Shown: positions 1 to 64,000 of the stretch, one piece after another | Layout: each line of letters opens with the position of its first letter | How positions within the stretch are numbered: the stretch's first letter is position 1 | NCBI GenBank assembly: GCA_903825245.1 | Contig: CAIJZX010000016.1 | Coordinates: forward strand, 2,100 to 66,099 | Direction: 5' to 3' | Length of the DNA stretch: 64,000 nucleotides | Origin: Candidatus Kerfeldbacteria bacterium | GTDB lineage: Bacteria; Patescibacteriota; Patescibacteriia; SBBC01; CAIJZX01 | Position numbers and translations under genes: made by a program | The notes under the pieces: model-generated | Told to the model about the DNA's origin: nothing | Database searches by the model: none | Seen by the model: only the letters and a program-made list of their open reading frames with translations

Positions 1-52
1 TTGCACGATAATAAATAAAACAACAGCACTGGATTTCAGCCAGCGCACATGA

Positions 53-89
53 ACAAAAAAACACATCGCGGGTTTCGAAACCCGCGATG
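53..89 (-). terminator. Rho-independent terminator closing the adhesin-sortase-Ig operon (13-bp perfect palindrome CATCGCGGGTTTC/GAAACCCGCGATG followed by T-run on minus strand)
   Basis: Perfect inverted repeat at ~64-89; A-run at 55-61 on plus strand is a U-run on the minus strand immediately 3' of the hairpin; lies directly after the stop of the 105..1166 ORF. Confidence 0.7.
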
Positions 90-104
90 TGAGATTTGAG
101 AAAT

Positions 105-1166
105 TTATTGGATCGGGTGTTTTGGCTGAAGTTTCATGGCCGCCGCGGAGAAGGCCAATGTTCCCAAGGTCACAACCCACGCCCACCAGGTCTGTCCTCC
201 GCAACCGTATTTGCGTTGGATGTAGGCGAGGAGCGCCGCACCAGCGAGCGCAACAATTGCCGGCCAGATTTGGATAATCGGTACGAGCGTGTAGAGCAGG
301 GCGACGACGATCAAGAACACAATCAAGAGAACAATCCATACCCACGGCTTCAGTGTAGAGCATGACTTGTCGGTTGATGTACTCGCTGATTGTAGATTAG
401 TGACCGCTGCGTTGGTCGTAGCATTCAAGTTATTGTTAGTAATCGCGATGTTCGTGTTGACATTACCGTTGGTCGGCTTCGTCATATTCGTATTGACCGA
501 CGTGTTCGTTGTAGAGGCTGCGGTGTTTGAGTTGACATTACCGTTGGTCATAGCAATATTTGTGTTCGTGGCCGGTGTGGATGCAACCACAACACCTACT
601 TGTCCGGTAATTGTTCCGACAGTGGCTTGTACTTTTCCGGTGCCAACCGTGGTAGGGGCGAAGACGCCAGATGTCGATATTGTGCCTATTGTGCCGATAA
701 CTGACCAGGTGACCGTGGCGCCAGGAATAATGTCATTATGGCCATCGTAGACTTTAGCGGTGAAAGTTTTATTGCTGCCAATCACCGTCGGCTCCGGATC
801 AGAATTTGGATTAATGACTATTTCCTGAACCTGACCGGCTGTTATCTGAATTGTAGCAGTCGCGGTAAAGCTCTGATACGCTGCCTGAATAGTCCAGGTA
901 CCTGCAACGCCTGGCGTAAAAACCGCATTGGTAATTGTACCGAGCGCATCGTTGGACGATAGTGTTGCTGCTGGTGTTACATCAAGCGTTGTGCCATCTG
1001 TATTGGTGGCAATCACCTTGATGGCTTGTGTTTGGTCGGCAGTAATCGTGGCCGTTGATGGTAAAATGGCAATCGAACTGACCGTGGCTGCTGAAACCGG
1101 CCGCACAATCATAACTCCGAGAGTGAGAGCGAAGATGCTCAGTAGTCGAGAGGCAGGGGAACGCAT
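105..1166 (-). CDS. Surface protein with N-terminal signal peptide, two bacterial Ig-like (BIG2-type) domains, Asn/Thr-rich spacer and C-terminal transmembrane helices
   Basis: ORF translation shows signal-like N-terminus (LLSIFALTLGVMIVRPVSA), Ig-like beta-rich repeats, NxT low-complexity tract, hydrophobic C-terminus. Confidence 0.6.
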   Translation of the reverse strand: MRSPASRLLSIFALTLGVMIVRPVSAATVSSIAILPSTATITADQTQAIKVIATNTDGTTLDVTPAATLSSNDALGTITNAVFTPGVAGTWTIQAAYQSFTATATIQITAGQVQEIVINPNSDPEPTVIGSNKTFTAKVYDGHNDIIPGATVTWSVIGTIGTISTSGVFAPTTVGTGKVQATVGTITGQVGVVVASTPATNTNIAMTNGNVNSNTAASTTNTSVNTNMTKPTNGNVNTNIAITNNNLNATTNAAVTNLQSASTSTDKSCSTLKPWVWIVLLIVFLIVVALLYTLVPIIQIWPAIVALAGAALLAYIQRKYGCGGQTWWAWVVTLGTLAFSAAAMKLQPKHPIQ

Positions 1167-1175
1167 AGGAGAAGA

Positions 1176-1853
1176 TTAGCTAATGAGATTGGCAAAAATG
1201 ACGAGACGTTGTTTGGTTGAAAAGAGTGGTGTGCATGTGTAAATAGTAATCTGTGGTTCGGTTGTTGGATTTTGAATATCAACACGAGATGGGTCGACAA
1301 TATCGCGCTGGTTGACACGGTAATCATACTCGATACCGTGCCAGTAGACAATAATCGGTTCGCCAACTTGTAGCTTATCAAGGAGGTAAAGTGTCCGACT
1401 ACTAGGCGGAAGATACTCCCAGCGGTGTCCCGACAGTACGGTGTTACTGCCGTGCAATGGATCGGAGGTGTTTGGAATGTGCCAGATGCCGCCGAGGTCG
1501 AGTGTTTTTTCGGTTGGACCTTCGAGAATTGCCATGTTGACGCCGATACTTGGGATCACAAGGCGATTATCTTTCGGAATCGGATTATTTTTCGTGACCG
1601 GTAATTGCGACAGAGAAATTCCCGAATTTTTTTCAACCACATTGTTCGTAACTAACTTTGTGGTGTAGGGAAAAATCGATTGTTTTTTGGATACAGCAAA
1701 TTCGATTTTTGGCAGAAACGGATAACTGACGATAGCCAGACCGATAACAATCAGGCTTATTGCGCCGACCCAAGTCCACCACTGATTCCGGTGTGAAACC
1801 GGAATCGGTGAGAACGAAGGTTGCGGAATGTTATTGAGCGAATCCATGGACAC
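1176..1853 (-). CDS. srtE: Sortase (class E-like transpeptidase)
   Basis: N-terminal TM anchor, conserved His (VLSGHRW) and catalytic TLxTC-type motif (ITIYTCTP); adjacent substrate carries LAXTG rather than LPXTG, the class E preference. Confidence 0.8.
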   Translation of the reverse strand: MSMDSLNNIPQPSFSPIPVSHRNQWWTWVGAISLIVIGLAIVSYPFLPKIEFAVSKKQSIFPYTTKLVTNNVVEKNSGISLSQLPVTKNNPIPKDNRLVIPSIGVNMAILEGPTEKTLDLGGIWHIPNTSDPLHGSNTVLSGHRWEYLPPSSRTLYLLDKLQVGEPIIVYWHGIEYDYRVNQRDIVDPSRVDIQNPTTEPQITIYTCTPLFSTKQRLVIFANLIS

Positions 1854-4800
1854 CGCGTTTGCGGAGCCGTCCGGCTGTGAATAGACCGAAGGCGAGACAA
1901 CCGAGGCCGCTGGCGAAGATCAGATAGTCTCGGAACGAAGCGCCGGTGGTTGCTAAGCCGAGGACTTGCGGAACCTTAACCGTGACTTTTGCTGTGGCGT
2001 TTAAAGGTTCAAGTTCTGTCGAACGGACGGTAGCCTTATTGACAAATGTTCCAGCTTTGACGGTCGAACCAACTAGGACATCGTAATTGATGATGCGCTG
2101 GTGGTTTGCTTTGAGTGTACCGATCGTCCAACTTTTCGTTGTCTTTCCAGTGTCCACGAAGGTGAATCCTTTCGGCAAAGTATCACTCAGTGTCACATTG
2201 GTTACATCAATATCACTGGTGTTGCTGATCGTAACTGTGTAGGTTACGGTCTTTCCCGGATTTGTTGTTGTCGCGAGAACGGTCTTAGTAAGTGTCATGG
2301 TCGGAATCGCCATTGCACCGAGCACTGCTGGCACACGGACATCGACATTGGACGTGGCGCTGACAGAGGTAGCGTTCGTGCTGGCAGCAGTAGCTGTGTT
2401 GGTGTATGTGCCGATTGCTTGTGTGGTGCTGATGTCAGCCGAGTAAGTGGTGACAATCGAAGCGCCAGGAGCCATATCACCGAGAACAAATGTTCGTGTG
2501 ACACCACCAATCGTGGTGTAGGTGAAACCGGCTGGCAAAACATCTTTCAATGTTACCCCACGTGCTGTGTCAGTTGCCGATGAGGCGTTGGTAACAGTTA
2601 CGGTATATGTCACAGATTGGCCAGGGTTGGTGAAGCCGACAATATTGTTTGTCTTCGTGATTGAGAGCGACGGTTTACCGGTAAACGTGTTCGTGATAGT
2701 GCACGATTTTACGTCACCGACGTTCAAGGTTATTGCGCCGGTAGCCGAGCAATCACCGGTAATAACGCCGGAGTAGTTCGCTTGATTCGTTTCCGAAATC
2801 GTGTATGTTCCGACGTTGAATCCGTTCTGAATACTACTGGTAACTTTCGTTGTGTTGACGAAGAGTGGGAAGTCAGAGACAACCTTTGTTCCACCAACAA
2901 CAACCTTATTGACGGTGAGTTTTGGTTGGATGCCGGTGTTGCAAAGCGTGACGGATGCGCCAGCTGTAGTCACGGTAACTGGAATCGGCAGGGTCGTGAA
3001 TTCCGGATTGGCGCAACTGTAGGCGTGCTCACTTTGGTCTATCGTACCATTGATGTATGCGCCAACGAAGGAATAGTTATTGACTGAGGATTCTGTCACA
3101 ACGTGTTGGCCGGTAACAATATTGCTGAGCGAGGTGCCCATCAAATTCGTGTCACCAAGATCGAGCTGCCAACGAAACGGTGTAGCCGTTCCGCTGACAT
3201 CGACAAATCCTTTGCCGTCAGCATTATCAACTTTCTTATTGACTGTGATCGTGCCAGTATCGCGAGTGTTCGTGATAGTGCAGGTCTTCATATCACCTAG
3301 ATGAAGTGTAATCGTACCATTCGATGCACAATCGCCACCCCATACAGAAGCGGAGTATCCGTAAGCAGGGTTGTTCACTTCGGAAACCACGTAGGTTCCC
3401 GCATTGATGCCGGTTTGAATTCCGGAAGTAACCGAGGTTGTTCCTACTGACAATGGGAAGTTAGCAACAGATTTATCACCACCAACCACTGTTTTTATAA
3501 CGGTAATTTTCGGTTGGATATCATCGTTGGTAATGGTACAAATTGCGGTGCCGCCGTTCGGGATTACTACGTTGGTGCAATTGTCGTACGTTGTGCTATA
3601 TCCGACAGCTGGATTTTCTACAATGGAGTACGTTCCTGCATTAACGGTAATGTCATTTTGCGCGTCAGCTTCGAATGAAACGCTAGTACCATTATTCACC
3701 TTAAAGGAGAAATCGGTGACCACCGTATTGCCGCCATTATTATTGATCAAGTTTTTCTTTACAACCAACGAACCCGGCTTATCATTATTTGTGATAGTAC
3801 AGACTACGTGTTGTCCAAGCGTAATTGTACCCGAACATGAACCGGACATAGTCGCTGTATAACCAGAGTCTGGCGTTTCAGAAACCGTGAATGTTCCCGG
3901 AACGACGTTCGTCGTCACGCCAGTTGTGCTGCCGGCAAAATTCGCCGTGCCGGCCGTGCCAGAGATGTGCATGGCGAAATCACCAGCTACTTTTTTGCCA
4001 CCGTTGTCATTCGTGACCAATTTCACAACATTGATCGTCGTAGAACATGCAGCGCTGACCAAAGTTTTTGGTGATGAGAAGGCGACGTCGCTGCCGACTT
4101 CAACTCCATCGGTGTGGCCGATGTTTTGCACGTTCCACGTTGTACATTCTGTACCGGTGGACGTTGTTGCTTGGAGTTGGATAATGCCATGTTCACCAGG
4201 TCCAATTTCATGAAGGTTGCCAAGTAATGTCACAGTGGATCCATTGAAGGTAGCTGGGAAGACTTCTGGGGCTGGATCGCCATCATTGAGATCTTGGTCA
4301 TTGGCAATCGAAACAAGCTTAGCGCTATTGTTGACGTAGGTTAAACCCGCGCCGAGCGTGTCGTACAACTTTACGCCACCGCCGGTACAGAACGCATGAC
4401 CATCGTTGTGGTAGTCAATGGTATACGTTAAGGTGTCGCCGCCGTTCGCCGAAGTGGTATTGACCGCTTTGGTTACTACTAAGGAACAAGCGGCTGTAAC
4501 TTTTGTATCAGCAGTAGCTGGGGGCACTGTGACATGATCAGCTGTGACAACTGCCGAATTATGAACATTCGTTGTGCCTTCAGGGAAAATGCTTGGCAGT
4601 GTTCCGGTAATCGTAATTGTACCGCTCGCACCAACAGCGAGATTACCGATAGTCCAGACATTATTGCCAGTAGTCGGGGTTGGCGTTGAATGGCCGAATG
4701 AAAAACGCGAGTCATAACTTTCGATCACTTGAACGTTGGTCAATGGCGTATTGCCAGTGTTGCTGTAGGTTAGTGTGTACGTCAGTGCATCGCCTGGTTG

Positions 4801-7800
4801 GGCGATGGTTTTATCTACGCCCTTGGTCAATTTCAGGAAGTATACCGGTGTGAGTGTATTGGTGAGTGTGCAGGTGACCGCTTGTCCAGCGATAACCGTA
4901 ATGACACCATTCGGACAGCTTGAAGAAAACGTCGGTGTATATCCGGTCGGACCGTCGGTTTCAGAAACCGTGTATTGGCCGACAGTGAGAGGATACACTG
5001 TACCGGATTCATTTCCTGCTTGTGGACTGTTTGCAATCTCGGTCGTTCCTTGCTTCACATGGAGTTTCCAATTTCCGGCAACGGCTGTGCCACCATCAAC
5101 ATGCTTGATAACTTTTAACGTACCGGTATCGCGTGCATTGATGATCGTGCACGTGCCGCCCTTGGAGTTGGCGTTCAGTGAGATCTGGTTATTAGAATTT
5201 ATCGTACAGACACCAGTGGCACCGACAAAGTGGTAGCCGGAAACAGTGTTTTCGGTGAGCGCGTAACTTCCGGTCGCAATATCTGCTTGATCGCCGTTCT
5301 TGTAATCGTGGCTATTCGTGGAAAAGATGAATTTCGACAGATCAGCACCTTCTTCGTTGTTGACGATTTTTTGGAAGGTAATGTGGCTGGTATCATGAGC
5401 GTTACACAGTGTGATGGTCGTACCATTATTCGCCACCGTGACTGGGATTGGCAGTACGGTGAATTGCGGATTGGAACAGCTGTATGCGTGCTCACTGCGA
5501 TCCGTTGCGCCGTTGAGGTATGCACCGACAAAGGTGTAGTTATTGACTGTTGGCTCGGTAACAGCGTGTTGTCCAGTGACAATAGTGCTGAGTGTAGCGC
5601 CCATGAGATTTGTGGCGCCGAGATCGAGTTGCCAACGGAACGGGGTTGCTTCACCGCTGACATCGACAAACCCTTTACCGTCAGCATTATCAACTTTCTT
5701 ATTGACCGTGATTGAACTGGTATCACGGTGGTTGCCGAAGTCTTTACCGGTAACTTGGCCGTTCACGCCAAGTGAGACAACATAGGCATTGGTTTTTGGC
5801 ATGGTTTGCGTCCAGCCCGCAACGTTCTGTTCCATCACATCATAGCTGATCGGCAATAAGTTGCCGAAGGTATAGTGACCGGTACTATCGGTGGTCGTGC
5901 AAACCGGGGCAGTTCCACCGGAGGACAATGTCATACAGATCGTCCAACCTTGAATACCAGGTTCGCCCACATCTTGTATCCCATTGCCGTTGTAATCATT
6001 GAACTTCATTCCGGAAATAGACGATGGTTTCTGCTTGTTGGTAATAGTGACTTCAGTGGTGTGGCCGTTCGTTACAGTAATCTGAGCACCAGCGAGGTTC
6101 GGGTCATTGTCGACTGAATAGCCAACTAATTGGTAATTCGGCGCAAGAGCAATCAACTCGGCCACAGTGTATGTACCGGCCGGCAAGGTGTATGAAGCAT
6201 CTTGATTTTCAGCCACGGTCTTATCGTTTGTGCCATTCACTTGGACGGTAAATGGATTGGTATCGATAACCTCGCCGTTCTGGAAATTCACAACGTTCTT
6301 ATGGACGATGAGTGTGCCAGAACAACCGGTGGTCAACGTTGTGGTTACTGTATTGCTGGAAACGACTTTCGGCATGAGTTCGTAGGCATATCCTTTAGCC
6401 GTATTGTCGTACGTAGCGGTGGTGCATTCCGGAATGGTTGTTGGAATGTCCGCTTGAAAGGTAACATGACCATATTCACCAGCTGACACATTATTCGTGT
6501 CCCAGCTGAGAAGTTTCGCGCCGGCAGTAATGTTCGCTGCTGGATTTGCCGCCGGGAAACCTATGTTCATAAGGTCATCATATGGATAACCAAACTGAAT
6601 CGGAAACGCATTGATATTGGTCGGATCGTTTTCCGCCAGGTTTTCACCGCCATCGACAGATTCCGTGTGTTTGCCGTTGTAGGTCAATCCAGTCGGAACC
6701 GTGTCATCAATACGAACGCCACCGCCGCGACAAACGGCGTTGCCGATATTCTTGTAGTCGATACGGTATTCCAATGTATCGCCCGGTTGATTTGGTCCGT
6801 TCGGGTGTGTCAAGTTCTTGACGGTTTTTGTTAGCGTTAAACCGCAAGCAGCCGGGACATTCACAAATGATGTGGTACCGGTTGGTTGTGCATAAGAGAT
6901 TGTCACCGCGTGCGTATCATTGCTTTTCACGTAACCTGTTGGGGCTGTCGTTTCAGTCACGTTGTACAAAATACCAGCTTGACTTGTCGCGAGTCCGGTG
7001 AAGGAAACGACGCCATCGGCGACATCGCCATCTGCGCCGTCAGTTTTTGATTGGCAATTAGCGCCGTTGCAGATTTGGAATGTTGCGCCGTTGAGTTTGT
7101 GTTCGGTAGTATCGTACTTGGTAACGGTAATTGTTCCGGTTGACGGAGCATTCGTAAATGTACAATCGATCTTCCCTTGATCAGAAATCGGTAAACCGGT
7201 TATCTGTCTGTTCGCGGTATCGGCTGTTCCTACGTTTGCTGTACCGTTGGTGCAGATAACATTTTTCAAGTACGTGCCGGCCTTGACGGTTTCGCCGACT
7301 GAATATGTTCCGACGGCCACATTTTTGAATTCGAGATAGCCGGTGGTGCTGGTTGTCTGTGTGACCGGGGTAGTGCCGTTATTCACGGTAAAGTCGTAAC
7401 CGGAAACGCTAGTGCCGGAAGTGGAAACAGTTGTGCCGTCATCAAATTGTTTTTGAACGGTAATTTTTCCACCACATAATGCATTAACGTAACCTGTGAG
7501 TGCGGCCTGTAAGCCGGTAAAATCGGCAACTTTAATGACATCAGTACTGGTCGAGATGGCGCTTGTCGTGGTTGCGACATTCGGTCCGCTGATGTTTTCC
7601 ATCTTTTGTTGCTTCTCGGCGATCGTGGCCGGATCACTTTCATCATCACCGATTGCGACGACGACGATGCGTGTACCGGCAGTTTTAATTGCGTTGGCAG
7701 TTTCGATAGCCGGGTTGAGCGCATTGATATAGCTAAAGTCGTTCGTTACCGGATTCCCATAACGATTTGGACTGCCGTCGGTGGCGATAACGATAAGATG

Positions 7801-8343
7801 TTGCTTATTTTGAGCCGCGGTGAACGACGCGGCACTGACTGCTAAACCAGCCTGCCAATTCGTATTGCCATCTCCGACAGCCGGAATAATGGCGTTGTTA
7901 GCGATGTCGGCTGACGTTTGAGACGGAGTTAACGAAAAACCATGTTGCAGAGTAGCGTTCGTGCTGAACGATGTTAGCGAGAAATCAGTAGGTGTCAGCG
8001 CAAAAGCATTGGTAAAACTCGACAACGCAGTTTTCATACTGGTCATCTCGGTCAAGTTGATGCTACCGGAAGTATCGACGATTAAACCGACATTCAGGTT
8101 ACATGAAGTGGTGAGTGCAGGATTAACTGAAGTTGAGGGTGTAGCGGATGGGGTGATCGTTGTATCCATTGTCCCTGTTTCGATCTGTGTCGGCATTTCA
8201 GCCGCTTTTGCGACTGTCGGCTGGAGCAATGTCCCAACCATGCTGACGTTCAAAATCGTGGTGATCCCAACCACAACATTGAGTGTTTTCCACACTCGTT
8301 CGCGGGTTGTCTTCCGCGGAATAAGATTGATTCGGATGTTCAT
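1831..8343 (-). CDS. Giant (2170 aa) sortase-anchored surface adhesin: N-terminal signal peptide, vWA domain with MIDAS (DTSGS...ATDGSPN), many SpaA/CnaB-type isopeptide-like and DUF11-like beta-sandwich repeats, C-terminal LATTG sorting signal + hydrophobic segment + RLRKR tail
   Basis: ORF translation; C-terminus ...LGLATTGASFRDYLIFASGLGCLAFGLFTAGRLRKRGVHGFAQ is a canonical cell-wall sorting signal with the LAXTG variant; internal protein repeats (e.g. TITVNKKVDNADGKGFVDVSG... twice). Confidence 0.85.
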   Translation of the reverse strand: MNIRINLIPRKTTRERVWKTLNVVVGITTILNVSMVGTLLQPTVAKAAEMPTQIETGTMDTTITPSATPSTSVNPALTTSCNLNVGLIVDTSGSINLTEMTSMKTALSSFTNAFALTPTDFSLTSFSTNATLQHGFSLTPSQTSADIANNAIIPAVGDGNTNWQAGLAVSAASFTAAQNKQHLIVIATDGSPNRYGNPVTNDFSYINALNPAIETANAIKTAGTRIVVVAIGDDESDPATIAEKQQKMENISGPNVATTTSAISTSTDVIKVADFTGLQAALTGYVNALCGGKITVQKQFDDGTTVSTSGTSVSGYDFTVNNGTTPVTQTTSTTGYLEFKNVAVGTYSVGETVKAGTYLKNVICTNGTANVGTADTANRQITGLPISDQGKIDCTFTNAPSTGTITVTKYDTTEHKLNGATFQICNGANCQSKTDGADGDVADGVVSFTGLATSQAGILYNVTETTAPTGYVKSNDTHAVTISYAQPTGTTSFVNVPAACGLTLTKTVKNLTHPNGPNQPGDTLEYRIDYKNIGNAVCRGGGVRIDDTVPTGLTYNGKHTESVDGGENLAENDPTNINAFPIQFGYPYDDLMNIGFPAANPAANITAGAKLLSWDTNNVSAGEYGHVTFQADIPTTIPECTTATYDNTAKGYAYELMPKVVSSNTVTTTLTTGCSGTLIVHKNVVNFQNGEVIDTNPFTVQVNGTNDKTVAENQDASYTLPAGTYTVAELIALAPNYQLVGYSVDNDPNLAGAQITVTNGHTTEVTITNKQKPSSISGMKFNDYNGNGIQDVGEPGIQGWTICMTLSSGGTAPVCTTTDSTGHYTFGNLLPISYDVMEQNVAGWTQTMPKTNAYVVSLGVNGQVTGKDFGNHRDTSSITVNKKVDNADGKGFVDVSGEATPFRWQLDLGATNLMGATLSTIVTGQHAVTEPTVNNYTFVGAYLNGATDRSEHAYSCSNPQFTVLPIPVTVANNGTTITLCNAHDTSHITFQKIVNNEEGADLSKFIFSTNSHDYKNGDQADIATGSYALTENTVSGYHFVGATGVCTINSNNQISLNANSKGGTCTIINARDTGTLKVIKHVDGGTAVAGNWKLHVKQGTTEIANSPQAGNESGTVYPLTVGQYTVSETDGPTGYTPTFSSSCPNGVITVIAGQAVTCTLTNTLTPVYFLKLTKGVDKTIAQPGDALTYTLTYSNTGNTPLTNVQVIESYDSRFSFGHSTPTPTTGNNVWTIGNLAVGASGTITITGTLPSIFPEGTTNVHNSAVVTADHVTVPPATADTKVTAACSLVVTKAVNTTSANGGDTLTYTIDYHNDGHAFCTGGGVKLYDTLGAGLTYVNNSAKLVSIANDQDLNDGDPAPEVFPATFNGSTVTLLGNLHEIGPGEHGIIQLQATTSTGTECTTWNVQNIGHTDGVEVGSDVAFSSPKTLVSAACSTTINVVKLVTNDNGGKKVAGDFAMHISGTAGTANFAGSTTGVTTNVVPGTFTVSETPDSGYTATMSGSCSGTITLGQHVVCTITNNDKPGSLVVKKNLINNNGGNTVVTDFSFKVNNGTSVSFEADAQNDITVNAGTYSIVENPAVGYSTTYDNCTNVVIPNGGTAICTITNDDIQPKITVIKTVVGGDKSVANFPLSVGTTSVTSGIQTGINAGTYVVSEVNNPAYGYSASVWGGDCASNGTITLHLGDMKTCTITNTRDTGTITVNKKVDNADGKGFVDVSGTATPFRWQLDLGDTNLMGTSLSNIVTGQHVVTESSVNNYSFVGAYINGTIDQSEHAYSCANPEFTTLPIPVTVTTAGASVTLCNTGIQPKLTVNKVVVGGTKVVSDFPLFVNTTKVTSSIQNGFNVGTYTISETNQANYSGVITGDCSATGAITLNVGDVKSCTITNTFTGKPSLSITKTNNIVGFTNPGQSVTYTVTVTNASSATDTARGVTLKDVLPAGFTYTTIGGVTRTFVLGDMAPGASIVTTYSADISTTQAIGTYTNTATAASTNATSVSATSNVDVRVPAVLGAMAIPTMTLTKTVLATTTNPGKTVTYTVTISNTSDIDVTNVTLSDTLPKGFTFVDTGKTTKSWTIGTLKANHQRIINYDVLVGSTVKAGTFVNKATVRSTELEPLNATAKVTVKVPQVLGLATTGASFRDYLIFASGLGCLAFGLFTAGRLRKRGVHGFAQ
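2950..3280. repeat. Intragenic DNA repeat copy 2 (~320 bp) within adhesin gene, near-identical to 5420-5750
   Basis: Spurious plus-strand ORFs 3080..3304 and 5543..5785 (and 2782..3087 vs 5230..5715) give near-identical translations, showing the underlying DNA is duplicated ~2.46 kb apart; boundaries approximate. Confidence 0.7.
5420..5750. repeat. Intragenic DNA repeat copy 1 within adhesin gene (partner of 2950-3280)
   Basis: See partner repeat; adhesin protein segments ...ITVNKKVDNADGKGFVDVSGEATPFRWQLDLGATNLMG... and ...ITVNKKVDNADGKGFVDVSGTATPFRWQLDLGDTNLMG... Confidence 0.7.
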
Positions 8344-8718
8344 AGGCGTTGACCTAGTGATATGAAATCAATTGATAAAAAGTGATGTCGGCGCTTTCGT
8401 TTCCAAGTAATATTTACGGTACGAAAAAAGCCAACAATAAATCACAAATAACGTCGCACCGTATCAGACTACGACAAAAAAGTCAAGCCCATACAGAGTC
8501 ACGACGAGGATTATGAATTTTTGTTGGCTCTTTTAAACGATTTCTCCTGTCTCAAAGGACGAAACTAGCAAAACTGCAAAGTGCAAACTCCTAAAAAGAA
8601 CGGTATTAAGGGCTCCTACCTTACTAAATTTTTTGAAAACTGTCAAGAGGCTTTTTTAGGAAGTGTTTTTATCCTACCATAACTCATATTGCCACGCTAC
8701 CATGGGAGAAAAACAGAA

Positions 8719-8743
8719 TAAAAAACCGTCTTTTTCAAGACGG
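8719..8743 (-). terminator. Rho-independent terminator after CAP-domain gene (CCGTCTT-loop-AAGACGG + U-run on minus strand)
   Basis: Hairpin ccgtctttttcaagacgg at ~8726-8743 preceded on plus strand by A-run. Confidence 0.6.
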
Positions 8744-8763
8744 ATGTAGACTGTGGATAACTA

Positions 8764-9828
8764 TTACGTTGTTACCGTCTGTGGGATAAGTACTTGCTTC
8801 TGAGTTTTTGCTGTTAAAAGTGATCGAATAACAGCTGCGGCCGAGATGACTGACAAGTAGAAGCAGAATGTACCAAGAAGTAACCATTCTGTAGATTCTG
8901 AGGTTTTGGCGGACGATAGTATTACCGGTGAGACCTGGTTGTGGATAACCTCAGTAGTCACTCCTTGCACCTCAGGTACCGGTATGAGTTGTGTTTGCTG
9001 AACAATTGGCGTTGTGACTATTGGCGGAATGATAGTGGGGATTTCGATTGTTGGTTGTTGTAATGGGGTAGGTGCGGTCTTGATTGCTGGAACAACAGAC
9101 GGCGCGGTTGTCGTTGGGATTACCGGGGCAACAGTTTTGGACGGTGCTGGTTTGACGCTTGTAACTTCCGTCTGTGAGATTGGAGCAGTCTGGTTGTACC
9201 GGCTTCCGAAGAATTGCACAACGATGATTGTCGCCTGACCTTTCATGGTTCCATCAACGACGGCTATGCCTATGTCGCGGTATGAGGCGTTGAGAAGATT
9301 TTCGCGGTGGCTGGCCGAGTTCATCCAAGCTGGGACAATGTCACTGCCGTCAACGAAATCGATAGCTAAATTTTCACCGGCTGAGGTGTATACATAGTGT
9401 TGCGAATTGAACCACACCCACGGAGCTTGGCCGGAAGGCGAGTAGTGATTGAAGTATTGCTGAGCGAACATGTCATCAGCTTTCGCTTGGGCAGCTTTAG
9501 TGAGTGCGGAATTTTCCGTCAACGCAGAAAGACCGTGTTGCTGGCGCACAGCGTTTGTTTGCTGAATAAGTTCTGCCGAGGTGTACGTCGCAGCGTGTGA
9601 CAGCATTGGTGTTGCCCAGAGACTAACGACAAGTAACAACGTATTCAATAAACGCCCCGAAGTTTTCTTCGGTGTTGTTGCAAGCGTGAGTTGTTGTTCC
9701 GGCACCATGGAGATCGTCAAACCGTTGAGGCTGGGGCGGATTACGACGTCGCCGTTGTTGTGTTTCATAGGTGTTGATTGCTTCCGTTTGTTGAACGAAA
9801 ATACGCGCTTGTCTAAAGCGCGTTCCAC
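8764..9828 (-). CDS. Secreted CAP/SCP/PR-1 (YkwD-like) domain protein with Pro/Thr-rich linker and C-terminal TM anchor
   Basis: Motifs typical of CAP domain (…HYSPSGQAPWVWF…GENLA…HRENLL…YRDIGIAVV…) followed by PT-rich tract and hydrophobic C-terminus. Confidence 0.7.
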   Translation of the reverse strand: MERALDKRVFSFNKRKQSTPMKHNNGDVVIRPSLNGLTISMVPEQQLTLATTPKKTSGRLLNTLLLVVSLWATPMLSHAATYTSAELIQQTNAVRQQHGLSALTENSALTKAAQAKADDMFAQQYFNHYSPSGQAPWVWFNSQHYVYTSAGENLAIDFVDGSDIVPAWMNSASHRENLLNASYRDIGIAVVDGTMKGQATIIVVQFFGSRYNQTAPISQTEVTSVKPAPSKTVAPVIPTTTAPSVVPAIKTAPTPLQQPTIEIPTIIPPIVTTPIVQQTQLIPVPEVQGVTTEVIHNQVSPVILSSAKTSESTEWLLLGTFCFYLSVISAAAVIRSLLTAKTQKQVLIPQTVTT

Positions 9829-9940
9829 CTATCTGGATACAGTATAGCACATGTTAACGAATAAATCAAGTCCAATGACTTCGATCGGACTCTTGTGCAA
9901 TTACGTTGAACTTGAAAGAAGTACAGTATGGTATACTGTC

Positions 9941-11023
9941 ATGACTATGAAAGCTGTCATCATGGCTGGCGGAAACGGCACACGACTGTGGCCGGTATCA
10001 CGTCAACAGTCACCGAAACAAGCGCAACCGTTCGGCGATAACGAAACATTGTTGCAAAAAACCTACCGGCGTTTACGACGCGGGTGGAGCGATAAAGATA
10101 TTTTTGTTTCAACAAGCGTCGATCAGTTTTCTATCTTACGCAAGCAATTACCGAAATTACAATCGTCGCAGTACATTTTAGAATCTGCGCGACGCGATAC
10201 CGCCTCGGCCATCGGCTTAGCTGTGGCGGCGATTCATAAAAAAAATCCGCAAGAAGTTGTCTTTACGGCTAACTCCGACGCCTACCTGAAAGAAACGGAT
10301 GCCTATGTGAAAGTTATCAAGGATGCCGGTGCACTTGTTAACCGTTTCCCGAATCAAACAGTGCTGATCGGCATCAAGCCGCGTTTCGCTGATACCGGAC
10401 TCGGGTATATCAAAATGAAAAAACAAGTCGACTCGATCGGCGGTCATGACGTTTTTCTTGTTGATCGCTTTGTCGAGAAACCGGATCGTGCGACCGCCGA
10501 ACGATATGTAGCGAGTTGGCAGTATTTGTGGAATCCAGCCATGTTTGTGTTTCGTGCGGATGCGATGTTGGAAAAGTATCGGCGCTGGTTGCCGTCGTCA
10601 TACAAGTTGTTGATGCAAATGCAATCGGCAATAGGAACATCGCGAGAGCGAGCGACGATTAAGCGGCTATTTCCGAAAATGCAGAAAATTTCTATCGACT
10701 ATGGCATTATGGAAAAAGATCGGCAAATGCTGGTCATGCCTGCCGATTTGACCTGGTCCGATATCGGTTCGTGGTCGGCAGTGCACGATATGCTCGCTGC
10801 GCATCCGCATCATAATGTCAGCCGGGCGAAACATATCAGCATTGATTCACGTGGGAATTTACTTTTCAGCTATACCGGTAAGCTTATCGCGACCGCTGGT
10901 TTGCAGAATATGATTGTCATCGAAACCGACGACGCGATTCTGGTTTGCCCAAAAGACCGGGCACAGGATGTGAAGCAAATAGTAGTTGAACTGGAGCGAC
11001 AAAAATTGAATTGTCACCTCTAA
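9941..11023 (+). CDS. manC: Mannose-1-phosphate guanylyltransferase (GDP-mannose pyrophosphorylase)
   Basis: N-terminus MKAVIMAGGNGTRLWP… nucleotidyltransferase signature; true start taken at internal ATG (ORF track start 9851 is an upstream extension). Confidence 0.8.
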   Translation: MTMKAVIMAGGNGTRLWPVSRQQSPKQAQPFGDNETLLQKTYRRLRRGWSDKDIFVSTSVDQFSILRKQLPKLQSSQYILESARRDTASAIGLAVAAIHKKNPQEVVFTANSDAYLKETDAYVKVIKDAGALVNRFPNQTVLIGIKPRFADTGLGYIKMKKQVDSIGGHDVFLVDRFVEKPDRATAERYVASWQYLWNPAMFVFRADAMLEKYRRWLPSSYKLLMQMQSAIGTSRERATIKRLFPKMQKISIDYGIMEKDRQMLVMPADLTWSDIGSWSAVHDMLAAHPHHNVSRAKHISIDSRGNLLFSYTGKLIATAGLQNMIVIETDDAILVCPKDRAQDVKQIVVELERQKLNCHL

Positions 11024-12042
11024 TGCGCTACGTCTACGCGATTATTGGAGGATTCATCATTGTCGTTGGTATTGCCGTCGGGTGGATGCTGTTGTCGGTA
11101 AATCATGCGACTGGATCGGCGTCACAGCAAGTGTCGTTTACTGTTGCTCGAGGGCAACAACTTCGGAGCGTCGCCGTGGCTTTGCAAAAAGATAACCTTA
11201 TTTCATCAGCCGGGGCTTGGACATTGTATGCGCTGACGCAAGGGAAGCGTTCGGGAATTTTGGTCGGGGATTATGTGTTAGATCGCGGTATGACCGGTCG
11301 GCAGATTTTGCAAACGATTTCGACGCAGAATGCAAAGGACAACGAGGTGATGTTAACGTTTAAAGAAGGTTTAACAAATAAAGAGATCGCTTCAAGCTTA
11401 GAAACAGCGGGTGTCGTTAGTGCTAGTGATTTTCTAGCGGCAGTAGGCGTGACGGACAGCCGAACCGTGGTTGCAAAAGACTATACATTCTTAGCGGATA
11501 AACCCGCAAGCGCCGATCTCGAAGGATATCTTTTTCCAGATACGTATCGATTTTTTAAGAAATCAACCGCGGCATCGGTGTTGCAGAAGTTTCTCGATAA
11601 CTTCGATCAGCGTGTAACACCGGCGCTACGCCAAGCGGCGAAGGCTCATGGACATACGCTGTATGAGGAGTTAACGATGGCCTCAATTTTAGAGAAAGAG
11701 TTAAAAACTGATACCGATCGTGCGAACGGCGCCGATGTGTTCTGGAAGCGCATTGATATCGGTATGCCATTACAGTCCGATGCTACTGTTATCTTCTCCA
11801 CCGGACAGTCGAATATCAATGTCTCAATCGCCGATACGAACACTGATTCACCATATAATACCTACCAACACAAAGGTTTGCCACCGGGGCCGATCAATAA
11901 TCCGGGCATTTCGTCGCTCCGCGCGGCTATCAATCCGACGAGTAATCCATATTATTACTATTTGACTGCACCGGATGGGACGACGTATTTCGCGAAAACA
12001 TTGGCTGAACATAACGAGAACAAGGCTAAGTATTTAAAGTAA
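11011..12042 (+). CDS. mltG: Endolytic murein transglycosylase MltG (YceG-like)
   Basis: N-terminal TM, YceG-like conserved C-terminal region (…GLPPGPINNPG…). Confidence 0.8.
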   Translation: MSPLMRYVYAIIGGFIIVVGIAVGWMLLSVNHATGSASQQVSFTVARGQQLRSVAVALQKDNLISSAGAWTLYALTQGKRSGILVGDYVLDRGMTGRQILQTISTQNAKDNEVMLTFKEGLTNKEIASSLETAGVVSASDFLAAVGVTDSRTVVAKDYTFLADKPASADLEGYLFPDTYRFFKKSTAASVLQKFLDNFDQRVTPALRQAAKAHGHTLYEELTMASILEKELKTDTDRANGADVFWKRIDIGMPLQSDATVIFSTGQSNINVSIADTNTDSPYNTYQHKGLPPGPINNPGISSLRAAINPTSNPYYYYLTAPDGTTYFAKTLAEHNENKAKYLK

Positions 12043-12050
12043 ATGCGAGG

Positions 12051-12929
12051 ATGAAAATTCCGATAAAACAATTAGCTTCGGGTTTTCAAATGCCGGTTTA
12101 TGGACTTGGTACCTGGCAAATGGGTGGACGGAACGAGCGCGATCCAAAAAATAATGATAACGCAGATATTTCAGCAATCCGATACGCGATTGAGCGAGGA
12201 GTGACACACATTGATACGGCTGAATCGTATGCGAACGGTTACACAGAATCGTTAGTCGGGCAAGCCATTAAGCCATACGACCGACGATCGTTATTTTTGG
12301 TTTCGAAGGTTCACTCAAGTCATCTGGAATATCAACAAGTGATCGATGCTGCCAGGTTTAGCCTGGATCGTCTGGGGACTGATTATCTCGACCTATATCT
12401 TATCCATCGATATAGTCTCAGCACACCCTTAGGAGAGACAATGCAAGCATTAGATGAACTTATTCATCAGGGTTTAGTAAGAAACATAGGGGTAAGCAAT
12501 TTCCCAGTTGAGAAAATGGAAGAAGCACGGGCACTAACAAAAAATAAAATCGTTTGTAATCAAGTTCACTATAATCTCAAGTATCGCGAGGTTGAGAAGG
12601 AAGGCGTGCTAAGATATTGCCAAGAGCACGATGTAATGCTCGTTGCTTGGCGACCGCTTCAAAAAGGTCTTTTGCTAGACGCCGTTCCTCCCGTGGTATC
12701 TGAGTTAGCAAAAAAATATGGTAAAACACCGACTCAAATTGCCATCAACTGGGTTATCTCTCAAGATCATGTCGTTACGCTTTCAAAGACGTCCAACAAT
12801 GATCATCTCCAAGAAAATCTAGGAGCTGTGGGATGGTCCATGGATACCGAGGATATAGAGAAATTAAGATCAGAATTCCCGAATCAGGAAATAGTTTCTG
12901 ACGCAGTGCCACTGCATTATTCAGAATAA
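12051..12929 (+). CDS. Aldo/keto reductase family oxidoreductase
   Basis: AKR signatures (GLGTWQMGG, …IHRY…, LQENLGA). Confidence 0.8.
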   Translation: MKIPIKQLASGFQMPVYGLGTWQMGGRNERDPKNNDNADISAIRYAIERGVTHIDTAESYANGYTESLVGQAIKPYDRRSLFLVSKVHSSHLEYQQVIDAARFSLDRLGTDYLDLYLIHRYSLSTPLGETMQALDELIHQGLVRNIGVSNFPVEKMEEARALTKNKIVCNQVHYNLKYREVEKEGVLRYCQEHDVMLVAWRPLQKGLLLDAVPPVVSELAKKYGKTPTQIAINWVISQDHVVTLSKTSNNDHLQENLGAVGWSMDTEDIEKLRSEFPNQEIVSDAVPLHYSE

Positions 12930-12951
12930 ATAAGCGATATCCAGGTTAGAC

Positions 12952-13137
12952 TTGACGTACTTTCTTTCTTCAGGTACACTGTTTTAGCTTTCCACAGACG
13001 CTCAGCCCCTCGACCTGGCTCGGGACAAGTGCCCGAGAACAAGACAAAGAGGGTTAATTGGCACGATTGCCAACTGACCGAGGAAGCACCGCCAATTCGG
13101 CGTCCATGTCTGTGGTCGCCAACTTTTCTACATACCT
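12952..13137 (+). promoter_or_regulatory. rplJ promoter (TTGACG-17-TACACT, ~12952-12980) and L10 leader with stable hairpin (CTCGGGACAAGTGCCCGAG ~13019-13037)
   Basis: -35/-10 hexamers with 17-nt spacer; ~150-nt structured leader upstream of rplJ as in L10(L12)4 autoregulatory leaders. Confidence 0.5.
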
Positions 13138-13677
13138 ATGGCTATAACACGACAAGCGAAAGAGCAGACCCTCGTCGAGTTGAATGAAAAACTTCAACGA
13201 TCGAAGGGATTGATTTTTACCCATTACCAAGGGTTAACCGTAAAAGATGTTACGGAATTGCGGAAGACGCTCCGCCAAGGTGACGTGGAACTGGTCGTAG
13301 CGAAGAAAACGCTGCTACGAAAAGCGTTGACCGAAAATGGTTTTGACCAAGCGATTGTCGACCAACTCGAAGGTAGTGTGGCCATGGCCTTCGGATACAG
13401 CGACGAAGTTACGGCCGCAAAGTTGCTCCAAACATTCGCCAAGACCCATCCAACCGTTGAACTCATGGGCGGCTTAATCGGTAAACAGGTGCTTGATGCT
13501 AAACAAGCTGTGACATTAGCAAAACTTCCGAGTCGCGACGAAATGCGGGCTAAACTGGTCTGGGTCATTGGCAGTCCGTTGTCCGGTTTAGTTCAAGTTA
13601 CGGCGGGAACATTACGAAGCTTCATCCAAGTTCTTAACGCAATTAATGAGAAGCGCCCGGCTCAAGCTGGCGCCTAA
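13138..13677 (+). CDS. rplJ: 50S ribosomal protein L10
   Basis: Clear L10 homology (MAITRQAKEQTLVELNEKLQ…). Confidence 0.95.
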   Translation: MAITRQAKEQTLVELNEKLQRSKGLIFTHYQGLTVKDVTELRKTLRQGDVELVVAKKTLLRKALTENGFDQAIVDQLEGSVAMAFGYSDEVTAAKLLQTFAKTHPTVELMGGLIGKQVLDAKQAVTLAKLPSRDEMRAKLVWVIGSPLSGLVQVTAGTLRSFIQVLNAINEKRPAQAGA

Positions 13678-13695
13678 CGAAGAAAGGAATATTTT

Positions 13696-14100
13696 ATGTC
13701 CGATGAACAACAAGTCGTCGAAGTGCCGGAAAAATTCAAGGCGCTCGTCGAACAGCTCGAAAAACTCTCCGTCCTGGACTTGGCCGAATTGGTCAAAGTA
13801 CTCGAAGGAAAGTTCGGTGTTAGCGCTGCCGCTCCGATGATGATGTCGGCCGCTCCAGCCGCAGGCGATGCCGCCGCGGTGGAAGAAAAGAGTTCGTTTA
13901 ATGTTGAGCTCTTAACAACTGGTTCGAATAAGATCGCGGTTATAAAGGTTGTTCGCGAGGTGACAGGCAAAGGTTTGAAAGAAGCCAAGGATATCGTTGA
14001 TGCCGCGCCGAAGATGATTAAGGAAGGCGCAACGAAGGAAGAAGCGGAAACGCTAAAGAAACAGCTTGAAGAAGCTGGAGCAACAGTCGCTCTCAAGTAA
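13696..14100 (+). CDS. rplL: 50S ribosomal protein L7/L12
   Basis: Clear L7/L12 homology (…[15 protein letters not shown]…[21 protein letters not shown]). Confidence 0.95.
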
Positions 14101-14116
14101 GAACTTTTACAACAAT

Positions 14117-14148
14117 CTCCACACTAAACTACGGTGTGGAGTTTTGTT
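14117..14148. terminator. Bidirectional rho-independent terminator (CTCCACAC-loop-GTGTGGAG + TTTTGTT) after rplL, overlapping stop of convergent gene
   Basis: 8-bp perfect stem followed by T-run on plus strand. Confidence 0.7.
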
Positions 14149-16375
14149 AATGGTTCAGCGTGAAGGATGAAATGGTTACGCCGCTTAGAGCGTACGCTGT
14201 CTTTGTCTTTTCGTTGACTGTTATGTCACGAAGATCGGTCCAGGTTGGGGAGGTATATTGATCAACAAGCTTTCCTGTTTTTGTCATAACCACGATGCGA
14301 TGATGTCCCGGATCGACGAGGTAAATGTTTGTCATAGTTGAGTCTGTAATCAATCGAGTGGCGTCGGTTAGTGGTGGGTCAATAGTGCTTAACGTCAACG
14401 TGCCTTTCCGGCCATTTGCATACAACTCAACAACGCCGTGTGGTTGAAGAACGAAAATTGAACCATCAACTTGGAGGCTACGTGCGGCAGAAAGTTGAGC
14501 AGCTTCTTTTAACCAGAGTGTTCCTGTACCGAGAGAAGTAGCGCCGATAGTAAAGCGGACAATGGAAGTATGCGCTGCATCGAGTGTGTACAGTCTGTTT
14601 TGGTATATGGCTACCGATTGCACTCGTGAATTCGGGGTTGGCCACGTTGCATCGAGGGATTTCCAGGTTTTTTTCTGAGTATCAAGCAATAAGAATCCAT
14701 TGCGATCTGTACTGAACAAGACGCCAGATGTACCGCTAATGGCGCCAGTAGCTACTTTCCCGGTGTCGATAGTAGGGTTGGCGATAACTGTAGTCGTATT
14801 TGTTGTTCCTAGCGTGGTTGCAGTCACAATTGTCTGGCCCGGATCAACGGTAATGAGTTTGGTACCGGATAAATAGAGCTGTTGTGGTTGAATGTTAGGA
14901 GCGGTGGTTAGGAGATTAGCTACTACAGTTGGCTGCGGTATTGTTGTTTGGTGCGATAACTTAGCGATCAACTGGTTGATTGACGTTAGTGCTGATTGTC
15001 GAGCCGCTCTGTCTTTTGCGGTGTGGTTTGGCAATGCGTTGTAGAGTGTTTGAGCGGCTTGGAGTTCCTGTTGAGCAGTGACCTCTCCACCATATATAAT
15101 AGCAGCATTGGCTTTGGCAATATGATCACTAATGGTGGCTGATGAGTTTGTGGTAGCAGCAGTGGTTGGTGAATGGTGTTTCGGTAAAATACTAACCGCT
15201 AGAACCACAATCAGTACAAACGTTACACCAAGAAGAATTTGTTGCTGACGAGAAAGTCGTTGAAACGCAGAAATAGTTTGATTGAGCGAAGGTCGCCAAC
15301 GTCGTTTCATGGTTGTTGGCAATATGGCTGGGGGCGGTGCTGTTGGGATGTTTAGTCTATTCGGCCGGATGGTGGCAAAGAAATGCGTAGTTTCATCAAA
15401 AGTTCTTCGGAATATGCGGTGTACAGATGGCCAAAAACTTGATGTCGATCGCGCGAGTGACTGATTTTGTATGCTGCCGGGGACCGTTCGTCGCGGTGGT
15501 TTATGTAAAACCTTCTGACGTGTTATGGTTGATACGCTGCGAGTAATTTGAACGACTACGTCGCGAAAAGCTGGCCAGATTGATGGCGAGAGTAAACGTT
15601 CAGTAGCTTGTTCTTTGGCAATTAAATGCTCCATGGAAACTTGTGGGGCAGATTGTGTCAGGGTGGCCTGGGCTACAGGACGGCTCATCGGCGTCGTTAC
15701 TGTCTCAGCGGCGACCGATTGCACAATCACTGCTGCGAATGATGATTGCTGCTTAACACCTAAGAGTGTTGATTCCCATTGATGAACGGCTGCTGATGGG
15801 CTGCCATCAAGAAGTGTCCGTCGAAGTTTTTCTAGTGAGAAATAGTCTAGTAACGACGGGGTACAAAAAAGTAATTGATCGTCGGCCTGTAATTGGCCAG
15901 CAATGACGTGAGAAAATATTCTGATGGGATTGACGGCAGTACTTTCGTTGTCGCCTAATAAATCATGCATTCGATTCCGGCGGAATAAATACCCATGAAT
16001 AGCCCCGACGGAACTCATTACCACTTCGTCTCGCCATATAGCGGCGATAAGAATGTTCGCTGTCTCAACCCATTGACTAACGCCGTCGGTGATAACACTG
16101 TGGAGTCGTCGGTTCGTTTGCTGAAGAGCATGTTCAAGTGCACGTTCTGGTTTTACGTCAGCCGATCGGTAGTACGCGGTGCGCAGTTCCTCTTGGATGA
16201 GATTTACTACATCAAGATGAACACGGTCCGTTCCGGCGATAGTAGCAACCACAATTAACTTACCTAATGCCTGCTCTTCAGTCGGTGTCGGACGAGAAAT
16301 CCAAACATTCGCCGCCGTTGGCGAATGGTTGGGGTCGTAGATGAGGAGGGTTTCAAATCGTTGGCGGAGGGGCAT
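14147..16375 (-). CDS. Hypothetical large membrane protein: N-terminal cytoplasmic domain, central TM segment, C-terminal extracellular beta-propeller-like repeat region
   Basis: ORF translation; single hydrophobic stretch (ILLGVTFVLIVVLAVSIL) mid-protein; C-terminal half rich in T/G/V beta-strand repeats; no confident family assignment. Confidence 0.5.
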   Translation of the reverse strand: MPLRQRFETLLIYDPNHSPTAANVWISRPTPTEEQALGKLIVVATIAGTDRVHLDVVNLIQEELRTAYYRSADVKPERALEHALQQTNRRLHSVITDGVSQWVETANILIAAIWRDEVVMSSVGAIHGYLFRRNRMHDLLGDNESTAVNPIRIFSHVIAGQLQADDQLLFCTPSLLDYFSLEKLRRTLLDGSPSAAVHQWESTLLGVKQQSSFAAVIVQSVAAETVTTPMSRPVAQATLTQSAPQVSMEHLIAKEQATERLLSPSIWPAFRDVVVQITRSVSTITRQKVLHKPPRRTVPGSIQNQSLARSTSSFWPSVHRIFRRTFDETTHFFATIRPNRLNIPTAPPPAILPTTMKRRWRPSLNQTISAFQRLSRQQQILLGVTFVLIVVLAVSILPKHHSPTTAATTNSSATISDHIAKANAAIIYGGEVTAQQELQAAQTLYNALPNHTAKDRAARQSALTSINQLIAKLSHQTTIPQPTVVANLLTTAPNIQPQQLYLSGTKLITVDPGQTIVTATTLGTTNTTTVIANPTIDTGKVATGAISGTSGVLFSTDRNGFLLLDTQKKTWKSLDATWPTPNSRVQSVAIYQNRLYTLDAAHTSIVRFTIGATSLGTGTLWLKEAAQLSAARSLQVDGSIFVLQPHGVVELYANGRKGTLTLSTIDPPLTDATRLITDSTMTNIYLVDPGHHRIVVMTKTGKLVDQYTSPTWTDLRDITVNEKTKTAYALSGVTISSFTLNH

Positions 16376-16420
16376 ACAGGGACAAAAATCAGCTTTTAGT
16401 ATACACTACAGTAGAAATCT

Positions 16421-16993
16421 ATGCGATCTTCACTTGACCACCTCTTTGGTTCACGTACTCGAGCAAAAGTGCTCCGCCTTTTACTGACAAACCCGGAAAA
16501 GTCTTATTTTGTGCGTGAAATTAGCCGAAAAATACATGAACACGTCAATTCTGTTCGTAGAGAACTGCAGTTACTACAGTCAATTAACCTGGTGACAGCG
16601 GTCGGCGATGGATTAAAACGATACTATCGAGCCAACATGGAAAGCGGCTTGTTCCCGGAATTGAAGGCGTTAGTCTTTAAAGGTGAGGTGCTCGAAGAGC
16701 GCACATTACTAGCACAAATTGAGGATAGTGGACGAATCTATTTACTCGTTTTGACCGGTTTCTTTGTTGGTCAAATAGAATCCGCTACGGATATTCTCAT
16801 TGTCGGAAGTGTGAATCGGCCAAAGTTAGAGAGGTTGATGAACACCTTTCAGGAGCACTTCGATAGAGAAATTCATTATACCGTCATGACCAAGCAGGAA
16901 TTTGAGTACCGGCACTCACTGACAGACCGTTTCTTGTACGCAATTCTCTCTGGACCAATTATTGCCGTTATCGATAAAAGACCGACAGTATGA
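16421..16993 (+). CDS. Winged-helix (ArsR/MarR-like) DNA-binding protein with C-terminal domain of unknown function
   Basis: N-terminal …RAKVLRLLLTNPEKSYFVREISRKIHEHVNSVRRELQLL… wHTH pattern. Confidence 0.5.
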   Translation: MRSSLDHLFGSRTRAKVLRLLLTNPEKSYFVREISRKIHEHVNSVRRELQLLQSINLVTAVGDGLKRYYRANMESGLFPELKALVFKGEVLEERTLLAQIEDSGRIYLLVLTGFFVGQIESATDILIVGSVNRPKLERLMNTFQEHFDREIHYTVMTKQEFEYRHSLTDRFLYAILSGPIIAVIDKRPTV

Positions 16994-17409
16994 AACTAGT
17001 TATACAAACGAACGTCGCCGGACGGTTGTTGTTTTGGTTGGTGGCGAAAGGCAGTATTCAAGCCAAACTTTCGAAAATAGTACAATGGCATGGTTCAGAT
17101 GTGGCCTTGCAAGCCATAGATACGATGTTGAAGAAAAACAAAAAAACCTTATCAGGGATTGTCGTTGTTCGCGGCCCTGGATCATTTACGGCTGTTCGTA
17201 CCGGATTGATTATTGCCAATACATTAGCAAGCCTTCTCGATCTCCCGGTATATGGTGTTGTTCATACTTTAACGCTAACCGATAGCGAGGTGCTGAAGGT
17301 TGTTCAACAAGAAGGTAAGCGCCGGACATTGATCAAGCCGTGGTATGGCAAATCACCGAATATAACGAAATCAAAAAAGAAACTACCTCAAGCAAGGGCG
17401 AAACGCTGA
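16990..17409 (+). CDS. tsaB: tRNA threonylcarbamoyladenosine biosynthesis protein TsaB (YeaZ), short form
   Basis: GPGSFTAVRTGLIIANTLA motif typical of TsaB/YeaZ; only 139 aa (short). Confidence 0.65.
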   Translation: MKLVIQTNVAGRLLFWLVAKGSIQAKLSKIVQWHGSDVALQAIDTMLKKNKKTLSGIVVVRGPGSFTAVRTGLIIANTLASLLDLPVYGVVHTLTLTDSEVLKVVQQEGKRRTLIKPWYGKSPNITKSKKKLPQARAKR

Positions 17410-17954
17410 CGTTGTTCAACCGGTCGCGGATCAATGCCGCGGGAGAATTGTTGTAGGATGAGTCCGGAAACACCAAACCAATCGCGTAGGGTCTGATGGG
17501 AAACATCTCGAAAGGCAGCAAACGTTGTCACGCCGTGTTTTTCTAAGTACCGTGTCGTGCGTTCTCCGAGTCCTGGCAGTAATCGAATCGGAAGTTGGGC
17601 TAGAAATTCCTCAGTCATTGCTGCGGTTACAATTGTGCAGTGCGGTGAACCACGGTAGAGGGCGGCGGCGCGAGCGGTCGTTTTTTGTTCGGCGGCTCCG
17701 AAACGAATGTATGCACCGTAGGTATGTCGCAACGCTTGGTAGACTTCCTGTACTCTTGCTTTTGTCATCCACGGCTCAAGAGATATGTACGCACTGCGGA
17801 CGGAATCAAATTCATAACTTTGGACGCCGCGAATCTGGTCAAAGATTTGCGCGTGACCGAGGAGTATCGATTGGAGGGGGAGTTGAAGATAAGCGATCAT
17901 CCCGTTAGATGGGCGAATTGATAATGACCGTTGGTGTACGAGGGTTGATGACAT
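17388..17954 (-). pseudogene. 5'-truncated Y-family DNA polymerase (DinB/UmuC-like) fragment downstream of lexA
   Basis: Translation matches palm-C/thumb/HhH region of DinB (…FGAAEQKTTARAAALYRGSPH…LPIRLLPGLGERTTRYLEKHGVTTFAAF…) but the N-terminal catalytic ~150-200 aa (DxD, SIDEA motifs) are absent and only ~100 nt separate it from lexA. Confidence 0.55.
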
Positions 17955-18057
17955 ATGTTGGTTGCCCGTCTAACGGGACAGGTAGTTGAATGAAAGCCGA
18001 AGAAAAACCGAAGTAATAATGCTGTAAAAGCGCGCACTTAACATACGCGCCTAACAG

Positions 18058-18678
18058 TTAGTATTGTCGAATGACGCCAAGAACCTTACCCTGAATAACG
18101 ACACTCTTCACGTCGATCGGTGAGTACGTGCGGTTTGCCGGTTGTAAACGGATAAAGTTTCGCTTTTTGAAGAACTTCTTTAATGTGGCGGTGCCATCAT
18201 CGAGTAGAGCGACCACCGTATCGCCGTCTTTCGCGTAGTCAGTTTTTTCAATAACAACGAAGTCACCATCGGCAATAAAGCTTTCAATCATAGAATCACC
18301 TTTGACTTTAAGGACATAGGCGTTCTTTCCGCGAACAATTTCTTCTGGTACCGCTAACGAGACGTCGCGATTTTCAATCGCATCAATCGGGTAACCAGCG
18401 GCGATTGTGCCGACAACTGGCAAAGATATGCTTCGTGCAATCGTTGCGGCAAACGTCTTGAGTCGTGACGTCAGTGTAATACCGCGTTCTTCGCCTTCAG
18501 CGCGATCGATAAATCCGCGTTCTTCGAGGAATTGCAAATGTTCGTGAACCGTTGAGAGTGCGTTAACATCAAGAAACTTCGCAATTTCAGAAAGTGTTGG
18601 TGCATATCCGTGTTGCTCAATATAGTCCTTTAAAAATTGAAGAACTTTCTGTTTCGTTTTTGGTAGGATATGAGCCAT
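18058..18678 (-). CDS. lexA: LexA repressor (S24 peptidase)
   Basis: N-terminal wHTH (…GYAPTLSEIAKFL…), Ala-Gly cleavage region, Ser/Lys dyad domain (GDSM…). Confidence 0.9.
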   Translation of the reverse strand: MAHILPKTKQKVLQFLKDYIEQHGYAPTLSEIAKFLDVNALSTVHEHLQFLEERGFIDRAEGEERGITLTSRLKTFAATIARSISLPVVGTIAAGYPIDAIENRDVSLAVPEEIVRGKNAYVLKVKGDSMIESFIADGDFVVIEKTDYAKDGDTVVALLDDGTATLKKFFKKRNFIRLQPANRTYSPIDVKSVVIQGKVLGVIRQY

Positions 18679-19082
18679 AGGAAAGTGGTGTACACCCCTC
18701 CTAACATTTACTTTGTTGGAGAGACAAATTGTTGTTGGAAAATTATATATTGTATGGTGTGAGGAGTGGTAATCTCACCTGATGCGGTGGGGGAAAGGGG
18801 AGTTTCCTCGTCCCTGACCCCACCGAATCGATGAACGTATGTTGAGCGACCCGCTATGCAGGCCTGGCTTCACGAACATCATATACCGAAGGAAAACCGA
18901 AGTCAAGGATGTAAAGAGCTTAGTTCCACGTCCTAAAGTCCAATGAAATGATTAATCTTTAAAGTAATCCACAGGGATGGTTTGCCTGCAACGCGATTCG
19001 GCGTAGCCAAATTTTACGTTGGGGATAACTTCGGGTATTCTTCGGTCTAGGCTAAGTCAGCGGTCTTTGCTATAGTTTCGCT

Positions 19083-19640
19083 ATGTCGAATCTCCGTGTT
19101 GCCGAAACTGAACTCAAAGGATTGTTTCTTATCGACCTTGATGTGTTCGCTGATTCTCGCGGTTCATTTCGTGAAGCGTTTCAAGCGGAAAAATTAGAAG
19201 CGTTAGGATTGCCAAAGTTGGGACCGGTGCAATGGAATATTTCGGAAAATATGCGAGCCGGCATAATACGGGGAATTCATGCCGAGCCGTGGGATAAGTA
19301 TATCCACTGTATTGCCGGTCGGGCCTTTGCCGCGATTGTTGATATTCGAAAAGAGTCTCCTATGTTCGGTCGCCATTTAACGTTTGAACTCGATCAAACG
19401 AAAGCGTTATACGTGTCGAAAGGATTCGGGAATGCATACCAGACATTGGAACCGAATACGGTCTACGGATATTTAGTCAACGCTCATTGGACGGCTGGGC
19501 TAAAATATCCGGCCATCAATTACGCTGATCCTGATTTGAATATCCAATGGCCGTTACCGATCGGGTCGGATGACGTGTCGGAGAAAGATACAAAAAATCC
19601 GATGATGAAAGAAATGTTTCCGCAGAAATACACCACTTGA
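19083..19640 (+). CDS. rmlC: dTDP-4-dehydrorhamnose 3,5-epimerase
   Basis: RmlC cupin signatures. Confidence 0.85.
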   Translation: MSNLRVAETELKGLFLIDLDVFADSRGSFREAFQAEKLEALGLPKLGPVQWNISENMRAGIIRGIHAEPWDKYIHCIAGRAFAAIVDIRKESPMFGRHLTFELDQTKALYVSKGFGNAYQTLEPNTVYGYLVNAHWTAGLKYPAINYADPDLNIQWPLPIGSDDVSEKDTKNPMMKEMFPQKYTT

Positions 19641-19652
19641 CGATTGTATGGT

Positions 19653-19702
19653 TGACAACAACTGCTGACGGTGGTAGATACTAGTCAGCAGTTCGTTGAC
19701 AA
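19653..19702 (+). promoter_or_regulatory. Putative promoter (TTGACA-17-TAGATA) overlapping an 8-bp inverted repeat CTGCTGAC…GTCAGCAG (candidate operator) upstream of the GC-rich membrane-protein gene
   Basis: Read from sequence ~19653-19693. Confidence 0.35.
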
Positions 19703-19711
19703 TTGTCTCGG

Positions 19712-20764
19712 ATGGAATATCTCGGGAGCTTCTCGAGAGTGGCCACCGGGCGAGCTCAGCTCGCGGAAAATTTCAGTGTTGCTGAAATAGAACCGTGGGT
19801 TTGGGGGTACAACATGACAACAGAATCGGCTGGTTCTGATAACCGTGTTCATCTTCTGCCGTTCATTTCTGGGCAGGATATGAAGTGTAAGCTGTGCCTG
19901 ATGCGGCACGAAGAAAAAAAGACGAAGGAGCAGATAAACAGAGAAGGGGTTGCGGCCATTGTCATTATGAGCCTCGTCGCAAGCTTGATTCTGGCTGCAC
20001 TGGTGTTCGGCATTCCGCGACTCTGGGGAGCACACCACTGGTCGTTTCAGAATATTTTCTTCATCGGACTGGGCGTGTGTTTCCTGTTGGTGATGTGGTT
20101 GTTCGCCTTTGGCCAGAGTCGGTTCGTTTTTCACATGGATGGACACAACCACGTCCACTTTAAGGATCCTCGTCGGCAACTTCTACCAACCGGGAAATTC
20201 TACTGGCACGCGCCGTCAACGGAGGCCAAAGAATGGCCTGCTGGCAGTAGTGTCATCGAGGGTCCGATTCTCAGGATCCGGCATTTCGGGTGGCTGACAA
20301 AGCTACTGTATTACTGTTTCAGCGCCAACAATTCCTATAACGGCTTCCTGATCGATGACTCAGGTGATGTTGACCCCAAGATTCAGTTGACCCACTCCTC
20401 GACTCTTGAGGATTGTAGGTTTGCGGGGGCGTCGGAGTTGCCGTGGGCTGTGAAAGATGCGGGTGCAATGCTTGACTTCATTCGTACCCACCAGTCGCTC
20501 AAGCGCTACATGCAGAGTTTCGACGACATGGTAGTCGCCAAGACCTCGGTTGAGGATCTTGTGCTGGCAATCAGGGAATACCTGTATGCCTCACGGGATC
20601 GGGGTCAATCTTCCTCAGTTGGCCGTGCCATTCGGGAGATGATCGAAGTTTCGGATTTTGGTCATTCTTTCCCACTGAACGATGAGACCAGTCGGCGCGG
20701 GCGTCAGATGGAAGAGTTGCTCAGCTCAAGATTGGCTAGTCCATCAGGCCAGGGTACAAGTTAA
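19712..20764 (+). CDS. Hypothetical membrane protein (two predicted TM helices, ~250-aa cytoplasmic domain); GC-rich, start uncertain (19703 TTG / 19712 ATG / 19814 ATG)
   Basis: ORF translation; GC3-rich codon usage unlike neighbours. Confidence 0.5.
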   Translation: MEYLGSFSRVATGRAQLAENFSVAEIEPWVWGYNMTTESAGSDNRVHLLPFISGQDMKCKLCLMRHEEKKTKEQINREGVAAIVIMSLVASLILAALVFGIPRLWGAHHWSFQNIFFIGLGVCFLLVMWLFAFGQSRFVFHMDGHNHVHFKDPRRQLLPTGKFYWHAPSTEAKEWPAGSSVIEGPILRIRHFGWLTKLLYYCFSANNSYNGFLIDDSGDVDPKIQLTHSSTLEDCRFAGASELPWAVKDAGAMLDFIRTHQSLKRYMQSFDDMVVAKTSVEDLVLAIREYLYASRDRGQSSSVGRAIREMIEVSDFGHSFPLNDETSRRGRQMEELLSSRLASPSGQGTS

Positions 20765-20853
20765 ACGATATGATCTTTCCCAGGACGCTTCGGTGTCCTG
20801 TTTTTCTTATTTTTCACTTCGCTTTTTCTTCGTGTTCTGGTACACTACAGCGG

Positions 20854-22992
20854 ATGGATACACCCTACGTTCTCAAAAATTCTTTTAACCCGGCGAATTT
20901 CAAGATTGATTATCGCAAAGAGCTGAACGGCGAACAGCTTGACGTTGTGCTCCACGGCGACGGGCCGTGTTTGGTGCTCGCTGGCGCTGGATCGGGAAAA
21001 ACGCGGACGATTGTCTATCGTGTTGCCTATTTGATTGAGCAAGGTGTTCGACCGGAAGATATTCTCCTCGTGACGTTCACGAATAAAGCGGCTAAGGAAA
21101 TGTTGTTTCGGGTTGAAGAACTACTGGGCTCTTTTCCGGCGGGGCTGTGGGGCGGGACATTTCACCACATCGCTAACATTCTGTTGCGGAAGTATGCAAA
21201 AGCCATCGGCTACGATAATAACTTCACTATTCTCGACGCCGAGGATAGCAAGGATCTTATTAATCTGTGCGTGAAGTCACTGCACATTGATCCGAAGAAA
21301 GCGCGCTTCCCATCGGCGGGCGTCATTTCGGGATTACTGTCATTATCGAAAAACACGAACATTCCGGTCGGCGATCTGGTAACCGAAATGAAACCGGAGT
21401 TTATGAAGGTGGCGGATGATTTGGTGGCGGTCGGCCGCACATATGAAGATCGGAAGAAGAAAAATAATTTGATGGATTTCGATGATTTACTGTCGAACCT
21501 GCTTTTGTTATTGCGTGAACATGAAAACATCCGTCGAATTTTAAGCCAGCAATTCCGCTATGTTCTGGTTGATGAATATCAAGATACCAATCATTTGCAG
21601 GCGAACATCGTGCAACTCCTCAGCCAAGAACATAAGAACATTTTGGTCGTTGGTGACGACGCGCAGTCCATTTATTCATTCCGCGGCGCAGACATCAGTA
21701 ATATATTAGGTTTTCCGAAGTTGTATCCTGAAACGAAAATGTTCAAGCTGGAAGTCAACTATCGCTCGACGCAACCGGTGCTCGACGTGGCGAACACTAT
21801 TATTAAAAACAACATCGCTCAGTTTCCGAAAAAACTCCAACACGTTCGCGAGGGCAGCATCAAGCCGATTATCGTGCCCGCGGTTTCGGATGAGCAGGAA
21901 GCTGAGTTTATTGTCCAGAAAATTCTTGAATTGCGCGAAGACGGTGTACCATTGAAAGAAATGGCCGTGCTCTTCCGCGCCGCGTACCACTCGCAAGCGT
22001 TAGAATTCGAACTGACGCGGCGCGACATTCCCTATGATTTCCGCGGCGGTATGCGCTTTTTCGATCGCGCCCACATTAAAGATGTCCTAGCCTTTTTGAA
22101 AGTCGTCGATAATCCGAAAGATGAAGTGGCGATGAGTCGTGTGTTGCGTTTGCAGGTTGGGATCGGCGAACAAACCGCTAGCCAATTATTCGACATGATT
22201 CAAGAACGACTCGGGCCACCAGACGAGGAGGCGCATCCGCTCACAACTGTACTGGAAAGTCTTCTGCCGCCGAGTCGTGGTGAAACTGGTTGGAAGAATT
22301 TCCGCGGGACGATTGAATCGCTGGTTGATGAACGCGAGAATGGACCGGAGGCGTTGATTCGGCTCGTGATGGATGGTGAGTACCGCGATTACCTCGGAGC
22401 ACAGTTTACCGATGCCGATGATCGTCTACAAGATCTTGAGCAACTCGCATTATTTGCCGGTAAGTATGATGAGTTATCGAAATTCTTATCGGAGGTGTCG
22501 CTCCAGGAAAGTTTCGGCGTCGCTGGTAACGAGCAAGAACAATCGAACCAAGAACGCATTGTACTGAGCACCATTCACCAGGCGAAAGGATTAGAATGGC
22601 AAGCGGTTTTCATTCTCCATCTTTCCGACGCATACTTTCCAAATCCGAGAGCTTTGGGTGAGGAAGGCGGAATGGAAGAAGAGCGACGGTTATTCTATGT
22701 CGCCGTAACGCGAGCAAAAGAACATTTGTTTTTGACCTACAGTCTTGCCGCCGGTTACCGTACGACGAATATGCAACTGCAAGCGCCATCACCGTTTTTG
22801 AAAGAAATTCCGGAACGATTACTTGAATCGTATCGTTTAACCGAACAGCAAAGTGTGTTGGAAGACAGCCTGATCGATCCTGATTCGGTGATTGAGCTTG
22901 ATGACGATCAACAGCCGCGCGGGTTGCTTGATCGCGTTCTCCATTCCAATGCGCAAAAACGTTTGTCGCGGAAGCCGAAACAGTATTCATAG
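20854..22992 (+). CDS. ATP-dependent DNA helicase UvrD/PcrA family
   Basis: Walker A (GAGSGKTRT), UvrD motifs throughout; start at internal ATG (ORF track start 20770 is an extension). Confidence 0.9.
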   Translation: MDTPYVLKNSFNPANFKIDYRKELNGEQLDVVLHGDGPCLVLAGAGSGKTRTIVYRVAYLIEQGVRPEDILLVTFTNKAAKEMLFRVEELLGSFPAGLWGGTFHHIANILLRKYAKAIGYDNNFTILDAEDSKDLINLCVKSLHIDPKKARFPSAGVISGLLSLSKNTNIPVGDLVTEMKPEFMKVADDLVAVGRTYEDRKKKNNLMDFDDLLSNLLLLLREHENIRRILSQQFRYVLVDEYQDTNHLQANIVQLLSQEHKNILVVGDDAQSIYSFRGADISNILGFPKLYPETKMFKLEVNYRSTQPVLDVANTIIKNNIAQFPKKLQHVREGSIKPIIVPAVSDEQEAEFIVQKILELREDGVPLKEMAVLFRAAYHSQALEFELTRRDIPYDFRGGMRFFDRAHIKDVLAFLKVVDNPKDEVAMSRVLRLQVGIGEQTASQLFDMIQERLGPPDEEAHPLTTVLESLLPPSRGETGWKNFRGTIESLVDERENGPEALIRLVMDGEYRDYLGAQFTDADDRLQDLEQLALFAGKYDELSKFLSEVSLQESFGVAGNEQEQSNQERIVLSTIHQAKGLEWQAVFILHLSDAYFPNPRALGEEGGMEEERRLFYVAVTRAKEHLFLTYSLAAGYRTTNMQLQAPSPFLKEIPERLLESYRLTEQQSVLEDSLIDPDSVIELDDDQQPRGLLDRVLHSNAQKRLSRKPKQYS

Positions 22993-23007
22993 AAAATGAA
23001 ACAGGAC

Positions 23008-23034
23008 GGCGTGTTGCTTGCCGTCCCAGGTGAA
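23008..23034. terminator. Stem-loop GGACGGC-loop-GCCGTCC between convergent genes (probable bidirectional terminator)
   Basis: 7-bp perfect inverted repeat immediately 3' of helicase gene. Confidence 0.5.
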
Positions 23035-23045
23035 GGTGCGTGTCG

Positions 23046-23192
23046 TTAGTCGAACGACACATTGTGCGGGTTCCATTCCTTCCGAAGCTTCTCCAGCCGT
23101 TCGGGGTGCTTGGGGTCGCTGTTGCGACACAGGTAGGGGAAGAAGATGCCATAGACAAGGATGACGAGGGGGATTGCGATCCAGGGAGTCAT
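23046..23192 (-). CDS. Possible small (48 aa) membrane protein MTPWIAIPLVILVYGIFFPYLC…
   Basis: Terminal segment of a long antisense ORF; preceded by GGAGG; hydrophobic helix + charged tail; low confidence. Confidence 0.3.
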   Translation of the reverse strand: MTPWIAIPLVILVYGIFFPYLCRNSDPKHPERLEKLRKEWNPHNVSFD

Positions 23193-23408
23193 CGTGGCCT
23201 CCGCTTGAGTTTGAGTGACAGAACAATACGAACAACACAGTATAGTCCTGATAGGGGATTTTGTCAAGCGCCGAAAAAAACTGTATTCAAGGATGGTAAA
23301 AAACAGGGGTTGACAAATACTTTCCCTGGTGGCAAGATGCGCCCGCATCCGCAGGTTCGCAACTCGCCCTTTCCACACCAATTGCAGCCTTGCTGCAGGA
23401 GGAATCAT

Positions 23409-23879
23409 ATGACCATGAGAGAAGATCGTGAACGTGAGGAACGACAGTTGGCCAAACTGCAAGCCACAGAGCCTGACAAGCCGGTGATTCTGTCGCCGGA
23501 AGATGTTTCCACGAAGCTCAAAGAGCACGACAAGAGGCTCGGTGGCAACAATGGATTGGCGATCGCTGCCATCATCTGCAGTATCGTCATTCCGATCATC
23601 GTAGCGCTCGTCGCACTGCACTTCAGTCACCCCAAGGCCGCAACGACCGGCCTCACCCCCTCGGCGGTGATCGAGCGCATGACTGCCGACAGCATCGCTA
23701 CCCATGACCGGCTTGCCAAGACCGATGCACGCGTCGATAGCCTGCTCCACGTCTGCAAGGCTAATGGCGAAAAGACCGCCGATCTGACTACGCTGGTGGA
23801 GTCGCTGCACGGCCGCTACGACGAGCTCAAGAAGGACGTCTACTTCTTCTTCAACAACCAGGTCATACGCAAGCCGTAA
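23409..23879 (+). CDS. Hypothetical protein (coiled-coil N-terminus, one TM helix), GC-rich
   Basis: Strong SD (AGGAGG-6-ATG); ORF track start 23040 is an extension; upstream TTGACA at ~23305. Confidence 0.55.
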   Translation: MTMREDREREERQLAKLQATEPDKPVILSPEDVSTKLKEHDKRLGGNNGLAIAAIICSIVIPIIVALVALHFSHPKAATTGLTPSAVIERMTADSIATHDRLAKTDARVDSLLHVCKANGEKTADLTTLVESLHGRYDELKKDVYFFFNNQVIRKP

Positions 23880-23994
23880 CCTCGCTCCCCACCACCACAG
23901 AACATCGTGGTGGTTTTTCTTTTGACAATATTTTCGTCTCATGATAGACCCGTAGCAACGAAACCGCTCTTCCCACCTTTCCACGAGGATTCCG

Positions 23995-24297
23995 ATGACC
24001 ACGCACATTAGTCTCATCATGGCCGCATGGGTAATTGTCATCGCTTTGGGCGGACCAATCTTCCATCAGACGTTCAAGGCGCATTATTTTCTCGATTATG
24101 GCTTGCACTATGCCGCTCGCGAACACATGCTGCGAACGGTCGGACTCGACTTACTCTTACTGGCGTTCATCGGTGTCATGATCGGCATCAGGTACCTTGT
24201 TCAGCCGCTCATCGTTCCGATCATCGTCGGCTCGTCTATCTCCGTACTTTCTTTCTGGCTCATCATACGTGCCAGTCTGCGCATGCGAATCGAATAG
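23995..24297 (+). CDS. Hypothetical small membrane protein (3-4 TM helices)
   Basis: ORF translation hydrophobic; followed by terminator. Confidence 0.5.
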   Translation: MTTHISLIMAAWVIVIALGGPIFHQTFKAHYFLDYGLHYAAREHMLRTVGLDLLLLAFIGVMIGIRYLVQPLIVPIIVGSSISVLSFWLIIRASLRMRIE

Positions 24298-24298
24298 C

Positions 24299-24330
24299 AC
24301 CTCCATCGTACGACGGAGGTTTTTTGTAAG
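24299..24330 (+). terminator. Rho-independent terminator (CCTCCATCGTACGACGGAGG + TTTTTTG)
   Basis: Stem-loop followed by T-run directly after 23995..24297. Confidence 0.7.
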
Positions 24331-24381
24331 AAAAAACGGCAGGCTCAAAGTCGAGCACTGCCGTTAGAAAAAGATCAAAAT

Positions 24382-25236
24382 CTACAACTGCCTGAACTTG
24401 GCCTTGATGCCATCCACGACATCGTGGAAAGCTGCACTTGAGGTTAGTTCAGGATGCCAGGCCAAGCCCTTGGCTACCATGTCGATCGTCTCCACAATTC
24501 GCGAACCGGGGATCGGATTCCCAGTCGCGTCATGGTCACGCCCGATCAAGAACAGGTGGTCACCGATGGCCGCCGCTGACTCGATGTCGTGGGTGATGAT
24601 GACGATGGTATTGCCACCATCAAGCGCCGCCAACTCCGCGATCAGCTCACAAACACGTGCCTTCGCCAACACATCGAGACCAGAGAACGGCTCGTCCATC
24701 AGCAAGTAGTGCTGACTGCAGAGCAGCTGCTGGGCGATGGCTACCCGCTGACGCTGTCCGCCGGACAACTGCTCCGGAAACACATCGTAGCGATCAGCCA
24801 GACCGAATCGTTCGAGGAGGATCATCGCCTGACTGTGCGACTCCTTCCGTGAAAGACCAGCCTGTTGTCCAGCAATAACCAGGTTGCTAATCACGCGGTG
24901 GTGTTCGAACAGTGGGTAGTCCTGGGCAACAACACCAACCAGGCCACGGTGGACCGGAATTTCCGTTCCATTGTGATGGATGCGAATCGTGCCCGACACT
25001 TTTGCAGCGCGATCCGGCATCCCAGCAATCAACCGGAACAATTGGGTCTTGCCGAAACCAGACGGACCAAGCAAACAGACGATCTGCCCGTGTCCATCAT
25101 TCTTGCGTACCTCCAAATCGAGATCTCGCAAGATGATCTTATTCCCGAACGCCAAGTTGACTTTCTCGAGCGACAGTAGACGCCCATTCGTCGGCACTTG
25201 CGGCTCAGGAATAGCCGTACTCGCGGTCGTGCTCAT
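24382..25236 (-). CDS. ABC transporter ATP-binding protein (NitT/TauT nitrate/sulfonate/taurine family-like)
   Basis: Walker A GPSGFGKT, signature LSGGQRQRVAIAQ, Walker B LLMDEPFSGLD. Confidence 0.85.
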   Translation of the reverse strand: MSTTASTAIPEPQVPTNGRLLSLEKVNLAFGNKIILRDLDLEVRKNDGHGQIVCLLGPSGFGKTQLFRLIAGMPDRAAKVSGTIRIHHNGTEIPVHRGLVGVVAQDYPLFEHHRVISNLVIAGQQAGLSRKESHSQAMILLERFGLADRYDVFPEQLSGGQRQRVAIAQQLLCSQHYLLMDEPFSGLDVLAKARVCELIAELAALDGGNTIVIITHDIESAAAIGDHLFLIGRDHDATGNPIPGSRIVETIDMVAKGLAWHPELTSSAAFHDVVDGIKAKFRQL

Positions 25237-26021
25237 GAGCGCTCCTTCTTCAAGAAGGCATAGGGGGTAACCAGCCGCTTGATGAGTACAATCACGTTGT
25301 CCTGAACAAGTCCAAGCGCCATAACCGAAATCATGATGGCGAGTACTTGCGGGATGTTGAAGTGCTTATTCTCGGCGATGATCATTGTGCCGACACCGCC
25401 CTCACTCTTAACGATTCCTTCGACCATCGGCAGCATCATCCAGCCAATTCCAGCATTCTGCCGGATGGCATCGATGACTTTGTCGAACGTGCCAAGGACA
25501 ACGACTTCCCACGTCACCTGCCACTCATTCATGCGCAAGGTTCGGGCGTAGTCGTAGCGATCATCTTTGACATCACTGACAATATCGTTGATGGAGGTTG
25601 TCAGGAAGACCATGATGGCGAAGATGAGCAAGGCCAACTTCAGCCGATGCCCGCCGCCGAACATCATGGTGAACAGAAACGGCAGACCGACAAAACCCAG
25701 GTAGCGGAGCGTCGTCACGAACGTCACGAACGGCCGCATAACCGGAAGTCTACCTGAATACGCGAAGGCCATCGAGAACACCGACGCCAGGAAAATCGCT
25801 TGCACGAATGTCCAGAAGCTGTTGATCAGTTCCTGACCCAGTCCGTCGTTCATCCACATATCACCAAAGGCTTGCGTCACCTCCAGCGGTCGTGGAATGA
25901 TCGGACTGGCCATGAACAGCCAGTTGAACATGAGAAAGACCAGAACCAAAAGCGTCAGCAAGCGCCGAGCCAATGGACCGACCTCCTCATTCGGATAGAA
26001 CACACGCCAGATTTTGCCCAT
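25233..26021 (-). CDS. ABC transporter permease (binding-protein-dependent inner membrane component)
   Basis: Multi-TM protein, 4-bp overlap with ATPase gene. Confidence 0.75.
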   Translation of the reverse strand: MGKIWRVFYPNEEVGPLARRLLTLLVLVFLMFNWLFMASPIIPRPLEVTQAFGDMWMNDGLGQELINSFWTFVQAIFLASVFSMAFAYSGRLPVMRPFVTFVTTLRYLGFVGLPFLFTMMFGGGHRLKLALLIFAIMVFLTTSINDIVSDVKDDRYDYARTLRMNEWQVTWEVVVLGTFDKVIDAIRQNAGIGWMMLPMVEGIVKSEGGVGTMIIAENKHFNIPQVLAIMISVMALGLVQDNVIVLIKRLVTPYAFLKKERS

Positions 26022-26100
26022 CGATCCTCCGAAAAAGAAAAGGCGCTCAGTTCCACGAGGAACCGAGCGCCATAGGTGAGCTTCAGATCACCTGGCCCAA

Positions 26101-27927
26101 CTACTGCGAGGTGGACTTGAGGACGATCTGCACCCGGCGATTCTTCGCACGACCCTCGGGGGTGTCGTTCGAAGCAACCGGATTCATCTGACCATGTGCG
26201 AAGACTCGGACGCGACCCGCCGGGAAGTTGGTCGGCGAATGCGACTCGAGCCACTGCTGAACGGCGAAGGCACGGGCTTCCGCCAAACGCTGATTGTCCT
26301 GCAGACGCTGATTGGCGTCCGGGGAGCCAGTGTTGTCGGTATGACCATGCACCTCGACGTACGTGCCGCCCGCGATACCCAAATTCTGGATCAGGTCGCG
26401 GAGCACGGATTCGGCCTTGGGCGTGAACGTCGCCTGACCGGAGTTGAACGTGACGTTGTAATCACGATCGCCCACCGTCGCACCGGGAGTTCCAGAGAAC
26501 GTCTCCGGAGCCTCGGCCGGGGTGGGATTGGGGTTCTTGGCCTGGAGATCCGCCACATACGAGACATTGATGACCTCGGACGCGGGCGGAAAACTCGGCA
26601 CCAGGCGCGGATACTGCTGAACCACGATCTTGCCGAACATTTCGTAGGTGGCCTGAACCAGGTTCTGACCACCGGCGCGTTCGAGTCCGAAGACGTGGAT
26701 CGCATCGGACAGGTTGCAAACCGACGAGCCGCCCAGTGACACCGGAATTCCCTGCTTGTCGGGCTGGATGACACCGTCGAAATACTTCAACCAGTATCCC
26801 GCACCCTTGTTCTCGCCGTAGAGCGCGTTCTCGATCTCGGCGGCATGCTGCTTCGCCTGCGGGTAGGCACGAATCTGGTCCGCTGCGTCGTAACTGGCCA
26901 TGAGCATGTTGTCCAAGGTCGTCCGGTTCGCGTCGTCCCACTTCTTGATACCGATAACCACGCACGGCATCTGGTACTTGTTCTCCTTGGTGCTCAGAAT
27001 CGACACCAGGCCGCCCTTCTTCTCGGCTGCCGTCACGTCGCCCGGAGTCCAGGTAGCGATACCAGTGACACCGATCGTCACGGTTTCACCCGTCGGAACA
27101 CCGTTCTTGACGACTTTGCGAGTCTCGGTATAACCGCTGATGTACTTTGCCGCGGCATCGATGTAGTTATCGGCATTGAGCACGTTGATCGCGTCGGGGT
27201 CAAACGTCTTCTCGTCCGGATTGACCTTGAGGCCATTGTTGCCAGCCCAGATCACCAGGATGTTCCAATCCCCATCACGCAGGACGCACGCCACAAGCTT
27301 GCCAATCGCGAGACGCGGATTCGTCAGCCACGCCGGCGGACCCATCAGCTTGTCTTCACCTCGCGAATAGCCGATGACGCCACAGATTTCGGCGATGAAA
27401 TCTGCACCGAACTTCTTGAGCTTCGGATTGATGCCCTGCAGGAACGCTGCGGCACCGTCGCCCATGATGGTAACAAAGTGCACGCCCTCCGTTGGCTGAG
27501 CAACACCCTTATGCATCTCGTCCGCGGTCTTGAGTAGGTCGCTCTGCAACTGGTTGTTGTCGTCCTGACGAGACCAGTGCACATTGACACCGTACTTCTC
27601 CATCAGCGAACCGCGAGTCGTACTCGGGCCACCGATGGCATACAGCAGACCCATCTGCGCGTTCCAGGCATACCCTTCCATCCGGACCTGCGGCCCATTG
27701 ACCTGGGCCGGTTCCGAACTCGGAATGGGCAGCATGGACACCGAGGTAGCAGAACCACCGGCGTTGTCCGACGGCAGATTGACCGCCGACGGAACACTGG
27801 CCGCCGTGTGCTTGGCACCCGGGATGAGACCATGCGTCACGAGGAACTTACCGCCGAATATGACCGCCGCGATGATGAACAGGCCGATCATGATGATACC
27901 GCCAGACTTGGGACCGCCCTGTGCCAT
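26101..27927 (-). CDS. Membrane-anchored fusion protein: periplasmic substrate-binding-protein-like domain + C-terminal OmpA/MotB peptidoglycan-binding domain
   Basis: N-terminal TM; C-terminus …VEVHGHTDNTGSPDANQRLQDNQRLAEARAFAVQQWL…AHGQMNPVASNDTPEGRAKNRRVQI is a clear OmpA-like domain; central region has SBP-like character (lower confidence). Confidence 0.6.
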   Translation of the reverse strand: MAQGGPKSGGIIMIGLFIIAAVIFGGKFLVTHGLIPGAKHTAASVPSAVNLPSDNAGGSATSVSMLPIPSSEPAQVNGPQVRMEGYAWNAQMGLLYAIGGPSTTRGSLMEKYGVNVHWSRQDDNNQLQSDLLKTADEMHKGVAQPTEGVHFVTIMGDGAAAFLQGINPKLKKFGADFIAEICGVIGYSRGEDKLMGPPAWLTNPRLAIGKLVACVLRDGDWNILVIWAGNNGLKVNPDEKTFDPDAINVLNADNYIDAAAKYISGYTETRKVVKNGVPTGETVTIGVTGIATWTPGDVTAAEKKGGLVSILSTKENKYQMPCVVIGIKKWDDANRTTLDNMLMASYDAADQIRAYPQAKQHAAEIENALYGENKGAGYWLKYFDGVIQPDKQGIPVSLGGSSVCNLSDAIHVFGLERAGGQNLVQATYEMFGKIVVQQYPRLVPSFPPASEVINVSYVADLQAKNPNPTPAEAPETFSGTPGATVGDRDYNVTFNSGQATFTPKAESVLRDLIQNLGIAGGTYVEVHGHTDNTGSPDANQRLQDNQRLAEARAFAVQQWLESHSPTNFPAGRVRVFAHGQMNPVASNDTPEGRAKNRRVQIVLKSTSQ

Positions 27928-27950
27928 GGTGAAATCTCCTTCTTTGGGGT

Positions 27951-27964
27951 TTTGGTTTTTGTGG
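27951..27964. promoter_or_regulatory. Palindrome TGACGT-AA-ACGTCA in promoter region of the ABC operon
   Basis: Read from sequence between 27928 and 27987. Confidence 0.3.
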
Positions 27965-27987
27965 ACTATGACGTAAACGTCACGTCG

Positions 27988-29043
27988 CTACTTCTTGTCG
28001 TTCGGATCGTCTGCAAACAAACGCTGGAGGCCTTCGCCGCCAGTCGTCGTCGAACGCGCCGCCGGAACGCGCTCCCGACCATCACGGAACACCGGCAAAG
28101 CCGATGCATCCGAATGCGCCGAGAGCAATCCCTTGACCGCGGTGCTGCGTTCACGCCAGGCCGACAGTGCCTTCTGCCCCTGCTCCGTTCGGAGCTGAGT
28201 AAGCAGATCACCACTGACCATGGCATTTGAGTCCCGAACGAATGAACGGAACTCCGCCAACTTGGTGTTGAAGTCCTCGACAGCCACTTCCGATGCCCGG
28301 TCGTAGAACCAGGCACCAGCAGAACCGCCCGATAGGATGCGCCGCAGGTTCTGGAATGCCTTGTAGGCGCCCCCCATGATAGTGCGCTTCTTGGTGATTG
28401 CTCGAACAAAACTCTCTGCATCAGCGATCTGGTCGCCAACCGCAGTGAGCATCGTCCTGAGCTCTTCCCTTATTTCTTCAAAGACCGTCCGCATGGAATC
28501 GAATTCGTCCGCATTGGCGTTGCGCCGTGTGGCGTCATTCGTCAGAGTTGTGACCTTGCCGGTCTCACCACGTCGTTGCGCGATGTCGGCCAGCTGCATG
28601 TCCTTCTCTGCTCCAGCGCGTTCGTGCGCACTTTCGTCAGCCAGAGTTGTAATCTGGCCTTCGATGACCGATTCCTGCTTTGCTCCATCCGCTGCTTCTT
28701 TCTTCATCTCCTTGACACGACTCTCGAGGATCGAGATCGGATCGAGATCGATGAAACCCATGGCAACAAAACGCACGAGCGACTCGAAGACGTACCGAAC
28801 GAGGGTTCGGAACCGAGGATTAGCGACGAGCAGAAGGATGGCAACGAGGATACCACCGAGCCAGGCCATGTGAACACCGGTCAAAAGAATATCGACCAGC
28901 GTCGGACCGAGCTTCCACAGAAGCAGGAGTCCAGCCAGGATAGCAATAACCAGTCCACCCTTGGCGAAATTCTTCTCTGGTCGCTGCCAGATGGACTTGA
29001 TAGAACTGCCAGTCGAGACGACCGGCAGATTTGAGATACTCAT
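27988..29043 (-). CDS. Hypothetical membrane protein: two N-terminal TM helices followed by long coiled-coil region
   Basis: ORF translation; possible PspA/TelA-like coiled coil (speculative). Confidence 0.5.
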   Translation of the reverse strand: MSISNLPVVSTGSSIKSIWQRPEKNFAKGGLVIAILAGLLLLWKLGPTLVDILLTGVHMAWLGGILVAILLLVANPRFRTLVRYVFESLVRFVAMGFIDLDPISILESRVKEMKKEAADGAKQESVIEGQITTLADESAHERAGAEKDMQLADIAQRRGETGKVTTLTNDATRRNANADEFDSMRTVFEEIREELRTMLTAVGDQIADAESFVRAITKKRTIMGGAYKAFQNLRRILSGGSAGAWFYDRASEVAVEDFNTKLAEFRSFVRDSNAMVSGDLLTQLRTEQGQKALSAWRERSTAVKGLLSAHSDASALPVFRDGRERVPAARSTTTGGEGLQRLFADDPNDKK

Positions 29044-29058
29044 GTCAGCTCCGATCTC

Positions 29059-29679
29059 CTACTTGAGGTAGGGTTCGAGGTTGGCAGCGTCATTCGCCAG
29101 CCGCTTCTGAACAGCGGCAAAAGCGATATCGAAATCCGTCTGCATCTTTGCCGTCTTTTCCTTGCCGGCCTGGATCTGTCCACGCAGCGTCTGCTGCTGG
29201 GTAACCAGGTCGGTGCGCTGCTGCTGCAACTGCGCGAGTTGCGTGTCAATGGTAGCCAGCTGGCTGTCCATCTCCGTAACCCGGCGCTCCTTGCCGCCGA
29301 CATTCTCGTCCGTCTCGGTTTTGAGCCGCTGAGCGAATTCCACCCGCTCGGTTTCGAGCAGTTGAATTCGCGCGGTCAGCGCCGCCTTGATAGCCGGTGG
29401 CGTGTGCCCATGCAACTTCGCCACCATCTGCAGTGCCTTGCTGTTCCGCTTGGCGGGATCGGGAATGTCTTGCAAATCCGTCAGCATGTTCATGAAGTCG
29501 GTGTACGGCTTGGCCGTTCCGGCATCAACGTCATGCATGATTGCTTCCTCGTAGTGACTCGTGTCACCGGTCGCGACAACCGTCGGCGTACTTGCCGTCG
29601 TGGTTGTCATCGGAGTCGAGGTCACTGTCGGCACGCTCGGACGTGGGGTCGAGGGCTGTTCGCCCTTCTCGTCCCCCAA
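29059..29679 (-). CDS. Hypothetical coiled-coil protein with Thr/Pro-rich N-terminus (TTG start or internal ATG)
   Basis: ORF translation; Q/E/L-rich heptad-like C-terminal half. Confidence 0.45.
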   Translation of the reverse strand: MGDEKGEQPSTPRPSVPTVTSTPMTTTTASTPTVVATGDTSHYEEAIMHDVDAGTAKPYTDFMNMLTDLQDIPDPAKRNSKALQMVAKLHGHTPPAIKAALTARIQLLETERVEFAQRLKTETDENVGGKERRVTEMDSQLATIDTQLAQLQQQRTDLVTQQQTLRGQIQAGKEKTAKMQTDFDIAFAAVQKRLANDAANLEPYLK

Positions 29680-29792
29680 ATCCCAAACATGTTCACGGAT
29701 GAATGCCTTGAGCTTAATCTTTGACAGACCGGCGACCTTACACTACTTTTCCATTTTTGTCAAGAGTTAACTCCGTTATTTGGCTAATATTA

Positions 29793-29823
29793 AAGAAAAA
29801 ACCGATTGTTTGTTACAATCGGT
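29793..29823 (-). terminator. Rho-independent terminator (ACCGATTGT-loop-ACAATCGGT + U-run on minus strand)
   Basis: 9-bp perfect inverted repeat at 29801-29823 with A-run 29795-29800 on plus strand. Confidence 0.7.
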
Positions 29824-29833
29824 ATAGTGTGCC

Positions 29834-30073
29834 CTACTTCGGCGACTTGCTGAGCGTCTGCTCGCAAGCGGTCTTGGCCTTCCGCGCGAGGTAGTCGCGC
29901 ACCTGCGTGGCCATCTTCAGACCGTCGTCCCCGAGGCTGCCCAGGAAATTGGCCGTTACGTCGCCGACGTTCTTGGCTGCCTGGCCGGCTTGGTCGAGGT
30001 CGATAGTAATCTTCCCTCCACGCCGCCTGATGAACTTGGGAACGATCTTGGGAGGAGCTGTCTGCTTCGGCAT
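29834..30073 (-). CDS. Hypothetical small basic protein (79 aa)
   Basis: Good SD (AAGGAG-5-ATG); own terminator. Confidence 0.5.
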   Translation of the reverse strand: MPKQTAPPKIVPKFIRRRGGKITIDLDQAGQAAKNVGDVTANFLGSLGDDGLKMATQVRDYLARKAKTACEQTLSKSPK

Positions 30074-30251
30074 TTCGAACTCCTTTGAGGATCTTCCTCC
30101 ACGACCTGGGAGGAATCAGGAACGGGAACCATTCCCGAGCGGGATATCATTACCATCCAATGAAAAAAAAGTCAATATCCAAACTCCGGGGAACAGAGGT
30201 TATTGGCTAATATCAGAATATTTAAAAATAAAAAGTAGCCCTCAGTCAGAG

Positions 30252-30749
30252 CTACGTAGATGTCCGTTCAGCGATCCTAGTTTTTGCTTCAGCCAGCAGT
30301 TTCGCTTCCAATTGACGGAACAGGCGGCGCATGACCAGGAATGCTTCATGATGGGGCGGTGGACCAGCCGGGATACAATACAGCTTGCTTCCTCCTCCCA
30401 TCCACATTCCGATGTGCGTTTGTCCGATGGCTTCGGGCACTTCCATCCGATCAACGCGAACCACATGCGTCAATTTTCTCTCCGTAACATCGAAGACGAC
30501 GCCGTGTCCGGATTCCGGAATGAACTCAATCCAGTTCAGCCAACCGTCCTTTTCCAAATGCCGACGAATGCTCCGAAGCCTCTGATCGGTCTGATCGTTG
30601 CCGATTGTTCCTGGCTGGACGATCATCTGTTGCACCAGCATCGCAAGCGCCACATCGCGACCGACGATAACACTCGCCGCTGCTAGTCCTTCAACGCCCC
30701 ACCGTTGAATCAACCTGCCGGCCGAAAACAAATTCCGTGTGGTAATCAT
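30252..30749 (-). CDS. Hypothetical protein (165 aa), possible permuted papain-like/NlpC-P60-like hydrolase (weak)
   Basis: Strong SD (AAGGAGG-4-ATG) at internal Met; ORF track start 30995 is an extension; His…Cys arrangement (THIGMWMGG…YCIPAG) only suggestive. Confidence 0.45.
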   Translation of the reverse strand: MITTRNLFSAGRLIQRWGVEGLAAASVIVGRDVALAMLVQQMIVQPGTIGNDQTDQRLRSIRRHLEKDGWLNWIEFIPESGHGVVFDVTERKLTHVVRVDRMEVPEAIGQTHIGMWMGGGSKLYCIPAGPPPHHEAFLVMRRLFRQLEAKLLAEAKTRIAERTST

Positions 30750-30823
30750 GCTACCTCCTTGGGAAAGAACCGCGGCAACCTTAGTACAGGCGCCTCGGAC
30801 TGTCAATAACGAAACAGCGAGTG

Positions 30824-30862
30824 TTACTGCTTCCCTTCGCGTTTCCGCACGTTGGCGTCGTG
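30824..30862 (-). repeat. Degenerate duplicate of the bipA 3' coding end (encodes …HDANVRKREGKQ* vs authentic …[12 protein letters not shown])
   Basis: 30-bp core TTCCCTTCGCGTTTCCGCACGTTGGCGTCG at ~30831-30860 vs TTCCCTTCGCGTTTCCGCAAGTTAGCATCG at ~31838-31867; in-frame with its own stop. Confidence 0.7.
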
Positions 30863-31067
30863 TTAGTACTTTCTGCAACGAATATTGTACATTCATTACA
30901 AGTTGAAGATTAACGCGACTACGCCCGACTCCGTGTTTGTTGGCAGTGTTTTTGTTTTGCTTTTCCAGCACAACTAGCCTTGACAGCATACTCAACCCAT
31001 GTTTGAATGGGCAACTCCTGTCTTAAGGAGCGTTGCTCTTCACAATACTCACCACTATGGAGGTCGA

Positions 31068-31805
31068 ATGTTCCCACTCAACGTGGCTCTCATCGAGGAG
31101 CGCCTCGGGCTGAGCTTCAGCCGTCCAGAGTACTGGCACTATGTATTCTTCGATGAGGCGGCGGATGGCACACCCCCTCCAACTCACCTGGGACAGCAGG
31201 TACTCGCCTACCGAGGTGATAAGGTCATCGATCTGGTCATCGCCGACCACTTCGTAGAACACTACCCGGACCACCGCGATCAGCATGGGCTGTGGCGCAG
31301 TGGCCTCGCCAGCAATGCCGCCTTTCACAAAATCTTGGAGGACCGTGGCGTCCTGATGATCGTTCGACAAACCCAGCACCAACGGGTATTGCTGGGAATC
31401 AAACACGGCGGCACGATGTTCGAAGCCATGATCGCCGTTCTCTATACTGAACATGGACTGGAGTTCGTGCGAACGTATCTGCACCAGACACTGCTGCCCT
31501 GCATCCCGGACGTCATCACGAACGCCTGGAATGAATTCCCGGCCATGCGGTTGAACGCCCTTTGTGCGCGCCATTTTCGAGCCTCACCTGATTTCCAGTC
31601 ACTCGGCTTGGCTGGTAGTCGGCAACGGCAAGCCTTCGCTGTCCGTCTGACGATTTCCGGAGTACTGAAAATCGACGGCTACGGACGAAATCCAGAAGCT
31701 GCCAAGGCACGCGCCATCAGTGACGCCTTCGACATCCTCCGCCGGCGCGGTATTGACGTCAATGCTCAACCGCAGATCGTCCTAGCGATGAACCGCACTT
31801 CGTAA
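31068..31805 (+). CDS. RNase III-like protein with degenerate catalytic signature and C-terminal dsRBD-like region
   Basis: N-terminus LIEERLGLSF… matches RNase III start; signature ERLEFLGDA replaced by VLAYRGDKV; SD GGAGG-5-ATG; GC-rich. Confidence 0.55.
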   Translation: MFPLNVALIEERLGLSFSRPEYWHYVFFDEAADGTPPPTHLGQQVLAYRGDKVIDLVIADHFVEHYPDHRDQHGLWRSGLASNAAFHKILEDRGVLMIVRQTQHQRVLLGIKHGGTMFEAMIAVLYTEHGLEFVRTYLHQTLLPCIPDVITNAWNEFPAMRLNALCARHFRASPDFQSLGLAGSRQRQAFAVRLTISGVLKIDGYGRNPEAAKARAISDAFDILRRRGIDVNAQPQIVLAMNRTS

Positions 31806-31827
31806 CCCGAGGTGCTTTTTTCTTCGC

Positions 31828-33645
31828 TTAGTTTTTCCCTTCGCGTTTCCGCAAGTTAGCATCGAGCTGTCGTTTGCGAATGCGTACCGAAGCTGGTGTC
31901 ACTTCCACAAATTCATCAGCGCCGATATATTCCAGAGCTAATTCCAGTGACATCGTTTTCGGCGGTGCTAATAAAATCGCGGCATCAGAGGCCTTCGAAC
32001 GCATGTTCGATAACTTCTTTTCTTTACAGACATTAATTTCCATATCCTCATCGCGAGAATTTTGGCCGATGACCATGCCAGCGTAGACTTCGACACCTGG
32101 AGCAATAAACAACGTTCCTCGTTCCTGTGCCGTATCAAGGGCGTAACCAGTACTGGCGCCGTTTTCAAAAGCAATCAATGAGCCGTGGGTATTGGCGTTA
32201 ATCAAGTCTGGTTGATACGGTTCGTACTTATTGAATAGGTGATTGACGATCGCCTGGCCGCGACACTTCGTCATCAACGCTGATTTCAAACCAATCACGC
32301 CGCGCGTCGGCATATCATATTCGATATGAAGTTCGCCGGTCGGCGTGGTGTCGATCGAGAGTAAACTTCCCTTACGAACACCGCACTCTTCGATAATCAT
32401 GCCCTGAAATTCACCCGGCACGTCAATCGAGACGAGTTCGTACGGTTCCATTTTAACACCGTCTTTTTCGTGCATGATGACTTGCGGTTGCGAGACTTGC
32501 AATTCAAAACCTTCGCGTCGCATCTGCTCGATTAACACTGCTAAGTGCAATTCGCCGCGACCGGAGACGAGGAAGCTGTTTTCATTTTCCGTTTCTTCAA
32601 CGCGCAGCGCCACGTTCGTTTCCAATTCTTTCATTAAGCGAGCTTGAATCTGCCGTGATGTCACCAACTTGCCTTCATTACCGGCAAACGGCGATGTGCT
32701 AACACCAAACGTCATTTGGACAGTCGGCTGGTCGACTTCGACCGGTGGCAACTGCTTCGGATTTTCTGCGTCAGCAATCGTTTCGCCGATAGCAATTTCA
32801 CCCAATCCAGCGACGGCCACAATTTCTCCGGCTTCAGCCGTTTCCACCACCACTTGTTTCAGACCTTCGTAGACCATAATATCCGTCACCTTGCCTTTGA
32901 CGATTTTTCCATCTGTTTTAATCTCAGCGACCGGTTGATTCTTTGAAATTTTCCCGGCAGTAATTTTCCCGATACCCATCTTACCTTTGTAGTTGTCGTT
33001 CATTAACGCTAACACCAGTATCTGTAATGGTTCGCTGACGTTTACTTCCGGAGCGGGGACTTTGGCCACAATCGTTTCAAATAATGGCGTTAAATCGGTG
33101 CCTGGTTTTTCATGATCCAAGGTCGCGGTGCCAGCAATTGCCGACGCGTAAACGATAGAAAAATCGAGCTGTTCGTGCGTCGCATTCAAGTGTGAAAACA
33201 AATCAAAGGTTTTATTCACCGCTTCATCGGGATCGGCGTCCGGTTTATCGATTTTGTTAACGACAACAATCGCGTTCAAACCGAGTTCGAGTGCTTTTCG
33301 CAACACGAATTTCGTTTGCGGCATCGGACCTTCTTTCGCATCAACCAACAGCAAGACACCATCCACCATGCGGAGGATGCGTTCGACTTCACCACCGAAA
33401 TCCGCGTGGCCCGGCGTATCGACAATGTTGATCTTAATGTCGTTATAGACGATTGAGGCGTTTTTGGCACGAATAGTAATGCCGCGTTCGCGCTCCTGAT
33501 CCATCGAATCCATAATCCGCTCGCCCATTTGATCGAGGTTTCGAGCCGAGTGGGTTTGCTTCAACATGGCATCGACCAAGGTCGTTTTACCATGGTCAAC
33601 GTGGGCGATAATTGCAATATTGCGGATGTTATTTCTGCGTTCCAT
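31828..33645 (-). CDS. typA: Translational GTPase TypA/BipA
   Basis: G-domain [23 protein letters not shown]; full-length BipA architecture. Confidence 0.95.
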
Positions 33646-33759
33646 ATAATGTGAAAATCGAAGACTGCGCTTCAGTTAAAAAATGCGCCAGTGGCGCCAC
33701 AACACTATACTCGAATGAGTGAATCCTGTCAACTGTCCGCCATAATACGGAGTAAAGAA

Positions 33760-33792
33760 AAAACCGACTGTTGAAAGTCGGCAATGAACATG
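33760..33792 (-). terminator. Rho-independent terminator (CCGACTGTTGAAAGTCGG + U-run on minus strand)
   Basis: Hairpin preceded by A-run on plus strand, immediately 3' of 33804.. Confidence 0.6.
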
Positions 33793-33803
33793 CGTCTTGA
33801 AAG

Positions 33804-33989
33804 TTACCGGAACGTTACCGTGATGTTGTTACCAACACGTCGAAGCATTTGCGTCTTGCCCTGGCTATCAACAAAGGGGACTTGATTCAGGGATGTATCG
33901 GCACGAAGTCGGTCAAACGCCGCCCGGAACGATTCATTCTCTCGCAAGAGTTGTTTGACTTCTGTTGTCGAAAGCTTGGCCTGGGTCAT
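33804..33989 (-). CDS. Hypothetical small protein (61 aa from internal Met; 87 aa if ORF-track start used)
   Basis: SD GAGGA-4-ATG at 33989; overlaps upstream gene by 11 nt. Confidence 0.4.
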   Translation of the reverse strand: MTQAKLSTTEVKQLLRENESFRAAFDRLRADTSLNQVPFVDSQGKTQMLRRVGNNITVTFR

Positions 33990-33996
33990 GAATTCC

Positions 33997-34350
33997 TCAT
34001 CGTGGTCTAACGTACGAATCTTCAGGCCGGGTACGATCGTGTAGTCCCAGAGACAATTGCTGTTCATTGCGCGGCTTCGGTGGCGGAAGGCCTTGCGCGC
34101 GCGGATTATAGCCGTTCTGAACCAGGAGTCGGTCCATCAATGTCGATCCTCTTCCATCGGCAATCGCATTCATCATACCGGCCAATTGCGCAACAGAATA
34201 TTGTCTGAGGTGTGCCTTGGAAATCCTGTCCCAGCGATTGTGCCAAATCCACACATACAACTGATCGACAAGAATTGACCGATGAATGACCCTGCGTACA
34301 CCAGGCTTTCGGAAATCACATATTCCGATCATACTCACTTCTCTCGGCAT
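33997..34350 (-). CDS. Hypothetical protein (117 aa)
   Basis: Excellent SD (AAGGAGG-5-ATG). Confidence 0.5.
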   Translation of the reverse strand: MPREVSMIGICDFRKPGVRRVIHRSILVDQLYVWIWHNRWDRISKAHLRQYSVAQLAGMMNAIADGRGSTLMDRLLVQNGYNPRAQGLPPPKPRNEQQLSLGLHDRTRPEDSYVRPR

Positions 34351-34440
34351 GGCAAACCTCCTTGTTGGAGAACGCGTTGTTCAAGGTGCGTAAAGAACGC
34401 CGAGAGCATACGCCTGAGGCAAGCGACTGTCAATGCTCAA

Positions 34441-35301
34441 CTACGCCGCGTCGTGTGGACGAAGAATTCTTTCAAACCACAAAACAATCGCCAAGCCAAC
34501 TATCGCCACTATGCCGAAACGTCGCGCATACCACCAGCGATCGCGGTTGGTAATTTCCCGAACTTTCCAGCCGTCAATTTTTCCGACACTTGCTGCCTGT
34601 TCGTGAAAGACGATGGCTTCGGGAATGTACCAGGCCGTGACGCCGAGTTCTTCCGCTCGTTTGAACCATTCCGATTCTAGGCCGACGAATTGTAATGCCT
34701 CATTGAGGCCGCCGATTTCTTCCCACACCGATCGCGATGCAACAAGGCAACTGCTATTCAACACTGGCACGAGTTGCGGTTCAGCAGCCACACGAGTATC
34801 AAGCGAGTACATCAACTGCGGCGAAATCCACGACAGTGCCGGATGCCACGATCTTGGCCATGGCGAACCCTGGTGTTCAGCCGGACCCCAAATCGTTCGT
34901 TTCGATGTATGCGGATAGGCTGTAGTCAAAATATCGCCCTGCGGATCGCGTTGGCGCGGTCCGACAACGGTGCGCGGATGCTGGTCAACCCAAGCAATTA
35001 AACGATCGAGGCTATGCCCTTCAAAGAGCACGTCGGGATGGACGATACAAAGCGTCTCGCCAATCGCATGTTGTGTACCGAAATTCACGGCTTTGGTAAA
35101 GCCGATGTTCTGCGATTGTGGGAAATAGTGACCATGAAAACCGCTGGAATGTAAAATTTCCTTAGCGCCATCTTCCGGCGAGTTATCGACCACAATCACC
35201 TCTAATGATGCCTGGGTGGCGACATGGAGCGAACGCAAACAGTGTTCGAGTTCTTGACTCGAACGAAAGTTGACGATGATGATGGAGAGTTTTGGAGTCA
35301 T
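34441..35301 (-). CDS. Glycosyltransferase family 2
   Basis: LSIIIVNFRS…VVDNSPEDGA GT2 motifs; start overlaps NUDIX stop (ATGA). Confidence 0.8.
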   Translation of the reverse strand: MTPKLSIIIVNFRSSQELEHCLRSLHVATQASLEVIVVDNSPEDGAKEILHSSGFHGHYFPQSQNIGFTKAVNFGTQHAIGETLCIVHPDVLFEGHSLDRLIAWVDQHPRTVVGPRQRDPQGDILTTAYPHTSKRTIWGPAEHQGSPWPRSWHPALSWISPQLMYSLDTRVAAEPQLVPVLNSSCLVASRSVWEEIGGLNEALQFVGLESEWFKRAEELGVTAWYIPEAIVFHEQAASVGKIDGWKVREITNRDRWWYARRFGIVAIVGLAIVLWFERILRPHDAA

Positions 35302-35717
35302 GATTGTGGAAAAGGATGGTAACCCTGCTGTAAAAGATTTCGAATCGGTAAAAATAACGGCCGAGGCAATTCTTCCCAAGCCACCCAGTGCCAGTTTTCA
35401 CTCTTGTCAGGCTCTGGAGTCGTAGGTTCACCCTCCAGACAGTCGGCAATTATAACTAATGTCACACAATGATGACCGACTTCAATGTTGATATCGTTGG
35501 TAAATGTCACCGCACGGACATTAGTAATAACCAAACCGGTTTCTTCCATCGTTTCACGCTGTGCGCAGTTTTCCGGCGTCTCATTCATTTCCAAGTGACC
35601 GCCGGGAAATTGCCATACTGGCGATCTTCCGCTTTTGCGCAAACCTATCAAGACCTGTCGATCACGACAGACGATGACACTAACGCCGACAGATGGACGT
35701 AACATTTGTTGCTCCAT
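35298..35717 (-). CDS. NUDIX hydrolase
   Basis: Nudix box GGHLEMNETPENCAQRETMEETGL. Confidence 0.85.
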   Translation of the reverse strand: MEQQMLRPSVGVSVIVCRDRQVLIGLRKSGRSPVWQFPGGHLEMNETPENCAQRETMEETGLVITNVRAVTFTNDINIEVGHHCVTLVIIADCLEGEPTTPEPDKSENWHWVAWEELPRPLFLPIRNLLQQGYHPFPQS

Positions 35718-35756
35718 ACCAATAAGTATACTCCTAAATGAACAACTGGCGCCACC

Positions 35757-36284
35757 TCACAAGGAACGAACTGCATACTGAAACCCATTCAATGCCATGC
35801 CGTGTGTTTTTTTCTGTATATATTGTTGCAAACGATAAAATGACCACGCGTGCGCCATCAGACTAAACATCGCACACTTCGGCAACTGCCAAATACTTGG
35901 ATACTGTGTAAAACCAGCATCCTTTAACCAGGCAAGTACATGCGGATTACGCGATGACGACACTAGTAGCTGATTCGGCCTTGATGCTATGCCGATTTGT
36001 CGTTTGAATAATTCGCGGCCAATTCCTTGCGCACGAAAATCAGGATGAACATACAATGAACTCAAAATTGCACATGATTGTATGGGCTGATCAATCGTAC
36101 AAAATCCAGCCATCGTATTGTTTTTTGTAGCCACAATTACTTTTTTGGCATGCAAAATTTCTTGAGCACTCAGTCCGGTAATATCCGGCTCCTGCTTCAG
36201 CCACTTCTGGAATAGTTGCGCCTCAGCGGATGTCACTGATTCGCGAAACTCAATTTTTGTATTATCCATGATGTAGAAGTTCAT
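35757..36284 (-). CDS. GNAT family N-acetyltransferase
   Basis: Motif A-like …YVHPDFRAQGIGRELF…. Confidence 0.7.
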   Translation of the reverse strand: MNFYIMDNTKIEFRESVTSAEAQLFQKWLKQEPDITGLSAQEILHAKKVIVATKNNTMAGFCTIDQPIQSCAILSSLYVHPDFRAQGIGRELFKRQIGIASRPNQLLVSSSRNPHVLAWLKDAGFTQYPSIWQLPKCAMFSLMAHAWSFYRLQQYIQKKTHGMALNGFQYAVRSL

Positions 36285-36720
36285 AGACCGCTACACCCAT
36301 CGCGGTGGCTACATTGAGCGATTCTTTCTGGCCGAGCATCGGTATTTCAAGATGTGTATCGGCGTACTTTTGCAATGCCGGACTGACCCCTTTGACTTCG
36401 TTGCCGACAATCACTATCAATGGCCATTTCGGTTTCCAGGTAAACAAATTCTTCGCCTGTGATGTTTGTTCGAGAACGGCCACGTGATAACCAGTCTTCT
36501 TCATCTTTTTTAACCATGCCCCAGGCGTTTGTACGTATTCCCACGGAAACCATTCTTCAGCGCCGAGTGCGACTTTAGCGATGCCTTTGTGGGGCGGGTG
36601 AGCTGTATACCCACTCAGAACTATTTTAGTCACACCCGCCCCGTCAGCGGTGCGAAAAAATGAACCCACATTATACGTGGAACGAATGTTGTGAGCAAGA
36701 ACAATGAGCTTCTTTTTCAT
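36262..36720 (-). CDS. SpoU/TrmH-family RNA 2'-O-methyltransferase (TrmL-like)
   Basis: SPOUT motifs …VIVGNEVKGVS…PMLGQKESLNVATAMGVAVYEL. Confidence 0.8.
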   Translation of the reverse strand: MKKKLIVLAHNIRSTYNVGSFFRTADGAGVTKIVLSGYTAHPPHKGIAKVALGAEEWFPWEYVQTPGAWLKKMKKTGYHVAVLEQTSQAKNLFTWKPKWPLIVIVGNEVKGVSPALQKYADTHLEIPMLGQKESLNVATAMGVAVYELLHHG

Positions 36721-36722
36721 TG

Positions 36723-37127
36723 CTATCGCTTCAGGAAATCCTGTAGGAGTTTCGGTAGGTAATCAACGAGTGGGGATTGGTCGGGGTTCGCCGGATCAAC
36801 CCAGGTAAATGTCTCGTGTTCTGCCGGATTTAAACGAACATAACCACCAGGATGTTTGGCCAGAAAAATGAGACGAAGAAATTGAGTATTTTTTTCAGTA
36901 TCAATATTCGAGGTGAAAGAAAAAAGTTGTAAATCTTTAATGTTCAAGCTTGTCTCTTCTAGTGTTTCACGAATTGCCGCGGCCTGTGGGTCTTCGCCCG
37001 ACTCGCAGCTACCACCAGGTATATCCCAGATTAACGGTAAAACATCATTCTCTTTTGACCGTCGGAGAATTAACGCCCGACCTTGTTGGTCGTAAATAAA
37101 CGCGTGAGCAATAAGAGAAATGTTCAT
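36723..37127 (-). CDS. NUDIX hydrolase
   Basis: Nudix box GGSCESGEDPQAAAIRETLEETSL. Confidence 0.85.
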   Translation of the reverse strand: MNISLIAHAFIYDQQGRALILRRSKENDVLPLIWDIPGGSCESGEDPQAAAIRETLEETSLNIKDLQLFSFTSNIDTEKNTQFLRLIFLAKHPGGYVRLNPAEHETFTWVDPANPDQSPLVDYLPKLLQDFLKR

Positions 37128-37219
37128 ATCAGAAATAGTGTAGCATGATTTAAATTTTTCATGAACTGTGGTGCGTCATCCTAGTTGCCACTGTAGGTAA
37201 AAAAAGGTACACTATTAAT

Positions 37220-37855
37220 ATGGTACGAAAAAAGTATACTCCGTTAATAATCTTACCTGCTATTTGTATCTGTTTAGTAGCAGTACTTGTTTGGCCAAAA
37301 AAGAAAGCCCTAGCACCGACCGTGAACACCACTACAGTCACCAATACGGTTCAGCCAGTGGTCAACACGAATTCAGCACCAACGTCGTCAGTTATAACGT
37401 TTTCGACAGTTGATGTACCCGAACGCGATCCGGCTTTTGATTTTTCGATGCAATTACCAGATACCTGGCTGGTGGAATATCAACCGACGCCGAAGGCGAT
37501 TAACGTCTATGCGCCGAAGGGAACCGGCACCAGACTCGGCCAATCAACAGTCTTTATCCAGTACTATACTGGTACAACGTTTCAATTTCCGGCTCGTACG
37601 CTGGCGACGACAAAAAAATCATTCGTCTCAAGCGAACAATCGGTTTCATCCTACACGGAAAAAGCAGTGACAACGGTTGTCCCAACAAACTACCCAACCT
37701 GGTGGTCACAGCAGCATGAGGTGATTGATGTCCGGAGCGGATCCAGCGCGCCGTACACTTTTTTCGTTCTCCATTTTGCGCCGACGCTAGATTCTGCTAC
37801 AATCCAACAACTCTCCAACTCGTTCCACAACGGGTTGTACGCTCAACCAATGTAA
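37220..37855 (+). CDS. Hypothetical secreted/membrane-anchored protein
   Basis: N-terminal TM/signal. Confidence 0.5.
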   Translation: MVRKKYTPLIILPAICICLVAVLVWPKKKALAPTVNTTTVTNTVQPVVNTNSAPTSSVITFSTVDVPERDPAFDFSMQLPDTWLVEYQPTPKAINVYAPKGTGTRLGQSTVFIQYYTGTTFQFPARTLATTKKSFVSSEQSVSSYTEKAVTTVVPTNYPTWWSQQHEVIDVRSGSSAPYTFFVLHFAPTLDSATIQQLSNSFHNGLYAQPM

Positions 37856-37871
37856 TATTCATCGGCACTCT

Positions 37872-38534
37872 ATGGCAAACCCAACCACTTCGCCAAGAAT
37901 TATCGGTATTGTTGCCATTGCCGTCATTATCACCGCGGCGGTATTAATGATGACTGGATATAAACTCGGCGGTAATTCCAATACGAATGATAATGAAAAT
38001 TCCAACGTCAACACGAGCACAACAAATGTTTCATCAACTCAAACGCCAACCAACGTGAAAACCTATACGTTTCCGGGGAAACTCTCGGCCGATAAAATCC
38101 ACAACAAGCAAGCACGTATCGTAACCAACAAAGGAACGATTGTTTTTACGCTGGATGATGCGCAATCGCCGTTAGCGGTCAGTAGTTTTGTGTTCTTAGC
38201 TGAACAAGGATACTTCAATGGTTTGACCTGGCACCGGGTTTTACCAGATTTCGTTATCCAAGGCGGCGATCCGACAGGCACCGGTACGGGCGGTCCGGGG
38301 TACCAATTTCCTGATGAAACAGTGACCGGTGAATACACAATTGGTACGGTGGCGATGGCTAATGCCGGAGCGAATACCAATGGTTCGCAATTCTTTATCT
38401 GCAACGCCGATGATACGCAAAAACTGACTAAGAGCTATTCGATTTTTGGTCATGTTACCCAAGGACTTGATGTGGTCACAAAAATTGCTCAGGGCGATCT
38501 GATGCAGACGGTGACCATCGAACCAGCTTCCTAG
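37872..38534 (+). CDS. Membrane-anchored cyclophilin-type peptidyl-prolyl cis-trans isomerase
   Basis: …WHRVLPDFVIQGGDP…GTVAMANAG…SQFFI. Confidence 0.85.
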   Translation: MANPTTSPRIIGIVAIAVIITAAVLMMTGYKLGGNSNTNDNENSNVNTSTTNVSSTQTPTNVKTYTFPGKLSADKIHNKQARIVTNKGTIVFTLDDAQSPLAVSSFVFLAEQGYFNGLTWHRVLPDFVIQGGDPTGTGTGGPGYQFPDETVTGEYTIGTVAMANAGANTNGSQFFICNADDTQKLTKSYSIFGHVTQGLDVVTKIAQGDLMQTVTIEPAS

Positions 38535-38535
38535 C

Positions 38536-38847
38536 ATGCAAATTGTTTGGGCTTCCGAAGTTGAGCAAAAATTGCGTGAACTCATTGCTGATGCCCCGAT
38601 AACATATCGCAAGTACTTTGATGCCGACGTCAAAAACGCCGCTCGGCTACAAGCGCAGCGTTTAGGTAAATCAGAAATTGATGAGGATGCGATGGTGCGC
38701 GGATTCATTACCTGTGTGCCGCGGCATTTGCGCGACGGGTTACAAGAGGTGCTCGGACAACATAATGTGGATTTACAATATTATTTACCAGTCTTCGATG
38801 AACCGAACCTGGTTCATAAAAGTATTGATAATCCAGCCGGGCAATAG
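38536..38847 (+). CDS. Small protein resembling the PCP_red (protochlorophyllide-reductase C-terminal-like) domain family
   Basis: W-x2-E-x-E…L…IP-like…RK…AR…G…I pattern; weak. Confidence 0.4.
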   Translation: MQIVWASEVEQKLRELIADAPITYRKYFDADVKNAARLQAQRLGKSEIDEDAMVRGFITCVPRHLRDGLQEVLGQHNVDLQYYLPVFDEPNLVHKSIDNPAGQ

Positions 38848-38884
38848 CAGGAATTGAGGGCTTGCCTAAATCGTTACCGTATGA

Positions 38885-39691
38885 GTGATCAATGGTATAC
38901 TGCTTGTACCTATGACCTCGCGTCCTAAAAAAAGTGTAGCCAATCAATCAACTCTGTTTCCAGTACCCAAGAAGCCGGTCAAAGGCACACCAATAAAAGC
39001 TAGGAAAGCGAAAACTGTCCCACAGCGCGTACCGCCATTACCGGGAAAGAAAACGTGGTTGTCGGCGACGGCTATTGAGACCTCTCGGCGCTGTCCACGG
39101 TGTTTCTGGTTGCAGGTGAATTGTAAAATTTACCAACCGGAAGGTATCGTCTCGCGCCTGGCCAATCGGTTTGACGGTGTTATCAAACGCTACTTTGATT
39201 TATATCGCGGTACCGACGCGTTACCACCGATGGTGGCAGGACAACTTGATGGCCGTCTCGAATCGCCGTTCCAAGAAACATACTTTACCAATATCACTGA
39301 GCGATATGGATTTATGGGTAAGCTCGATGAATGCATTATTCGCGCTGATGGCCGATATACGCCAGTGGATCATAAAACTGCCAGCTCCGATCCGACCAAG
39401 CGCGAACTCATTCCGGCTTACCAATTTCAACTCGATAGCTACGCCTTTCTTCTCGAGCAAAATCGTAAACCGACCACCGGCATTGGTCACTTGATTTATT
39501 TTTATCCGGCCGAAGGCGAAAAACTGCATGACGGTTTTCCCATGCAGATAACGGTCAAAACATTAAGCACCGATCCAAGCCGGGTGAAACCACGCGTGCT
39601 AGAAGCAATCGCCGTTTTGGAAGGTTCATTGCCGATACCGTCACCGGAATGTCCGTTCTGTGCCTACGTAGCGACCGTTCAGGATTTTTAA
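38885..39691 (+). CDS. PD-(D/E)XK nuclease, Cas4/RecB-like with Cys cluster
   Basis: Cys pairs CPRC (N-term) and CPFC (C-term), D…DHK (ADGRYTPVDHK) and QxxxY (YQFQLDSY) motifs characteristic of Cas4/AddB nuclease domain. Confidence 0.6.
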   Translation: MINGILLVPMTSRPKKSVANQSTLFPVPKKPVKGTPIKARKAKTVPQRVPPLPGKKTWLSATAIETSRRCPRCFWLQVNCKIYQPEGIVSRLANRFDGVIKRYFDLYRGTDALPPMVAGQLDGRLESPFQETYFTNITERYGFMGKLDECIIRADGRYTPVDHKTASSDPTKRELIPAYQFQLDSYAFLLEQNRKPTTGIGHLIYFYPAEGEKLHDGFPMQITVKTLSTDPSRVKPRVLEAIAVLEGSLPIPSPECPFCAYVATVQDF

Positions 39692-39698
39692 ATTTCTT

Positions 39699-41201
39699 AT
39701 GACGACTGCAGCCAATAAAAAACCATCGAGCGGCGTCTTACTGGCACTCACATCGTTGCCGGGTCCGTTTGGCGTCGGTGATCTTGGACCAGAAGCGTTC
39801 CGGTTTATCGATTGGTTGCAAGTGGCTGGACAACGGTACTGGCAGATTTTACCACTCGCTATTCCAGACGGTACCGGCTCGCCGTATGCATCGCTGTCGA
39901 GTGCGGCTGGAAACTGGTTATTGATAAGTCCGGAGGTGTTGTGGAAGGACGGTTTATTACCAACGAAACCTCGACCACCGTCACGTAGTCCATCGATAGT
40001 ATCCTACAAATCAATAACGGTAGCCAAATGGAAACTTGTACGAACGTCGTATACACATTTTGTATCTCACGCCACGCTAGTTCAGCGACGTTCCTATGCG
40101 GAGTTTCAAAAAAAATCGCATGAGTGGCTTGATGACTATGCTTTGTTTCAGGCCGTCAAAGATCGGCACCAACAGCAACCATGGTGGAGTTGGGAAAAGC
40201 AGTGGCAATCACCGAAAGAAGCGCGACAATACCTCGACCGACACATGGAAAAGCAATTGGCGGTACACATGTACGCCCAATGGTTGTGGGCTGAGCAATG
40301 GTCGCGCGTTCGAACGTATGCACATCGTCACGGCGTCCAGATCATTGGCGATATGCCGTTCTTTATCCGCACCGACAGTGTTGATGTTTGGGCGAATCGA
40401 AATTTATTTCTCTTAGACAAACACGGATCGCCGACAGTCGTAGCCGGTGTGCCGCCGGATGCGTTTTCACGCGACGGCCAGCGATGGGGGAATCCGTTAT
40501 ACAATTGGCCAGCGCATCGTCGCCAGCAGTATAAATGGTGGATCGGACGCTTTCGACGCCTAGCCAGTCGCGTCGATGTCATTCGTTTTGATCATTTCCG
40601 CGGATTAATCAATACCTGGCATATTCCGCAGCGCGCGGAAAATGCGAGGACGGGAAAATGGGTGCCAAGTCCTGGGTTTGAGTTACTCCGCCAAGTAAAA
40701 CGGCATGTGCCGCATTTGCGACTTATTGCCGAAGATCTTGGTCCGGGAAAAGCACATGCCGACGGGTTGCGCCGCGCGTTTCATGCGCCGACCATTCGAC
40801 TCTTGATGTTTGGGTGGAACGGTCTACCGAATAATCCGCATGCTCCTGAGACGATAGCCAATGATACGGTGTACTACACGGCCAATCATGATACCAATAC
40901 GACCGTCGGATGGTGGCGAGACGAAGCAAAATGGTATGAGCGCCTCCATGTTCGCGAGCGACTACACCAGGTTGATGATATTGCTTGGCAAAGCATGGCT
41001 GTAGCCATGCAAACAACGTCACAGATAACGATTGCTCCCATGCAAGACATTTTGCGCCTGGGTACGCGCGGACGGTTCAATCGTCCGGGACGTCGACGTG
41101 GTAATTGGGGATGGCGATTACGAACAGATCAAGTTTCCCCGGTGGTAGCAAAACAACTTCGTCGACTCACGGCGCAGTTTGGACGAACCTCGAAAGCATA
41201 G
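39699..41201 (+). CDS. malQ: 4-alpha-glucanotransferase (amylomaltase, GH77)
   Basis: GH77 N-terminal LLALTSLPGPFGVGDLGPEAFRFIDWL…. Confidence 0.85.
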   Translation: MTTAANKKPSSGVLLALTSLPGPFGVGDLGPEAFRFIDWLQVAGQRYWQILPLAIPDGTGSPYASLSSAAGNWLLISPEVLWKDGLLPTKPRPPSRSPSIVSYKSITVAKWKLVRTSYTHFVSHATLVQRRSYAEFQKKSHEWLDDYALFQAVKDRHQQQPWWSWEKQWQSPKEARQYLDRHMEKQLAVHMYAQWLWAEQWSRVRTYAHRHGVQIIGDMPFFIRTDSVDVWANRNLFLLDKHGSPTVVAGVPPDAFSRDGQRWGNPLYNWPAHRRQQYKWWIGRFRRLASRVDVIRFDHFRGLINTWHIPQRAENARTGKWVPSPGFELLRQVKRHVPHLRLIAEDLGPGKAHADGLRRAFHAPTIRLLMFGWNGLPNNPHAPETIANDTVYYTANHDTNTTVGWWRDEAKWYERLHVRERLHQVDDIAWQSMAVAMQTTSQITIAPMQDILRLGTRGRFNRPGRRRGNWGWRLRTDQVSPVVAKQLRRLTAQFGRTSKA

Positions 41202-41216
41202 ACGCAGATACTGGTT

Positions 41217-41957
41217 TTGGTATACACTAGTACCATGAAAGGGCAAAAAAAGAAGATTCAAAATTTCAGTTGGTTACTGCTGCTTGCGGGAATATTGATG
41301 TTTCCGGCTCATGTTTTTGGTGCTTCATCATTGCAGCAACCAATCCAGATCCCGACGAGCGGTACATTTCTTAACTATCAAGAACTGACGGGCATCGGCG
41401 ACGTGGCATACTACTCCCTTCACGTTACCGTTCCCGAAACAATCACCGTTCACATTAGTATTCCGAATAATGCCGCCGAAAGATTTGCGCCACAGTTCGT
41501 AGTCTTTTCACCGAACACACTAACGATTGGGCCGATATTACCAATTATCCAACCACAAAATACTATTGCTGCCGTGTATCCGATCACACCGGTTCAACCA
41601 TTGTTTAATTCGCTCACGCAAACGGACTACACTTCTCGACTGGTGGCTCAGCCAAGGTTGCAATCCGTTGGCGAGTACACCTTGGCCGTTTACAATGCCG
41701 GCACGAGTGGCGGGAAATATCGATTAACCATTGATCGTGGAAATAGCGCGACGCAGTTAACATGGGATATTTGGAACATGCCACTCCAGTGGTGGCACGA
41801 CCAGTTGTTTGCGGGATTTGGTTGGTACACGTTAATGACTCCCGTATTACTGTTTTTGTTTGGCTGGTTAGTGTATTTACGTCTTGATCATCATCAACTC
41901 CACGCCCATAAAAAATACCCGCCGAAACCTTCAACCATTAAACCAAAAAAATCATGA
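41217..41957 (+). CDS. Hypothetical secreted protein with C-terminal TM
   Basis: Signal peptide, C-terminal hydrophobic segment. Confidence 0.5.
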   Translation: MVYTSTMKGQKKKIQNFSWLLLLAGILMFPAHVFGASSLQQPIQIPTSGTFLNYQELTGIGDVAYYSLHVTVPETITVHISIPNNAAERFAPQFVVFSPNTLTIGPILPIIQPQNTIAAVYPITPVQPLFNSLTQTDYTSRLVAQPRLQSVGEYTLAVYNAGTSGGKYRLTIDRGNSATQLTWDIWNMPLQWWHDQLFAGFGWYTLMTPVLLFLFGWLVYLRLDHHQLHAHKKYPPKPSTIKPKKS

Positions 41958-43027
41958 CCTCCGCCCAGCTCGATCGTTCACCGATTCTGACACGCGATTC
42001 CGGAAAAGTCGGCGATTCGCTGGATCGATTTGCTGATCAATTGCGTGACGGCTGGCATCAGGCGCAAGCTGTGAAATTGCCGTCAACCTATCGCGATGTT
42101 ACGGCTATCGCCATTTGTGGCATGGGTGGCTCACATTTGGGTGCGGATATTTTACGTTCTGCGCTGGCGAAAGAATTGAAGGTGCCGATGACGATCGTCG
42201 CGGACTACAATCTGCCGGCGTGGGTCAATCACCAAACGTTAGTTTTCTGTTCAAGCTATTCAGGGTCGACCGAAGAAACACTGACTGCACTTCCAGCGGC
42301 GTTAAAGTGCAAAGCGAGAGTGGTAGTAGTAACGAACGGCGGAAAACTAGCAGCTCAAGCCACAAAGTTCAATGTTCCGTTGTATCAGTACACCGCCTCC
42401 GAAAATCCATCGGGACAACCGCGACTGGGCGTGGCCTACGGGATGATGGCGATATTGGCTTGTTTGCGAAAGTTGAAACTGGTTGATGTTTCAGAAAAAG
42501 ATGTTGAACATCTTCCAACGATTGCCTGGGAGGCAACAAAACGCTATAGCGTTAATAAACCGGTGAAGAACAATATTGCTAAACAATTAGCATTGCAGTG
42601 GGAAAAGAAAGTCCCACTCCTTATCGGCGCGGAATGGACAGCTGGGAATTTACATTCATTGAATAATCAAATCAACGAGAACGCGAAAACGTTAGCGGCG
42701 TGGTATCAATTACCAGATCTCAATCATCATTTGCTGGAAGGGTTGCGTAATCGCGCCATCACGAAACAAATTCATGTGCTGATGATTCTCGACGATTCCT
42801 ACAATAAGCGGACGCAAACGCGTTTTGCACTGACGACGAAAATTCTCAAACAACTCGGCGCAACGGTCTCAACATATAAACCGCGCGGAGCTACGCCAAT
42901 GGAAAAAGCCATTGACCTCCTTGCTTTCGGCGGTTATGTGAGTTGGTACTTAGCCGCGGTACGCAACGTCAAACCGGCGGATATACCGACGGTTAACTAT
43001 TTGAAAGCGCAATTGGCAAAAAGCTAA
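41954..43027 (+). CDS. Bifunctional phosphoglucose/phosphomannose isomerase (SIS domain, archaeal-type)
   Basis: SIS domain motifs (…IAICGMGGSHLGADIL…). Confidence 0.75.
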   Translation: MTSAQLDRSPILTRDSGKVGDSLDRFADQLRDGWHQAQAVKLPSTYRDVTAIAICGMGGSHLGADILRSALAKELKVPMTIVADYNLPAWVNHQTLVFCSSYSGSTEETLTALPAALKCKARVVVVTNGGKLAAQATKFNVPLYQYTASENPSGQPRLGVAYGMMAILACLRKLKLVDVSEKDVEHLPTIAWEATKRYSVNKPVKNNIAKQLALQWEKKVPLLIGAEWTAGNLHSLNNQINENAKTLAAWYQLPDLNHHLLEGLRNRAITKQIHVLMILDDSYNKRTQTRFALTTKILKQLGATVSTYKPRGATPMEKAIDLLAFGGYVSWYLAAVRNVKPADIPTVNYLKAQLAKS

Positions 43028-43039
43028 TCCCACTCCCTC

Positions 43040-43165
43040 GGCTTCGCCGTTTCCCCCTCCCGGAACCTCCTTTTCCCCGTGCTCGGGGTTGCCCTCCTTA
43101 ACCAAAGGAGGGCTTTGCGGGAGGGGGACTTGAACGAAGTGCAAGTGGGGTGGGGAGCGGAAGTC
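43040..43165. repeat. GC-rich nested stem-loop element (12-bp outer stem GTTTCCCCCTCCCG/CGGGAGGGGGAC enclosing hairpins CCCCG-tgct-CGGGG and GCCCTCC-loop-GGAGGGC) at island boundary
   Basis: Read from sequence; unlike surrounding AT-richer DNA. Confidence 0.45.
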
Positions 43166-43236
43166 TTGACATCAGGGCCATTTTTGCATAGGCTCGTTCC
43201 ACGTTCATTTATTCTACAGCCAACCAGGAGGGCGCA

Positions 43237-43743
43237 ATGTCGTCAACACGACAGTATCCCGAGACGGCCACAGTTGAGGATTTCCTAACCTTGGCTCGTG
43301 AGGAAGGCATTACTCGATACGGACAAGCAGGTGAAATGGCCATGTTCGATTGGATTGTCTTCGACGGTGACATGATGCTGAACACCCACTGCATGTTGCA
43401 CGAGACAGATGAGGAACGTCGAACCGCGGTGTTCAGCACGTACACCGATATCCGGGAGATTTATAAAATCGTCGAGAGTGCACTCAATCGTTGGCGAATC
43501 TTTCCGGTCTTTCGCCGACTCGATCCGATGGTTATGATCGCTCGCGATCCTGGCATCGTTCAGCACCATGAAGTGCAAGCCGACGACCCGGCGTTCTTGT
43601 TCGGCGTGAGCGGTGGATTCGACTATGTCCTCGGTCAGGCTCGGAGCCAAAGCTTCACCACGCCAAACTTCGAACAGCTGGTGATGCGAGCCTCCGATTA
43701 CCTTATTCAGGATATTGTCACACATCCGAACGCACCTCGATAA
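43237..43743 (+). CDS. Hypothetical protein (GC-rich)
   Basis: SD AGGAGG upstream. Confidence 0.5.
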   Translation: MSSTRQYPETATVEDFLTLAREEGITRYGQAGEMAMFDWIVFDGDMMLNTHCMLHETDEERRTAVFSTYTDIREIYKIVESALNRWRIFPVFRRLDPMVMIARDPGIVQHHEVQADDPAFLFGVSGGFDYVLGQARSQSFTTPNFEQLVMRASDYLIQDIVTHPNAPR

Positions 43744-43774
43744 TCACTCCCCACGAGTGATTTTTTCTTTTTTG

Positions 43775-44410
43775 CTAGATGCTCGCTATCGCCACGACCG
43801 GCAGGGGAAGCTGGACTTCCAACTGCTTTTCGATTTCTTTGACTACTTCCTCCACCGGTTGAAATGTCGTCCAATCGAGGTGAATGACTTTCGTTTTATC
43901 TTCAACTGACGCTGTCCACTCGGTAAATAATGCAGTCAAACGTTCAAGGTAGGCGCGAGAAATGCCTTTTTCGCTTTGTCGACCGCGATTTTTTATGCGG
44001 TTTTCAATCGTATCGATTGAGGTTTCGAGGTTAATCAGGACGTCGGGGATTTGGAGCAGGGGACGGAGCGTTTCAAAATGGGCTTTGTAGTTGGCGTAAT
44101 CGCGATCGTCCATCAAGCCGAATTCATGGGTCAATTGGCCATAGAGCACATCACCATAAATAATTTGATCTTGAACGACGCCGACATTCTTTTTGCTCAA
44201 ATCCTGTACTTCAAGGTGTTGGTGGAAGCGCTGGGTCAGCATGAAGATTTGCATGCCGAAAGACCATCGTTTTCCGTCGCGGTAGAAGTCGTCGAGGTAG
44301 GGATTGGTCTTGACCGGCTCAAAAAACGCCCGATAGCCAAGATGCTGAGCCAAAGCTTCAGTTAATCGCGACTTTCCGACTCCCATACAACCGACAATGC
44401 CGATGAACAT
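43775..44410 (-). CDS. Deoxynucleoside kinase (dAK/dGK/dCK family)
   Basis: P-loop GCMGVGKS and dNK family motifs. Confidence 0.8.
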   Translation of the reverse strand: MFIGIVGCMGVGKSRLTEALAQHLGYRAFFEPVKTNPYLDDFYRDGKRWSFGMQIFMLTQRFHQHLEVQDLSKKNVGVVQDQIIYGDVLYGQLTHEFGLMDDRDYANYKAHFETLRPLLQIPDVLINLETSIDTIENRIKNRGRQSEKGISRAYLERLTALFTEWTASVEDKTKVIHLDWTTFQPVEEVVKEIEKQLEVQLPLPVVAIASI

Positions 44411-44570
44411 GGATACATTGTACAGGACTTTTTCATAAATCCAAAACTTTGCTATGGAGGCTTACAATACTTGATAACAAATGGTATTGTGGGTAACAGA
44501 AAGGTGAAACCGATGCCGAGGCGTTGGATAAGCAGGGGTTGGAATCGTAACAACATAGTAAATATCTGCC

Positions 44571-45122
44571 ATGAAACTTCTCATTATTCTAACTGGATTG
44601 CCAGGAACTGGAAAGACAATACTTGCCCAAAAAATAGGAAAAGATCTTTGTGTCGCAACACTGGGACGAGATTACTCGATTAAGGAATCAATGTTTGACA
44701 CGTTGGGCTTTGGAGCCGACCGTGAGTGGTCGAAAAAGCTAGGTCGTGCCTCATACGACGTGTTGTTCAAAGTACTCGACGGAGTTATGCTTGGCGGGCA
44801 ACCGGTGATAGTTGAAAGTAATTTCACGATGCAAGCACAACCATCCTTTGTCGAACTTATCCAGCGTCATGGATACAAGTCGTTACTCGTGAATATCATC
44901 ACAGATGATAATACAAGAAAGCAACGCCTTATTGATCGTGTGAAACGTGGCGAACGACACCCCGGTCATTCTGAGGTTTTTACTGGCGGGATTATGCCCA
45001 ATGATCCGACTGAAAATTTGCAATTACCAGGAAACACAGTAGAGATTGACACAACTTCATTTGGGGAAACAGAATATGCGACGTTTCGTGAACAAATTCG
45101 CGCCTATCTATCGAAGAATTAA
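44571..45122 (+). CDS. P-loop kinase (AAA_33/zeta-toxin-like fold), AT-rich
   Basis: Walker A GLPGTGKT; small kinase-like fold. Confidence 0.55.
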   Translation: MKLLIILTGLPGTGKTILAQKIGKDLCVATLGRDYSIKESMFDTLGFGADREWSKKLGRASYDVLFKVLDGVMLGGQPVIVESNFTMQAQPSFVELIQRHGYKSLLVNIITDDNTRKQRLIDRVKRGERHPGHSEVFTGGIMPNDPTENLQLPGNTVEIDTTSFGETEYATFREQIRAYLSKN

Positions 45123-45149
45123 CTTAGGTCGCGCTTGTTATTGAAGTGT

Positions 45150-45190
45150 TGGAGAGGCAATAAAATGTAAGTTTCCTTATTGGGACTGAG
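45150..45190 (+). terminator. Rho-independent terminator (GGGACTGAGTCCC + TTTTTTGG)
   Basis: Hairpin plus T-run after 44571..45122 (approximate coordinates). Confidence 0.5.
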
Positions 45191-45299
45191 TCCCATTAAG
45201 GTTTTTTGGTAAAGAAAATCCCCACGAGCTGATTGCTTGTGGGGCGTGCTTTAGTAACATCTTGTTTGAGAAAGCTTTGTTTGCGAAACGACACTCGTC

Positions 45300-46382
45300 C
45301 TATACTACCGGTGCTGCTACCTTCCCCAGCATACCTTCCAGTTCCGTCGGGTCCGGGCTACATGCGAAGGCATCGTCGTTGAAGATGTGCTTGGCCAGTA
45401 GAAGCTGCAGGAGCGACTGGTTCATGGTCTGGTCGCCGTACTTCTTGCCAGCCTGCATGAGGCTGTAAATCTGGTGGAACTTGCCCTCGCGCATGACAGA
45501 CTTGATCGCTGGCGTACAGACGAGGATCTCGGCAGCAAGGATTCTACCCGTTCCGCTGCTGTGCGGGATCAGCTGCTGCGTGATCACGCCTTCGAGTGCG
45601 AACGCGAGTCGGGTGGTGGTCTGCTTCTGCTGAGCCTCAGGGAACATGTCGATGATGCGGGTGACCGTGTCGTACGCTGATCTGGTGTCCATCGAGGCGA
45701 GAACCAAGTGGCCGGTCTCGACGACGGTGAGTGCTGCTTCGATAGTCTTCGGGTCGCGCATCTCGCTGATCAGGACGACGTCCGCGTCCTCGTGCAGGGC
45801 GTGCTTGAGTGCAGTGGGGAACGAAGCCGTGTCGGCGCCGATCTCGCGCTGGCTCACGAGGCACTGCTTGTGGTGGTGGATGTACTCGATCGGGTCCTCG
45901 ATCGTGAGGATGTGGCCCTCGCGAGCGGTGTTGATCTCGTCGATCATTGAGGCCAGCGTGCTGGACTTACCGCTCCCTGAGGGACCGGTGACCAGCACGA
46001 GGCCCTTGCGCCGAGACGTCAGCATGCGGACGATGTCAGGCAGGCCGAGTTGTCCGGGCAGGAGGATGTCGTAGGGAATCCTGCGGATGCTCATGGTCAC
46101 CACGCCGCGCTGCATGAACACATTAGCGCGGAATCGCGATAGCCCCTTCACGCTGAAGGAGAAGTCGAACTCTTTGGTGGCTTCGAAGGTCTTGCGCTGC
46201 TCGTCCGACAGGACGGTGTACGCGAGCGAACAGCACTTATCGGGCGTGAGTTCCTCGAGCTCGGTCAACGCGATCGAGCCCCTGATGCGGAGGGCGGGGC
46301 GGGCGCCGGCACTGATGTGCAGATCCGATGCTCCGCGTGCCACCATCTCCTCGAGTAGCTGACGAAGCGTTAGCTCGGGCAT
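45300..46382 (-). CDS. pilT: Type IV pilus retraction ATPase PilT (orphan, GC-rich)
   Basis: PilT N-terminus LRQLLEEMVARGASDLHISAG…, Walker A GPSGSGKS; SD GGAGG at internal Met. Confidence 0.85.
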   Translation of the reverse strand: MPELTLRQLLEEMVARGASDLHISAGARPALRIRGSIALTELEELTPDKCCSLAYTVLSDEQRKTFEATKEFDFSFSVKGLSRFRANVFMQRGVVTMSIRRIPYDILLPGQLGLPDIVRMLTSRRKGLVLVTGPSGSGKSSTLASMIDEINTAREGHILTIEDPIEYIHHHKQCLVSQREIGADTASFPTALKHALHEDADVVLISEMRDPKTIEAALTVVETGHLVLASMDTRSAYDTVTRIIDMFPEAQQKQTTTRLAFALEGVITQQLIPHSSGTGRILAAEILVCTPAIKSVMREGKFHQIYSLMQAGKKYGDQTMNQSLLQLLLAKHIFNDDAFACSPDPTELEGMLGKVAAPVV

Positions 46383-46488
46383 GCTGAACCTCCGGTTGGA
46401 GAGAACAGGTGAACGTCTGTTATGAATGAACGTCTTCACAGACCCTAACACTTTATAGTATCAAGTCAATAACTAGAAAATATTCATA

Positions 46489-46517
46489 TTGACAAAACCC
46501 CTCAGCTATTGTATGGT
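46489..46517 (+). promoter_or_regulatory. rnpB promoter (TTGACA-17-TATGGT)
   Basis: Hexamers at 46489-46494 and 46512-46517, ~12 nt upstream of predicted rnpB 5' end. Confidence 0.5.
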
Positions 46518-46530
46518 ATTCGAGCCTCAT

Positions 46531-46984
46531 TGACAGACCACTAGATGACTAGGGTTCATCGCGCAAGCGGTGGATTCAGGAAAGTCCGAACACCGTTGGT
46601 GCGCGCAAGCGCATCATCATGGAGAGTCGCTAACGGCGACCGGGAGTACGATTGGCGTGAATCTGGGTATACCATTTACGTCAGTACGAAGCCCAGGGCA
46701 CCCCGCAAGGGATCGAAGAGTGCAACAGAAACATACCGCCTATGGCGCGTTTACGCGTCAGGTAAGGTTGAAATCGTGAGGTAAGAGCTCACGGCTGGCA
46801 TCGGTGACGATGTCGGCGGGCAAACCCTCTCCGGTGCAAGATCGCATAGGCTCTCAGTCGCAAGACTGTAGGGCGGGTAGATTGCTAGAGCGTTGCAGCA
46901 ATGTAACGTCGAGAGAGATGGTCATCAGATCGGTAGCTACGGCTATCGACGAACAGAATTCGGCTTATCGGTGGTCTGTGCAGA
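46531..46984 (+). ncRNA. rnpB: RNase P RNA (bacterial type A-like)
   Basis: Conserved blocks GGAAAGTCCG…, AGTGCAACAGAAACATACCGCC…GTCAGGTAAGGTTGAAATCGTGAGGTAAGAGCTCAC…, ACAGAATTCGGCTTATCGG; P1 pairing AGACCAC/GTGGTCT; overlapping ORF-track ORFs (46545.., 46893.. N-term) are spurious. Confidence 0.8.
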
Positions 46985-46994
46985 GGCATTTCTC

Positions 46995-48380
46995 ATGAAA
47001 CATCGACTCGATCTTCTTTTTGCGGCGATTCTCGTACCGCTCGACTACGCAGCCCTGCTTACCGCGGGTTGGTTAGCATACACGCTGCGATTCAACCAAA
47101 TCTCGGGATTGTTTCCGATTGTCAGCACGGTGGATTTCGGAACGTACTTTAAGCTGATATTACTCGTAGCGCTTGGCTGGGTGATTGTGTTGGCCATGTC
47201 CGGCGTCTATCGTTTACGCCAACAGTTACCGGCTGAACTCGGCCGCATTTTTCTCGGTGCCTCGACATCGGTATTGTTAGTCATAGTTTTGATTTTCTTC
47301 CAACGCGAATTTTTTGCTTCGCGGTTCATTGTTATTGCCAGCTGGTTGATTGCCGTGTTGGTGCTGTGGCTTGTTCACATGATTGTTCGCGGGATTCAGC
47401 ATTTGCTCTTGCGCCGCGGTATTGGCGTTCAACAAGTCGTTTTGTTCGGCCATGATTCGAACGCTGAAGAACTGGTTCGTGTTTTTCGTCGCCGACCGGG
47501 GATGGGCTATCGCGTGCTACAAGCTTGGGCCGATGTCACGCTCGATACGCTGAGCGCGTTTGAAACCATGTTGCAGAGCGGCGTCGTGGATGAAGTCATC
47601 CAAGCCGATCCGAATATGCCAAAAACGCAGACGCTGCAGTTGATGGAGAAGTGCAACGCCCATAATGTTCGCTTTACCTTCGTGGCCGACGTCTTTGATA
47701 CCCAAGCCGGAAATTTACGGTTCCAAGATTTAGCCGGTATTCCGATTATCGAAATCCAGCGCACCTCGCTCGACGGTTGGGGACGTATCTTAAAACGCGC
47801 TATTGACCTTCTGCTGGGCGCTATAGCCTTAATCATATTTTTCATACCTGGCCTGATCGTGGCGATTATCATCAAAATCGATTCCGCCGGCCCGATATTC
47901 TTCCAAGCCGACCGCGTCGGCCAGGGTCAACGGAAGTTTAAGTTGTGGAAATTCCGTTCGATGATTCGCGATGCACACGGCATGAAGGGCCAACTCGTCG
48001 ATCGCAATGAACGAAGCGACGGTCCGTTGTTTAAAATTGAAAATGATCCGCGCATTACGCGCATCGGCCGCTTTATCCGCAAGACAAGTATTGATGAATT
48101 GCCACAACTCTTCAATGTCTTAAAAGGGGACATGAGCCTCGTCGGGCCGCGGCCGCACGAACCGGAAGAAGTCGCTCGTTACGATGCCCGGCATAAAAAA
48201 CTCTTAACCATTAAACCGGGCATGACCGGCATGGCCCAAGTGTCGGGACGATCGAATTTATCGTTTGAAGAAGAAGTTCGGCTCGATACGTATTACATTG
48301 AACACTGGTCGCTCGGCCTTGACGGCACAATTATGTTGCGCACACCGTTGGCCGTGATACGAACTGATACGGCATCATAA
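46995..48380 (+). CDS. Undecaprenyl-phosphate sugar phosphotransferase (WbaP/exopolysaccharide priming glycosyltransferase)
   Basis: Bacterial sugar transferase domain …KFRSM…DELPQLFNVLKGDMSLVGPRP. Confidence 0.85.
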   Translation: MKHRLDLLFAAILVPLDYAALLTAGWLAYTLRFNQISGLFPIVSTVDFGTYFKLILLVALGWVIVLAMSGVYRLRQQLPAELGRIFLGASTSVLLVIVLIFFQREFFASRFIVIASWLIAVLVLWLVHMIVRGIQHLLLRRGIGVQQVVLFGHDSNAEELVRVFRRRPGMGYRVLQAWADVTLDTLSAFETMLQSGVVDEVIQADPNMPKTQTLQLMEKCNAHNVRFTFVADVFDTQAGNLRFQDLAGIPIIEIQRTSLDGWGRILKRAIDLLLGAIALIIFFIPGLIVAIIIKIDSAGPIFFQADRVGQGQRKFKLWKFRSMIRDAHGMKGQLVDRNERSDGPLFKIENDPRITRIGRFIRKTSIDELPQLFNVLKGDMSLVGPRPHEPEEVARYDARHKKLLTIKPGMTGMAQVSGRSNLSFEEEVRLDTYYIEHWSLGLDGTIMLRTPLAVIRTDTAS

Positions 48381-48385
48381 TTACT

Positions 48386-49519
48386 ATGGCCTTACCTGAA
48401 CATCTCAAAGTTGCCTTGGTTCACGACCATCTCGCGCAAGATGGCGGGGCAGAACGCGTGGTGCGCGTTTTGCAGAACATGTTTCCGAAAGCGCCGCTGT
48501 ATACGCTCGTCTATAATCCGAAACGCGCCCATAAAGATTTTCATGGGACCGATATTCGCACGTCGTTCATCCAGCACTTGCCGTTTTCGAAACGATTGTA
48601 CCAGTGGTATTTGCCGTTTATGCCGACGGCGATTGAACGGCTTGATTTGCGCGGCTACGACATCGTTATTTCCAGCACCGCCAGTTTTGCGAAAGGCGTG
48701 ATTACCGATCCGGACACATTACATCTGTGTTATTTGCATAGTCCGACGCGGTATTTGTGGAACGACACCATATCGTACGTTAATGATTTGCGCTACGCGA
48801 AATTCTTTAAAATGATTGCGCCGCACTATCTCAATCGGATTCGAATGTGGGATCGCCTGGCGGCGGATCGCGTTGATGATTTTATTGTGAACAGTGCGCT
48901 CGTTGAGCAACGGTTAGCAAAATACTACCGACGAAAAGGAACAATTATTCATCCGCCGGTGAACGTCGAACGATTTACGACAGCAACAGAACCGGGGAAA
49001 TATTATTTAACTGGTGGACGACTTGTGCCATACAAGCGTTTCGATTTAGCAATTGAGGCGTTCAATCGTTTGCATTTACCGTTGAAAATCTTCGGTGACG
49101 GTCCGGCGCTTAACGATCTACAGGAAATGGCCGGCGACACGATTGAATTTATCGGCCACATTCCGGACAGTAAGCAAAATGAAGTCTATGGCGGCGCAAT
49201 TGCCTTCATCAATCCACAAGAAGAAGATTTCGGCATTACTATGGTGGAAGCGATGGCTACCGGCCGACCGGTGATTGCCTATGCGAAAGGTGGCGCCTTA
49301 GAAATCATCAAACCGGGCGTGACCGGAAAGTTATTTACCGATCAGGATTGGGAATCGTTGGCCGATGCCGTCATTCGCAGTAAAACCGAACATTTTTCAG
49401 CGACGGATATTCGCACCTGGGCGGAAACATTTAGCGTCGAACATTTTCAACAACAATTTGTACACCACCTTGATGATGCTTGGCAACATCGAGGCGATCA
49501 ACATTTACTAACTATCTAA
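48386..49519 (+). CDS. Glycosyltransferase family 4
   Basis: GT4 C-terminal domain motifs. Confidence 0.75.
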   Translation: MALPEHLKVALVHDHLAQDGGAERVVRVLQNMFPKAPLYTLVYNPKRAHKDFHGTDIRTSFIQHLPFSKRLYQWYLPFMPTAIERLDLRGYDIVISSTASFAKGVITDPDTLHLCYLHSPTRYLWNDTISYVNDLRYAKFFKMIAPHYLNRIRMWDRLAADRVDDFIVNSALVEQRLAKYYRRKGTIIHPPVNVERFTTATEPGKYYLTGGRLVPYKRFDLAIEAFNRLHLPLKIFGDGPALNDLQEMAGDTIEFIGHIPDSKQNEVYGGAIAFINPQEEDFGITMVEAMATGRPVIAYAKGGALEIIKPGVTGKLFTDQDWESLADAVIRSKTEHFSATDIRTWAETFSVEHFQQQFVHHLDDAWQHRGDQHLLTI

Positions 49520-49523
49520 ATCT

Positions 49524-50129
49524 ATGGAACTCCGCGATTATTTGAAAGTCTACTGGTCACAGCGCTGGATGATACTTTTGTTCATTGTTGTCGGCGTGGG
49601 CGCCACTATTCTTGTCGCTAGCACAAGGCCGGTACGAACCGGCGTATCGATTTCCTTCGCCATTAACCGCACCAACCGAGAAGATACGACACAGTATCAG
49701 TACGATGGCTATTATGCATTGCAAGCATCTGATTTATTCTCACAGACTGTTGTCAGTTGGTTCAGCACGCCGTCTGTTCTGCAAGAAGTATATCAGAAAG
49801 CCAACCTTGATCCGGAAATTCAATCCGTTAACAGCTTGCCGTCACGTTTTAGCGTTCGTAAGTACTCAGCGCAAAATATCGTGGTACGTTACACCGAAGA
49901 CAACCAGGATCGCGCCCAAAAAGTAGCGACCAGTCTGGCGACGGTCATGGCGAGTAATGCCGCGGATTTAAATAAAACATCCGACGGAAAGTCGCTCTTC
50001 GATATCGTCGGTGCAACGCCGGTCATTGCTCCAAGCAAACCGAGTTTGCCGCTATACGCTGCAGTAGCCGCTGTCTTGAGCCTCCTGCTCGGTTTATTCA
50101 CGGCTGCGGTTCGCCGGTACATGAAATAA
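49524..50129 (+). CDS. Polysaccharide chain-length determinant (Wzz-like) protein
   Basis: N- and C-terminal TM helices flanking periplasmic domain; Wzz N-terminal motif. Confidence 0.6.
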   Translation: MELRDYLKVYWSQRWMILLFIVVGVGATILVASTRPVRTGVSISFAINRTNREDTTQYQYDGYYALQASDLFSQTVVSWFSTPSVLQEVYQKANLDPEIQSVNSLPSRFSVRKYSAQNIVVRYTEDNQDRAQKVATSLATVMASNAADLNKTSDGKSLFDIVGATPVIAPSKPSLPLYAAVAAVLSLLLGLFTAAVRRYMK

Positions 50130-50132
50130 AGC

Positions 50133-51275
50133 ATGAGAATCGGTATTGACGCCAGATTTTTTGGACCTTTAGAGACCGGCATCGGTCGGTACGTTGAGCG
50201 TCTCGTAACACACCTTTCAGAAATCGATCAGAAAAACGAGTATGTTTTGTTTTTGCGGAAGCGCGGGTATGACTGGTGGCAACCACCCAATGAACGGTGG
50301 AGTAAAGTCTTGGCCGATATCCATTGGTATACGCTCGAAGAACAACGAAGGATGCCCGGTATTTTTCGGCGAGCACATGTCGATGTTCTCCATATTCCGC
50401 ATTTCAATGTGCCGCTGCTGACGCGCAGTCCGTTTATCGTGACGGTTCACGATCTTATACTCGATGAATTTCCCACCGAACGGGCGACGACGCTTGAGCC
50501 GTTGTTATTCGCTCTAAAATTTCGCGCCTACCAAGCGGTTGTTCGCCATGCCGTACGTGATAGCAAAGCGATTATCTCTGTATCGAACTATAGTAAAGAT
50601 CAGTTGATTTCCAGATTCCATATTGCTCCAGAAAAAGTAGAAGTGACCTATGAGTCGGTTGATCCGTTACCAACGTCAGTACCATTTCAAACATTAGCTG
50701 AACACGGCGTCCAGCAACCATACTTACTCCATGTTGGCAATGCTTACCCACACAAAAACCTAGAACGTTTGGTCGAAGCGGTGACGATTGCCAATAAACG
50801 GAATATGACGTTTCAGTTAGTAATGGTTGGAAAAGACGATTACTTCTCCCGTCGTTTACGTGCCAATGTAGAAAAACGCGGTCTGAAAAATATAGTATTC
50901 TATGGATTTGCTTCCGATCAGGAATTAGCTGCACTCTATCAGCACGCCCAAGCATATATTTTTCCATCACTATCGGAAGGATTCGGTTTACCTGGATTAG
51001 AGGCCATGCAGGCAAACACACCGGTTTTCGCCGCCAACGCCTCGTGTCTTCCGGAAGTGTTCGGAGAAGCAGCCTCGTATTTCGACCCGCGCGATACGAC
51101 GTCCATGGCCCAGTCGATAGAATCCGCGCTTCGTGATACACTACTTCGGCAACGACTCGTCGCCGCCGGGCACGAAGTGCTGAATAAATATTCCTGGCGA
51201 CGCATGGCTGAAGAAACCTTAGCCGTGTACGAACGATTCGATCCACATGCCAAAAACACACCAACCACGACCTGA
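50133..51275 (+). CDS. Glycosyltransferase family 4
   Basis: GT4 motifs (…EGFGLPGLEAMQANTPV…). Confidence 0.8.
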   Translation: MRIGIDARFFGPLETGIGRYVERLVTHLSEIDQKNEYVLFLRKRGYDWWQPPNERWSKVLADIHWYTLEEQRRMPGIFRRAHVDVLHIPHFNVPLLTRSPFIVTVHDLILDEFPTERATTLEPLLFALKFRAYQAVVRHAVRDSKAIISVSNYSKDQLISRFHIAPEKVEVTYESVDPLPTSVPFQTLAEHGVQQPYLLHVGNAYPHKNLERLVEAVTIANKRNMTFQLVMVGKDDYFSRRLRANVEKRGLKNIVFYGFASDQELAALYQHAQAYIFPSLSEGFGLPGLEAMQANTPVFAANASCLPEVFGEAASYFDPRDTTSMAQSIESALRDTLLRQRLVAAGHEVLNKYSWRRMAEETLAVYERFDPHAKNTPTTT

Positions 51276-53382
51276 TCCAAACATCCTCGACCTGAGAAAA
51301 CTTGTGGCCGAGCGGCAAGCCGCTTCAGCCGAACCACAACACCGCTGGTCGCACAAACAACCGAAACAGAAGTCCGTTCTCCAGGAATTTCATCGTCCGC
51401 CGACGCCACCGCGCGATTGGACGATGTTTCGTCGTGAACTCTTAAAGTTCGGCGCGGTTTTAGTCGTGGTCGGTTGTATCAGCGGAATTGTGGTGATGGT
51501 GACATCGGTGACTAACGCCAAAACGAAAGTCACGAATGACGCAAAATCTGGCGTCACAGAATTGCAAGCCGGCTTTACTGCCCTCGGTCAATCGCAATCT
51601 GACGAAGCGACGAAACATTTTACAAAGGCCCAATCATTATTCAATCAAGCCAACGCCACCCTGACCGATACGCTTCCGGGGTTTGCTGAGCACTTGCCGG
51701 TCGTCGGCAAGCAAGTCAGCGGCAGCACCACGCTCGTGCACGATGCCGGCGAGATTGCGTCAATCGGCAAACAACTGGCCGAGTTATTACCGACCGATGC
51801 GCTGAAACAACCGGCGGTGACGATTCAATCCAACGGCGTCGTCCAAGGTTCAATCGGCGTTCTGGCATCACTCTCGACGAAGCACGATGAATTGCTGACC
51901 ATCGTCAATCAAGCGAAAAGCGTGCTCAATGATATCCGCACCGTCAGTCCAGATGCTATTCCGTCAGCCTACCGTGAACGATTTATTTCCGCTCAGCGCA
52001 TTCTCAACGGCTTTGTGCCGACATCGGCGTCGCTGGACGACATGACGACATTTTTGCTAGGACTGCTCGCGCCGAAAGAATCGAAAGAATACCTGGTCGT
52101 GTTCCAAAACAATGACGAAATCCGACCGACGGGCGGTTTCTTAGGAACATTTCTTCTCGTCCAATTCGAAGGCGGCACATTTAAAATTCTTGACGCGCCG
52201 GGAAACGGACCATTCGCTTTGTCCGACCTGATCGCGAAGAAAAACCTGCCGCCGCAACCGTTACTGTCCATTGTTCCGTACTGGACATTCCACGATTCGA
52301 ATTGGTTCCTCGATGCACCAACCTCAGCCAAGACGATGATTGATTTCTATAAACAAGATCGCGGCTTCGCGCCGGACGGTGTCCTGTTCTTAACGCCAGG
52401 TATTATGGAAGATATCTTACGCATTACCGGTCCGGTTCGACCGGAGCACTATGCGGTTGATATATCCGCGGAAAACTTTGTGGCGGCGACAGAACAACAG
52501 GTACAATTCGGGTACGATAAGGCGCTGAATAATCCGAAGCAATTCCTCATTGATCTCGTGCCGACGATGATTACGAAACTCTCAACACTTGGTACGCCGG
52601 ACGCGTTGAAAGCGATGGCGATGACACTGAAGCGCTTCAATCAAAACGACATTATGGTCTACAGTTCGGACAAGGATGTCCAAAATGCTGTGGCGACGTT
52701 AGGATGGGATGGTGCACTGAACTCGCTAACGGGCGACGGCCTTGCAGTCGTCGATACAAATCTTGGTGGCGGAAAAACCGATCGTTCGATTACGGAAAAG
52801 GTGACAGTCAATGTCACGTTGCAAAATGGATTACTCCAACACCAAGTTCAAGTCACACGAACGCATCACGGTACAGCAGGGAACATCTTGACCGGTGATA
52901 CAAATCGTGATTTCCTCCGCATCTACACACCGTCGAATGCGCAGTTTACGAGTATTACCGGCGCGACGATTCCGAATGCGTCATGGTGGCAAACGCCGTC
53001 GAGCGTCGCGTCGATGCCGAATATTTTGCAAACAACTGAAGGACAGACGCTCGTCGATCAAGCCAACGGCTACCGCATCACGCACGAAAGCGGTCGAATG
53101 GTATTCGGCGCGTGGAGTCAGATTGCGCCCGGACAATCACAAACCATTACTTTTACCTATACGACACCAGCGCCGACCGGCGACAATACTACCTGGAACT
53201 TCGATTGGCAACATCAACCGGGCGCGGTCCCGGCACGCACCTGGATCGTCAATTTTTCCTTGCCATCAGGTAAAACCATTACGTCAACCAGCTCGACTGC
53301 GGCTATCAGCAATGGAAAAAAGAACGCTTCGTTCACGAGCGATTCAACGATTTCCCGCGAATTCTCGGTGAACTATAAGTAA
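51247..53382 (+). CDS. Large membrane-anchored extracellular protein (DUF4012-like) associated with EPS locus
   Basis: Single N-terminal TM, 650-aa extracytoplasmic region. Confidence 0.5.
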   Translation: MPKTHQPRPDPNILDLRKLVAERQAASAEPQHRWSHKQPKQKSVLQEFHRPPTPPRDWTMFRRELLKFGAVLVVVGCISGIVVMVTSVTNAKTKVTNDAKSGVTELQAGFTALGQSQSDEATKHFTKAQSLFNQANATLTDTLPGFAEHLPVVGKQVSGSTTLVHDAGEIASIGKQLAELLPTDALKQPAVTIQSNGVVQGSIGVLASLSTKHDELLTIVNQAKSVLNDIRTVSPDAIPSAYRERFISAQRILNGFVPTSASLDDMTTFLLGLLAPKESKEYLVVFQNNDEIRPTGGFLGTFLLVQFEGGTFKILDAPGNGPFALSDLIAKKNLPPQPLLSIVPYWTFHDSNWFLDAPTSAKTMIDFYKQDRGFAPDGVLFLTPGIMEDILRITGPVRPEHYAVDISAENFVAATEQQVQFGYDKALNNPKQFLIDLVPTMITKLSTLGTPDALKAMAMTLKRFNQNDIMVYSSDKDVQNAVATLGWDGALNSLTGDGLAVVDTNLGGGKTDRSITEKVTVNVTLQNGLLQHQVQVTRTHHGTAGNILTGDTNRDFLRIYTPSNAQFTSITGATIPNASWWQTPSSVASMPNILQTTEGQTLVDQANGYRITHESGRMVFGAWSQIAPGQSQTITFTYTTPAPTGDNTTWNFDWQHQPGAVPARTWIVNFSLPSGKTITSTSSTAAISNGKKNASFTSDSTISREFSVNYK

Positions 53383-53689
53383 GACAACGGGATAAGCAAA
53401 ACGACGACACCTACCTCCCCACGGTTTAGACAATATTTGTGGCGTTCTTTGTATTCAACAAGGTATGTATGCAGAGGAATCCTGTCTGCAACCCCTCCTT
53501 CCAGCGCACTGGAAGGAGGGGTGTTGACGACAAAGCTGTGCATGACGTTCTTGATGACAGCAATTTTACGTCCAAAAATGATGAAAACGACGGGGAGGTA
53601 GGCGCTTTCAAAGTGCTATTTATCCACACCTTTTTACCCTAATCTTAGGGAAAATCCAACCTTGCGGTCGGAGGCGGTATTGACATTTT

Positions 53690-53718
53690 CGGAGGCGGGG
53701 AGTATCATGCTTAGTCAA
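53690..53718 (+). promoter_or_regulatory. Strong sigma70-like promoter TTGACA-17-TATCAT
   Basis: Hexamers at 53690-53695 and 53713-53718. Confidence 0.55.
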
Positions 53719-53724
53719 CTTAAA

Positions 53725-54249
53725 AAAGCACCTTCCAATCTCGGTCCGAATTGCCAGGAGTTGTGTCGATATAAGTCGCTACAACCCCTGGCGATTCATT
53801 GCAGTCGGTTGGCCACCGAGCGTGTCTCGCACTAGGGGAAGTTACAAGTAACTTCAGCGAAGCGGTAGTACGCAACACGACGCGGTGGAACAAACAGACT
53901 GTAGCACTCGGAGCACTCGCTGGTGGAACACCCGCAGCACACTGGTTGCACCGAAGCACTCCGGAAGTACCGATTCACCGCGCGGTGGTCGGAGAAGTCC
54001 GATACGTAAACCTGACCGCAGTACCTAGCAGTACGTGGCAGAACGGTGGGGGAGTTGAAAGACGTTTCATCTCTCCCACCCCATTTCCCGAATACATCTC
54101 AAGTGAGGTGTCGTCAGGAAAGGATGCACCATACAATTCATGTCAGAACAATCGTTGAGGAGCGAAAGTTCGACATAACAAACTGTTCATCCATAAAGGG
54201 TGAGGTCTGTTGTCGACGCGCGTCCACAACAAGCCTCACCTTTTTTGTT
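53725..54249 (+). ncRNA. Candidate ~530-nt noncoding RNA (promoter-to-terminator transcript without credible ORF) in GC-rich island
   Basis: Bounded by promoter above and a strong intrinsic terminator; internal ORFs (53799.., 54046..) lack SD and look compositional; internal short repeats (GGTGGAACA, AGCACTCGG/AGCACTCCGG). Confidence 0.4.
54199..54249 (+). terminator. Rho-independent terminator (GGTGAGGTCTGTTGT…ACAACAAGCCTCACC + TTTTTTGTTT)
   Basis: Long GC stem followed by T-run. Confidence 0.75.
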
Positions 54250-54393
54250 TGGCCCTCCCCTTGATAAGGGGAGGTGAAGGAGGGGTGAGGAGGACAGGCA
54301 CCGCGGCCAGCCGCCGTGTGTTGTTGGTTGCGGAACCTGTCCTGACGAAACGAAGGTTGATCTCTAACGCGCTAAAAGCGCACGGAGAATACC

Positions 54394-54747
54394 ATGTTCA
54401 ATACGTTCGTCGTTGTGGCACTGATCTGCCTCATCATCTGGAACCTGATCCAGCGCAACCAGATCAAGCATCAGGAAATGGTCATCGAACGCATCAAGCA
54501 CAACTCGGCGGCGTTCGAGATTCGAACGATGGCCATCGACTACTACCGCGAACACGGCACTTGGCCGACCATCAAGGAACTCCGAGTGGATCGTGACATG
54601 GACAGTCTCGAGTGTACGCTCTGGGCAGACTGGCAGATCAAGGCCAGGTTCGAGAAGAACTATACCAAGCAGTGGCTTCTCGAGATCTGGATCCCAGGTG
54701 CGAATGTCTGCCGCATCTTTCACACCGGTATTCGCACTGCCGCGTGA
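54394..54747 (+). CDS. Hypothetical membrane-anchored protein with pseudopilin-like motif (…AIDYYREHGTWPTIKEL…)
   Basis: SD GGAGA; N-terminal hydrophobic helix; weak similarity to GspG/type IV pilin core. Confidence 0.45.
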   Translation: MFNTFVVVALICLIIWNLIQRNQIKHQEMVIERIKHNSAAFEIRTMAIDYYREHGTWPTIKELRVDRDMDSLECTLWADWQIKARFEKNYTKQWLLEIWIPGANVCRIFHTGIRTAA

Positions 54748-54891
54748 GCAGCACCTTCTACACCGCAACACAAGTTACGGTGAAGGCTATGACTACGGTC
54801 TGGCCTCTCACTCGAACGCTTCAGCTTTAGTTGGAGAGTTCAAGTGAGGATAGTCAGTAGCCAGCACCGTCACATTCGAAAGGAGTCAGTC

Positions 54892-55221
54892 ATGTCCTCT
54901 GCTGTGAAGCAGGAGAAGGACTACACCACGTGCCTTCGGCTGCACGTGTACGAGGTTCCGGCCGAGAGCGAGATCGCTAAGATCGCTTCTCGGACCATCA
55001 TCCACGCCGTTCCCGAGGACAAGTGCCTGGCCTGCATCAACGAACGACTGCACGACCTCCGGCACGACGCTGAGTTGGACGATCTGTGCCCAATCGATCC
55101 TGATCAGCCGAACGGCTGGGCACTCGACGCGGACGATGCCGAGAAGCAGTACGAGGACGTCCGACGTCTGTACGTGACTGAAGTGGACCACGAGTACCGA
55201 CTCATGCCGGATCTCAGCTAG
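54892..55221 (+). CDS. Hypothetical acidic Cys-containing protein
   Basis: SD AAGGAG; internal Met start. Confidence 0.45.
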   Translation: MSSAVKQEKDYTTCLRLHVYEVPAESEIAKIASRTIIHAVPEDKCLACINERLHDLRHDAELDDLCPIDPDQPNGWALDADDAEKQYEDVRRLYVTEVDHEYRLMPDLS

Positions 55222-55622
55222 AGCAACAAGAACAAGGCCGTGAGCGGATATCGTTCACACGAGTAAGGAGCCTATATACAATCCTTACTCAGCTGTCTTC
55301 CGATGTGTATCGGAACTGATGAGCTCGAAAGAGCGAAACAGCATAGAAGTACATTACATATATTCGAAGAACGCACAGGGAGGGGAGAGCACTCGTTGTC
55401 GGACGGCCACAAGCATGGACGACACGAGCCGCGGTCAAGCAGTAGTCAAGGAGGTTTCGACTTCCGACACCATTGCAAGACAGCATATGACGATAGGGTG
55501 AGCTTGTCTCACCACAACTACCGTTCGCTTGCCTCCCGATGTGTTCTTCGAACATTCCGGTCACCACGACCGAACCCGACCGTGCACGGGTTGACAATGC
55601 GCGGACTGCCAAGGAGGCGCAG

Positions 55623-55787
55623 ATGTGCATGTCGCATGAGCTGGCCAGCCGCATTGCGGAACTTCATCTTCATGGTCGGGCTGACCATCTTCCTCAAGAA
55701 ACGGTCAGCCACGCACTGGAACTGGCGTACGGTGGCAACGCACCGAAGCCGCTCTCCTGCGAGATCGACAACGCCCAGGCCGCGTAG
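55623..55787 (+). CDS. Hypothetical small protein (55 aa)
   Basis: SD AAGGAGG-6-ATG. Confidence 0.35.
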   Translation: MCMSHELASRIAELHLHGRADHLPQETVSHALELAYGGNAPKPLSCEIDNAQAA

Positions 55788-55972
55788 CGGCACGTAACAA
55801 AGTACCTCGGGGTCAACGTTTTCCATACGTTGACTCCGAGCCCTTACTCGAGCATTCCTATCAATTGGATGACGGAAGTCCCAAGCGACGAAATGCTCAA
55901 GTAAGACCAACGACAAACATCAATGCTTGACATATCAAGTACCACTCAACCATCACCACGGAGGGCAAAATC

Positions 55973-56137
55973 ATGTTCCCGTATGCCTTGGCTACCGTGC
56001 TGTTGGTGCTGACGATTTCGGTCGGCATCGCACTGATCAAGAGGCAGAAGTCGCTGTCGGGTCCTTCGAACGAGAACGCACTCGCGTCGAAGCATCCGGA
56101 GTTCAAGAACTTCAACCGCCGCAGTCGCATTCGCTAA
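55973..56137 (+). CDS. Unlisted small membrane protein (54 aa, MFPYALATVLLVLTISVGIALIKRQK…)
   Basis: Not in ORF track (<60 aa); SD GGAGGG-7-ATG; strongly GC3-biased codons; single TM. Confidence 0.4.
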   Translation: MFPYALATVLLVLTISVGIALIKRQKSLSGPSNENALASKHPEFKNFNRRSRIR

Positions 56138-56183
56138 CGATCGTCGGTCACATCCAACAACACTTCCAACCGGAGGTACTGTC

Positions 56184-56612
56184 ATGAAGCAGGCTCTGCT
56201 GGATCAGATCAAGGCGATGGAGCAGTACGTCACCAACGTGTTGGGTCCGAAGTTCCTTCTGGACAGCGCGGCTCACGAGGCCGAGCTGAACGAGTTCCTC
56301 GGTACGGTCAATTTCCAGCGCGGTGGTCGGCTCGGTCTGCTGTACGACGAGCGTGATCTCGAGCTGTGGACCGAACGGCTGCTGGAGAAGCCGATGACCA
56401 CGAACGTCACGATCGGTACGTCCGACATCAAGTTCCTCGGCACCGAGCACACGGCCAAGCGGAGCCGCACCTGCAAGGGCAAGCGGTTCAAGAACAAGCC
56501 GCGTGAGCAGCACCGTCCGAAGCCCCAGCCGGCGAAGGACAAGAACGAGTTCAAGAAGGAGATGGAGAAGCAGCAGCGGACCAAGAAGCGCGGCCACCAG
56601 CAGGCCGCCTAG
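56184..56612 (+). CDS. Hypothetical protein with highly basic C-terminal tail
   Basis: SD GGAGG. Confidence 0.5.
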   Translation: MKQALLDQIKAMEQYVTNVLGPKFLLDSAAHEAELNEFLGTVNFQRGGRLGLLYDERDLELWTERLLEKPMTTNVTIGTSDIKFLGTEHTAKRSRTCKGKRFKNKPREQHRPKPQPAKDKNEFKKEMEKQQRTKKRGHQQAA

Positions 56613-56885
56613 TTTCCAAGCGCCTATCCTTCAACGCCACCCAATTCGTGGGACGAAGAACCGCGGATGTGGGAACAAGAAAGGTGGTGAGTACGATTCG
56701 ATTATGTACCTTCTGAAGCAAAAAAATCAGAACAGCGCGTGACAACGTTGCTGTTCGGGAGAGAAGCTCGATCTTCTCTCCTCCTGTCCGAGTTGACGAC
56801 AACGTCGTCGATTCAGACAGGGGTACCTCAGTATTCCGCAGTCGCTCTTGAAAACTTGTTACTCACTTCCATACCGGAGGTTACC

Positions 56886-57266
56886 ATGCTGCGCACGCTG
56901 TTGCTAGCAACTTGCTTGGTGGTTCTCGGCATGATGTCAACGTCGTGTATCACCGAACCCCAGAATCCGAACCTCGCATGTCTGGTCGGTGTCCACAACC
57001 TCACGAACCAGCCGGCGGCGAAAGTCGTCATTGACGGCGCAGTGGTGATGCGGAACCTTCGTCCCTACGAAGAATGGGTGCTTTCCGGAACCTACATGAC
57101 CGGCTCGTACCATACCTTCGAGGTCTTCACCACGGACACGATCACATCGTCGATTCGATGTAACTTCAGTGTTCCGTGGCATGTCCGCTATACGTGTGCA
57201 AGCACGGCGGTTGCGGTGTATATCGCCGTCAATCCGACCAACGGCGACTACCGCATAAGTGAGTAA
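56886..57266 (+). CDS. Hypothetical secreted/lipoprotein-like protein
   Basis: SD GGAGG; signal peptide with Cys. Confidence 0.5.
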   Translation: MLRTLLLATCLVVLGMMSTSCITEPQNPNLACLVGVHNLTNQPAAKVVIDGAVVMRNLRPYEEWVLSGTYMTGSYHTFEVFTTDTITSSIRCNFSVPWHVRYTCASTAVAVYIAVNPTNGDYRISE

Positions 57267-57275
57267 GCCCAAAGG

Positions 57276-57355
57276 GGAACGCGGACATGGAATGCTCATG
57301 TTGCGTTCCCTGCTTCACTTGAGTTATGCATCACGTATGAATGACTCAAGCGAAG
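57276..57355. repeat. Two-hairpin intergenic element copy 1 (GGAACGC-loop-GCGTTCC; CTTCACTTGAGT-loop-ACTCAAGCGAAG)
   Basis: Paralogous to 58053-58129 with compensatory stem changes. Confidence 0.55.
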
Positions 57356-57435
57356 ATGCACCTTACATATTGCTCTGAAATTTACAACGTTTTTAACGTT
57401 GTTGTTGCAATTCACCCCAGCAAACGGAGAAGCCG

Positions 57436-58038
57436 ATGAAAGGCATGATGCTGATGATGCTGTGTGTCCTGATGTTCGCCTCGGCGGCAACCGCGCAGAC
57501 GACGGAAACCATCCACCCGACGACCAGTATTGTCTCGGTCTGGAACGAGTACCAGACGACTGATGGTGGCTTGGACAATTTCAATGTCTGGGCCAACGTT
57601 TGGCCGAGCGATGGGAAGTTCGGGTTCTACCTGTACACGCAGGGTGCTCAGCCTTCGTTCACGCAGACGTACGGCGGTCCGGCTGTTCGCATGTTCGACG
57701 GTCAGTTCGAACTCGGCGCTGGACTCGGTGTCGAGAACGTCGACGGCAACGTCGGTCTGCGGCGATCTGTGTACGGCATCGTCACCCACCAGAAGTTCTC
57801 GAGTGCCAACTGGTACGAGAGCTCCAGGAACAGTGGGTGGTGGTTCCTGACCCAGGACATGTACTCGGTCACGCCGACGCTCGAAGCCGGTTACCGTCTG
57901 CAGCGTTTCCTCGGTGGCGGTCCCATGGTCCGCTATACCGCAACGTTCAAGAACTGGGCGTTCCAGCCTTACGGCGCGGCGCTATACGACGGCGATCGTT
58001 TGAACCCGATCCTCGGGTTCTCGATGACGCACAAGTAG
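57436..58038 (+). CDS. Hypothetical secreted beta-rich protein (outer-membrane-protein-like)
   Basis: Signal peptide MKGMMLMMLCVLMFASAATAQ; alternating aromatic/Gly beta pattern. Confidence 0.5.
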   Translation: MKGMMLMMLCVLMFASAATAQTTETIHPTTSIVSVWNEYQTTDGGLDNFNVWANVWPSDGKFGFYLYTQGAQPSFTQTYGGPAVRMFDGQFELGAGLGVENVDGNVGLRRSVYGIVTHQKFSSANWYESSRNSGWWFLTQDMYSVTPTLEAGYRLQRFLGGGPMVRYTATFKNWAFQPYGAALYDGDRLNPILGFSMTHK

Positions 58039-58052
58039 TTCAGAGCAATACA

Positions 58053-58129
58053 GGGCAGGGCATCATGAAGCTATGATGTTCCTGCCCGCTTCACTTGAGT
58101 GCTGAAAAAAATCAACATTCAAGCGAAGC
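58053..58129. repeat. Two-hairpin intergenic element copy 2 (GGGCAGG-loop-CCTGCCC; CTTCACTTGAGT-loop-ATTCAAGCGAAG)
   Basis: See copy 1. Confidence 0.55.
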
Positions 58130-58205
58130 TCAGTCGAAAGATTGCGCTTCCGATCCTTACAACTTGCTACAAGTTACACAATACCTCAACCACGGAAGGG
58201 AAGCT

Positions 58206-58859
58206 ATGCGCTTCGTTTCTGATGCAGACCGTAAGGAGCTTGAGGCCTTGATGTTGGCCGACCTCTATTACATCCAGGCACAGGAAGACAACCAGCGCTG
58301 GTATGAAGCACTGGGGAGCACTCAGTCCGAGCAGGACATGCTGGGCACTGTCAATCGCGTCACCAACATGATCGGCAGCGAAACCGCTGACGAGCTCGAC
58401 GATCTGTACGAGTTGAGCAGGATGGTCGAGAGCAACGACGACACCATCGTTTACATCGACGAACGCCACCAGCTCGGCTTCGCTCTGTACTATCGTCGGG
58501 TCAAGTTCATCCACGGCCTGCCGGTCATGACGAAGCGCCAGCGCCATCCGTATGACGGTTCGTGCCGCTACGCCAAGCTCCATCACGACAACAAGATGTA
58601 TGATCGCGAGCGTAAGCTCGAGCATCTCCGCCGCTGGCAGCCCGAAGATCTCGACGAGGTAAATGACCACGACGAGGATTCGGACATTCTTTCGGCAGGC
58701 GAGCTCGTCGCCGAAGACCTGCGCGAACGTGAACGTGATTGGGCGATCGACGAACTCATCGGCAGTGGCGCGGAGTATTACGACGATGAATTCGAAGATG
58801 ACGAGACCGGCCCATACGTCGGTTACGGCAAAAATCGTTCGTACCACACCAACCCGTAA
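58206..58859 (+). CDS. Hypothetical acidic protein
   Basis: Internal Met with SD-like GGAAGGGAAG. Confidence 0.45.
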   Translation: MRFVSDADRKELEALMLADLYYIQAQEDNQRWYEALGSTQSEQDMLGTVNRVTNMIGSETADELDDLYELSRMVESNDDTIVYIDERHQLGFALYYRRVKFIHGLPVMTKRQRHPYDGSCRYAKLHHDNKMYDRERKLEHLRRWQPEDLDEVNDHDEDSDILSAGELVAEDLRERERDWAIDELIGSGAEYYDDEFEDDETGPYVGYGKNRSYHTNP

Positions 58860-58873
58860 GAAAAGGGGATCAC

Positions 58874-59440
58874 ATGAATCGAATCCTGTTGATCGCGGCG
58901 ATGTTCTGCATCCTGCTCGCTACGGCGGTGCAGGCTGCTCCGGACACGCTGAAGGTGCACCTGAACGGTGGCCAGCCGATGCTGGTCACGACTGAGGATA
59001 TGCCGGCGTCGACGTACCGTTTGACCGACCAGCGAGTCGATCAGATCGTCGATCACTCGGTCAAGACAGCGCTCACTGCTTCTCGACCGCGCATCGTCTA
59101 CCGCTATCGGTATATCGCGACCGAACCGATGGTCATTCACGACACGACCGTCGTGGCCGCGCCGTTTACCTGGTGGCAGTCGAACCATATGGGGTCCATT
59201 CCGGACTGGTTCTGGCCGCTGTTTACCGTCGTGGCGCTCGCGGTGCTTCTCGGTATCGCGCTGGGCGGCGGTCTCCGCGATCGTCCCGGACGTGACGGTC
59301 GGGATGGACTTCCGGGTCGTGACGGAAGGGACGCGATGTCGGAAGCCACTGATTCGCCGATGTTGCGACTCCAGTATCTGCCTGAGGGCACGGAGATCAC
59401 GATCAAGCGCGATCGTCCTCCTGTTGTTCCGAAGACGTAG
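58874..59440 (+). CDS. Hypothetical secreted protein with TM helix and short collagen-like GRDGRDGLPGRDGRD tract
   Basis: Signal peptide, SD AAAAGGGGA. Confidence 0.5.
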   Translation: MNRILLIAAMFCILLATAVQAAPDTLKVHLNGGQPMLVTTEDMPASTYRLTDQRVDQIVDHSVKTALTASRPRIVYRYRYIATEPMVIHDTTVVAAPFTWWQSNHMGSIPDWFWPLFTVVALAVLLGIALGGGLRDRPGRDGRDGLPGRDGRDAMSEATDSPMLRLQYLPEGTEITIKRDRPPVVPKT

Positions 59441-59729
59441 TTGTAGCAAGCGGTTCCGGTGGTGCATTGAGCCTTACGCTCGGTGCACCACCATCTTTCT
59501 CGAAACTTTCAGCAAACTGGAAGTTTCAAGCAAGGTAGCGCTGACTCATTGACATCGCAATATACTTGGCTAACACTATACGTGTTGGCGGCAACTCTGG
59601 CTTCACTAGTGACGTTCGTACACAGTAACGATGAATGTCCTGCCTCTGGCAGGCTCCTCCATTCGTTGATGCGGCGTGCGAACCCCTCCTGGTGGAGCCG
59701 GAGTTGTTTTGTATTTGGTTTACTTGCAA

Positions 59730-61373
59730 ATGAATCAAAAAAATGTCATACTGAAAAAACGTATGTGGCAAAAACTGTGGTACAAATTGCAGACAACCAT
59801 CTTCGGCGGCGCCATCATCGTTAGCTCAAGTTGGATTATCAGTAAAGTGCTTGGATTCGGGCGTGAATGGCTGATTGCTCGAAATTTCGGTACAGTCGGC
59901 GCGGATCCTATCTACGCCGCTTTTACTATTCCAGATTTCATCTATGGGACGCTCATTTTGGGTTCGCTCCTAACAGCGTTTATTCCCGTTTTCATCGCGT
60001 ATCGCAATAAAAATGAAGATGAGGCTTGGCGGATCGCGCGGTCACTCCTGAATATTATCGTTATTGTCTTCATTGTCTTCGGTTTCATTTTACTAGCTGC
60101 TGCTGGTCCAATTATCCACATTCTCGTTGGCGACAAAATGTCTGTGGCTGCGCAACACGAAAGCGCTATGCTGATGCGGATTATGTCGATGAATATGCTA
60201 CTCTTCGCGGTCAGTAATATATTCGCTGGAGTTTTGCAAGCCTCAAAACAATTTTTGGCTGTTTCCGTGGCACCGATTATGAACAATCTCGGCGCTATTT
60301 TTGGTCTGCTCGTTCTAACACCGCACATCGGTGTGGCCGGTGTGGCCTGGGGTGCTGTCGTCGGCGCCTTACTCCATTGCGGCATTCAAGCCTATGCTGC
60401 CGTTAAAGTCGGTTGGCGATTCGGACCAACCGCCGGATGGCATCATCCGGGAGTAAAACAAATCTGGAAACTTTTATTACCGCGCACGATTGGACAATCA
60501 GTGACACAAATTGATCAATTGGTGAATGTTCCGATTGCTACGCGCATCGGCCCGTCAAACTTAACGATTTTCCGTCGGGCAAATATTCTGCAAGATTTTC
60601 CGAGTAGCGTGGTCGGCGTGTCACTAGCCACCGTTGCATTTCCTACCTTCGTGGAATTACTCACGGCCGGAAAGAAAGATGAGTTTATTAAAGCTTTTTC
60701 GCAAATTGTTCGCCAGATTTTATTCATTATTATTCCAATTACGGTATTATTTATTCAACTCCGCGCACAATACGTCCGGATCGCCTTTGGTACCGGATCG
60801 GTGAGCTGGTCGGACACGATTGCCACCGCCCAAACGCTCGGTTTCTTTGCTATTTCCTTTTTTGCTCAGTCGTTAATTCCCGTTTTGGCTCGATCCTTCT
60901 ATGCCATGCAAGATTCGGTTACACCGGTGCGCATTACCATGGTCGCCGTCGGTCTCGATATTGTTGGATCAATCGTCCTCGGTACGACCATGGGCATTAC
61001 CGGTTTAGCGTTATCCTTTACCATTTCCAGTGTTATTAATGCCACCTGGCTGTTCGTCGCATTACATCGGCGCGTTGGACATCTTGACGAAGATAAAATA
61101 ATCTTAGCTGTAACGAAAATCTTAGCTGTAACGTTAATCATGGCGGTCGCCGTTCAGGTCGCGAAACCTGTGACGGTCAGCTTTGGTTTTGATCTGGACC
61201 ACAGTATCGGCGTCTTTATGCAAGCCTTCGTCGGAACATTAGTCGGAACGATTGTTTTTACCACCTTCGCCGGTCTACTCAAACTTGAAGAGGCGGCGCT
61301 CATCACTCGCGCCATTCAACGTTTTTTCCGCCTCGGACGAAATGGTAACGACTCATCGGATAACGCCTCATGA
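59730..61373 (+). CDS. murJ: Lipid II flippase MurJ (MviN)
   Basis: 14-TM MurJ architecture and conserved N-terminal region; start ambiguous (59730 or 59763). Confidence 0.85.
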   Translation: MNQKNVILKKRMWQKLWYKLQTTIFGGAIIVSSSWIISKVLGFGREWLIARNFGTVGADPIYAAFTIPDFIYGTLILGSLLTAFIPVFIAYRNKNEDEAWRIARSLLNIIVIVFIVFGFILLAAAGPIIHILVGDKMSVAAQHESAMLMRIMSMNMLLFAVSNIFAGVLQASKQFLAVSVAPIMNNLGAIFGLLVLTPHIGVAGVAWGAVVGALLHCGIQAYAAVKVGWRFGPTAGWHHPGVKQIWKLLLPRTIGQSVTQIDQLVNVPIATRIGPSNLTIFRRANILQDFPSSVVGVSLATVAFPTFVELLTAGKKDEFIKAFSQIVRQILFIIIPITVLFIQLRAQYVRIAFGTGSVSWSDTIATAQTLGFFAISFFAQSLIPVLARSFYAMQDSVTPVRITMVAVGLDIVGSIVLGTTMGITGLALSFTISSVINATWLFVALHRRVGHLDEDKIILAVTKILAVTLIMAVAVQVAKPVTVSFGFDLDHSIGVFMQAFVGTLVGTIVFTTFAGLLKLEEAALITRAIQRFFRLGRNGNDSSDNAS

Positions 61374-63151
61374 AACAACTCGATCAGATACGAAACTTTT
61401 GTATCATCGCGCATATCGACCACGGAAAATCAACGTTGGCCGATCGTTTTCTTGAGGTTACCGGCACTGTCGCCAAGCGGGAAATGCAAGAACAGCTGCT
61501 CGATTCGATGGATATTGAGCGCGAACGCGGTATTACCGTCAAACTCGCACCAGTTCGGATGCAATGGCAGGGGATTGAATTGAACCTGATTGATACACCG
61601 GGCCACGTTGATTTCCAGTATGAAGTTTCTCGTTCGTTGGCGGCAGTTGAAGGAGCAATTCTTGTGGTCGACGCAACGCAAGGCATTCAAGCACAAACAC
61701 TAGCCAATCTTGACTTAGCAAACGCACAGGGACTGACTATTATTCCCGTCGTTAATAAAATTGATTTGCCAAATGCGGAAACCGAACAAGTGGTGGACGA
61801 TTTAGTTAAACTCCTCGGTGTTGAAGCCTCAACGATTATCCGCGCTTCGGCGAAAGCGGGTATTGGTGTGACTGATATCCTCGATCACGTCGTACGTGAC
61901 GTTCCGCCACCCATCGGAAACGTTGAGGCACCACTGCGGGCACTGATTTTCGATTCGACTTTTGATGCTTTTCAGGGCGTCATCGCTTTTGTTCGCGTGA
62001 TTGATGGGCAGGTTAAGGCAAATAGCCATATTCACTTTATCGCCACACAGACTTCCTCCTTAGTTCTTGATGTTGGCACGTTTACTCCGAAACGAAAAGT
62101 TAGTCCCGTTTTGCAGGCTGGAGAAATCGGCTACATCGTTACCGGTCTGAAAGACGTGGCTCACGCTCGTGTCGGTGATACCGTAACCATTGATCCACCA
62201 ACCGTTACGGCGCTGGAAGGATATCGTCAACTGCCGCCCATGGTTTACGCCGGGTTATTTACTCATGCCGGCGACGAATATCCAAAACTCCGCAAAGCCA
62301 TGGAAAAATTGCGTCTTAACGATGCCTCGTTGACGTTTGAACCTGAGCAATCACCGGCGCTCGGTTATGGGTTTCGTTGTGGTTTTTTAGGGCTACTTCA
62401 CCTCGACATTGTCCGGGAACGATTAGAACGCGAGTATGGCATGCACGTCCTTGTCACCGTGCCGTCAGTTGGCTACCATGTTTACCAAAAAAATAAACCG
62501 GATCCAATAATTGTCCGCAGTCCACTCCAATTACCAGATATGTCGACAGTTGATCGAATTGAGGAGCCGATGATGAAACTCAATGTCGTAACACCAGCCA
62601 CCACGATCGGCGCCGTGATGCAAGCCACCCAAGAACGACGCGGCACATTTCTCAATCTTGATTACATTGACGCCGATCGTGCGTTACTCCATTTCACCAT
62701 CCCACTCGCTGCGATCTTGATTGATTATTATGATATACTAAAAAGCGTCACGGCAGGTTACGCTTCACTAAATTACGAACTGAATGGATACGCCGTCGCT
62801 GATGTTATACGCATGGACATCGTTGTAGCTGGAGATGTTGTTGAGCCGCTGGCGACGATTATCTACCGTGATGCGGCACAGCGTGCCGGTCGAAAAGTTG
62901 TAAGCTCGCTCAAAGAGATTTTACCCCGCCAACAGTTTGAAGTAAAAATTCAAGCCGCTATCGGTGGTAAAATTATCGCCTCGGAACATTTGCCCGCCAT
63001 GCGAAAGGACGTTACGGCTGGATTGTACGGCGGTGATGTGACGCGAAAACGAAAAGTATTAGAAAAACAGAAAAAAGGAAAGGCGCGAATGAAAACCATG
63101 GGCAAGGTTGATATCCCGCCTTCAGCCTACCTGGCCGTTCTGAAACACTAA
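61370..63151 (+). CDS. lepA: Elongation factor 4 (LepA)
   Basis: G-domain AHIDHGKSTL…DTPGHVDF…NKIDL; LepA C-terminal domain. Confidence 0.95.
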   Translation: MKQLDQIRNFCIIAHIDHGKSTLADRFLEVTGTVAKREMQEQLLDSMDIERERGITVKLAPVRMQWQGIELNLIDTPGHVDFQYEVSRSLAAVEGAILVVDATQGIQAQTLANLDLANAQGLTIIPVVNKIDLPNAETEQVVDDLVKLLGVEASTIIRASAKAGIGVTDILDHVVRDVPPPIGNVEAPLRALIFDSTFDAFQGVIAFVRVIDGQVKANSHIHFIATQTSSLVLDVGTFTPKRKVSPVLQAGEIGYIVTGLKDVAHARVGDTVTIDPPTVTALEGYRQLPPMVYAGLFTHAGDEYPKLRKAMEKLRLNDASLTFEPEQSPALGYGFRCGFLGLLHLDIVRERLEREYGMHVLVTVPSVGYHVYQKNKPDPIIVRSPLQLPDMSTVDRIEEPMMKLNVVTPATTIGAVMQATQERRGTFLNLDYIDADRALLHFTIPLAAILIDYYDILKSVTAGYASLNYELNGYAVADVIRMDIVVAGDVVEPLATIIYRDAAQRAGRKVVSSLKEILPRQQFEVKIQAAIGGKIIASEHLPAMRKDVTAGLYGGDVTRKRKVLEKQKKGKARMKTMGKVDIPPSAYLAVLKH

Positions 63152-63273
63152 CGAAAGAGTGGCAGAAGCGTAAAACCAAGCATGCTCGCGATCATGAAGA
63201 ACGAAGCAATAATGATGATCCGACGCATGGTACGTTGTTTCATAGGAAACGGAGTTCAATAAATCATTGTACA

Positions 63274-63915
63274 ATGAATATCTCTGACTATCTTACCAAA
63301 CAATTGCAAAGTGGTGAAGACCTGATCCGTGTCGTGCGGCGACACCCGGCCACGTTGTTTCCCTCAGTCGGACTCGGGAGTTTTATAATTTTGCTTGATT
63401 TTTTCTTAGTGACGTGGTGGTTTCGCCATCATCAGTGGGGGGTTATCGGATTTTCCCTGGTAGTCGTGTTTGGCATCATCGTCCTCGTCCGCGGAATCTA
63501 CAGTTGGTCACACAATGTTTTGGCCGTCACCAGTGATCGCGTCATCGACATCAATCAGCATGGCTTTTTTGAACGAAATGTTACCGAAGCGACCTATGAT
63601 AAAATCCAAGATGTTCGATATACGATTCGCGGCTTGTGGCCGACGCTCTTTCGTTTCGGCACGATTGTCGTCCAAACAGCCAATGCCACTACACCTTTAG
63701 AGCTAGCCGATGTACAGCATCCAGCGGAGCTCCAGCAGTTAATTACCGATATCCAACGACAATCAACCGCTCAACGAGGCAATGGTAATGTAACCGCGGC
63801 TGAATTACTCCACGTCGTTGATCGTTTGAAACGGGAAATCGGTCCGGAAGGCGTTGATCGAGTATTGCGTCAATCAGCAATGAAAAATTTTCCAGGAGAT
63901 CAAAAGAATGGCTAA
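63274..63915 (+). CDS. Membrane protein with bacterial PH-like (YdbS/YdbT-type) domain
   Basis: Two TM helices followed by bPH-like beta region. Confidence 0.55.
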   Translation: MNISDYLTKQLQSGEDLIRVVRRHPATLFPSVGLGSFIILLDFFLVTWWFRHHQWGVIGFSLVVVFGIIVLVRGIYSWSHNVLAVTSDRVIDINQHGFFERNVTEATYDKIQDVRYTIRGLWPTLFRFGTIVVQTANATTPLELADVQHPAELQQLITDIQRQSTAQRGNGNVTAAELLHVVDRLKREIGPEGVDRVLRQSAMKNFPGDQKNG

Positions 63916-64000
63916 ACGACAGCCACAGTGGTTTTCCAACCCCAGCTGGTGGATTGTCGTAGTCGCCGGATCACTGTTTGTAACGTTCAGCATCGGCATT
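63908..64000 (+). CDS. Partial ORF (N-terminus of a membrane protein), continues beyond window
   Basis: ATG at 63908 followed by hydrophobic segment. Confidence 0.3.
   Translation, partial: MAKRQPQWFSNPSWWIVVVAGSLFVTFSIGI

What the first reader, a model, noticed from the sequence alone, without database searches (positions are those of the whole stretch)
54394..59440. 5-kb GC-rich island of nine same-strand, SD-preceded genes encoding small secreted or membrane proteins
All nine genes are on the plus strand, each with a GGAGG-type Shine-Dalgarno sequence. The products are 54-217 aa and carry signal peptides, single TM helices, a lipobox-like Cys, a beta-rich OMP-like protein, a highly basic tail, acidic proteins and a collagen-like GRDGRD tract. 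None has a recognisable enzymatic domain. Composition is foreign. This looks like an accessory effector or surface-remodelling cassette or the cargo of a degraded mobile element; no integrase is present.
Basis: partly seen in the sequence, partly recalled or inferred. Interest (0 to 1): 0.6.

Follow-up and report, generated by a model that had tools for sequence, protein, structure and literature searches.

The report
Hypervariable envelope-gene and RNA module in CPR
The nine small genes are real, but they are the fast-changing part of a larger module (two previously undescribed structured RNAs, a hammerhead ribozyme and a porin-like beta-barrel) that sits at the same chromosomal spot in every retrievable relative of this tiny Kerfeldbacteria-like bacterium, so it is not a one-off foreign insertion.

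Summary
Nine plus-strand ORFs (54-217 aa) lie at 54394-59440. They have GC3 of 0.67-0.89 against 0.38-0.57 for host genes and no hit in Pfam, NCBIfam, PHROGs or PADLOC. The host is a CPR bacterium (closest: a Ca. Kerfeldbacteria MAG; MurJ 81% identical). The genes lie between a DUF4012 envelope gene of a surface-polysaccharide locus and murJ-lepA. An equivalent block of small genes sits directly after the DUF4012 gene in all six related loci retrieved; murJ closes it in the three that reach that far. Each block is richer in GC3 than its flanks. The protein sequences are almost unalignable, although the flanks are 57-84% identical. It comprises a promoter/terminator-bounded small RNA (A), a roughly 165-275-nt multi-helix RNA (B; 35 covarying pairs) and families p3, p4, p5, p9 and p7. 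p7 is predicted to be a 12-stranded transmembrane beta-barrel, which is unexpected in a lineage thought to lack an outer membrane. A type III hammerhead sits 7 nt after a -10 box here and in one relative. Other cargo varies between loci (a Tad4-like gene, a deoxyribosyltransferase-like gene, a kinase). No integrase, att repeats or phage matches were found. Best reading: a recombination-exchanged, positionally fixed envelope module with its own RNAs. Its function is inferred, not shown.

The parts
53641..53708 (+). Left border: conserved motif AATCTTAG(C/G)(C/G)AAAAT, then a sigma-70-type promoter TTGACA-17-TATCAT for small RNA A
   Evidence: The promoter scores 11/12. The motif and the -35/-10 boxes are conserved in all six loci aligned and also in L025.
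53715..54250 (+). Small RNA A. The conserved 3' core is GCACCATACAATTCA..GAAC..CGUU-GAGG-AGCG..GUUC (54125-54180). An intrinsic terminator lies at 54197-54250. This genome and L017 carry an insertion of about 400 nt (about 53730-54120).
   Evidence: No Rfam hit. MFE z-score is -7.5. The 7-locus alignment A10 gives 57 pairs, 28 with compensatory changes.
54291..54343 (+). Conserved long hairpin after the terminator (GGACAGG-..CGCGG..CAG..GCCGUGUGUUG..UUGCGG..-CCUGUCC)
   Evidence: Inverted repeat I9. The outer and inner stems covary across 7 loci.
54394..54747 (+). p1: 117 aa, N-terminal TM helix, ends ..RTAA; lineage-specific cargo
   Evidence: No homolog in the related blocks.
54892..55221 (+). 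p2: 109 aa, acidic (pI 4.6); lineage-specific cargo. L017 has a Tad4-family gene at this position.
55254..55282 (+). Promoter-like site TTCACA-17-TACAAT; the -10 box ends 7 nt before the hammerhead
   Evidence: 10/12. L017 has the same arrangement: TATAAT, then 7 nt, then the hammerhead.
55290..55344 (+). Type III hammerhead ribozyme; predicted cleavage after GUC (CAGCUGUC|UUCC...)
   Evidence: RF00008, 36.0 bits (GA 48.5), E 3.3e-6, full-length match with a complete catalytic core. Still the only hit at E 4e-5 over 5.4 kb. The L017 copy (7126-7180) scores 48.5 bits, equal to GA, and differs by compensatory changes in helices I, II and III.
55368..55548 (+). Structured RNA B: an 18-bp closing stem AGAACGCA.AGGGAGGGGAG / CUUGCCUCCCGAUGUGUUCU, seven inner helices, invariant ACAAGCAUGG, and a hairpin GGAGG-UUUCGA-CUUCC
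   Evidence: Eight copies in seven loci. RNAalifold gives 62 pairs, 35 with double compensatory changes. 91% of cells are paired against 77% in shuffles (0/500) and 36-42% in slid controls. No Rfam family matches.
55623..55787 (+). p3: 54 aa, ends ..AQAA. Placed by position and motif resemblance in a small family found in L017, L018, L025, L010 and L011 (..AEAEQVLGVSRTQL.., HTH-like by eye).
   Evidence: L017-L018 E 5e-11. L025-L018 E 8e-7 and L025-L017 E 9e-6. Assignment of the window copy to this family is by eye only. No Pfam hit.
55973..56137 (+). p4: 54 aa, N-terminal TM helix plus basic tail (pI 11.5)
   Evidence: Ortholog L017 7912-8091, E 1.4e-5.
56184..56612 (+). p5: 142 aa, helical N-terminal part plus a lysine/arginine-rich tail ending ..QQAA
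   Evidence: A profile of the L003, L017 and L018 members hits p5 at E 4e-6, residues 50-142. L025 member. All members end in ..(Q/H/R)AA.
56886..57266 (+). p6: 126 aa, signal-peptide-like N-terminus with Cys (possible lipoprotein), beta-rich; lineage-specific cargo
   Evidence: Identical copies only on ENA contigs L001 and L002.
57436..58038 (+). p7: 200 aa, cleavable signal peptide (..ATA|QT) plus a predicted 12-stranded transmembrane beta-barrel
   Evidence: AF2 pLDDT 74.7, pTM 0.65. Foldseek against PDB: designed TMB12, KdgM, NanC, FapF, PcoB; TM 0.5-0.6, E down to 1e-4. The family is rare: 42 representatives among 1.84 billion. Members occur in L003, L010, L011 and L025.
58206..58859 (+). 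p8: 217 aa, very acidic (51 D+E), no TM; lineage-specific cargo
   Evidence: Only itself among 5.8 billion clusters.
58874..59440 (+). p9: 188 aa: signal peptide, beta-rich ectodomain, TM helix, (GXY)5 collagen-like tract, conserved C-terminal LPEGTEITIKRDR
   Evidence: Orthologs in L017 (36-41% identity) and L025/P0048 (41-44%), plus P0049. The AF2 model is uninformative (pLDDT 50.9).
59458..59492 (+). Terminator-like hairpin that closes the module (15-bp stem followed by a T-rich tail)

Best explanation
The nine genes are the protein-coding part of a positionally fixed, hypervariable cell-envelope module about 5.9 kb long (about 53640-59495). It is specific to a Kerfeldbacteria-like CPR clade. 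The module sits between the DUF4012 gene of a surface-polysaccharide locus and murJ-lepA. Its constant backbone is small RNA A, structured RNA B, and families p3 (small, HTH-like), p4 (TM plus basic tail), p5 (helical plus basic tail), p9 (bitopic membrane protein with a collagen-like tract) and p7 (Sec-exported 12-stranded beta-barrel). Other genes (here p1, p2, p6, p8) are interchangeable cargo. I propose that versions of the module are swapped and diversified by homologous recombination through the conserved flanks, as in a 'replacement' flexible island such as an O-antigen or capsule locus. That would explain three things: proteins far more diverged than the flanks, discordant barrel alleles, and a GC3 excess over the flanks in every genome (a foreign gene pool, GC-biased gene conversion, or both). 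For expression, I propose that a promoter fires 7 nt upstream of a hammerhead. The hammerhead would self-cleave and remove the 5'-triphosphate leader, leaving a 5'-OH transcript that begins with RNA B and continues into p3-p9. The exported products (barrel, membrane proteins, possible lipoprotein) would then build or modify a surface or host-contact structure under diversifying selection. Shown: gene reality, synteny, families, RNA covariation, ribozyme motif, barrel fold prediction, codon-usage classes. Inferred: recombinational exchange, transcript architecture, cleavage, envelope function.
For: Synteny. The flanks align with L003 but the interior does not. L018 and L025 have the same layout: DUF4012, block, MurJ (then LepA in L018). 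L010, L011 and L017 have DUF4012 followed by the block.

Shared families. p7 HMM: L003 E 1.7e-21, L025 2.8e-26. p9: E 8e-30 and 1.6e-32. p4: 1.4e-5. p5 profile: 4e-6.

RNAs. RNA B has 35 covarying pairs, 0/500 shuffles reach the observed values, and slid controls give 9-13. RNA A has 28 covarying pairs. The hammerhead is conserved with compensatory changes and the same promoter spacing.

Divergence. MurJ is 81-84% and DUF4012 57-62% identical among the window, L003 and L025. The barrel is 54% identical to L010, 29% to L025 and unalignable to L003.

Composition. GC3 of the block exceeds the flanks in all seven loci. Ribosomal genes rplJ and rplL are core-like (0.50, 0.53). RSCU of the island correlates at 0.96 with the other GC3-rich genes of the window, but only 0.35 with core and 0.38 with ribosomal genes.

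Envelope context. The neighbours are Bac_transf, two GT4 genes, DUF4012 and MurJ. DUF4012 is linked to CPS/EPS loci (PMC6744442).

No mobile-element marks. No integrase; no att-like repeats; no phage DNA or protein match; nothing in IMG/VR.
Against: No protein has an experimentally known relative, so the envelope function rests on topology predictions and gene neighbourhood. A beta-barrel of the outer-membrane type has no obvious home in a bacterium with a sortase-type, presumably single-membrane envelope. Some cargo in relatives looks phage-like or conflict-related: Tad4 family at E 8.5e-26 in L017, Nuc_deoxyri_tr2 in L025, AAA_33 kinase in L018. Bacterial hammerheads are most often phage-associated (my own knowledge). 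These features fit a viral or defence origin at least as well. No 'empty site' genome and no pair of near-identical strains with different cassettes was found, so recombinational replacement is inferred from divergence alone. Only seven loci were available, several of them short contigs. The hammerhead is present in only 2 of the 7.
Confidence: 0.5

Rival explanations
1. The block is a decayed or domesticated phage, satellite or other integrative element family. It would target one conserved site (next to small RNA A) and carry its own regulatory RNAs, a small HTH protein, a DNA-binding basic protein, membrane proteins and moron-like cargo (barrel and lipoprotein, as with lambda lom/bor).
For: Codon usage differs from host core and ribosomal genes in every genome. 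The block contains a hammerhead ribozyme. Relatives carry a Tad4-family gene, a nucleoside deoxyribosyltransferase-like gene and a P-loop kinase. All products are orphans. The size is 5-8 kb with genes on one strand. It lies adjacent to a strongly promoted small RNA, as with tRNA or tmRNA integration sites.
Against: None of the seven blocks has an integrase, replication, packaging or capsid gene. No att-like direct repeats were found in three genomes with both borders. There is no hit in 50,697 phage records or in IMG/VR. The block is present in every relative, including ones with only 40% identical DUF4012. That looks like long residence rather than repeated integration.
Confidence: 0.2
2. 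The locus is a conflict hotspot: a recombination-exchanged island of anti-phage defence or counter-defence genes, with small TM effectors, a kinase, a nucleoside-modifying enzyme and a TIR-inhibitor-like protein. It would not be a structural envelope module.
For: Cargo is variable between conserved flanks with no integrase, as in core defence hotspots (my own knowledge). Tad4 family, Nuc_deoxyri_tr2 and AAA_33 hits occur in relatives. There are many tiny TM proteins.
Against: PADLOC finds nothing in the nine window proteins. The conserved backbone (barrel, collagen-tract protein, two RNAs) resembles no described defence system. The window copy contains none of the conflict-type domains.
Confidence: 0.13
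3. One reading: a recently acquired, strain-specific accessory island (effector or surface-remodelling cassette) in this genome only.
For: Atypical GC and GC3. Four of the nine proteins (p1, p2, p6, p8) have no detectable relative, even in sister genomes.
Against: A positional counterpart sharing five protein families and two RNAs is present in all six related loci.
Confidence: 0.05
4. Some or all of the ORFs are not genes (chance ORFs in a GC-rich non-coding stretch).
For: Several are very short (54 aa). p8 has no homolog.
Against: Each annotated frame shows a strong third-position GC excess while the spacers are host-like. p4, p5, p7 and p9 have homologs elsewhere. Shine-Dalgarno sites sit at the right spacing. 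The p7 model is confident.
Confidence: 0.02

Closest known systems
Replacement-type flexible genomic islands (O-antigen, capsule or S-layer loci exchanged through conserved flanks)
   Same: Fixed position inside an envelope-biogenesis locus. Conserved flanks with an interior that is unalignable between relatives. Atypical composition. No integrase. Products are exported or membrane-bound.
   Different: The contents are not glycosyltransferases but tiny orphan proteins plus two dedicated structured RNAs and a ribozyme. A recognisable protein and RNA backbone persists across versions. GC is higher than the genome's, not lower. Exchange between strains was not observed directly.
12-stranded outer-membrane beta-barrels of the KdgM/NanC type (also PcoB and the FapF barrel)
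   Same: For p7: a Sec signal peptide, about 170 mature residues, 12 antiparallel amphipathic strands. The best structural matches have TM 0.5-0.6. Most family members end in an aromatic residue, as in the OMP beta-signal.
   Different: No sequence similarity to any Pfam OMP family. The window copy ends ..SMTHK rather than in Phe. The host belongs to a radiation reported to lack an outer membrane and its machinery (PMC6744442) and encodes a sortase.
Type III hammerhead ribozymes of bacterial and phage genomes (Rfam RF00008)
   Same: Complete catalytic core (CUGAUGA, GAAA, GUC), three helices, and compensatory changes between two orthologous copies.
   Different: It sits 7 nt after a -10 box, so it would trim the very 5' end of a primary transcript. 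No second ribozyme is present to release a unit-length RNA. To my knowledge, and from one literature search with no hits, hammerheads have not been reported in CPR.
Prophage 'moron' surface genes such as lambda lom (OM barrel) and bor (lipoprotein)
   Same: A small exported barrel next to a possible lipoprotein, among orphan genes of atypical composition.
   Different: No prophage is present. Lom is an 8-stranded Ail/Lom barrel, unrelated in sequence and strand number.
Multi-helix non-coding RNAs with a long closing stem and a T-loop-like hairpin (e.g. bacterial Y-RNA-like YrlA)
   Same: RNA B has a highly conserved 18-bp terminal stem, a multi-way junction and a GG-UUUCGA-CU hairpin that resembles a T arm.
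   Different: No Rfam model matches. No Ro/Rsr or RtcB gene is nearby. The resemblance is by eye only.

Membership tests
Integrative mobile element / genomic island | Integrase, recombinase or transposase inside or at the border | tested here: not met
   No such domain in the nine proteins, in the flanking genes at 43-64 kb, or in the related blocks.
Integrative mobile element / genomic island | Flanking direct repeats (att) or a tRNA/tmRNA target | tested here: not met
   No tRNA or tmRNA in the window. The best left/right repeats are 9-14 nt at chance level in the window, L003 and L018. A conserved small RNA does lie at the left border.
Integrative mobile element / genomic island | Present in some and absent from other close relatives | tested here: not met
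   All six related loci carry a block after DUF4012, and murJ closes it in the three that reach that far. No empty site was seen. The sample is small.
Integrative mobile element / genomic island | Composition unlike the host core | tested here: met
   GC3 0.67-0.89 against 0.38-0.57. RSCU correlation is 0.35 with core and 0.38 with ribosomal genes.
Outer-membrane beta-barrel protein (OMP) | Cleavable Sec signal peptide | tested here: met
   MKGMMLMMLCVLMFASAATA|QT, with a hydrophobic window at residues 1-22. This rests on sequence inspection; no dedicated predictor was available.
Outer-membrane beta-barrel protein (OMP) | Closed antiparallel barrel with an even strand number and a lipid-facing hydrophobic face | tested here: met
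   The AF2 model has 12-13 strands at pLDDT 74.7, but only one of five models was confident. Foldseek top hits are all TM barrels. An alternating hydrophobic pattern is seen in most strands.
Outer-membrane beta-barrel protein (OMP) | C-terminal beta-signal ending in an aromatic residue | tested here: inconclusive
   The window copy ends FSMTHK and close relatives end TFK, TYK or YKF. Most distant members and the L025 copy end in F.
Outer-membrane beta-barrel protein (OMP) | Host has an outer membrane and BAM insertion machinery | not testable with these tools
   Only 64 kb of the genome is available. It contains a sortase and a SpaA-type surface protein. The literature reports no outer membrane in CPR (PMC6744442).
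Hammerhead ribozyme type III (RF00008) | Conserved catalytic core and cleavage triplet | tested here: met
   CUGAUGA, GAAA and GUC are all present in the window copy and the L017 copy.
Hammerhead ribozyme type III (RF00008) | Score at or above Rfam's gathering threshold | tested here: inconclusive
   Window copy 36.0 bits against 48.5 (below). The orthologous L017 copy scores 48.5 bits, exactly at threshold.
Hammerhead ribozyme type III (RF00008) | Helices I-III supported by covariation | tested here: met
   Helix I UUCCGAU/AUCGGAA against UCUCGA/UCGAGA. Helix II CUC/GAG against UCC/GGA. Helix III closing pair A-U against C-G. Only two sequences.
Hammerhead ribozyme type III (RF00008) | Self-cleavage activity | not testable with these tools
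   Needs an in vitro transcription and cleavage assay.
Replacement flexible genomic island | Same locus and conserved flanks, with non-homologous or highly diverged versions in relatives | tested here: met
Replacement flexible genomic island | Different versions among strains of one species (recent exchange) | not tested
   No same-species genome pair was available. The identical copies on ENA contigs L001, L002, L021 and L022 show only that the same version recurs in those samples.

The most novel reading that the evidence does not exclude
The module encodes a CPR-specific host-contact or outer-layer apparatus. In this reading the Sec-exported 12-stranded barrel inserts into a membrane other than the cell's own cytoplasmic membrane. 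That could be the outer membrane of the bacterial host to which the episymbiont attaches, or an unrecognised outer layer of Kerfeldbacteria. There it would form a conduit, with p9 and the small TM proteins as its anchor. Production would be controlled by two dedicated structured RNAs and a 5'-terminal hammerhead. Hypervariability would track host range or phage pressure.
Probability: 0.15. Interest if true: 0.9.

Novelty: new variant of a known kind. Interest (0 to 1): 0.68.

Why it matters
CPR bacteria make up a large share of bacterial diversity, live attached to other cells, and are thought to have a single-membrane envelope. How they contact and tap their hosts is largely unknown. This locus offers concrete handles on that question. 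First, it contains a rare family of porin-like barrels (42 representatives among 1.84 billion clusters); all four members recovered here on contigs longer than 2.5 kb lie in CPR-like gene contexts. If real, the family challenges or refines the 'no outer membrane' picture. Second, it is a positionally fixed but hypervariable block inside the envelope-biogenesis locus, which is the signature expected of a surface structure under host or phage selection. Third, it includes two structured RNAs with strong covariation that match no Rfam family. Fourth, it has a hammerhead placed to trim the 5' end of a primary transcript, which would be a simple, testable role for a bacterial hammerhead. All of these can be tested by metatranscriptomics, in vitro cleavage assays and heterologous expression.

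Tried and rejected
- Family libraries: Pfam, PHROGs, NCBIfam and PADLOC gave no significant hit for any of the nine proteins. PDB sequence searches for p1, p8 and p9 also gave nothing.
- Phage searches: blastn of the island DNA against phages gave no match. tblastn of p5, p7 and p9 against phages gave no match.
- Pattern scans: the barrel alignment found no confirmed relative in IMG/VR or JGI metagenomes. An RNA B motif is absent from IMG/VR.
- p8 has no homolog other than itself.
- The AF2 model of p9 is too poor to use (pLDDT 50.9).
- I suspected that the window's second GC-rich cluster (24-29 kb: OmpA-domain protein, ABC transporter) was homologous to the cluster beside the barrel gene in L012. 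tblastn shows only a weak OmpA-domain match (E 0.024), so I dropped this idea.
- I considered p1 as a pseudopilin. It lacks the G/FxxxE prepilin motif, so I did not pursue it.
- I considered RNA B or RNA A as a tmRNA (including a permuted form), SRP RNA or 6S RNA. ARAGORN and Rfam give nothing and the architecture does not fit.
- I considered Xer/dif-type integration, as in inoviruses. The GC-skew turning point is near 23 kb, not at the island, and no Rep or Zot genes are present.
- I considered expression-linked codon bias as the cause of the high GC3. I rejected it because rplJ and rplL are core-like.
- I looked for a second ribozyme that could release a circular RNA. None was found at E<=5 or by core pattern.

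Full report
**1. What is in the sequence**

| ORF | Coordinates | Length (aa) |
|---|---|---|
| p1 | 54394-54747 | 117 |
| p2 | 54892-55221 | 109 |
| p3 | 55623-55787 | 54 |
| p4 | 55973-56137 | 54 |
| p5 | 56184-56612 | 142 |
| p6 | 56886-57266 | 126 |
| p7 | 57436-58038 | 200 |
| p8 | 58206-58859 | 217 |
| p9 | 58874-59440 | 188 |

- Seven of the nine have a GGAG(G) motif 5-9 nt upstream. p8 and p9 have weaker purine-rich sites.
- p1 and p4 start with a TM helix. p6, p7 and p9 start with signal-peptide-like segments, and p9 has a second TM.
- p5 is basic (pI 9.8). p2 and p8 are acidic (pI 4.6 and 4.5).
- p9 carries GRDGRDGLPGRDGRD.
- None has a hit in Pfam, PHROGs, NCBIfam, PADLOC or PDB sequences.
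- The ORFs are 0.54-0.615 GC and the excess sits at third codon positions: GC3 is 0.67-0.89 against 0.38-0.57 in 19 other genes of the window. The spacers between the ORFs are host-like at 0.46-0.53 GC.

This frame-locked signal, together with homologs elsewhere for p4, p5, p7 and p9, shows the ORFs are genes.

**2. Host and neighbourhood**

- The MurJ gene downstream is 81% identical to that of a Candidatus Kerfeldbacteria MAG (L003).
- The window also encodes a sortase, a 2170-aa SpaA/DUF11 surface protein, LexA, L10/L12 and RNase P RNA. This is a CPR bacterium with a Gram-positive-type envelope toolkit.
- Upstream of the island lies a surface-polysaccharide locus: Bac_transf, GT4, a Wzz-like gene, GT4, and a 711-aa DUF4012 protein. 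Downstream lie murJ and lepA.
- DUF4012 is enriched in CPR and Gram-positive bacteria and sits in CPS/EPS loci. CPR are reported to lack an outer membrane (PMC6744442).

**3. The block is positionally conserved**

- blastn of L003 against the window aligns both flanks, but nothing between 54172 and 59722.
- L003 nevertheless has a 7.3-kb block of small same-strand genes at that position.
- Five more loci were recovered through the barrel protein, the DUF4012 protein and p9: L010, L011, L017, L018 and L025.
- In all of them a block of small genes starts right after the DUF4012 gene. In L018 and L025 it ends at murJ.
- Pairwise identities among the window, L003 and L025 are 81-84% for MurJ and 57-62% for DUF4012.
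- Block proteins are far more diverged. p9 is 41-53% identical. The barrel is 54% identical to L010 but only 29% to L025, and cannot be aligned to L003 without a profile.
- p1, p2, p6 and p8 have no counterpart in any related block. p8 has no relative at all among 5.8 billion clusters.

**4. A shared backbone**

Profile and BLAST comparisons define these families:

- **p7:** L003 E 1.7e-21; also L010 and L011; L025 E 2.8e-26.
- **p9:** L017 E 8e-30; L025 E 1.6e-32.
- **p4:** L017 E 1.4e-5.
- **p5:** a profile of the L003, L017 and L018 members hits the window protein at E 4e-6. All members end in ..(Q/H/R)AA.
- **p3-like:** a small family in L017, L018 and L025, supported by BLAST. The L010 and L011 members, and the window p3 itself, are placed in it by position and motif only. 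I could not confirm the HTH look of this family.
- **Variable cargo in relatives:** a Tad4-family protein in L017 (PF25186, E 8.5e-26) at the position of p2. Tad4 is a phage anti-Thoeris protein. There is also a nucleoside 2-deoxyribosyltransferase-like protein in L025 and an AAA_33 kinase in L018.

**5.

(a) *Small RNA A.* Directly after DUF4012, all seven loci carry the same set of elements:
- a conserved motif (ATCTTAGCCAAAA);
- a near-consensus promoter (TTGACA-17-TATnAT; 11/12 in the window);
- a conserved core (GCACCnTACAATTCA..GAAC..CGUU-GAGG-AGCG..GUUC);
- an intrinsic terminator;
- a long covarying hairpin.

Overall there are 57 predicted pairs, 28 with compensatory changes. The window and L017 have an extra structured insertion of about 400 nt. 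The whole 543-nt stretch folds with a z-score of -7.5. It matches no Rfam family.

(b) *Hammerhead ribozyme.* In the 401-nt gap between p2 and p3, cmscan finds a full-length type III hammerhead at 55290-55344 (36 bits, E 3.3e-6). Its ortholog in L017 scores 48.5 bits, exactly Rfam's threshold. The two copies keep the whole catalytic core and differ by compensatory changes in all three helices. In both, a -10 box (TACAAT or TATAAT) ends exactly 7 nt before the ribozyme. The ribozyme would therefore sit at the very 5' end of the primary transcript and cut off a leader of about 8 nt.

(c) *Structured RNA B.* RNA B (55368-55548) follows the hammerhead.
- It occurs in all seven loci and twice in tandem in L025.
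- RNAalifold predicts 62 pairs in 8 helices, and 35 pairs show double compensatory changes.
- 91% of cells are paired, against 77% in shuffles (0 of 500 reach the observed values) and 36-42% when partners are slid. Slid controls give 9-13 covarying pairs.
- Variable hairpins are inserted at two positions, as is usual for structured RNAs.
- No Rfam family matches.

**6. The barrel**

- With only three sequences, AlphaFold gives one confident model of p7 (pLDDT 74.7, pTM 0.65). After the signal peptide it is an all-beta meander of 12-13 strands.
- All significant Foldseek hits in the PDB are transmembrane barrels, mostly 12-stranded: designed TMB12, KdgM, NanC, the FapF barrel and PcoB (TM 0.5-0.6).
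- A full HMMER pass over 1.84 billion representatives finds only 42 relatives. Nearly all are 176-203 aa with a signal peptide, and most end in Phe, like an OMP beta-signal.
- One distant member lies on 99-165-kb contigs with CPR-like gene content (DUF5671, pilin, DUF8128). There too it is richer in GC3 than its housekeeping neighbours.
- An OMP-like barrel family in CPR-like contexts is unexpected, given the envelope described for this radiation.

**7. Composition**

- The GC3 excess of the block over its flanks holds in all seven loci, whatever the host's own GC.
- It is not the codon bias of highly expressed genes, because rplJ and rplL have GC3 of 0.50 and 0.53.
- The island's relative synonymous codon usage correlates at 0.96 with the other GC3-rich genes of the window (a T2SSE-type ATPase at 45300-46451 and a cluster at 24-30 kb). 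It correlates at only 0.35 with core genes and 0.38 with ribosomal genes.
- The genome therefore has two codon-usage classes.
- From established knowledge, this fits either import from a GC-richer gene pool (sister lineages such as L010 and L025 are GC-richer) or GC-biased gene conversion at recombination hotspots.

**8. Is it a mobile element?**

- No integrase, replication, packaging or capsid gene occurs in any of the seven blocks.
- No tRNA or tmRNA is present.
- No att-like repeats link the left and right borders in the three genomes that have both.
- There is no DNA or protein match in 50,697 phage records and nothing in IMG/VR.
- Every relative is occupied.
- Against this stand the hammerhead, the Tad4-like cargo and the foreign codon usage.

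I therefore rank a decayed or domesticated element as the main rival (0.2), and a defence/counter-defence hotspot third (0.13).

**9. Best explanation (0.5)**

This is a positionally fixed, recombination-exchanged envelope module of one CPR clade. It has a constant RNA and protein backbone and interchangeable cargo. It is expressed from a hammerhead-trimmed transcript that starts with RNA B, and it produces exported and membrane proteins, including a barrel.

- **Shown:** the synteny, the families, the RNA structures and the fold prediction.
- **Inferred:** the exchange mechanism, the transcript architecture and the envelope function.

**10. Novelty and score**

The kind of locus, a hypervariable island between conserved envelope genes, is known. 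Its content is not: orphan micro-proteins, an OMP-like barrel in a presumed single-membrane bacterium, two new covarying RNAs, and a promoter-proximal hammerhead. I rate it a new variant of a known kind, with interest 0.68. The boldest reading not excluded is a host-contact pore apparatus or an unrecognised outer layer (probability about 0.15, interest 0.9 if true).

Noticed in passing
window 53641-54343: Small RNA gene A with a near-consensus promoter, intrinsic terminator and a covarying post-terminator hairpin. It is conserved after DUF4012 in seven loci and matches no Rfam family. This genome and L017 carry a structured insertion of about 400 nt.
   Followed up: yes
window 55290-55344; L017 7126-7180: Type III hammerhead ribozyme exactly 7 nt downstream of a -10 box in both genomes. 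It would remove the 5'-triphosphate end of the primary transcript. It is absent from the five other related blocks.
   Followed up: yes
window 55368-55548; L003 5745-6038; L010 1985-2168; L011 1181-1366; L017 7227-7450; L018 12683-12905; L025 1715-1937 and 1964-2146: Structured RNA B (8 helices, 35 covarying pairs, invariant ACAAGCAUGG and a T-loop-like GG-UUUCGA-CU hairpin). It is unknown to Rfam and tandemly duplicated in L025.
   Followed up: yes
window ~59540-59720 (also L003 ~9620-9810, L018 ~18520-18720): A third conserved non-coding stretch just upstream of murJ. It has a TTGACA promoter, ..CUCCUCCAUU.., and a terminator-like CTCCTGGTGGAGCCGGAG followed by a T run. It may be a murJ leader or small RNA belonging to the flank rather than to the island.
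   Followed up: partly
window 54808-54870, 57311-57370, 58085-58130; L025 600-650, 1640-1700: A recurrent intergenic element: a hairpin CUCACUCGAAC...GUUCAAGUGAGG (variant GCUUCACUUGAG...CUCAAGCGAAG) followed by GCACCnUACA. The same GCACCnTACAA string occurs in the core of RNA A and after the L017 hammerhead. It could be a promoter or a processing signal; this is unresolved.
   Followed up: partly
window 23000-30000 and 45300-46451: Other GC3-rich genes with the same codon usage as the island (RSCU r=0.96). They are an ABC ATPase, a permease, a 608-aa OmpA-domain protein, 351-aa and 206-aa coiled-coil proteins, and a T2SSE-type secretion/pilus ATPase (GC3 0.80). The genome thus has two codon-usage classes.
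   Followed up: partly
window p1, p3, p5 C-termini (54747, 55787, 56612) and p3/p5 homologs in L003, L011, L017, L018, L025: Many module proteins end in ..AA (RTAA, AQAA, QQAA, RQAA, QHAA, QRAA, EVAA, ATAA). This is reminiscent of ssrA-like ClpXP degrons and may mean regulated proteolysis.
   Followed up: no
L017 6635-7063: A 142-aa protein of the Tad4 family (phage anti-Thoeris inhibitor, PF25186, E 8.5e-26). It lies in a CPR chromosome, immediately upstream of the hammerhead.
   Followed up: partly
window 55539: An ATG inside the invariant 3' strand of RNA B's closing stem (CCUCCCGAUGUGUUC) is in frame with p3 in this genome only. In L017 and L018 it opens short unrelated ORFs, so the conservation is at the RNA level.
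   Followed up: partly
window ~22000-24000: Cumulative GC skew peaks near 23 kb (positive before, negative after). This suggests a replication terminus or origin-type switch, and it coincides with the start of the first GC-rich zone.
   Followed up: no
window 1176-8343: A sortase next to a 2170-aa surface protein with VWA, SpaA, SdrD_B and DUF11 repeats. This is a Gram-positive-style anchored adhesin or pilin in a CPR genome.
   Followed up: no
L012/L013/L014 10001-10552: A distant member of the barrel family stands alone on 99-165-kb CPR-like contigs, next to an NMT1 / VWA / OmpA / TelA / pilin cluster. That cluster is also richer in GC3 than its housekeeping neighbours.
   Followed up: partly

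Follow-up and report, generated by a model that had tools for sequence, protein, structure and literature searches.

Tandem-hairpin modules at gene-unit boundaries of a variable cell-envelope island in an uncultured Patescibacteriota lineage

An island of small orphan genes in Candidatus Kerfeldbacteria is punctuated by a recurrent structured element, in which a variable, GC-rich hairpin (hpA) abuts a second hairpin (hpB) with a conserved A/C mismatch. The island holds six or seven modules of this build; nine more lie in related metagenomic islands, one of which occupies the same chromosomal position. The family, known from about five uncultured lineages, comprises about 16 elements, some of them inherited copies and not independent events. 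In the account preferred here, whose chances fall a little short of even, the modules act as intercistronic mRNA punctuation: hpA stabilises the 3' end, and hpB signals processing by an RNase III-type cut.

The island spans about 53.4-59.7 kb of the window (the whole stretch of DNA analysed, 64,000 nucleotides). This ~6-kb region, with a GC content of 55% against 48% in the host, is a variable locus of small, co-oriented cell-envelope genes (Table 1). None of its nine genes has a credible Pfam or PHROGs family: all matches fall short of the Pfam gathering scores, the weak ones with E values of at least 0.004. Gene 7 is predicted to encode a 12-strand outer-membrane beta-barrel. A protein homologue search found five relatives of it, each on a short contig and none in IMG/VR; the same kind of search found none for gene 8. 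Homologues of gene 7 in metagenomic contigs L007, L008, L030 and L031 have different neighbour genes. Together with L032 and L035, these are the contigs that carry modules, and all six carry porin-like gene homologues. In the island head, a promoter-like site (TTGACA-17-TATCAT, 53680-53708) and a non-coding stretch precede a small-RNA-like core that is conserved (54126-54194), with a canonical terminator behind it (54195-54250); L030 has the same parts at 1729-1915. The promoter scan also gave a weaker site at the island head (53554-53582) and another inside the hammerhead junction described below (55254-55282). An inovirus or microvirus prophage was rejected, as there are no replication, assembly or capsid-sized genes.

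Table 1. Features of the island, by position in the window.
Feature	Position	Strand	Description
Island head	53680-54250	+	Promoter-like site, non-coding stretch, small-RNA-like core, terminator
Module w0	54253-54343	+	Hairpin 54253-54276 and hpB-like hairpin 54291-54343; island start
Nine small co-oriented genes	54394-59440	+	Punctuated units; ORFs with GGAGG-type ribosome-binding sites upstream
Gene 1	54394-54747	+	
Module w4	54783-54849	+	Weak hpA 54783-54805, hpB 54806-54849; after gene 1
Gene 2	54892-55221	+	
Variant junction	55241-55344	+	Hairpins 55241-55259 and 55261-55290, then probable hammerhead 55290-55344; after gene 2
RNA X	55368-55548	+	Unclassified 185-nt structured RNA between the hammerhead, which it follows directly, and gene 3
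Gene 3	55623-55787	+	
Module w3	55806-55906	+	hpA 55806-55840, hpB 55842-55906; after gene 3
Gene 4	55973-56137	+	One unit with gene 5
Gene 5	56184-56612	+	One unit with gene 4
Module w6	56757-56821	+	hpA 56757-56781, hpB 56783-56821; after genes 4-5
Gene 6	56886-57266	+	
Module w1 (copy 1), hpA	57276-57310	+	Interrupted hairpin, 9 nt past gene 6 stop
Module w1, hpB	57312-57356	+	CTTC-A-CTTGAGT...ACTCAAG-C-GAAG, A.C mismatch
Gene 7	57436-58038	+	
Module w2 (copy 2), hpA	58053-58087	+	14 nt past gene 7 stop
Module w2, hpB	58088-58129	+	Arms as in w1, 16-nt loop
Gene 8	58206-58859	+	One unit with gene 9
Gene 9	58874-59440	+	One unit with gene 8
Module w5	59458-59536	+	hpA 59458-59492, hpB 59493-59536; after genes 8-9, island end

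Two of the modules, w1 and w2, had been described in an earlier note as a pair of intergenic elements. Both are real and have the sequence described, but the count was too low, the family having at least 16. Their hairpin A stems read as claimed, GGGAACGC/GCGTTCCC in copy 1 and GGGCAGG/CCTGCCC in copy 2. The loops, which had been called similar, pair with themselves (ACATG/CATGT and CATCAT/ATGATG), which makes hpA a longer hairpin with interruptions. The arms of hairpin B are indeed common to both copies with one base differing (A[C/T]TCAAGCGAAG); the 19-nt loop ascribed to both is found in copy 1 only. Exact matches to the 13-mer GCTTCACTTGAGT occur in the window only at the w1 and w2 sites. 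On the + strand the two copies have folding z-scores of -5.2 and -6.7, and none of 200 shuffles folds equally well: the two elements exceed chance expectation.

Further copies lie after other genes of the island and in related metagenomic islands. In a search with a covariance model, as suggested with the first pair, the hpB of w1 scores 43.7 bits and w5 51.9 bits; w6 was left out of the model build, yet was the top new match (16.9 bits, E 0.06). The hpB helices include CTCACT-C-GAAC...GTTC-A-AGTGAG (w4), CTTACT-C-GAGCATT...AATGCTC-A-AGTAAG (w3, folding z -7.2) and CCTGTC-C-GAG...TTC-A-GACAGG (w6). The w3 hpB has an orthologue, loop included, at L030 3230-3296, where the flanking genes are unrelated. 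In w0, the hpB-like hairpin has a C.A mismatch beyond an 8-bp outer stem; the orthologue at L030 1923-1982 differs in outer stem sequence and has the mismatch in the same position. Modules occupy unit boundaries only, 7-144 nt past stop codons, always in the order hpA then hpB and in nearly all cases with a gap of 0-2 nt. No module separates genes of a pair that are spaced by 14 nt or 46 nt, or that overlap.

The covariance model has no significant match in the other 57 kb of the window, on either strand, and Rfam, with its twister, twister-sister, pistol, hatchet and hammerhead families included, gave no relevant match to the modules at E values up to 10 (961-nt search) or up to 5 (6.5-kb search). 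A looser descriptor, an A/C-mismatch hairpin preceded by any hairpin, proved unspecific (matches across the window: 34 on +, 29 on -) and was therefore dropped in favour of the covariance model. Exact hpB arms had one match in IMG/VR and three in GTDB genomes, all in coding sequence and ascribed to chance. Arms of the L008 type had 19 matches in IMG/VR, about the chance expectation and mostly in coding sequence; among these, L014/L023, L017 and L024 looked non-coding. In eleven contigs of the same strain the modules are unrearranged, and the sequence is identical to the window save one base outside the modules. The ends of these contigs cluster at the hairpins; because the metagenomes are of DNA, the ends are read as assembly breaks at inverted repeats, not as RNA ends.

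Selection on RNA structure, as first proposed from w1 and w2, is strengthened by compensatory changes in hpB. A 10-sequence alignment was tested against shuffled and slid-partner controls: 84.7% of its cells pair (70.4% in shuffles), and both sides are altered in 12 of the 18 pairs. The covariation score is 0.456, against 0.185 in shuffles (none of 500 reaches the observed value) and about 0.1 with partners slid. The helix is 11-20 bp long and its loop 3-56 nt; between L031 and L035, which are closely related, the loop differs and the arms do not. Four to eight bp above the helix base sits the A/C mismatch, which is C.A at one column in six of ten family-1 copies, and the pairs beside it change on both sides (CTCGCT/AGCGAG, CTCACT/AGTGAG, CTTACT/AGTAAG). 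Such a mismatch is almost absent from hpA, yet kept in hpB (Fisher p 0.0017). Its position is conserved in the coding-strand RNA, and it is not noise. In 14 elements, pyrimidines make up 91% of the outer 5' arm of hpB.

For hpA the evidence is of another kind. The two hairpin A stems had been taken as covarying, but they are not homologous columns: their sequences are unrelated, and a hairpin is kept at the same place. This is evidence for conserved structure, though not classical covariation. The earlier view that no strand can be inferred is overturned by hpA stability and G.U bias over 17 modules, along with the pyrimidine-rich 5' arm of hpB. Summed over those modules, hpA folding energy is -329.8 kcal/mol on the coding strand and -282.7 kcal/mol on the opposite strand, which makes the + strand 47 kcal/mol more stable (w1 hpA: -18.1 on + and -14.6 on -). 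There are 19 G.U pairs on the coding strand versus 2 on the opposite strand (binomial p 2e-4). Since these pairs fall almost solely on the coding strand, the strand can be inferred: coding-strand RNA is the selected molecule. Summed hpB energies are about equal on both strands (-438 versus -433 kcal/mol).

One junction departs from this plan. After gene 2, the second hairpin (55261-55290) is a perfect stem; this is the sole junction whose second hairpin lacks the mismatch, and here a probable type III hammerhead comes next, with predicted cleavage between 55297 and 55298. Criteria for the type were the core (C3-A9 and G12-A14), the A15.1-U16.1 pair, H17, and three stems of which stem III is open. 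The invariant core segments CUGAUGAG and CGAAAC fit the consensus, as does the GUC that precedes the cleavage site. There are three stems, stem III having non-standard pairs at its two outermost positions. The match to Rfam RF00008 has 36 bits, where the gathering score is 48.5, and an E value of 3.3e-6 over 441 nt. The adjacent RNA X is kept in L030 (1985-2165), and the consensus fold of these two sequences has 47 pairs, 12 of them with both sides changed. RNA X has no Rfam match; its anchors gave a single match in a metagenome scan, a chance one in coding sequence.

How might the modules work? As mRNA punctuation, they would be cis-acting RNA on the coding strand, marking the 3' limit of every unit of one or two genes within one long co-oriented transcript. 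hpA would be a stable, sequence-free hairpin that shields the 3' end of the upstream message; hpB would, most likely, be a recognition or cleavage signal for a double-strand-specific RNase III-type endonuclease. Cleavage at hpB would separate the units and leave hpA as a 3' cap, and the self-cleaving hammerhead would do the equivalent job at one junction. We infer the cutting, the cutting enzyme and the cut position; the host does encode a protein with an RNase III domain (30999-31805). At 11-20 bp, hpB is at the low end for RNase III substrates, and RNase III is not known to require an A/C mismatch. In the promoter scan, the leaders that run from hpB to the next start codon gave no sigma-70-type promoter; for the downstream genes to be expressed, the modules therefore cannot terminate efficiently. 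It has been proposed that hammerheads on the flanks of single genes, or of short blocks of them, divide long transcripts into mRNAs of gene length (PMC3088659); here the link to the modules concerns one junction and a hammerhead under the Rfam gathering score. In a narrower form of the proposal, which we consider unlikely, hpB would be a specific processing signal standing in for the hammerhead, the cut being made by a dedicated nuclease or, as a less likely case, by hpB itself, and would split a hypervariable envelope island into gene-sized mRNAs with standard, shared untranslated regions. Shared 5' and 3' untranslated parts could let ORFs swap between islands.

Other roles for the transcribed module have to be weighed. 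Position and stability (hairpins just past stop codons; a GC-rich hpA of -10 to -33 kcal/mol) also suit leaky, factor-independent tandem-hairpin ("V-shaped") terminators, in which hpA and the C/U-rich 5' arm of hpB would stop some polymerases, and hpB would reinforce termination or insulate a next unit with its own unrecognised promoter. WebGeSTer DB catalogues a pair of abutting hairpins as one class of non-canonical terminator (PMC3013805). The modules fit the V-shaped geometry, a geometric definition only, in that the second hairpin begins where the first ends, past the stop codon; like I-shaped and V-shaped terminators they have a poor U-tract and lie tens of nt from the stop codon, and about 7 of 12 pass that database's lax rule (more than 3 U in a 10-nt trail; PMC3013805). 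In L030, moreover, an hpB-like hairpin comes after a canonical terminator. Of the canonical (L-shaped) form, a GC-rich hairpin with a U-tract right behind it, the modules have the hairpin. Yet the host otherwise uses a hairpin plus a T-run, with at least six T in seven (54241, 45202, 24320, 14142), which no module has; module trails are mixed C/U. rC:dG hybrids are stable. The second hairpin also differs from that of V-shaped terminators in its conserved sequence, conserved mismatch and variable centre. Termination accounts for neither that mismatch nor the conserved hpB 3' arm, which is transcribed past the release point, and with no sigma-70-type promoter in the leaders the downstream genes seem promoterless; on balance, this role is rather unlikely. 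A recurrent motif, G[CT]ACC-N-TACAAY, lies 2-25 nt past several hpB copies and includes a -10-like hexamer. It could be an unrecognised promoter, and the units would therefore be monocistronic and termination favoured. (A sigma-54 or sigma-70 promoter made of the hpB 3' arm and the TACAAY motif was rejected, the spacing ranging from 13 to 27 nt.) The same motif might instead serve downstream, with hpB as a 5'-untranslated regulator: its purine-rich 3' arm, the motif and a conserved CCAAC..ACGGAGG leader would be bound or unmasked and control translation or stability of the next unit, hpA being an unrelated upstream stabiliser. Post-hpB leaders do share motifs though their ORFs are unrelated (CTCAGTA..CCGC..TCTTGA...ACGGAGGTTAC in window 56822-56885 and L030 3297-3425), and the leader start motif is rare elsewhere, with one match on both strands of the 64-kb window. 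What makes this improbable is that hpB is tied to hpA, 0-2 nt away in nearly all modules, whereas the next start codon is 43 to more than 120 nt away, and that w5 ends the island with no island gene following. That the module is itself a new self-cleaving ribozyme is scarcely credible. It occupies the same type of junction as the probable hammerhead, and unrelated self-cleaving classes share genomic contexts (PMC6765202), but there are no conserved unpaired nucleotides or junctions for a catalytic core: beyond the arms, a single mismatch is conserved, loops vary from 3 to 56 nt, and no Rfam ribozyme family shows even weak similarity. Also rejected were a type II hammerhead across both hairpins (no CUGAUGA or GAAA) and a tRNA-like RNase P substrate (ACCA follows hpB in w3 only); a pistol-like pseudoknot of the hpA loop with hpB was plausible in w2 only.

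The modules could also act as DNA. What marks out attC arrays is a structured element that recurs from one intergenic region to the next among co-oriented, small orphan genes (PMC5737381), and after successive co-oriented promoterless ORFs six modules recur in this way in the window and nine in related contigs. hpB might thus be an integron attC-like recombination site that folds as single-stranded DNA, and the units mobile cassettes shuffled by a recombinase. Its conserved ends, its imperfection between outer and inner helix and its centre of 3-56 nt are in keeping with this, as are the elevated GC content, the differing neighbours of the gene 7 homologues and the one hpB (w3) kept between unrelated genes. 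Same-locus islands differ in genes as well: right after an hpB-like hairpin, the window has about 1 kb (genes 1-2) that is absent from L030. Like attC sites, integrase-less attC clusters and the DUF1874 motif arrangement (PMC5737381), the modules conserve structure more than sequence, vary in centre length and accompany variable gene content. The attC core sites R'' (RYYYAAC, at the 5' end) and R' (GTTRRRY, at the 3' end), however, are absent from hpB, whose ends (such as CTCGCTCGA.../...TCAAGCGAG, CTTCACTTGAG.../...TCAAGCGAAG, CCTGTCCGAG.../...TTCAGACAGG) have no AAC...GTT at the stem base. In attC sites, extrahelical bases and an unpaired central spacer favour the bottom strand in folding and recombination; in hpB bulged extrahelical bases are lacking too, the imperfection being a single A/C mismatch. 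Neither strand of hpB folds better, so that the bottom-strand advantage of attC is missing, and an RNA-type hairpin, hpA, is always attached, for which an attC model has no role. An integron array is headed by an IntI tyrosine recombinase and attI, which integrase-less attC clusters do not have; no integrase, recombinase or transposase Pfam match was found among the window's larger scanned ORFs, and the eleven same-population contigs show no rearrangement. All this makes the recombination-site proposal improbable. Selfish or neutral palindromic repeats (REP, BIME, MITE) spread within the island are less probable again, indeed very improbable. Enterobacterial REP/BIME elements are intergenic imperfect palindromes, transcribed at 3' ends, that can stabilise upstream mRNA; REP elements are near-identical and number hundreds per genome. 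The modules too are intergenic imperfect palindromes, and arms are identical in w1 and w2 and in the two L008 modules L8a and L8b. But they are diverse in sequence and, within the window, limited to one 6-kb island, with no significant copy outside it on either strand, and exact-pattern scans of GTDB genomes and IMG/VR gave chance-like matches only, mostly in coding sequence. Their arms diverge widely while structure and mismatch are kept, the opposite of recently copied repeats, and their orientation relative to genes is fixed. An invertible promoter was rejected, some loops being only 3-5 nt.

Among known systems, the hammerheads in prophage-like regions described by Perreault et al. in 2011 (PMC3088659) are like the modules in being structured RNA that bounds small, variable, mostly unannotated gene units. 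hpA-hpB differs in having no catalytic core and no ribozyme family match, and cutting, if any, would depend on a protein. No nearby integrase or phage gene was found. The RNase III hairpins of the phage T7 early region likewise lie between cistrons of a polycistronic RNA and have an imperfect helix, and after cleavage a 3' hairpin stays on the upstream message. The plastid intercistronic expression element (PMC2230500) is a comparable case. By comparison, the present hairpins form an abutting pair, their imperfection is an A/C mismatch, the 5' arm is pyrimidine-rich, and cleavage is only proposed.

Together, these results describe, for an uncultured lineage that has an outer membrane, a variable locus of surface proteins, and point to an unclassified 185-nt structured RNA within it. 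The modules are candidates for a compact element, tolerant of sequence change, that would separate the genes of an operon. They also bear on the question of why, in bacteria, hammerhead and twister ribozymes are placed between uncharacterised small genes: the same type of junction carries a probable hammerhead once, and a non-catalytic tandem hairpin with a conserved A/C mismatch about six times. If both yield the same outcome, defined mRNA ends, then exchanging one element for the other would directly test the purpose of such ribozymes.

An earlier note, made from the sequence alone, described two paralogous two-hairpin elements of about 75 nt, and both were placed correctly, as a check of their positions confirms. 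Each copy (copy 1, here module w1; copy 2, w2) consists of a first hairpin, hpA, followed by a second, hpB; the + strand folding z-scores against shuffled controls are -5.2 for w1 and -6.7 for w2. The hpA stem sequences are indeed wholly unlike between the copies, but the loops described as similar are themselves paired, so that hpA is a longer, interrupted hairpin. Likewise, the hpB arms are identical bar one base, but the loop, given as 19 nt in both copies, has this length in copy 1 only and is 16 nt in copy 2. Within the window, the 13-mer GCTTCACTTGAGT has exact matches at the w1 and w2 sites only.

Two proves too low a count. An inverted-repeat search and motif scan reveal the same build after further units of the island, the cluster of nine numbered small genes, along with a related pair (w0) at the island head. 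No module lies between gene pairs spaced 14 nt or 46 nt apart; the modules thus bound units of one or two genes. Metagenomic contigs encoding relatives of gene 7 carry nine more modules of the same design: one on L007; three on L008; three on L030, including one counterpart of w0; and three distinct modules on L031, L032 and L035. Evidence for the family is purely comparative, from ~16 elements in about five uncultured lineages, some of them inherited copies. A limited number of genome and metagenome scans turned up no additional islands. Ends of independent metagenomic contigs (L037, L039, L040, L043, L009, L010, L032, L008) repeatedly coincide with an hpA, an hpB or the hammerhead (examples in the window: 55341/55342, 55842, 56778, 58081 and 58090), and most likely mark assembly breaks at inverted repeats.

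Features of the island, its surroundings and its counterpart on contig L030 (window positions unless a contig is named)
Feature	Position	Strand	Remark
Sortase gene	1176-1853
RNase III-domain protein	30999-31805
RNase P RNA	46533-46983
Island head	53680-54250	+	promoter-like site, small-RNA-like core, terminator
Island head, L030	1729-1915		same parts as the window
w0	54253-54343	+	related pair, island head
w4	54783-54849	+	hpA and hpB
Hairpins after gene 2	55241-55259 and 55261-55290	+	second a perfect stem without mismatch
Probable minimal type III hammerhead	55290-55344	+	between gene 2 and structured RNA
Structured RNA, ~185 nt	about 55368-55548	+	directly after hammerhead
Structured RNA, L030	about 1985-2165
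w3	55806-55906	+	hpA and hpB
w6	56757-56821	+	hpA and hpB
w1	57276-57310; 57312-57356	+	hpA; hpB
Gene 7	57436-58038	+
w2	58053-58087; 58088-58129	+	hpA; hpB
Gene 9	58874-59440	+
w5	59458-59536	+	hpA and hpB
G[CT]ACC-N-TACAAY sites	54126-54137, 54864-54875, 55350-55361, 57359-57370, 58151-58162
G[CT]ACC-N-TACAAY sites, L008	92 and 847
G[CT]ACC-N-TACAAY sites, L030	1792 and 2765

The two hairpins differ in kind. Sequence is not conserved in hpA, which is found 7-144 nt downstream of a stop codon and has a stem of 7-17 bp and a folding energy of -10 to -33 kcal/mol; in nearly all modules 0-2 nt separate it from hpB. The outer stem of hpB measures 4-8 bp, and pyrimidines make up 91% of its 5' strand (14 elements). 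A mismatch, A.C or C.A, separates it from an inner stem that varies between modules, is 4-12 bp long and encloses a centre of 3-56 nt. In a MAFFT alignment of ten sequence-related hpB copies, 84.7% of cells pair (70.4% in shuffles), both partners change in 12 of 18 pairs, and the covariation score is 0.456, compared with 0.185 for shuffles (0 of 500 reach 0.456) and ~0.1 with partners slid by 1-3 columns. The hpB helix is well supported by this comparison, which bears out the earlier argument for selection on structure. One column pair is unpaired in seven of ten sequences (C.A in six) and another in five (A.C in three), while their neighbours change on both sides (CTCGCT/AGCGAG, CTCACT/AGTGAG, CTTACT/AGTAAG). 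The close relatives L031 and L035 share identical hpB arms, while their loops have diverged.

A covariance model built from the ten-copy alignment was searched against the whole window without filters. The five window copies used in the model score 42-52 bits; the best new match is w6 (16.9 bits), the one clear island copy left out; and nothing outside the island is significant (best 13.9 bits, E 0.3). Even a small permissive search of Rfam brought up no family similar to the modules.

Each hairpin of 17 modules was also folded on both strands. The summed free energy of hpA is -329.8 kcal/mol on the coding strand versus -282.7 on the opposite strand, with 19 G.U pairs versus 2 (binomial p 2e-4). 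Judged from sequence, this asymmetry is a signature of selection on coding-strand RNA, so the strand inference thought unsupportable can be drawn. hpB shows no net difference (-438 versus -433 kcal/mol; 32 versus 29 G.U pairs), because its scattered coding-strand G.U pairs are offset by the fixed-height A/C mismatch, which becomes G.U on the other strand. A.C is nearly absent from hpA (hpA versus hpB, Fisher p 0.0017). Most simply read, selection on the coding-strand RNA, not neutral drift, keeps the mismatch in place. hpB is orientation-specific in one further respect, the pyrimidine bias of its 5' arm.

The window is bacterial chromosome at ~48% GC, and the elements sit in a 6.3-kb stretch at 55% (about 53.4-59.7 kb), between a polysaccharide-synthesis cluster ending in a DUF4012 gene and murJ and lepA. 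The nine genes are small and co-oriented, and GGAGG-type ribosome-binding sites precede them; Pfam and PHROGs give no credible match for any of them, and several products have a signal peptide, lipoprotein signal or membrane segment at their start. The scanned larger ORFs of the window match no integrase, transposase or phage family. The gene 7 product is confidently predicted (pLDDT 84) to consist of a signal peptide and a 12-strand outer-membrane beta-barrel, resembling the KdgM, NanC and OmpG porins (Foldseek); on this prediction, the host appears to have an outer membrane, even though it also encodes a sortase. Its relatives number only five among 5.8 billion proteins, all on short metagenomic contigs. 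The gene 9 product combines a signal peptide and a membrane segment with a short collagen-like repeat (GRDGRDGLPGRDGRD). Next to the sortase gene, a 2170-residue ORF (1831-8343, -) contains a 300-nt direct repeat (2938-3237 / 5401-5700, 76% identity), and its product is probably a repetitive surface protein. A second raised-GC stretch (24000-32000; 0.53-0.59) holds ABC-transporter genes, an OmpA-family gene and an RNase III-domain gene. About 110 nt past the DUF4012 stop codon lies a perfect 14-bp GC-rich hairpin without a T-run (53491-53522; ACCCCTCCTTCCAG cgca CTGGAAGGAGGGGT), which may be the 3'-end structure of that gene.

The L030 island occupies the same chromosomal position, after the same DUF4012 gene, and shares the promoter-like site, small-RNA-like core, terminator, hpB-like hairpin and structured RNA. 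The genes it carries are different, and straight after the first hpB-like hairpin it lacks ~1 kb (genes 1-2 and junction elements) found in the window. The outer stems of that hairpin are wholly different between the two, whereas the C.A mismatch position is identical. At the head, a strong sigma-70-like site (TTGACA-17-TATCAT, 53680-53708) precedes a conserved core, GCACCATACAATTCATGT..GAAC..CGTTGAGGAGCG..GTTCGACA, a hairpin with GAGGAG in its loop; a canonical terminator closes it. The promoter-to-core distance holds ~360 more non-coding nt in the window than in L030; this extra stretch includes an hpA-like hairpin (54045-54080) and an apparent half hpB (54080-54126; 12.6 bits with the covariance model). 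Leaders of unrelated ORFs are also alike (window 56822-56885, L030 3297-3425: CTCAGTA..CCGC..TCTTGA...ACGGAGGTTAC, including a boxA-like CGCTCTTGA), so untranslated parts are better conserved than flanking genes. CCAAC(C)..ACGGAGG ends most island leaders.

One junction is built differently. After gene 2, a pair of hairpins leads into a probable type III hammerhead ribozyme, whose match (36 bits; E 3.3e-6 in a 441-nt search) falls under the Rfam gathering score of 48.5. Three stems are present and the invariant core segments agree with the consensus, although stem III ends in two non-standard outermost pairs; cleavage is predicted between 55297 and 55298. In the structured RNA that follows, a long helix is predicted to enclose three hairpins, one of them carrying a T-loop-like GGUUUCGACU. 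Rfam gives no match to this RNA; between window and L030, 12 of 47 predicted pairs change on both sides, and the genes downstream differ. Known bacterial hammerheads lie beside single genes or short gene blocks whose identity varies, and the division of long transcripts into gene-length mRNAs has been proposed as their role (PMC3088659; PMC6765202).

We tentatively favour a similar reading for the modules, though it falls short of probable: one long coding-strand transcript would be punctuated at every unit boundary, with hpA capping the 3' end of the upstream message and hpB acting as a processing signal, most plausibly cut by a double-strand-specific nuclease at a site set by the mismatch. 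The hammerhead would do the same job at its junction. Cut, enzyme and cut site are all things we infer; the host does encode an RNase III-domain protein. A promoter scan finds promoter-like sites only at the island head (53680-53708; weaker, 53554-53582) and inside the hammerhead junction; the leaders that run from hpB to the following start codon gave no hit. Terminators of the host itself take the classic form of a hairpin with a T-run, which no module has; the lack of promoter hits in the leaders and of T-runs in the modules makes it unlikely that the modules are efficient terminators. Leaky V-shaped terminators are a less probable account: module geometry fits that catalogued class (PMC3013805), about half of the trails pass a lax U-count rule, and G[CT]ACC-N-TACAAY, 2-25 nt past several hpB copies, could be an unrecognised promoter. 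This motif also lies past the hammerhead and where the small-RNA-like core begins; a strict form of it has only one match in the 64-kb window, both strands taken together. It may serve as a -10-like promoter element or as an RNA signal at unit start.

Consecutive intergenic placement, variable centre and differing gene content would fit attC-like recombination sites folding as single-stranded DNA (PMC5737381). Successive intergenic regions are common ground with integrons, but core sites, extrahelical bases, an integrase (among the scanned larger ORFs of the window) and a bottom-strand advantage are all absent and hpA is left without a role, making this improbable. Regulation of the downstream gene is no better placed: leaders are conserved ahead of unrelated ORFs, but hpB keeps its place relative to hpA, not to the start codon that follows. 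Selfish REP- or MITE-like repeats seem very improbable, and a new ribozyme more so still.

Structured punctuation between cistrons, the reading we prefer, is already known as a kind of element. The version seen here, which is not in Rfam, joins one hairpin directly to another and adds a pyrimidine bias in the 5' arm, an A/C mismatch at a fixed height and a centre free to vary. These modules adjoin a probable hammerhead and an unclassified RNA within a variable envelope-gene island.
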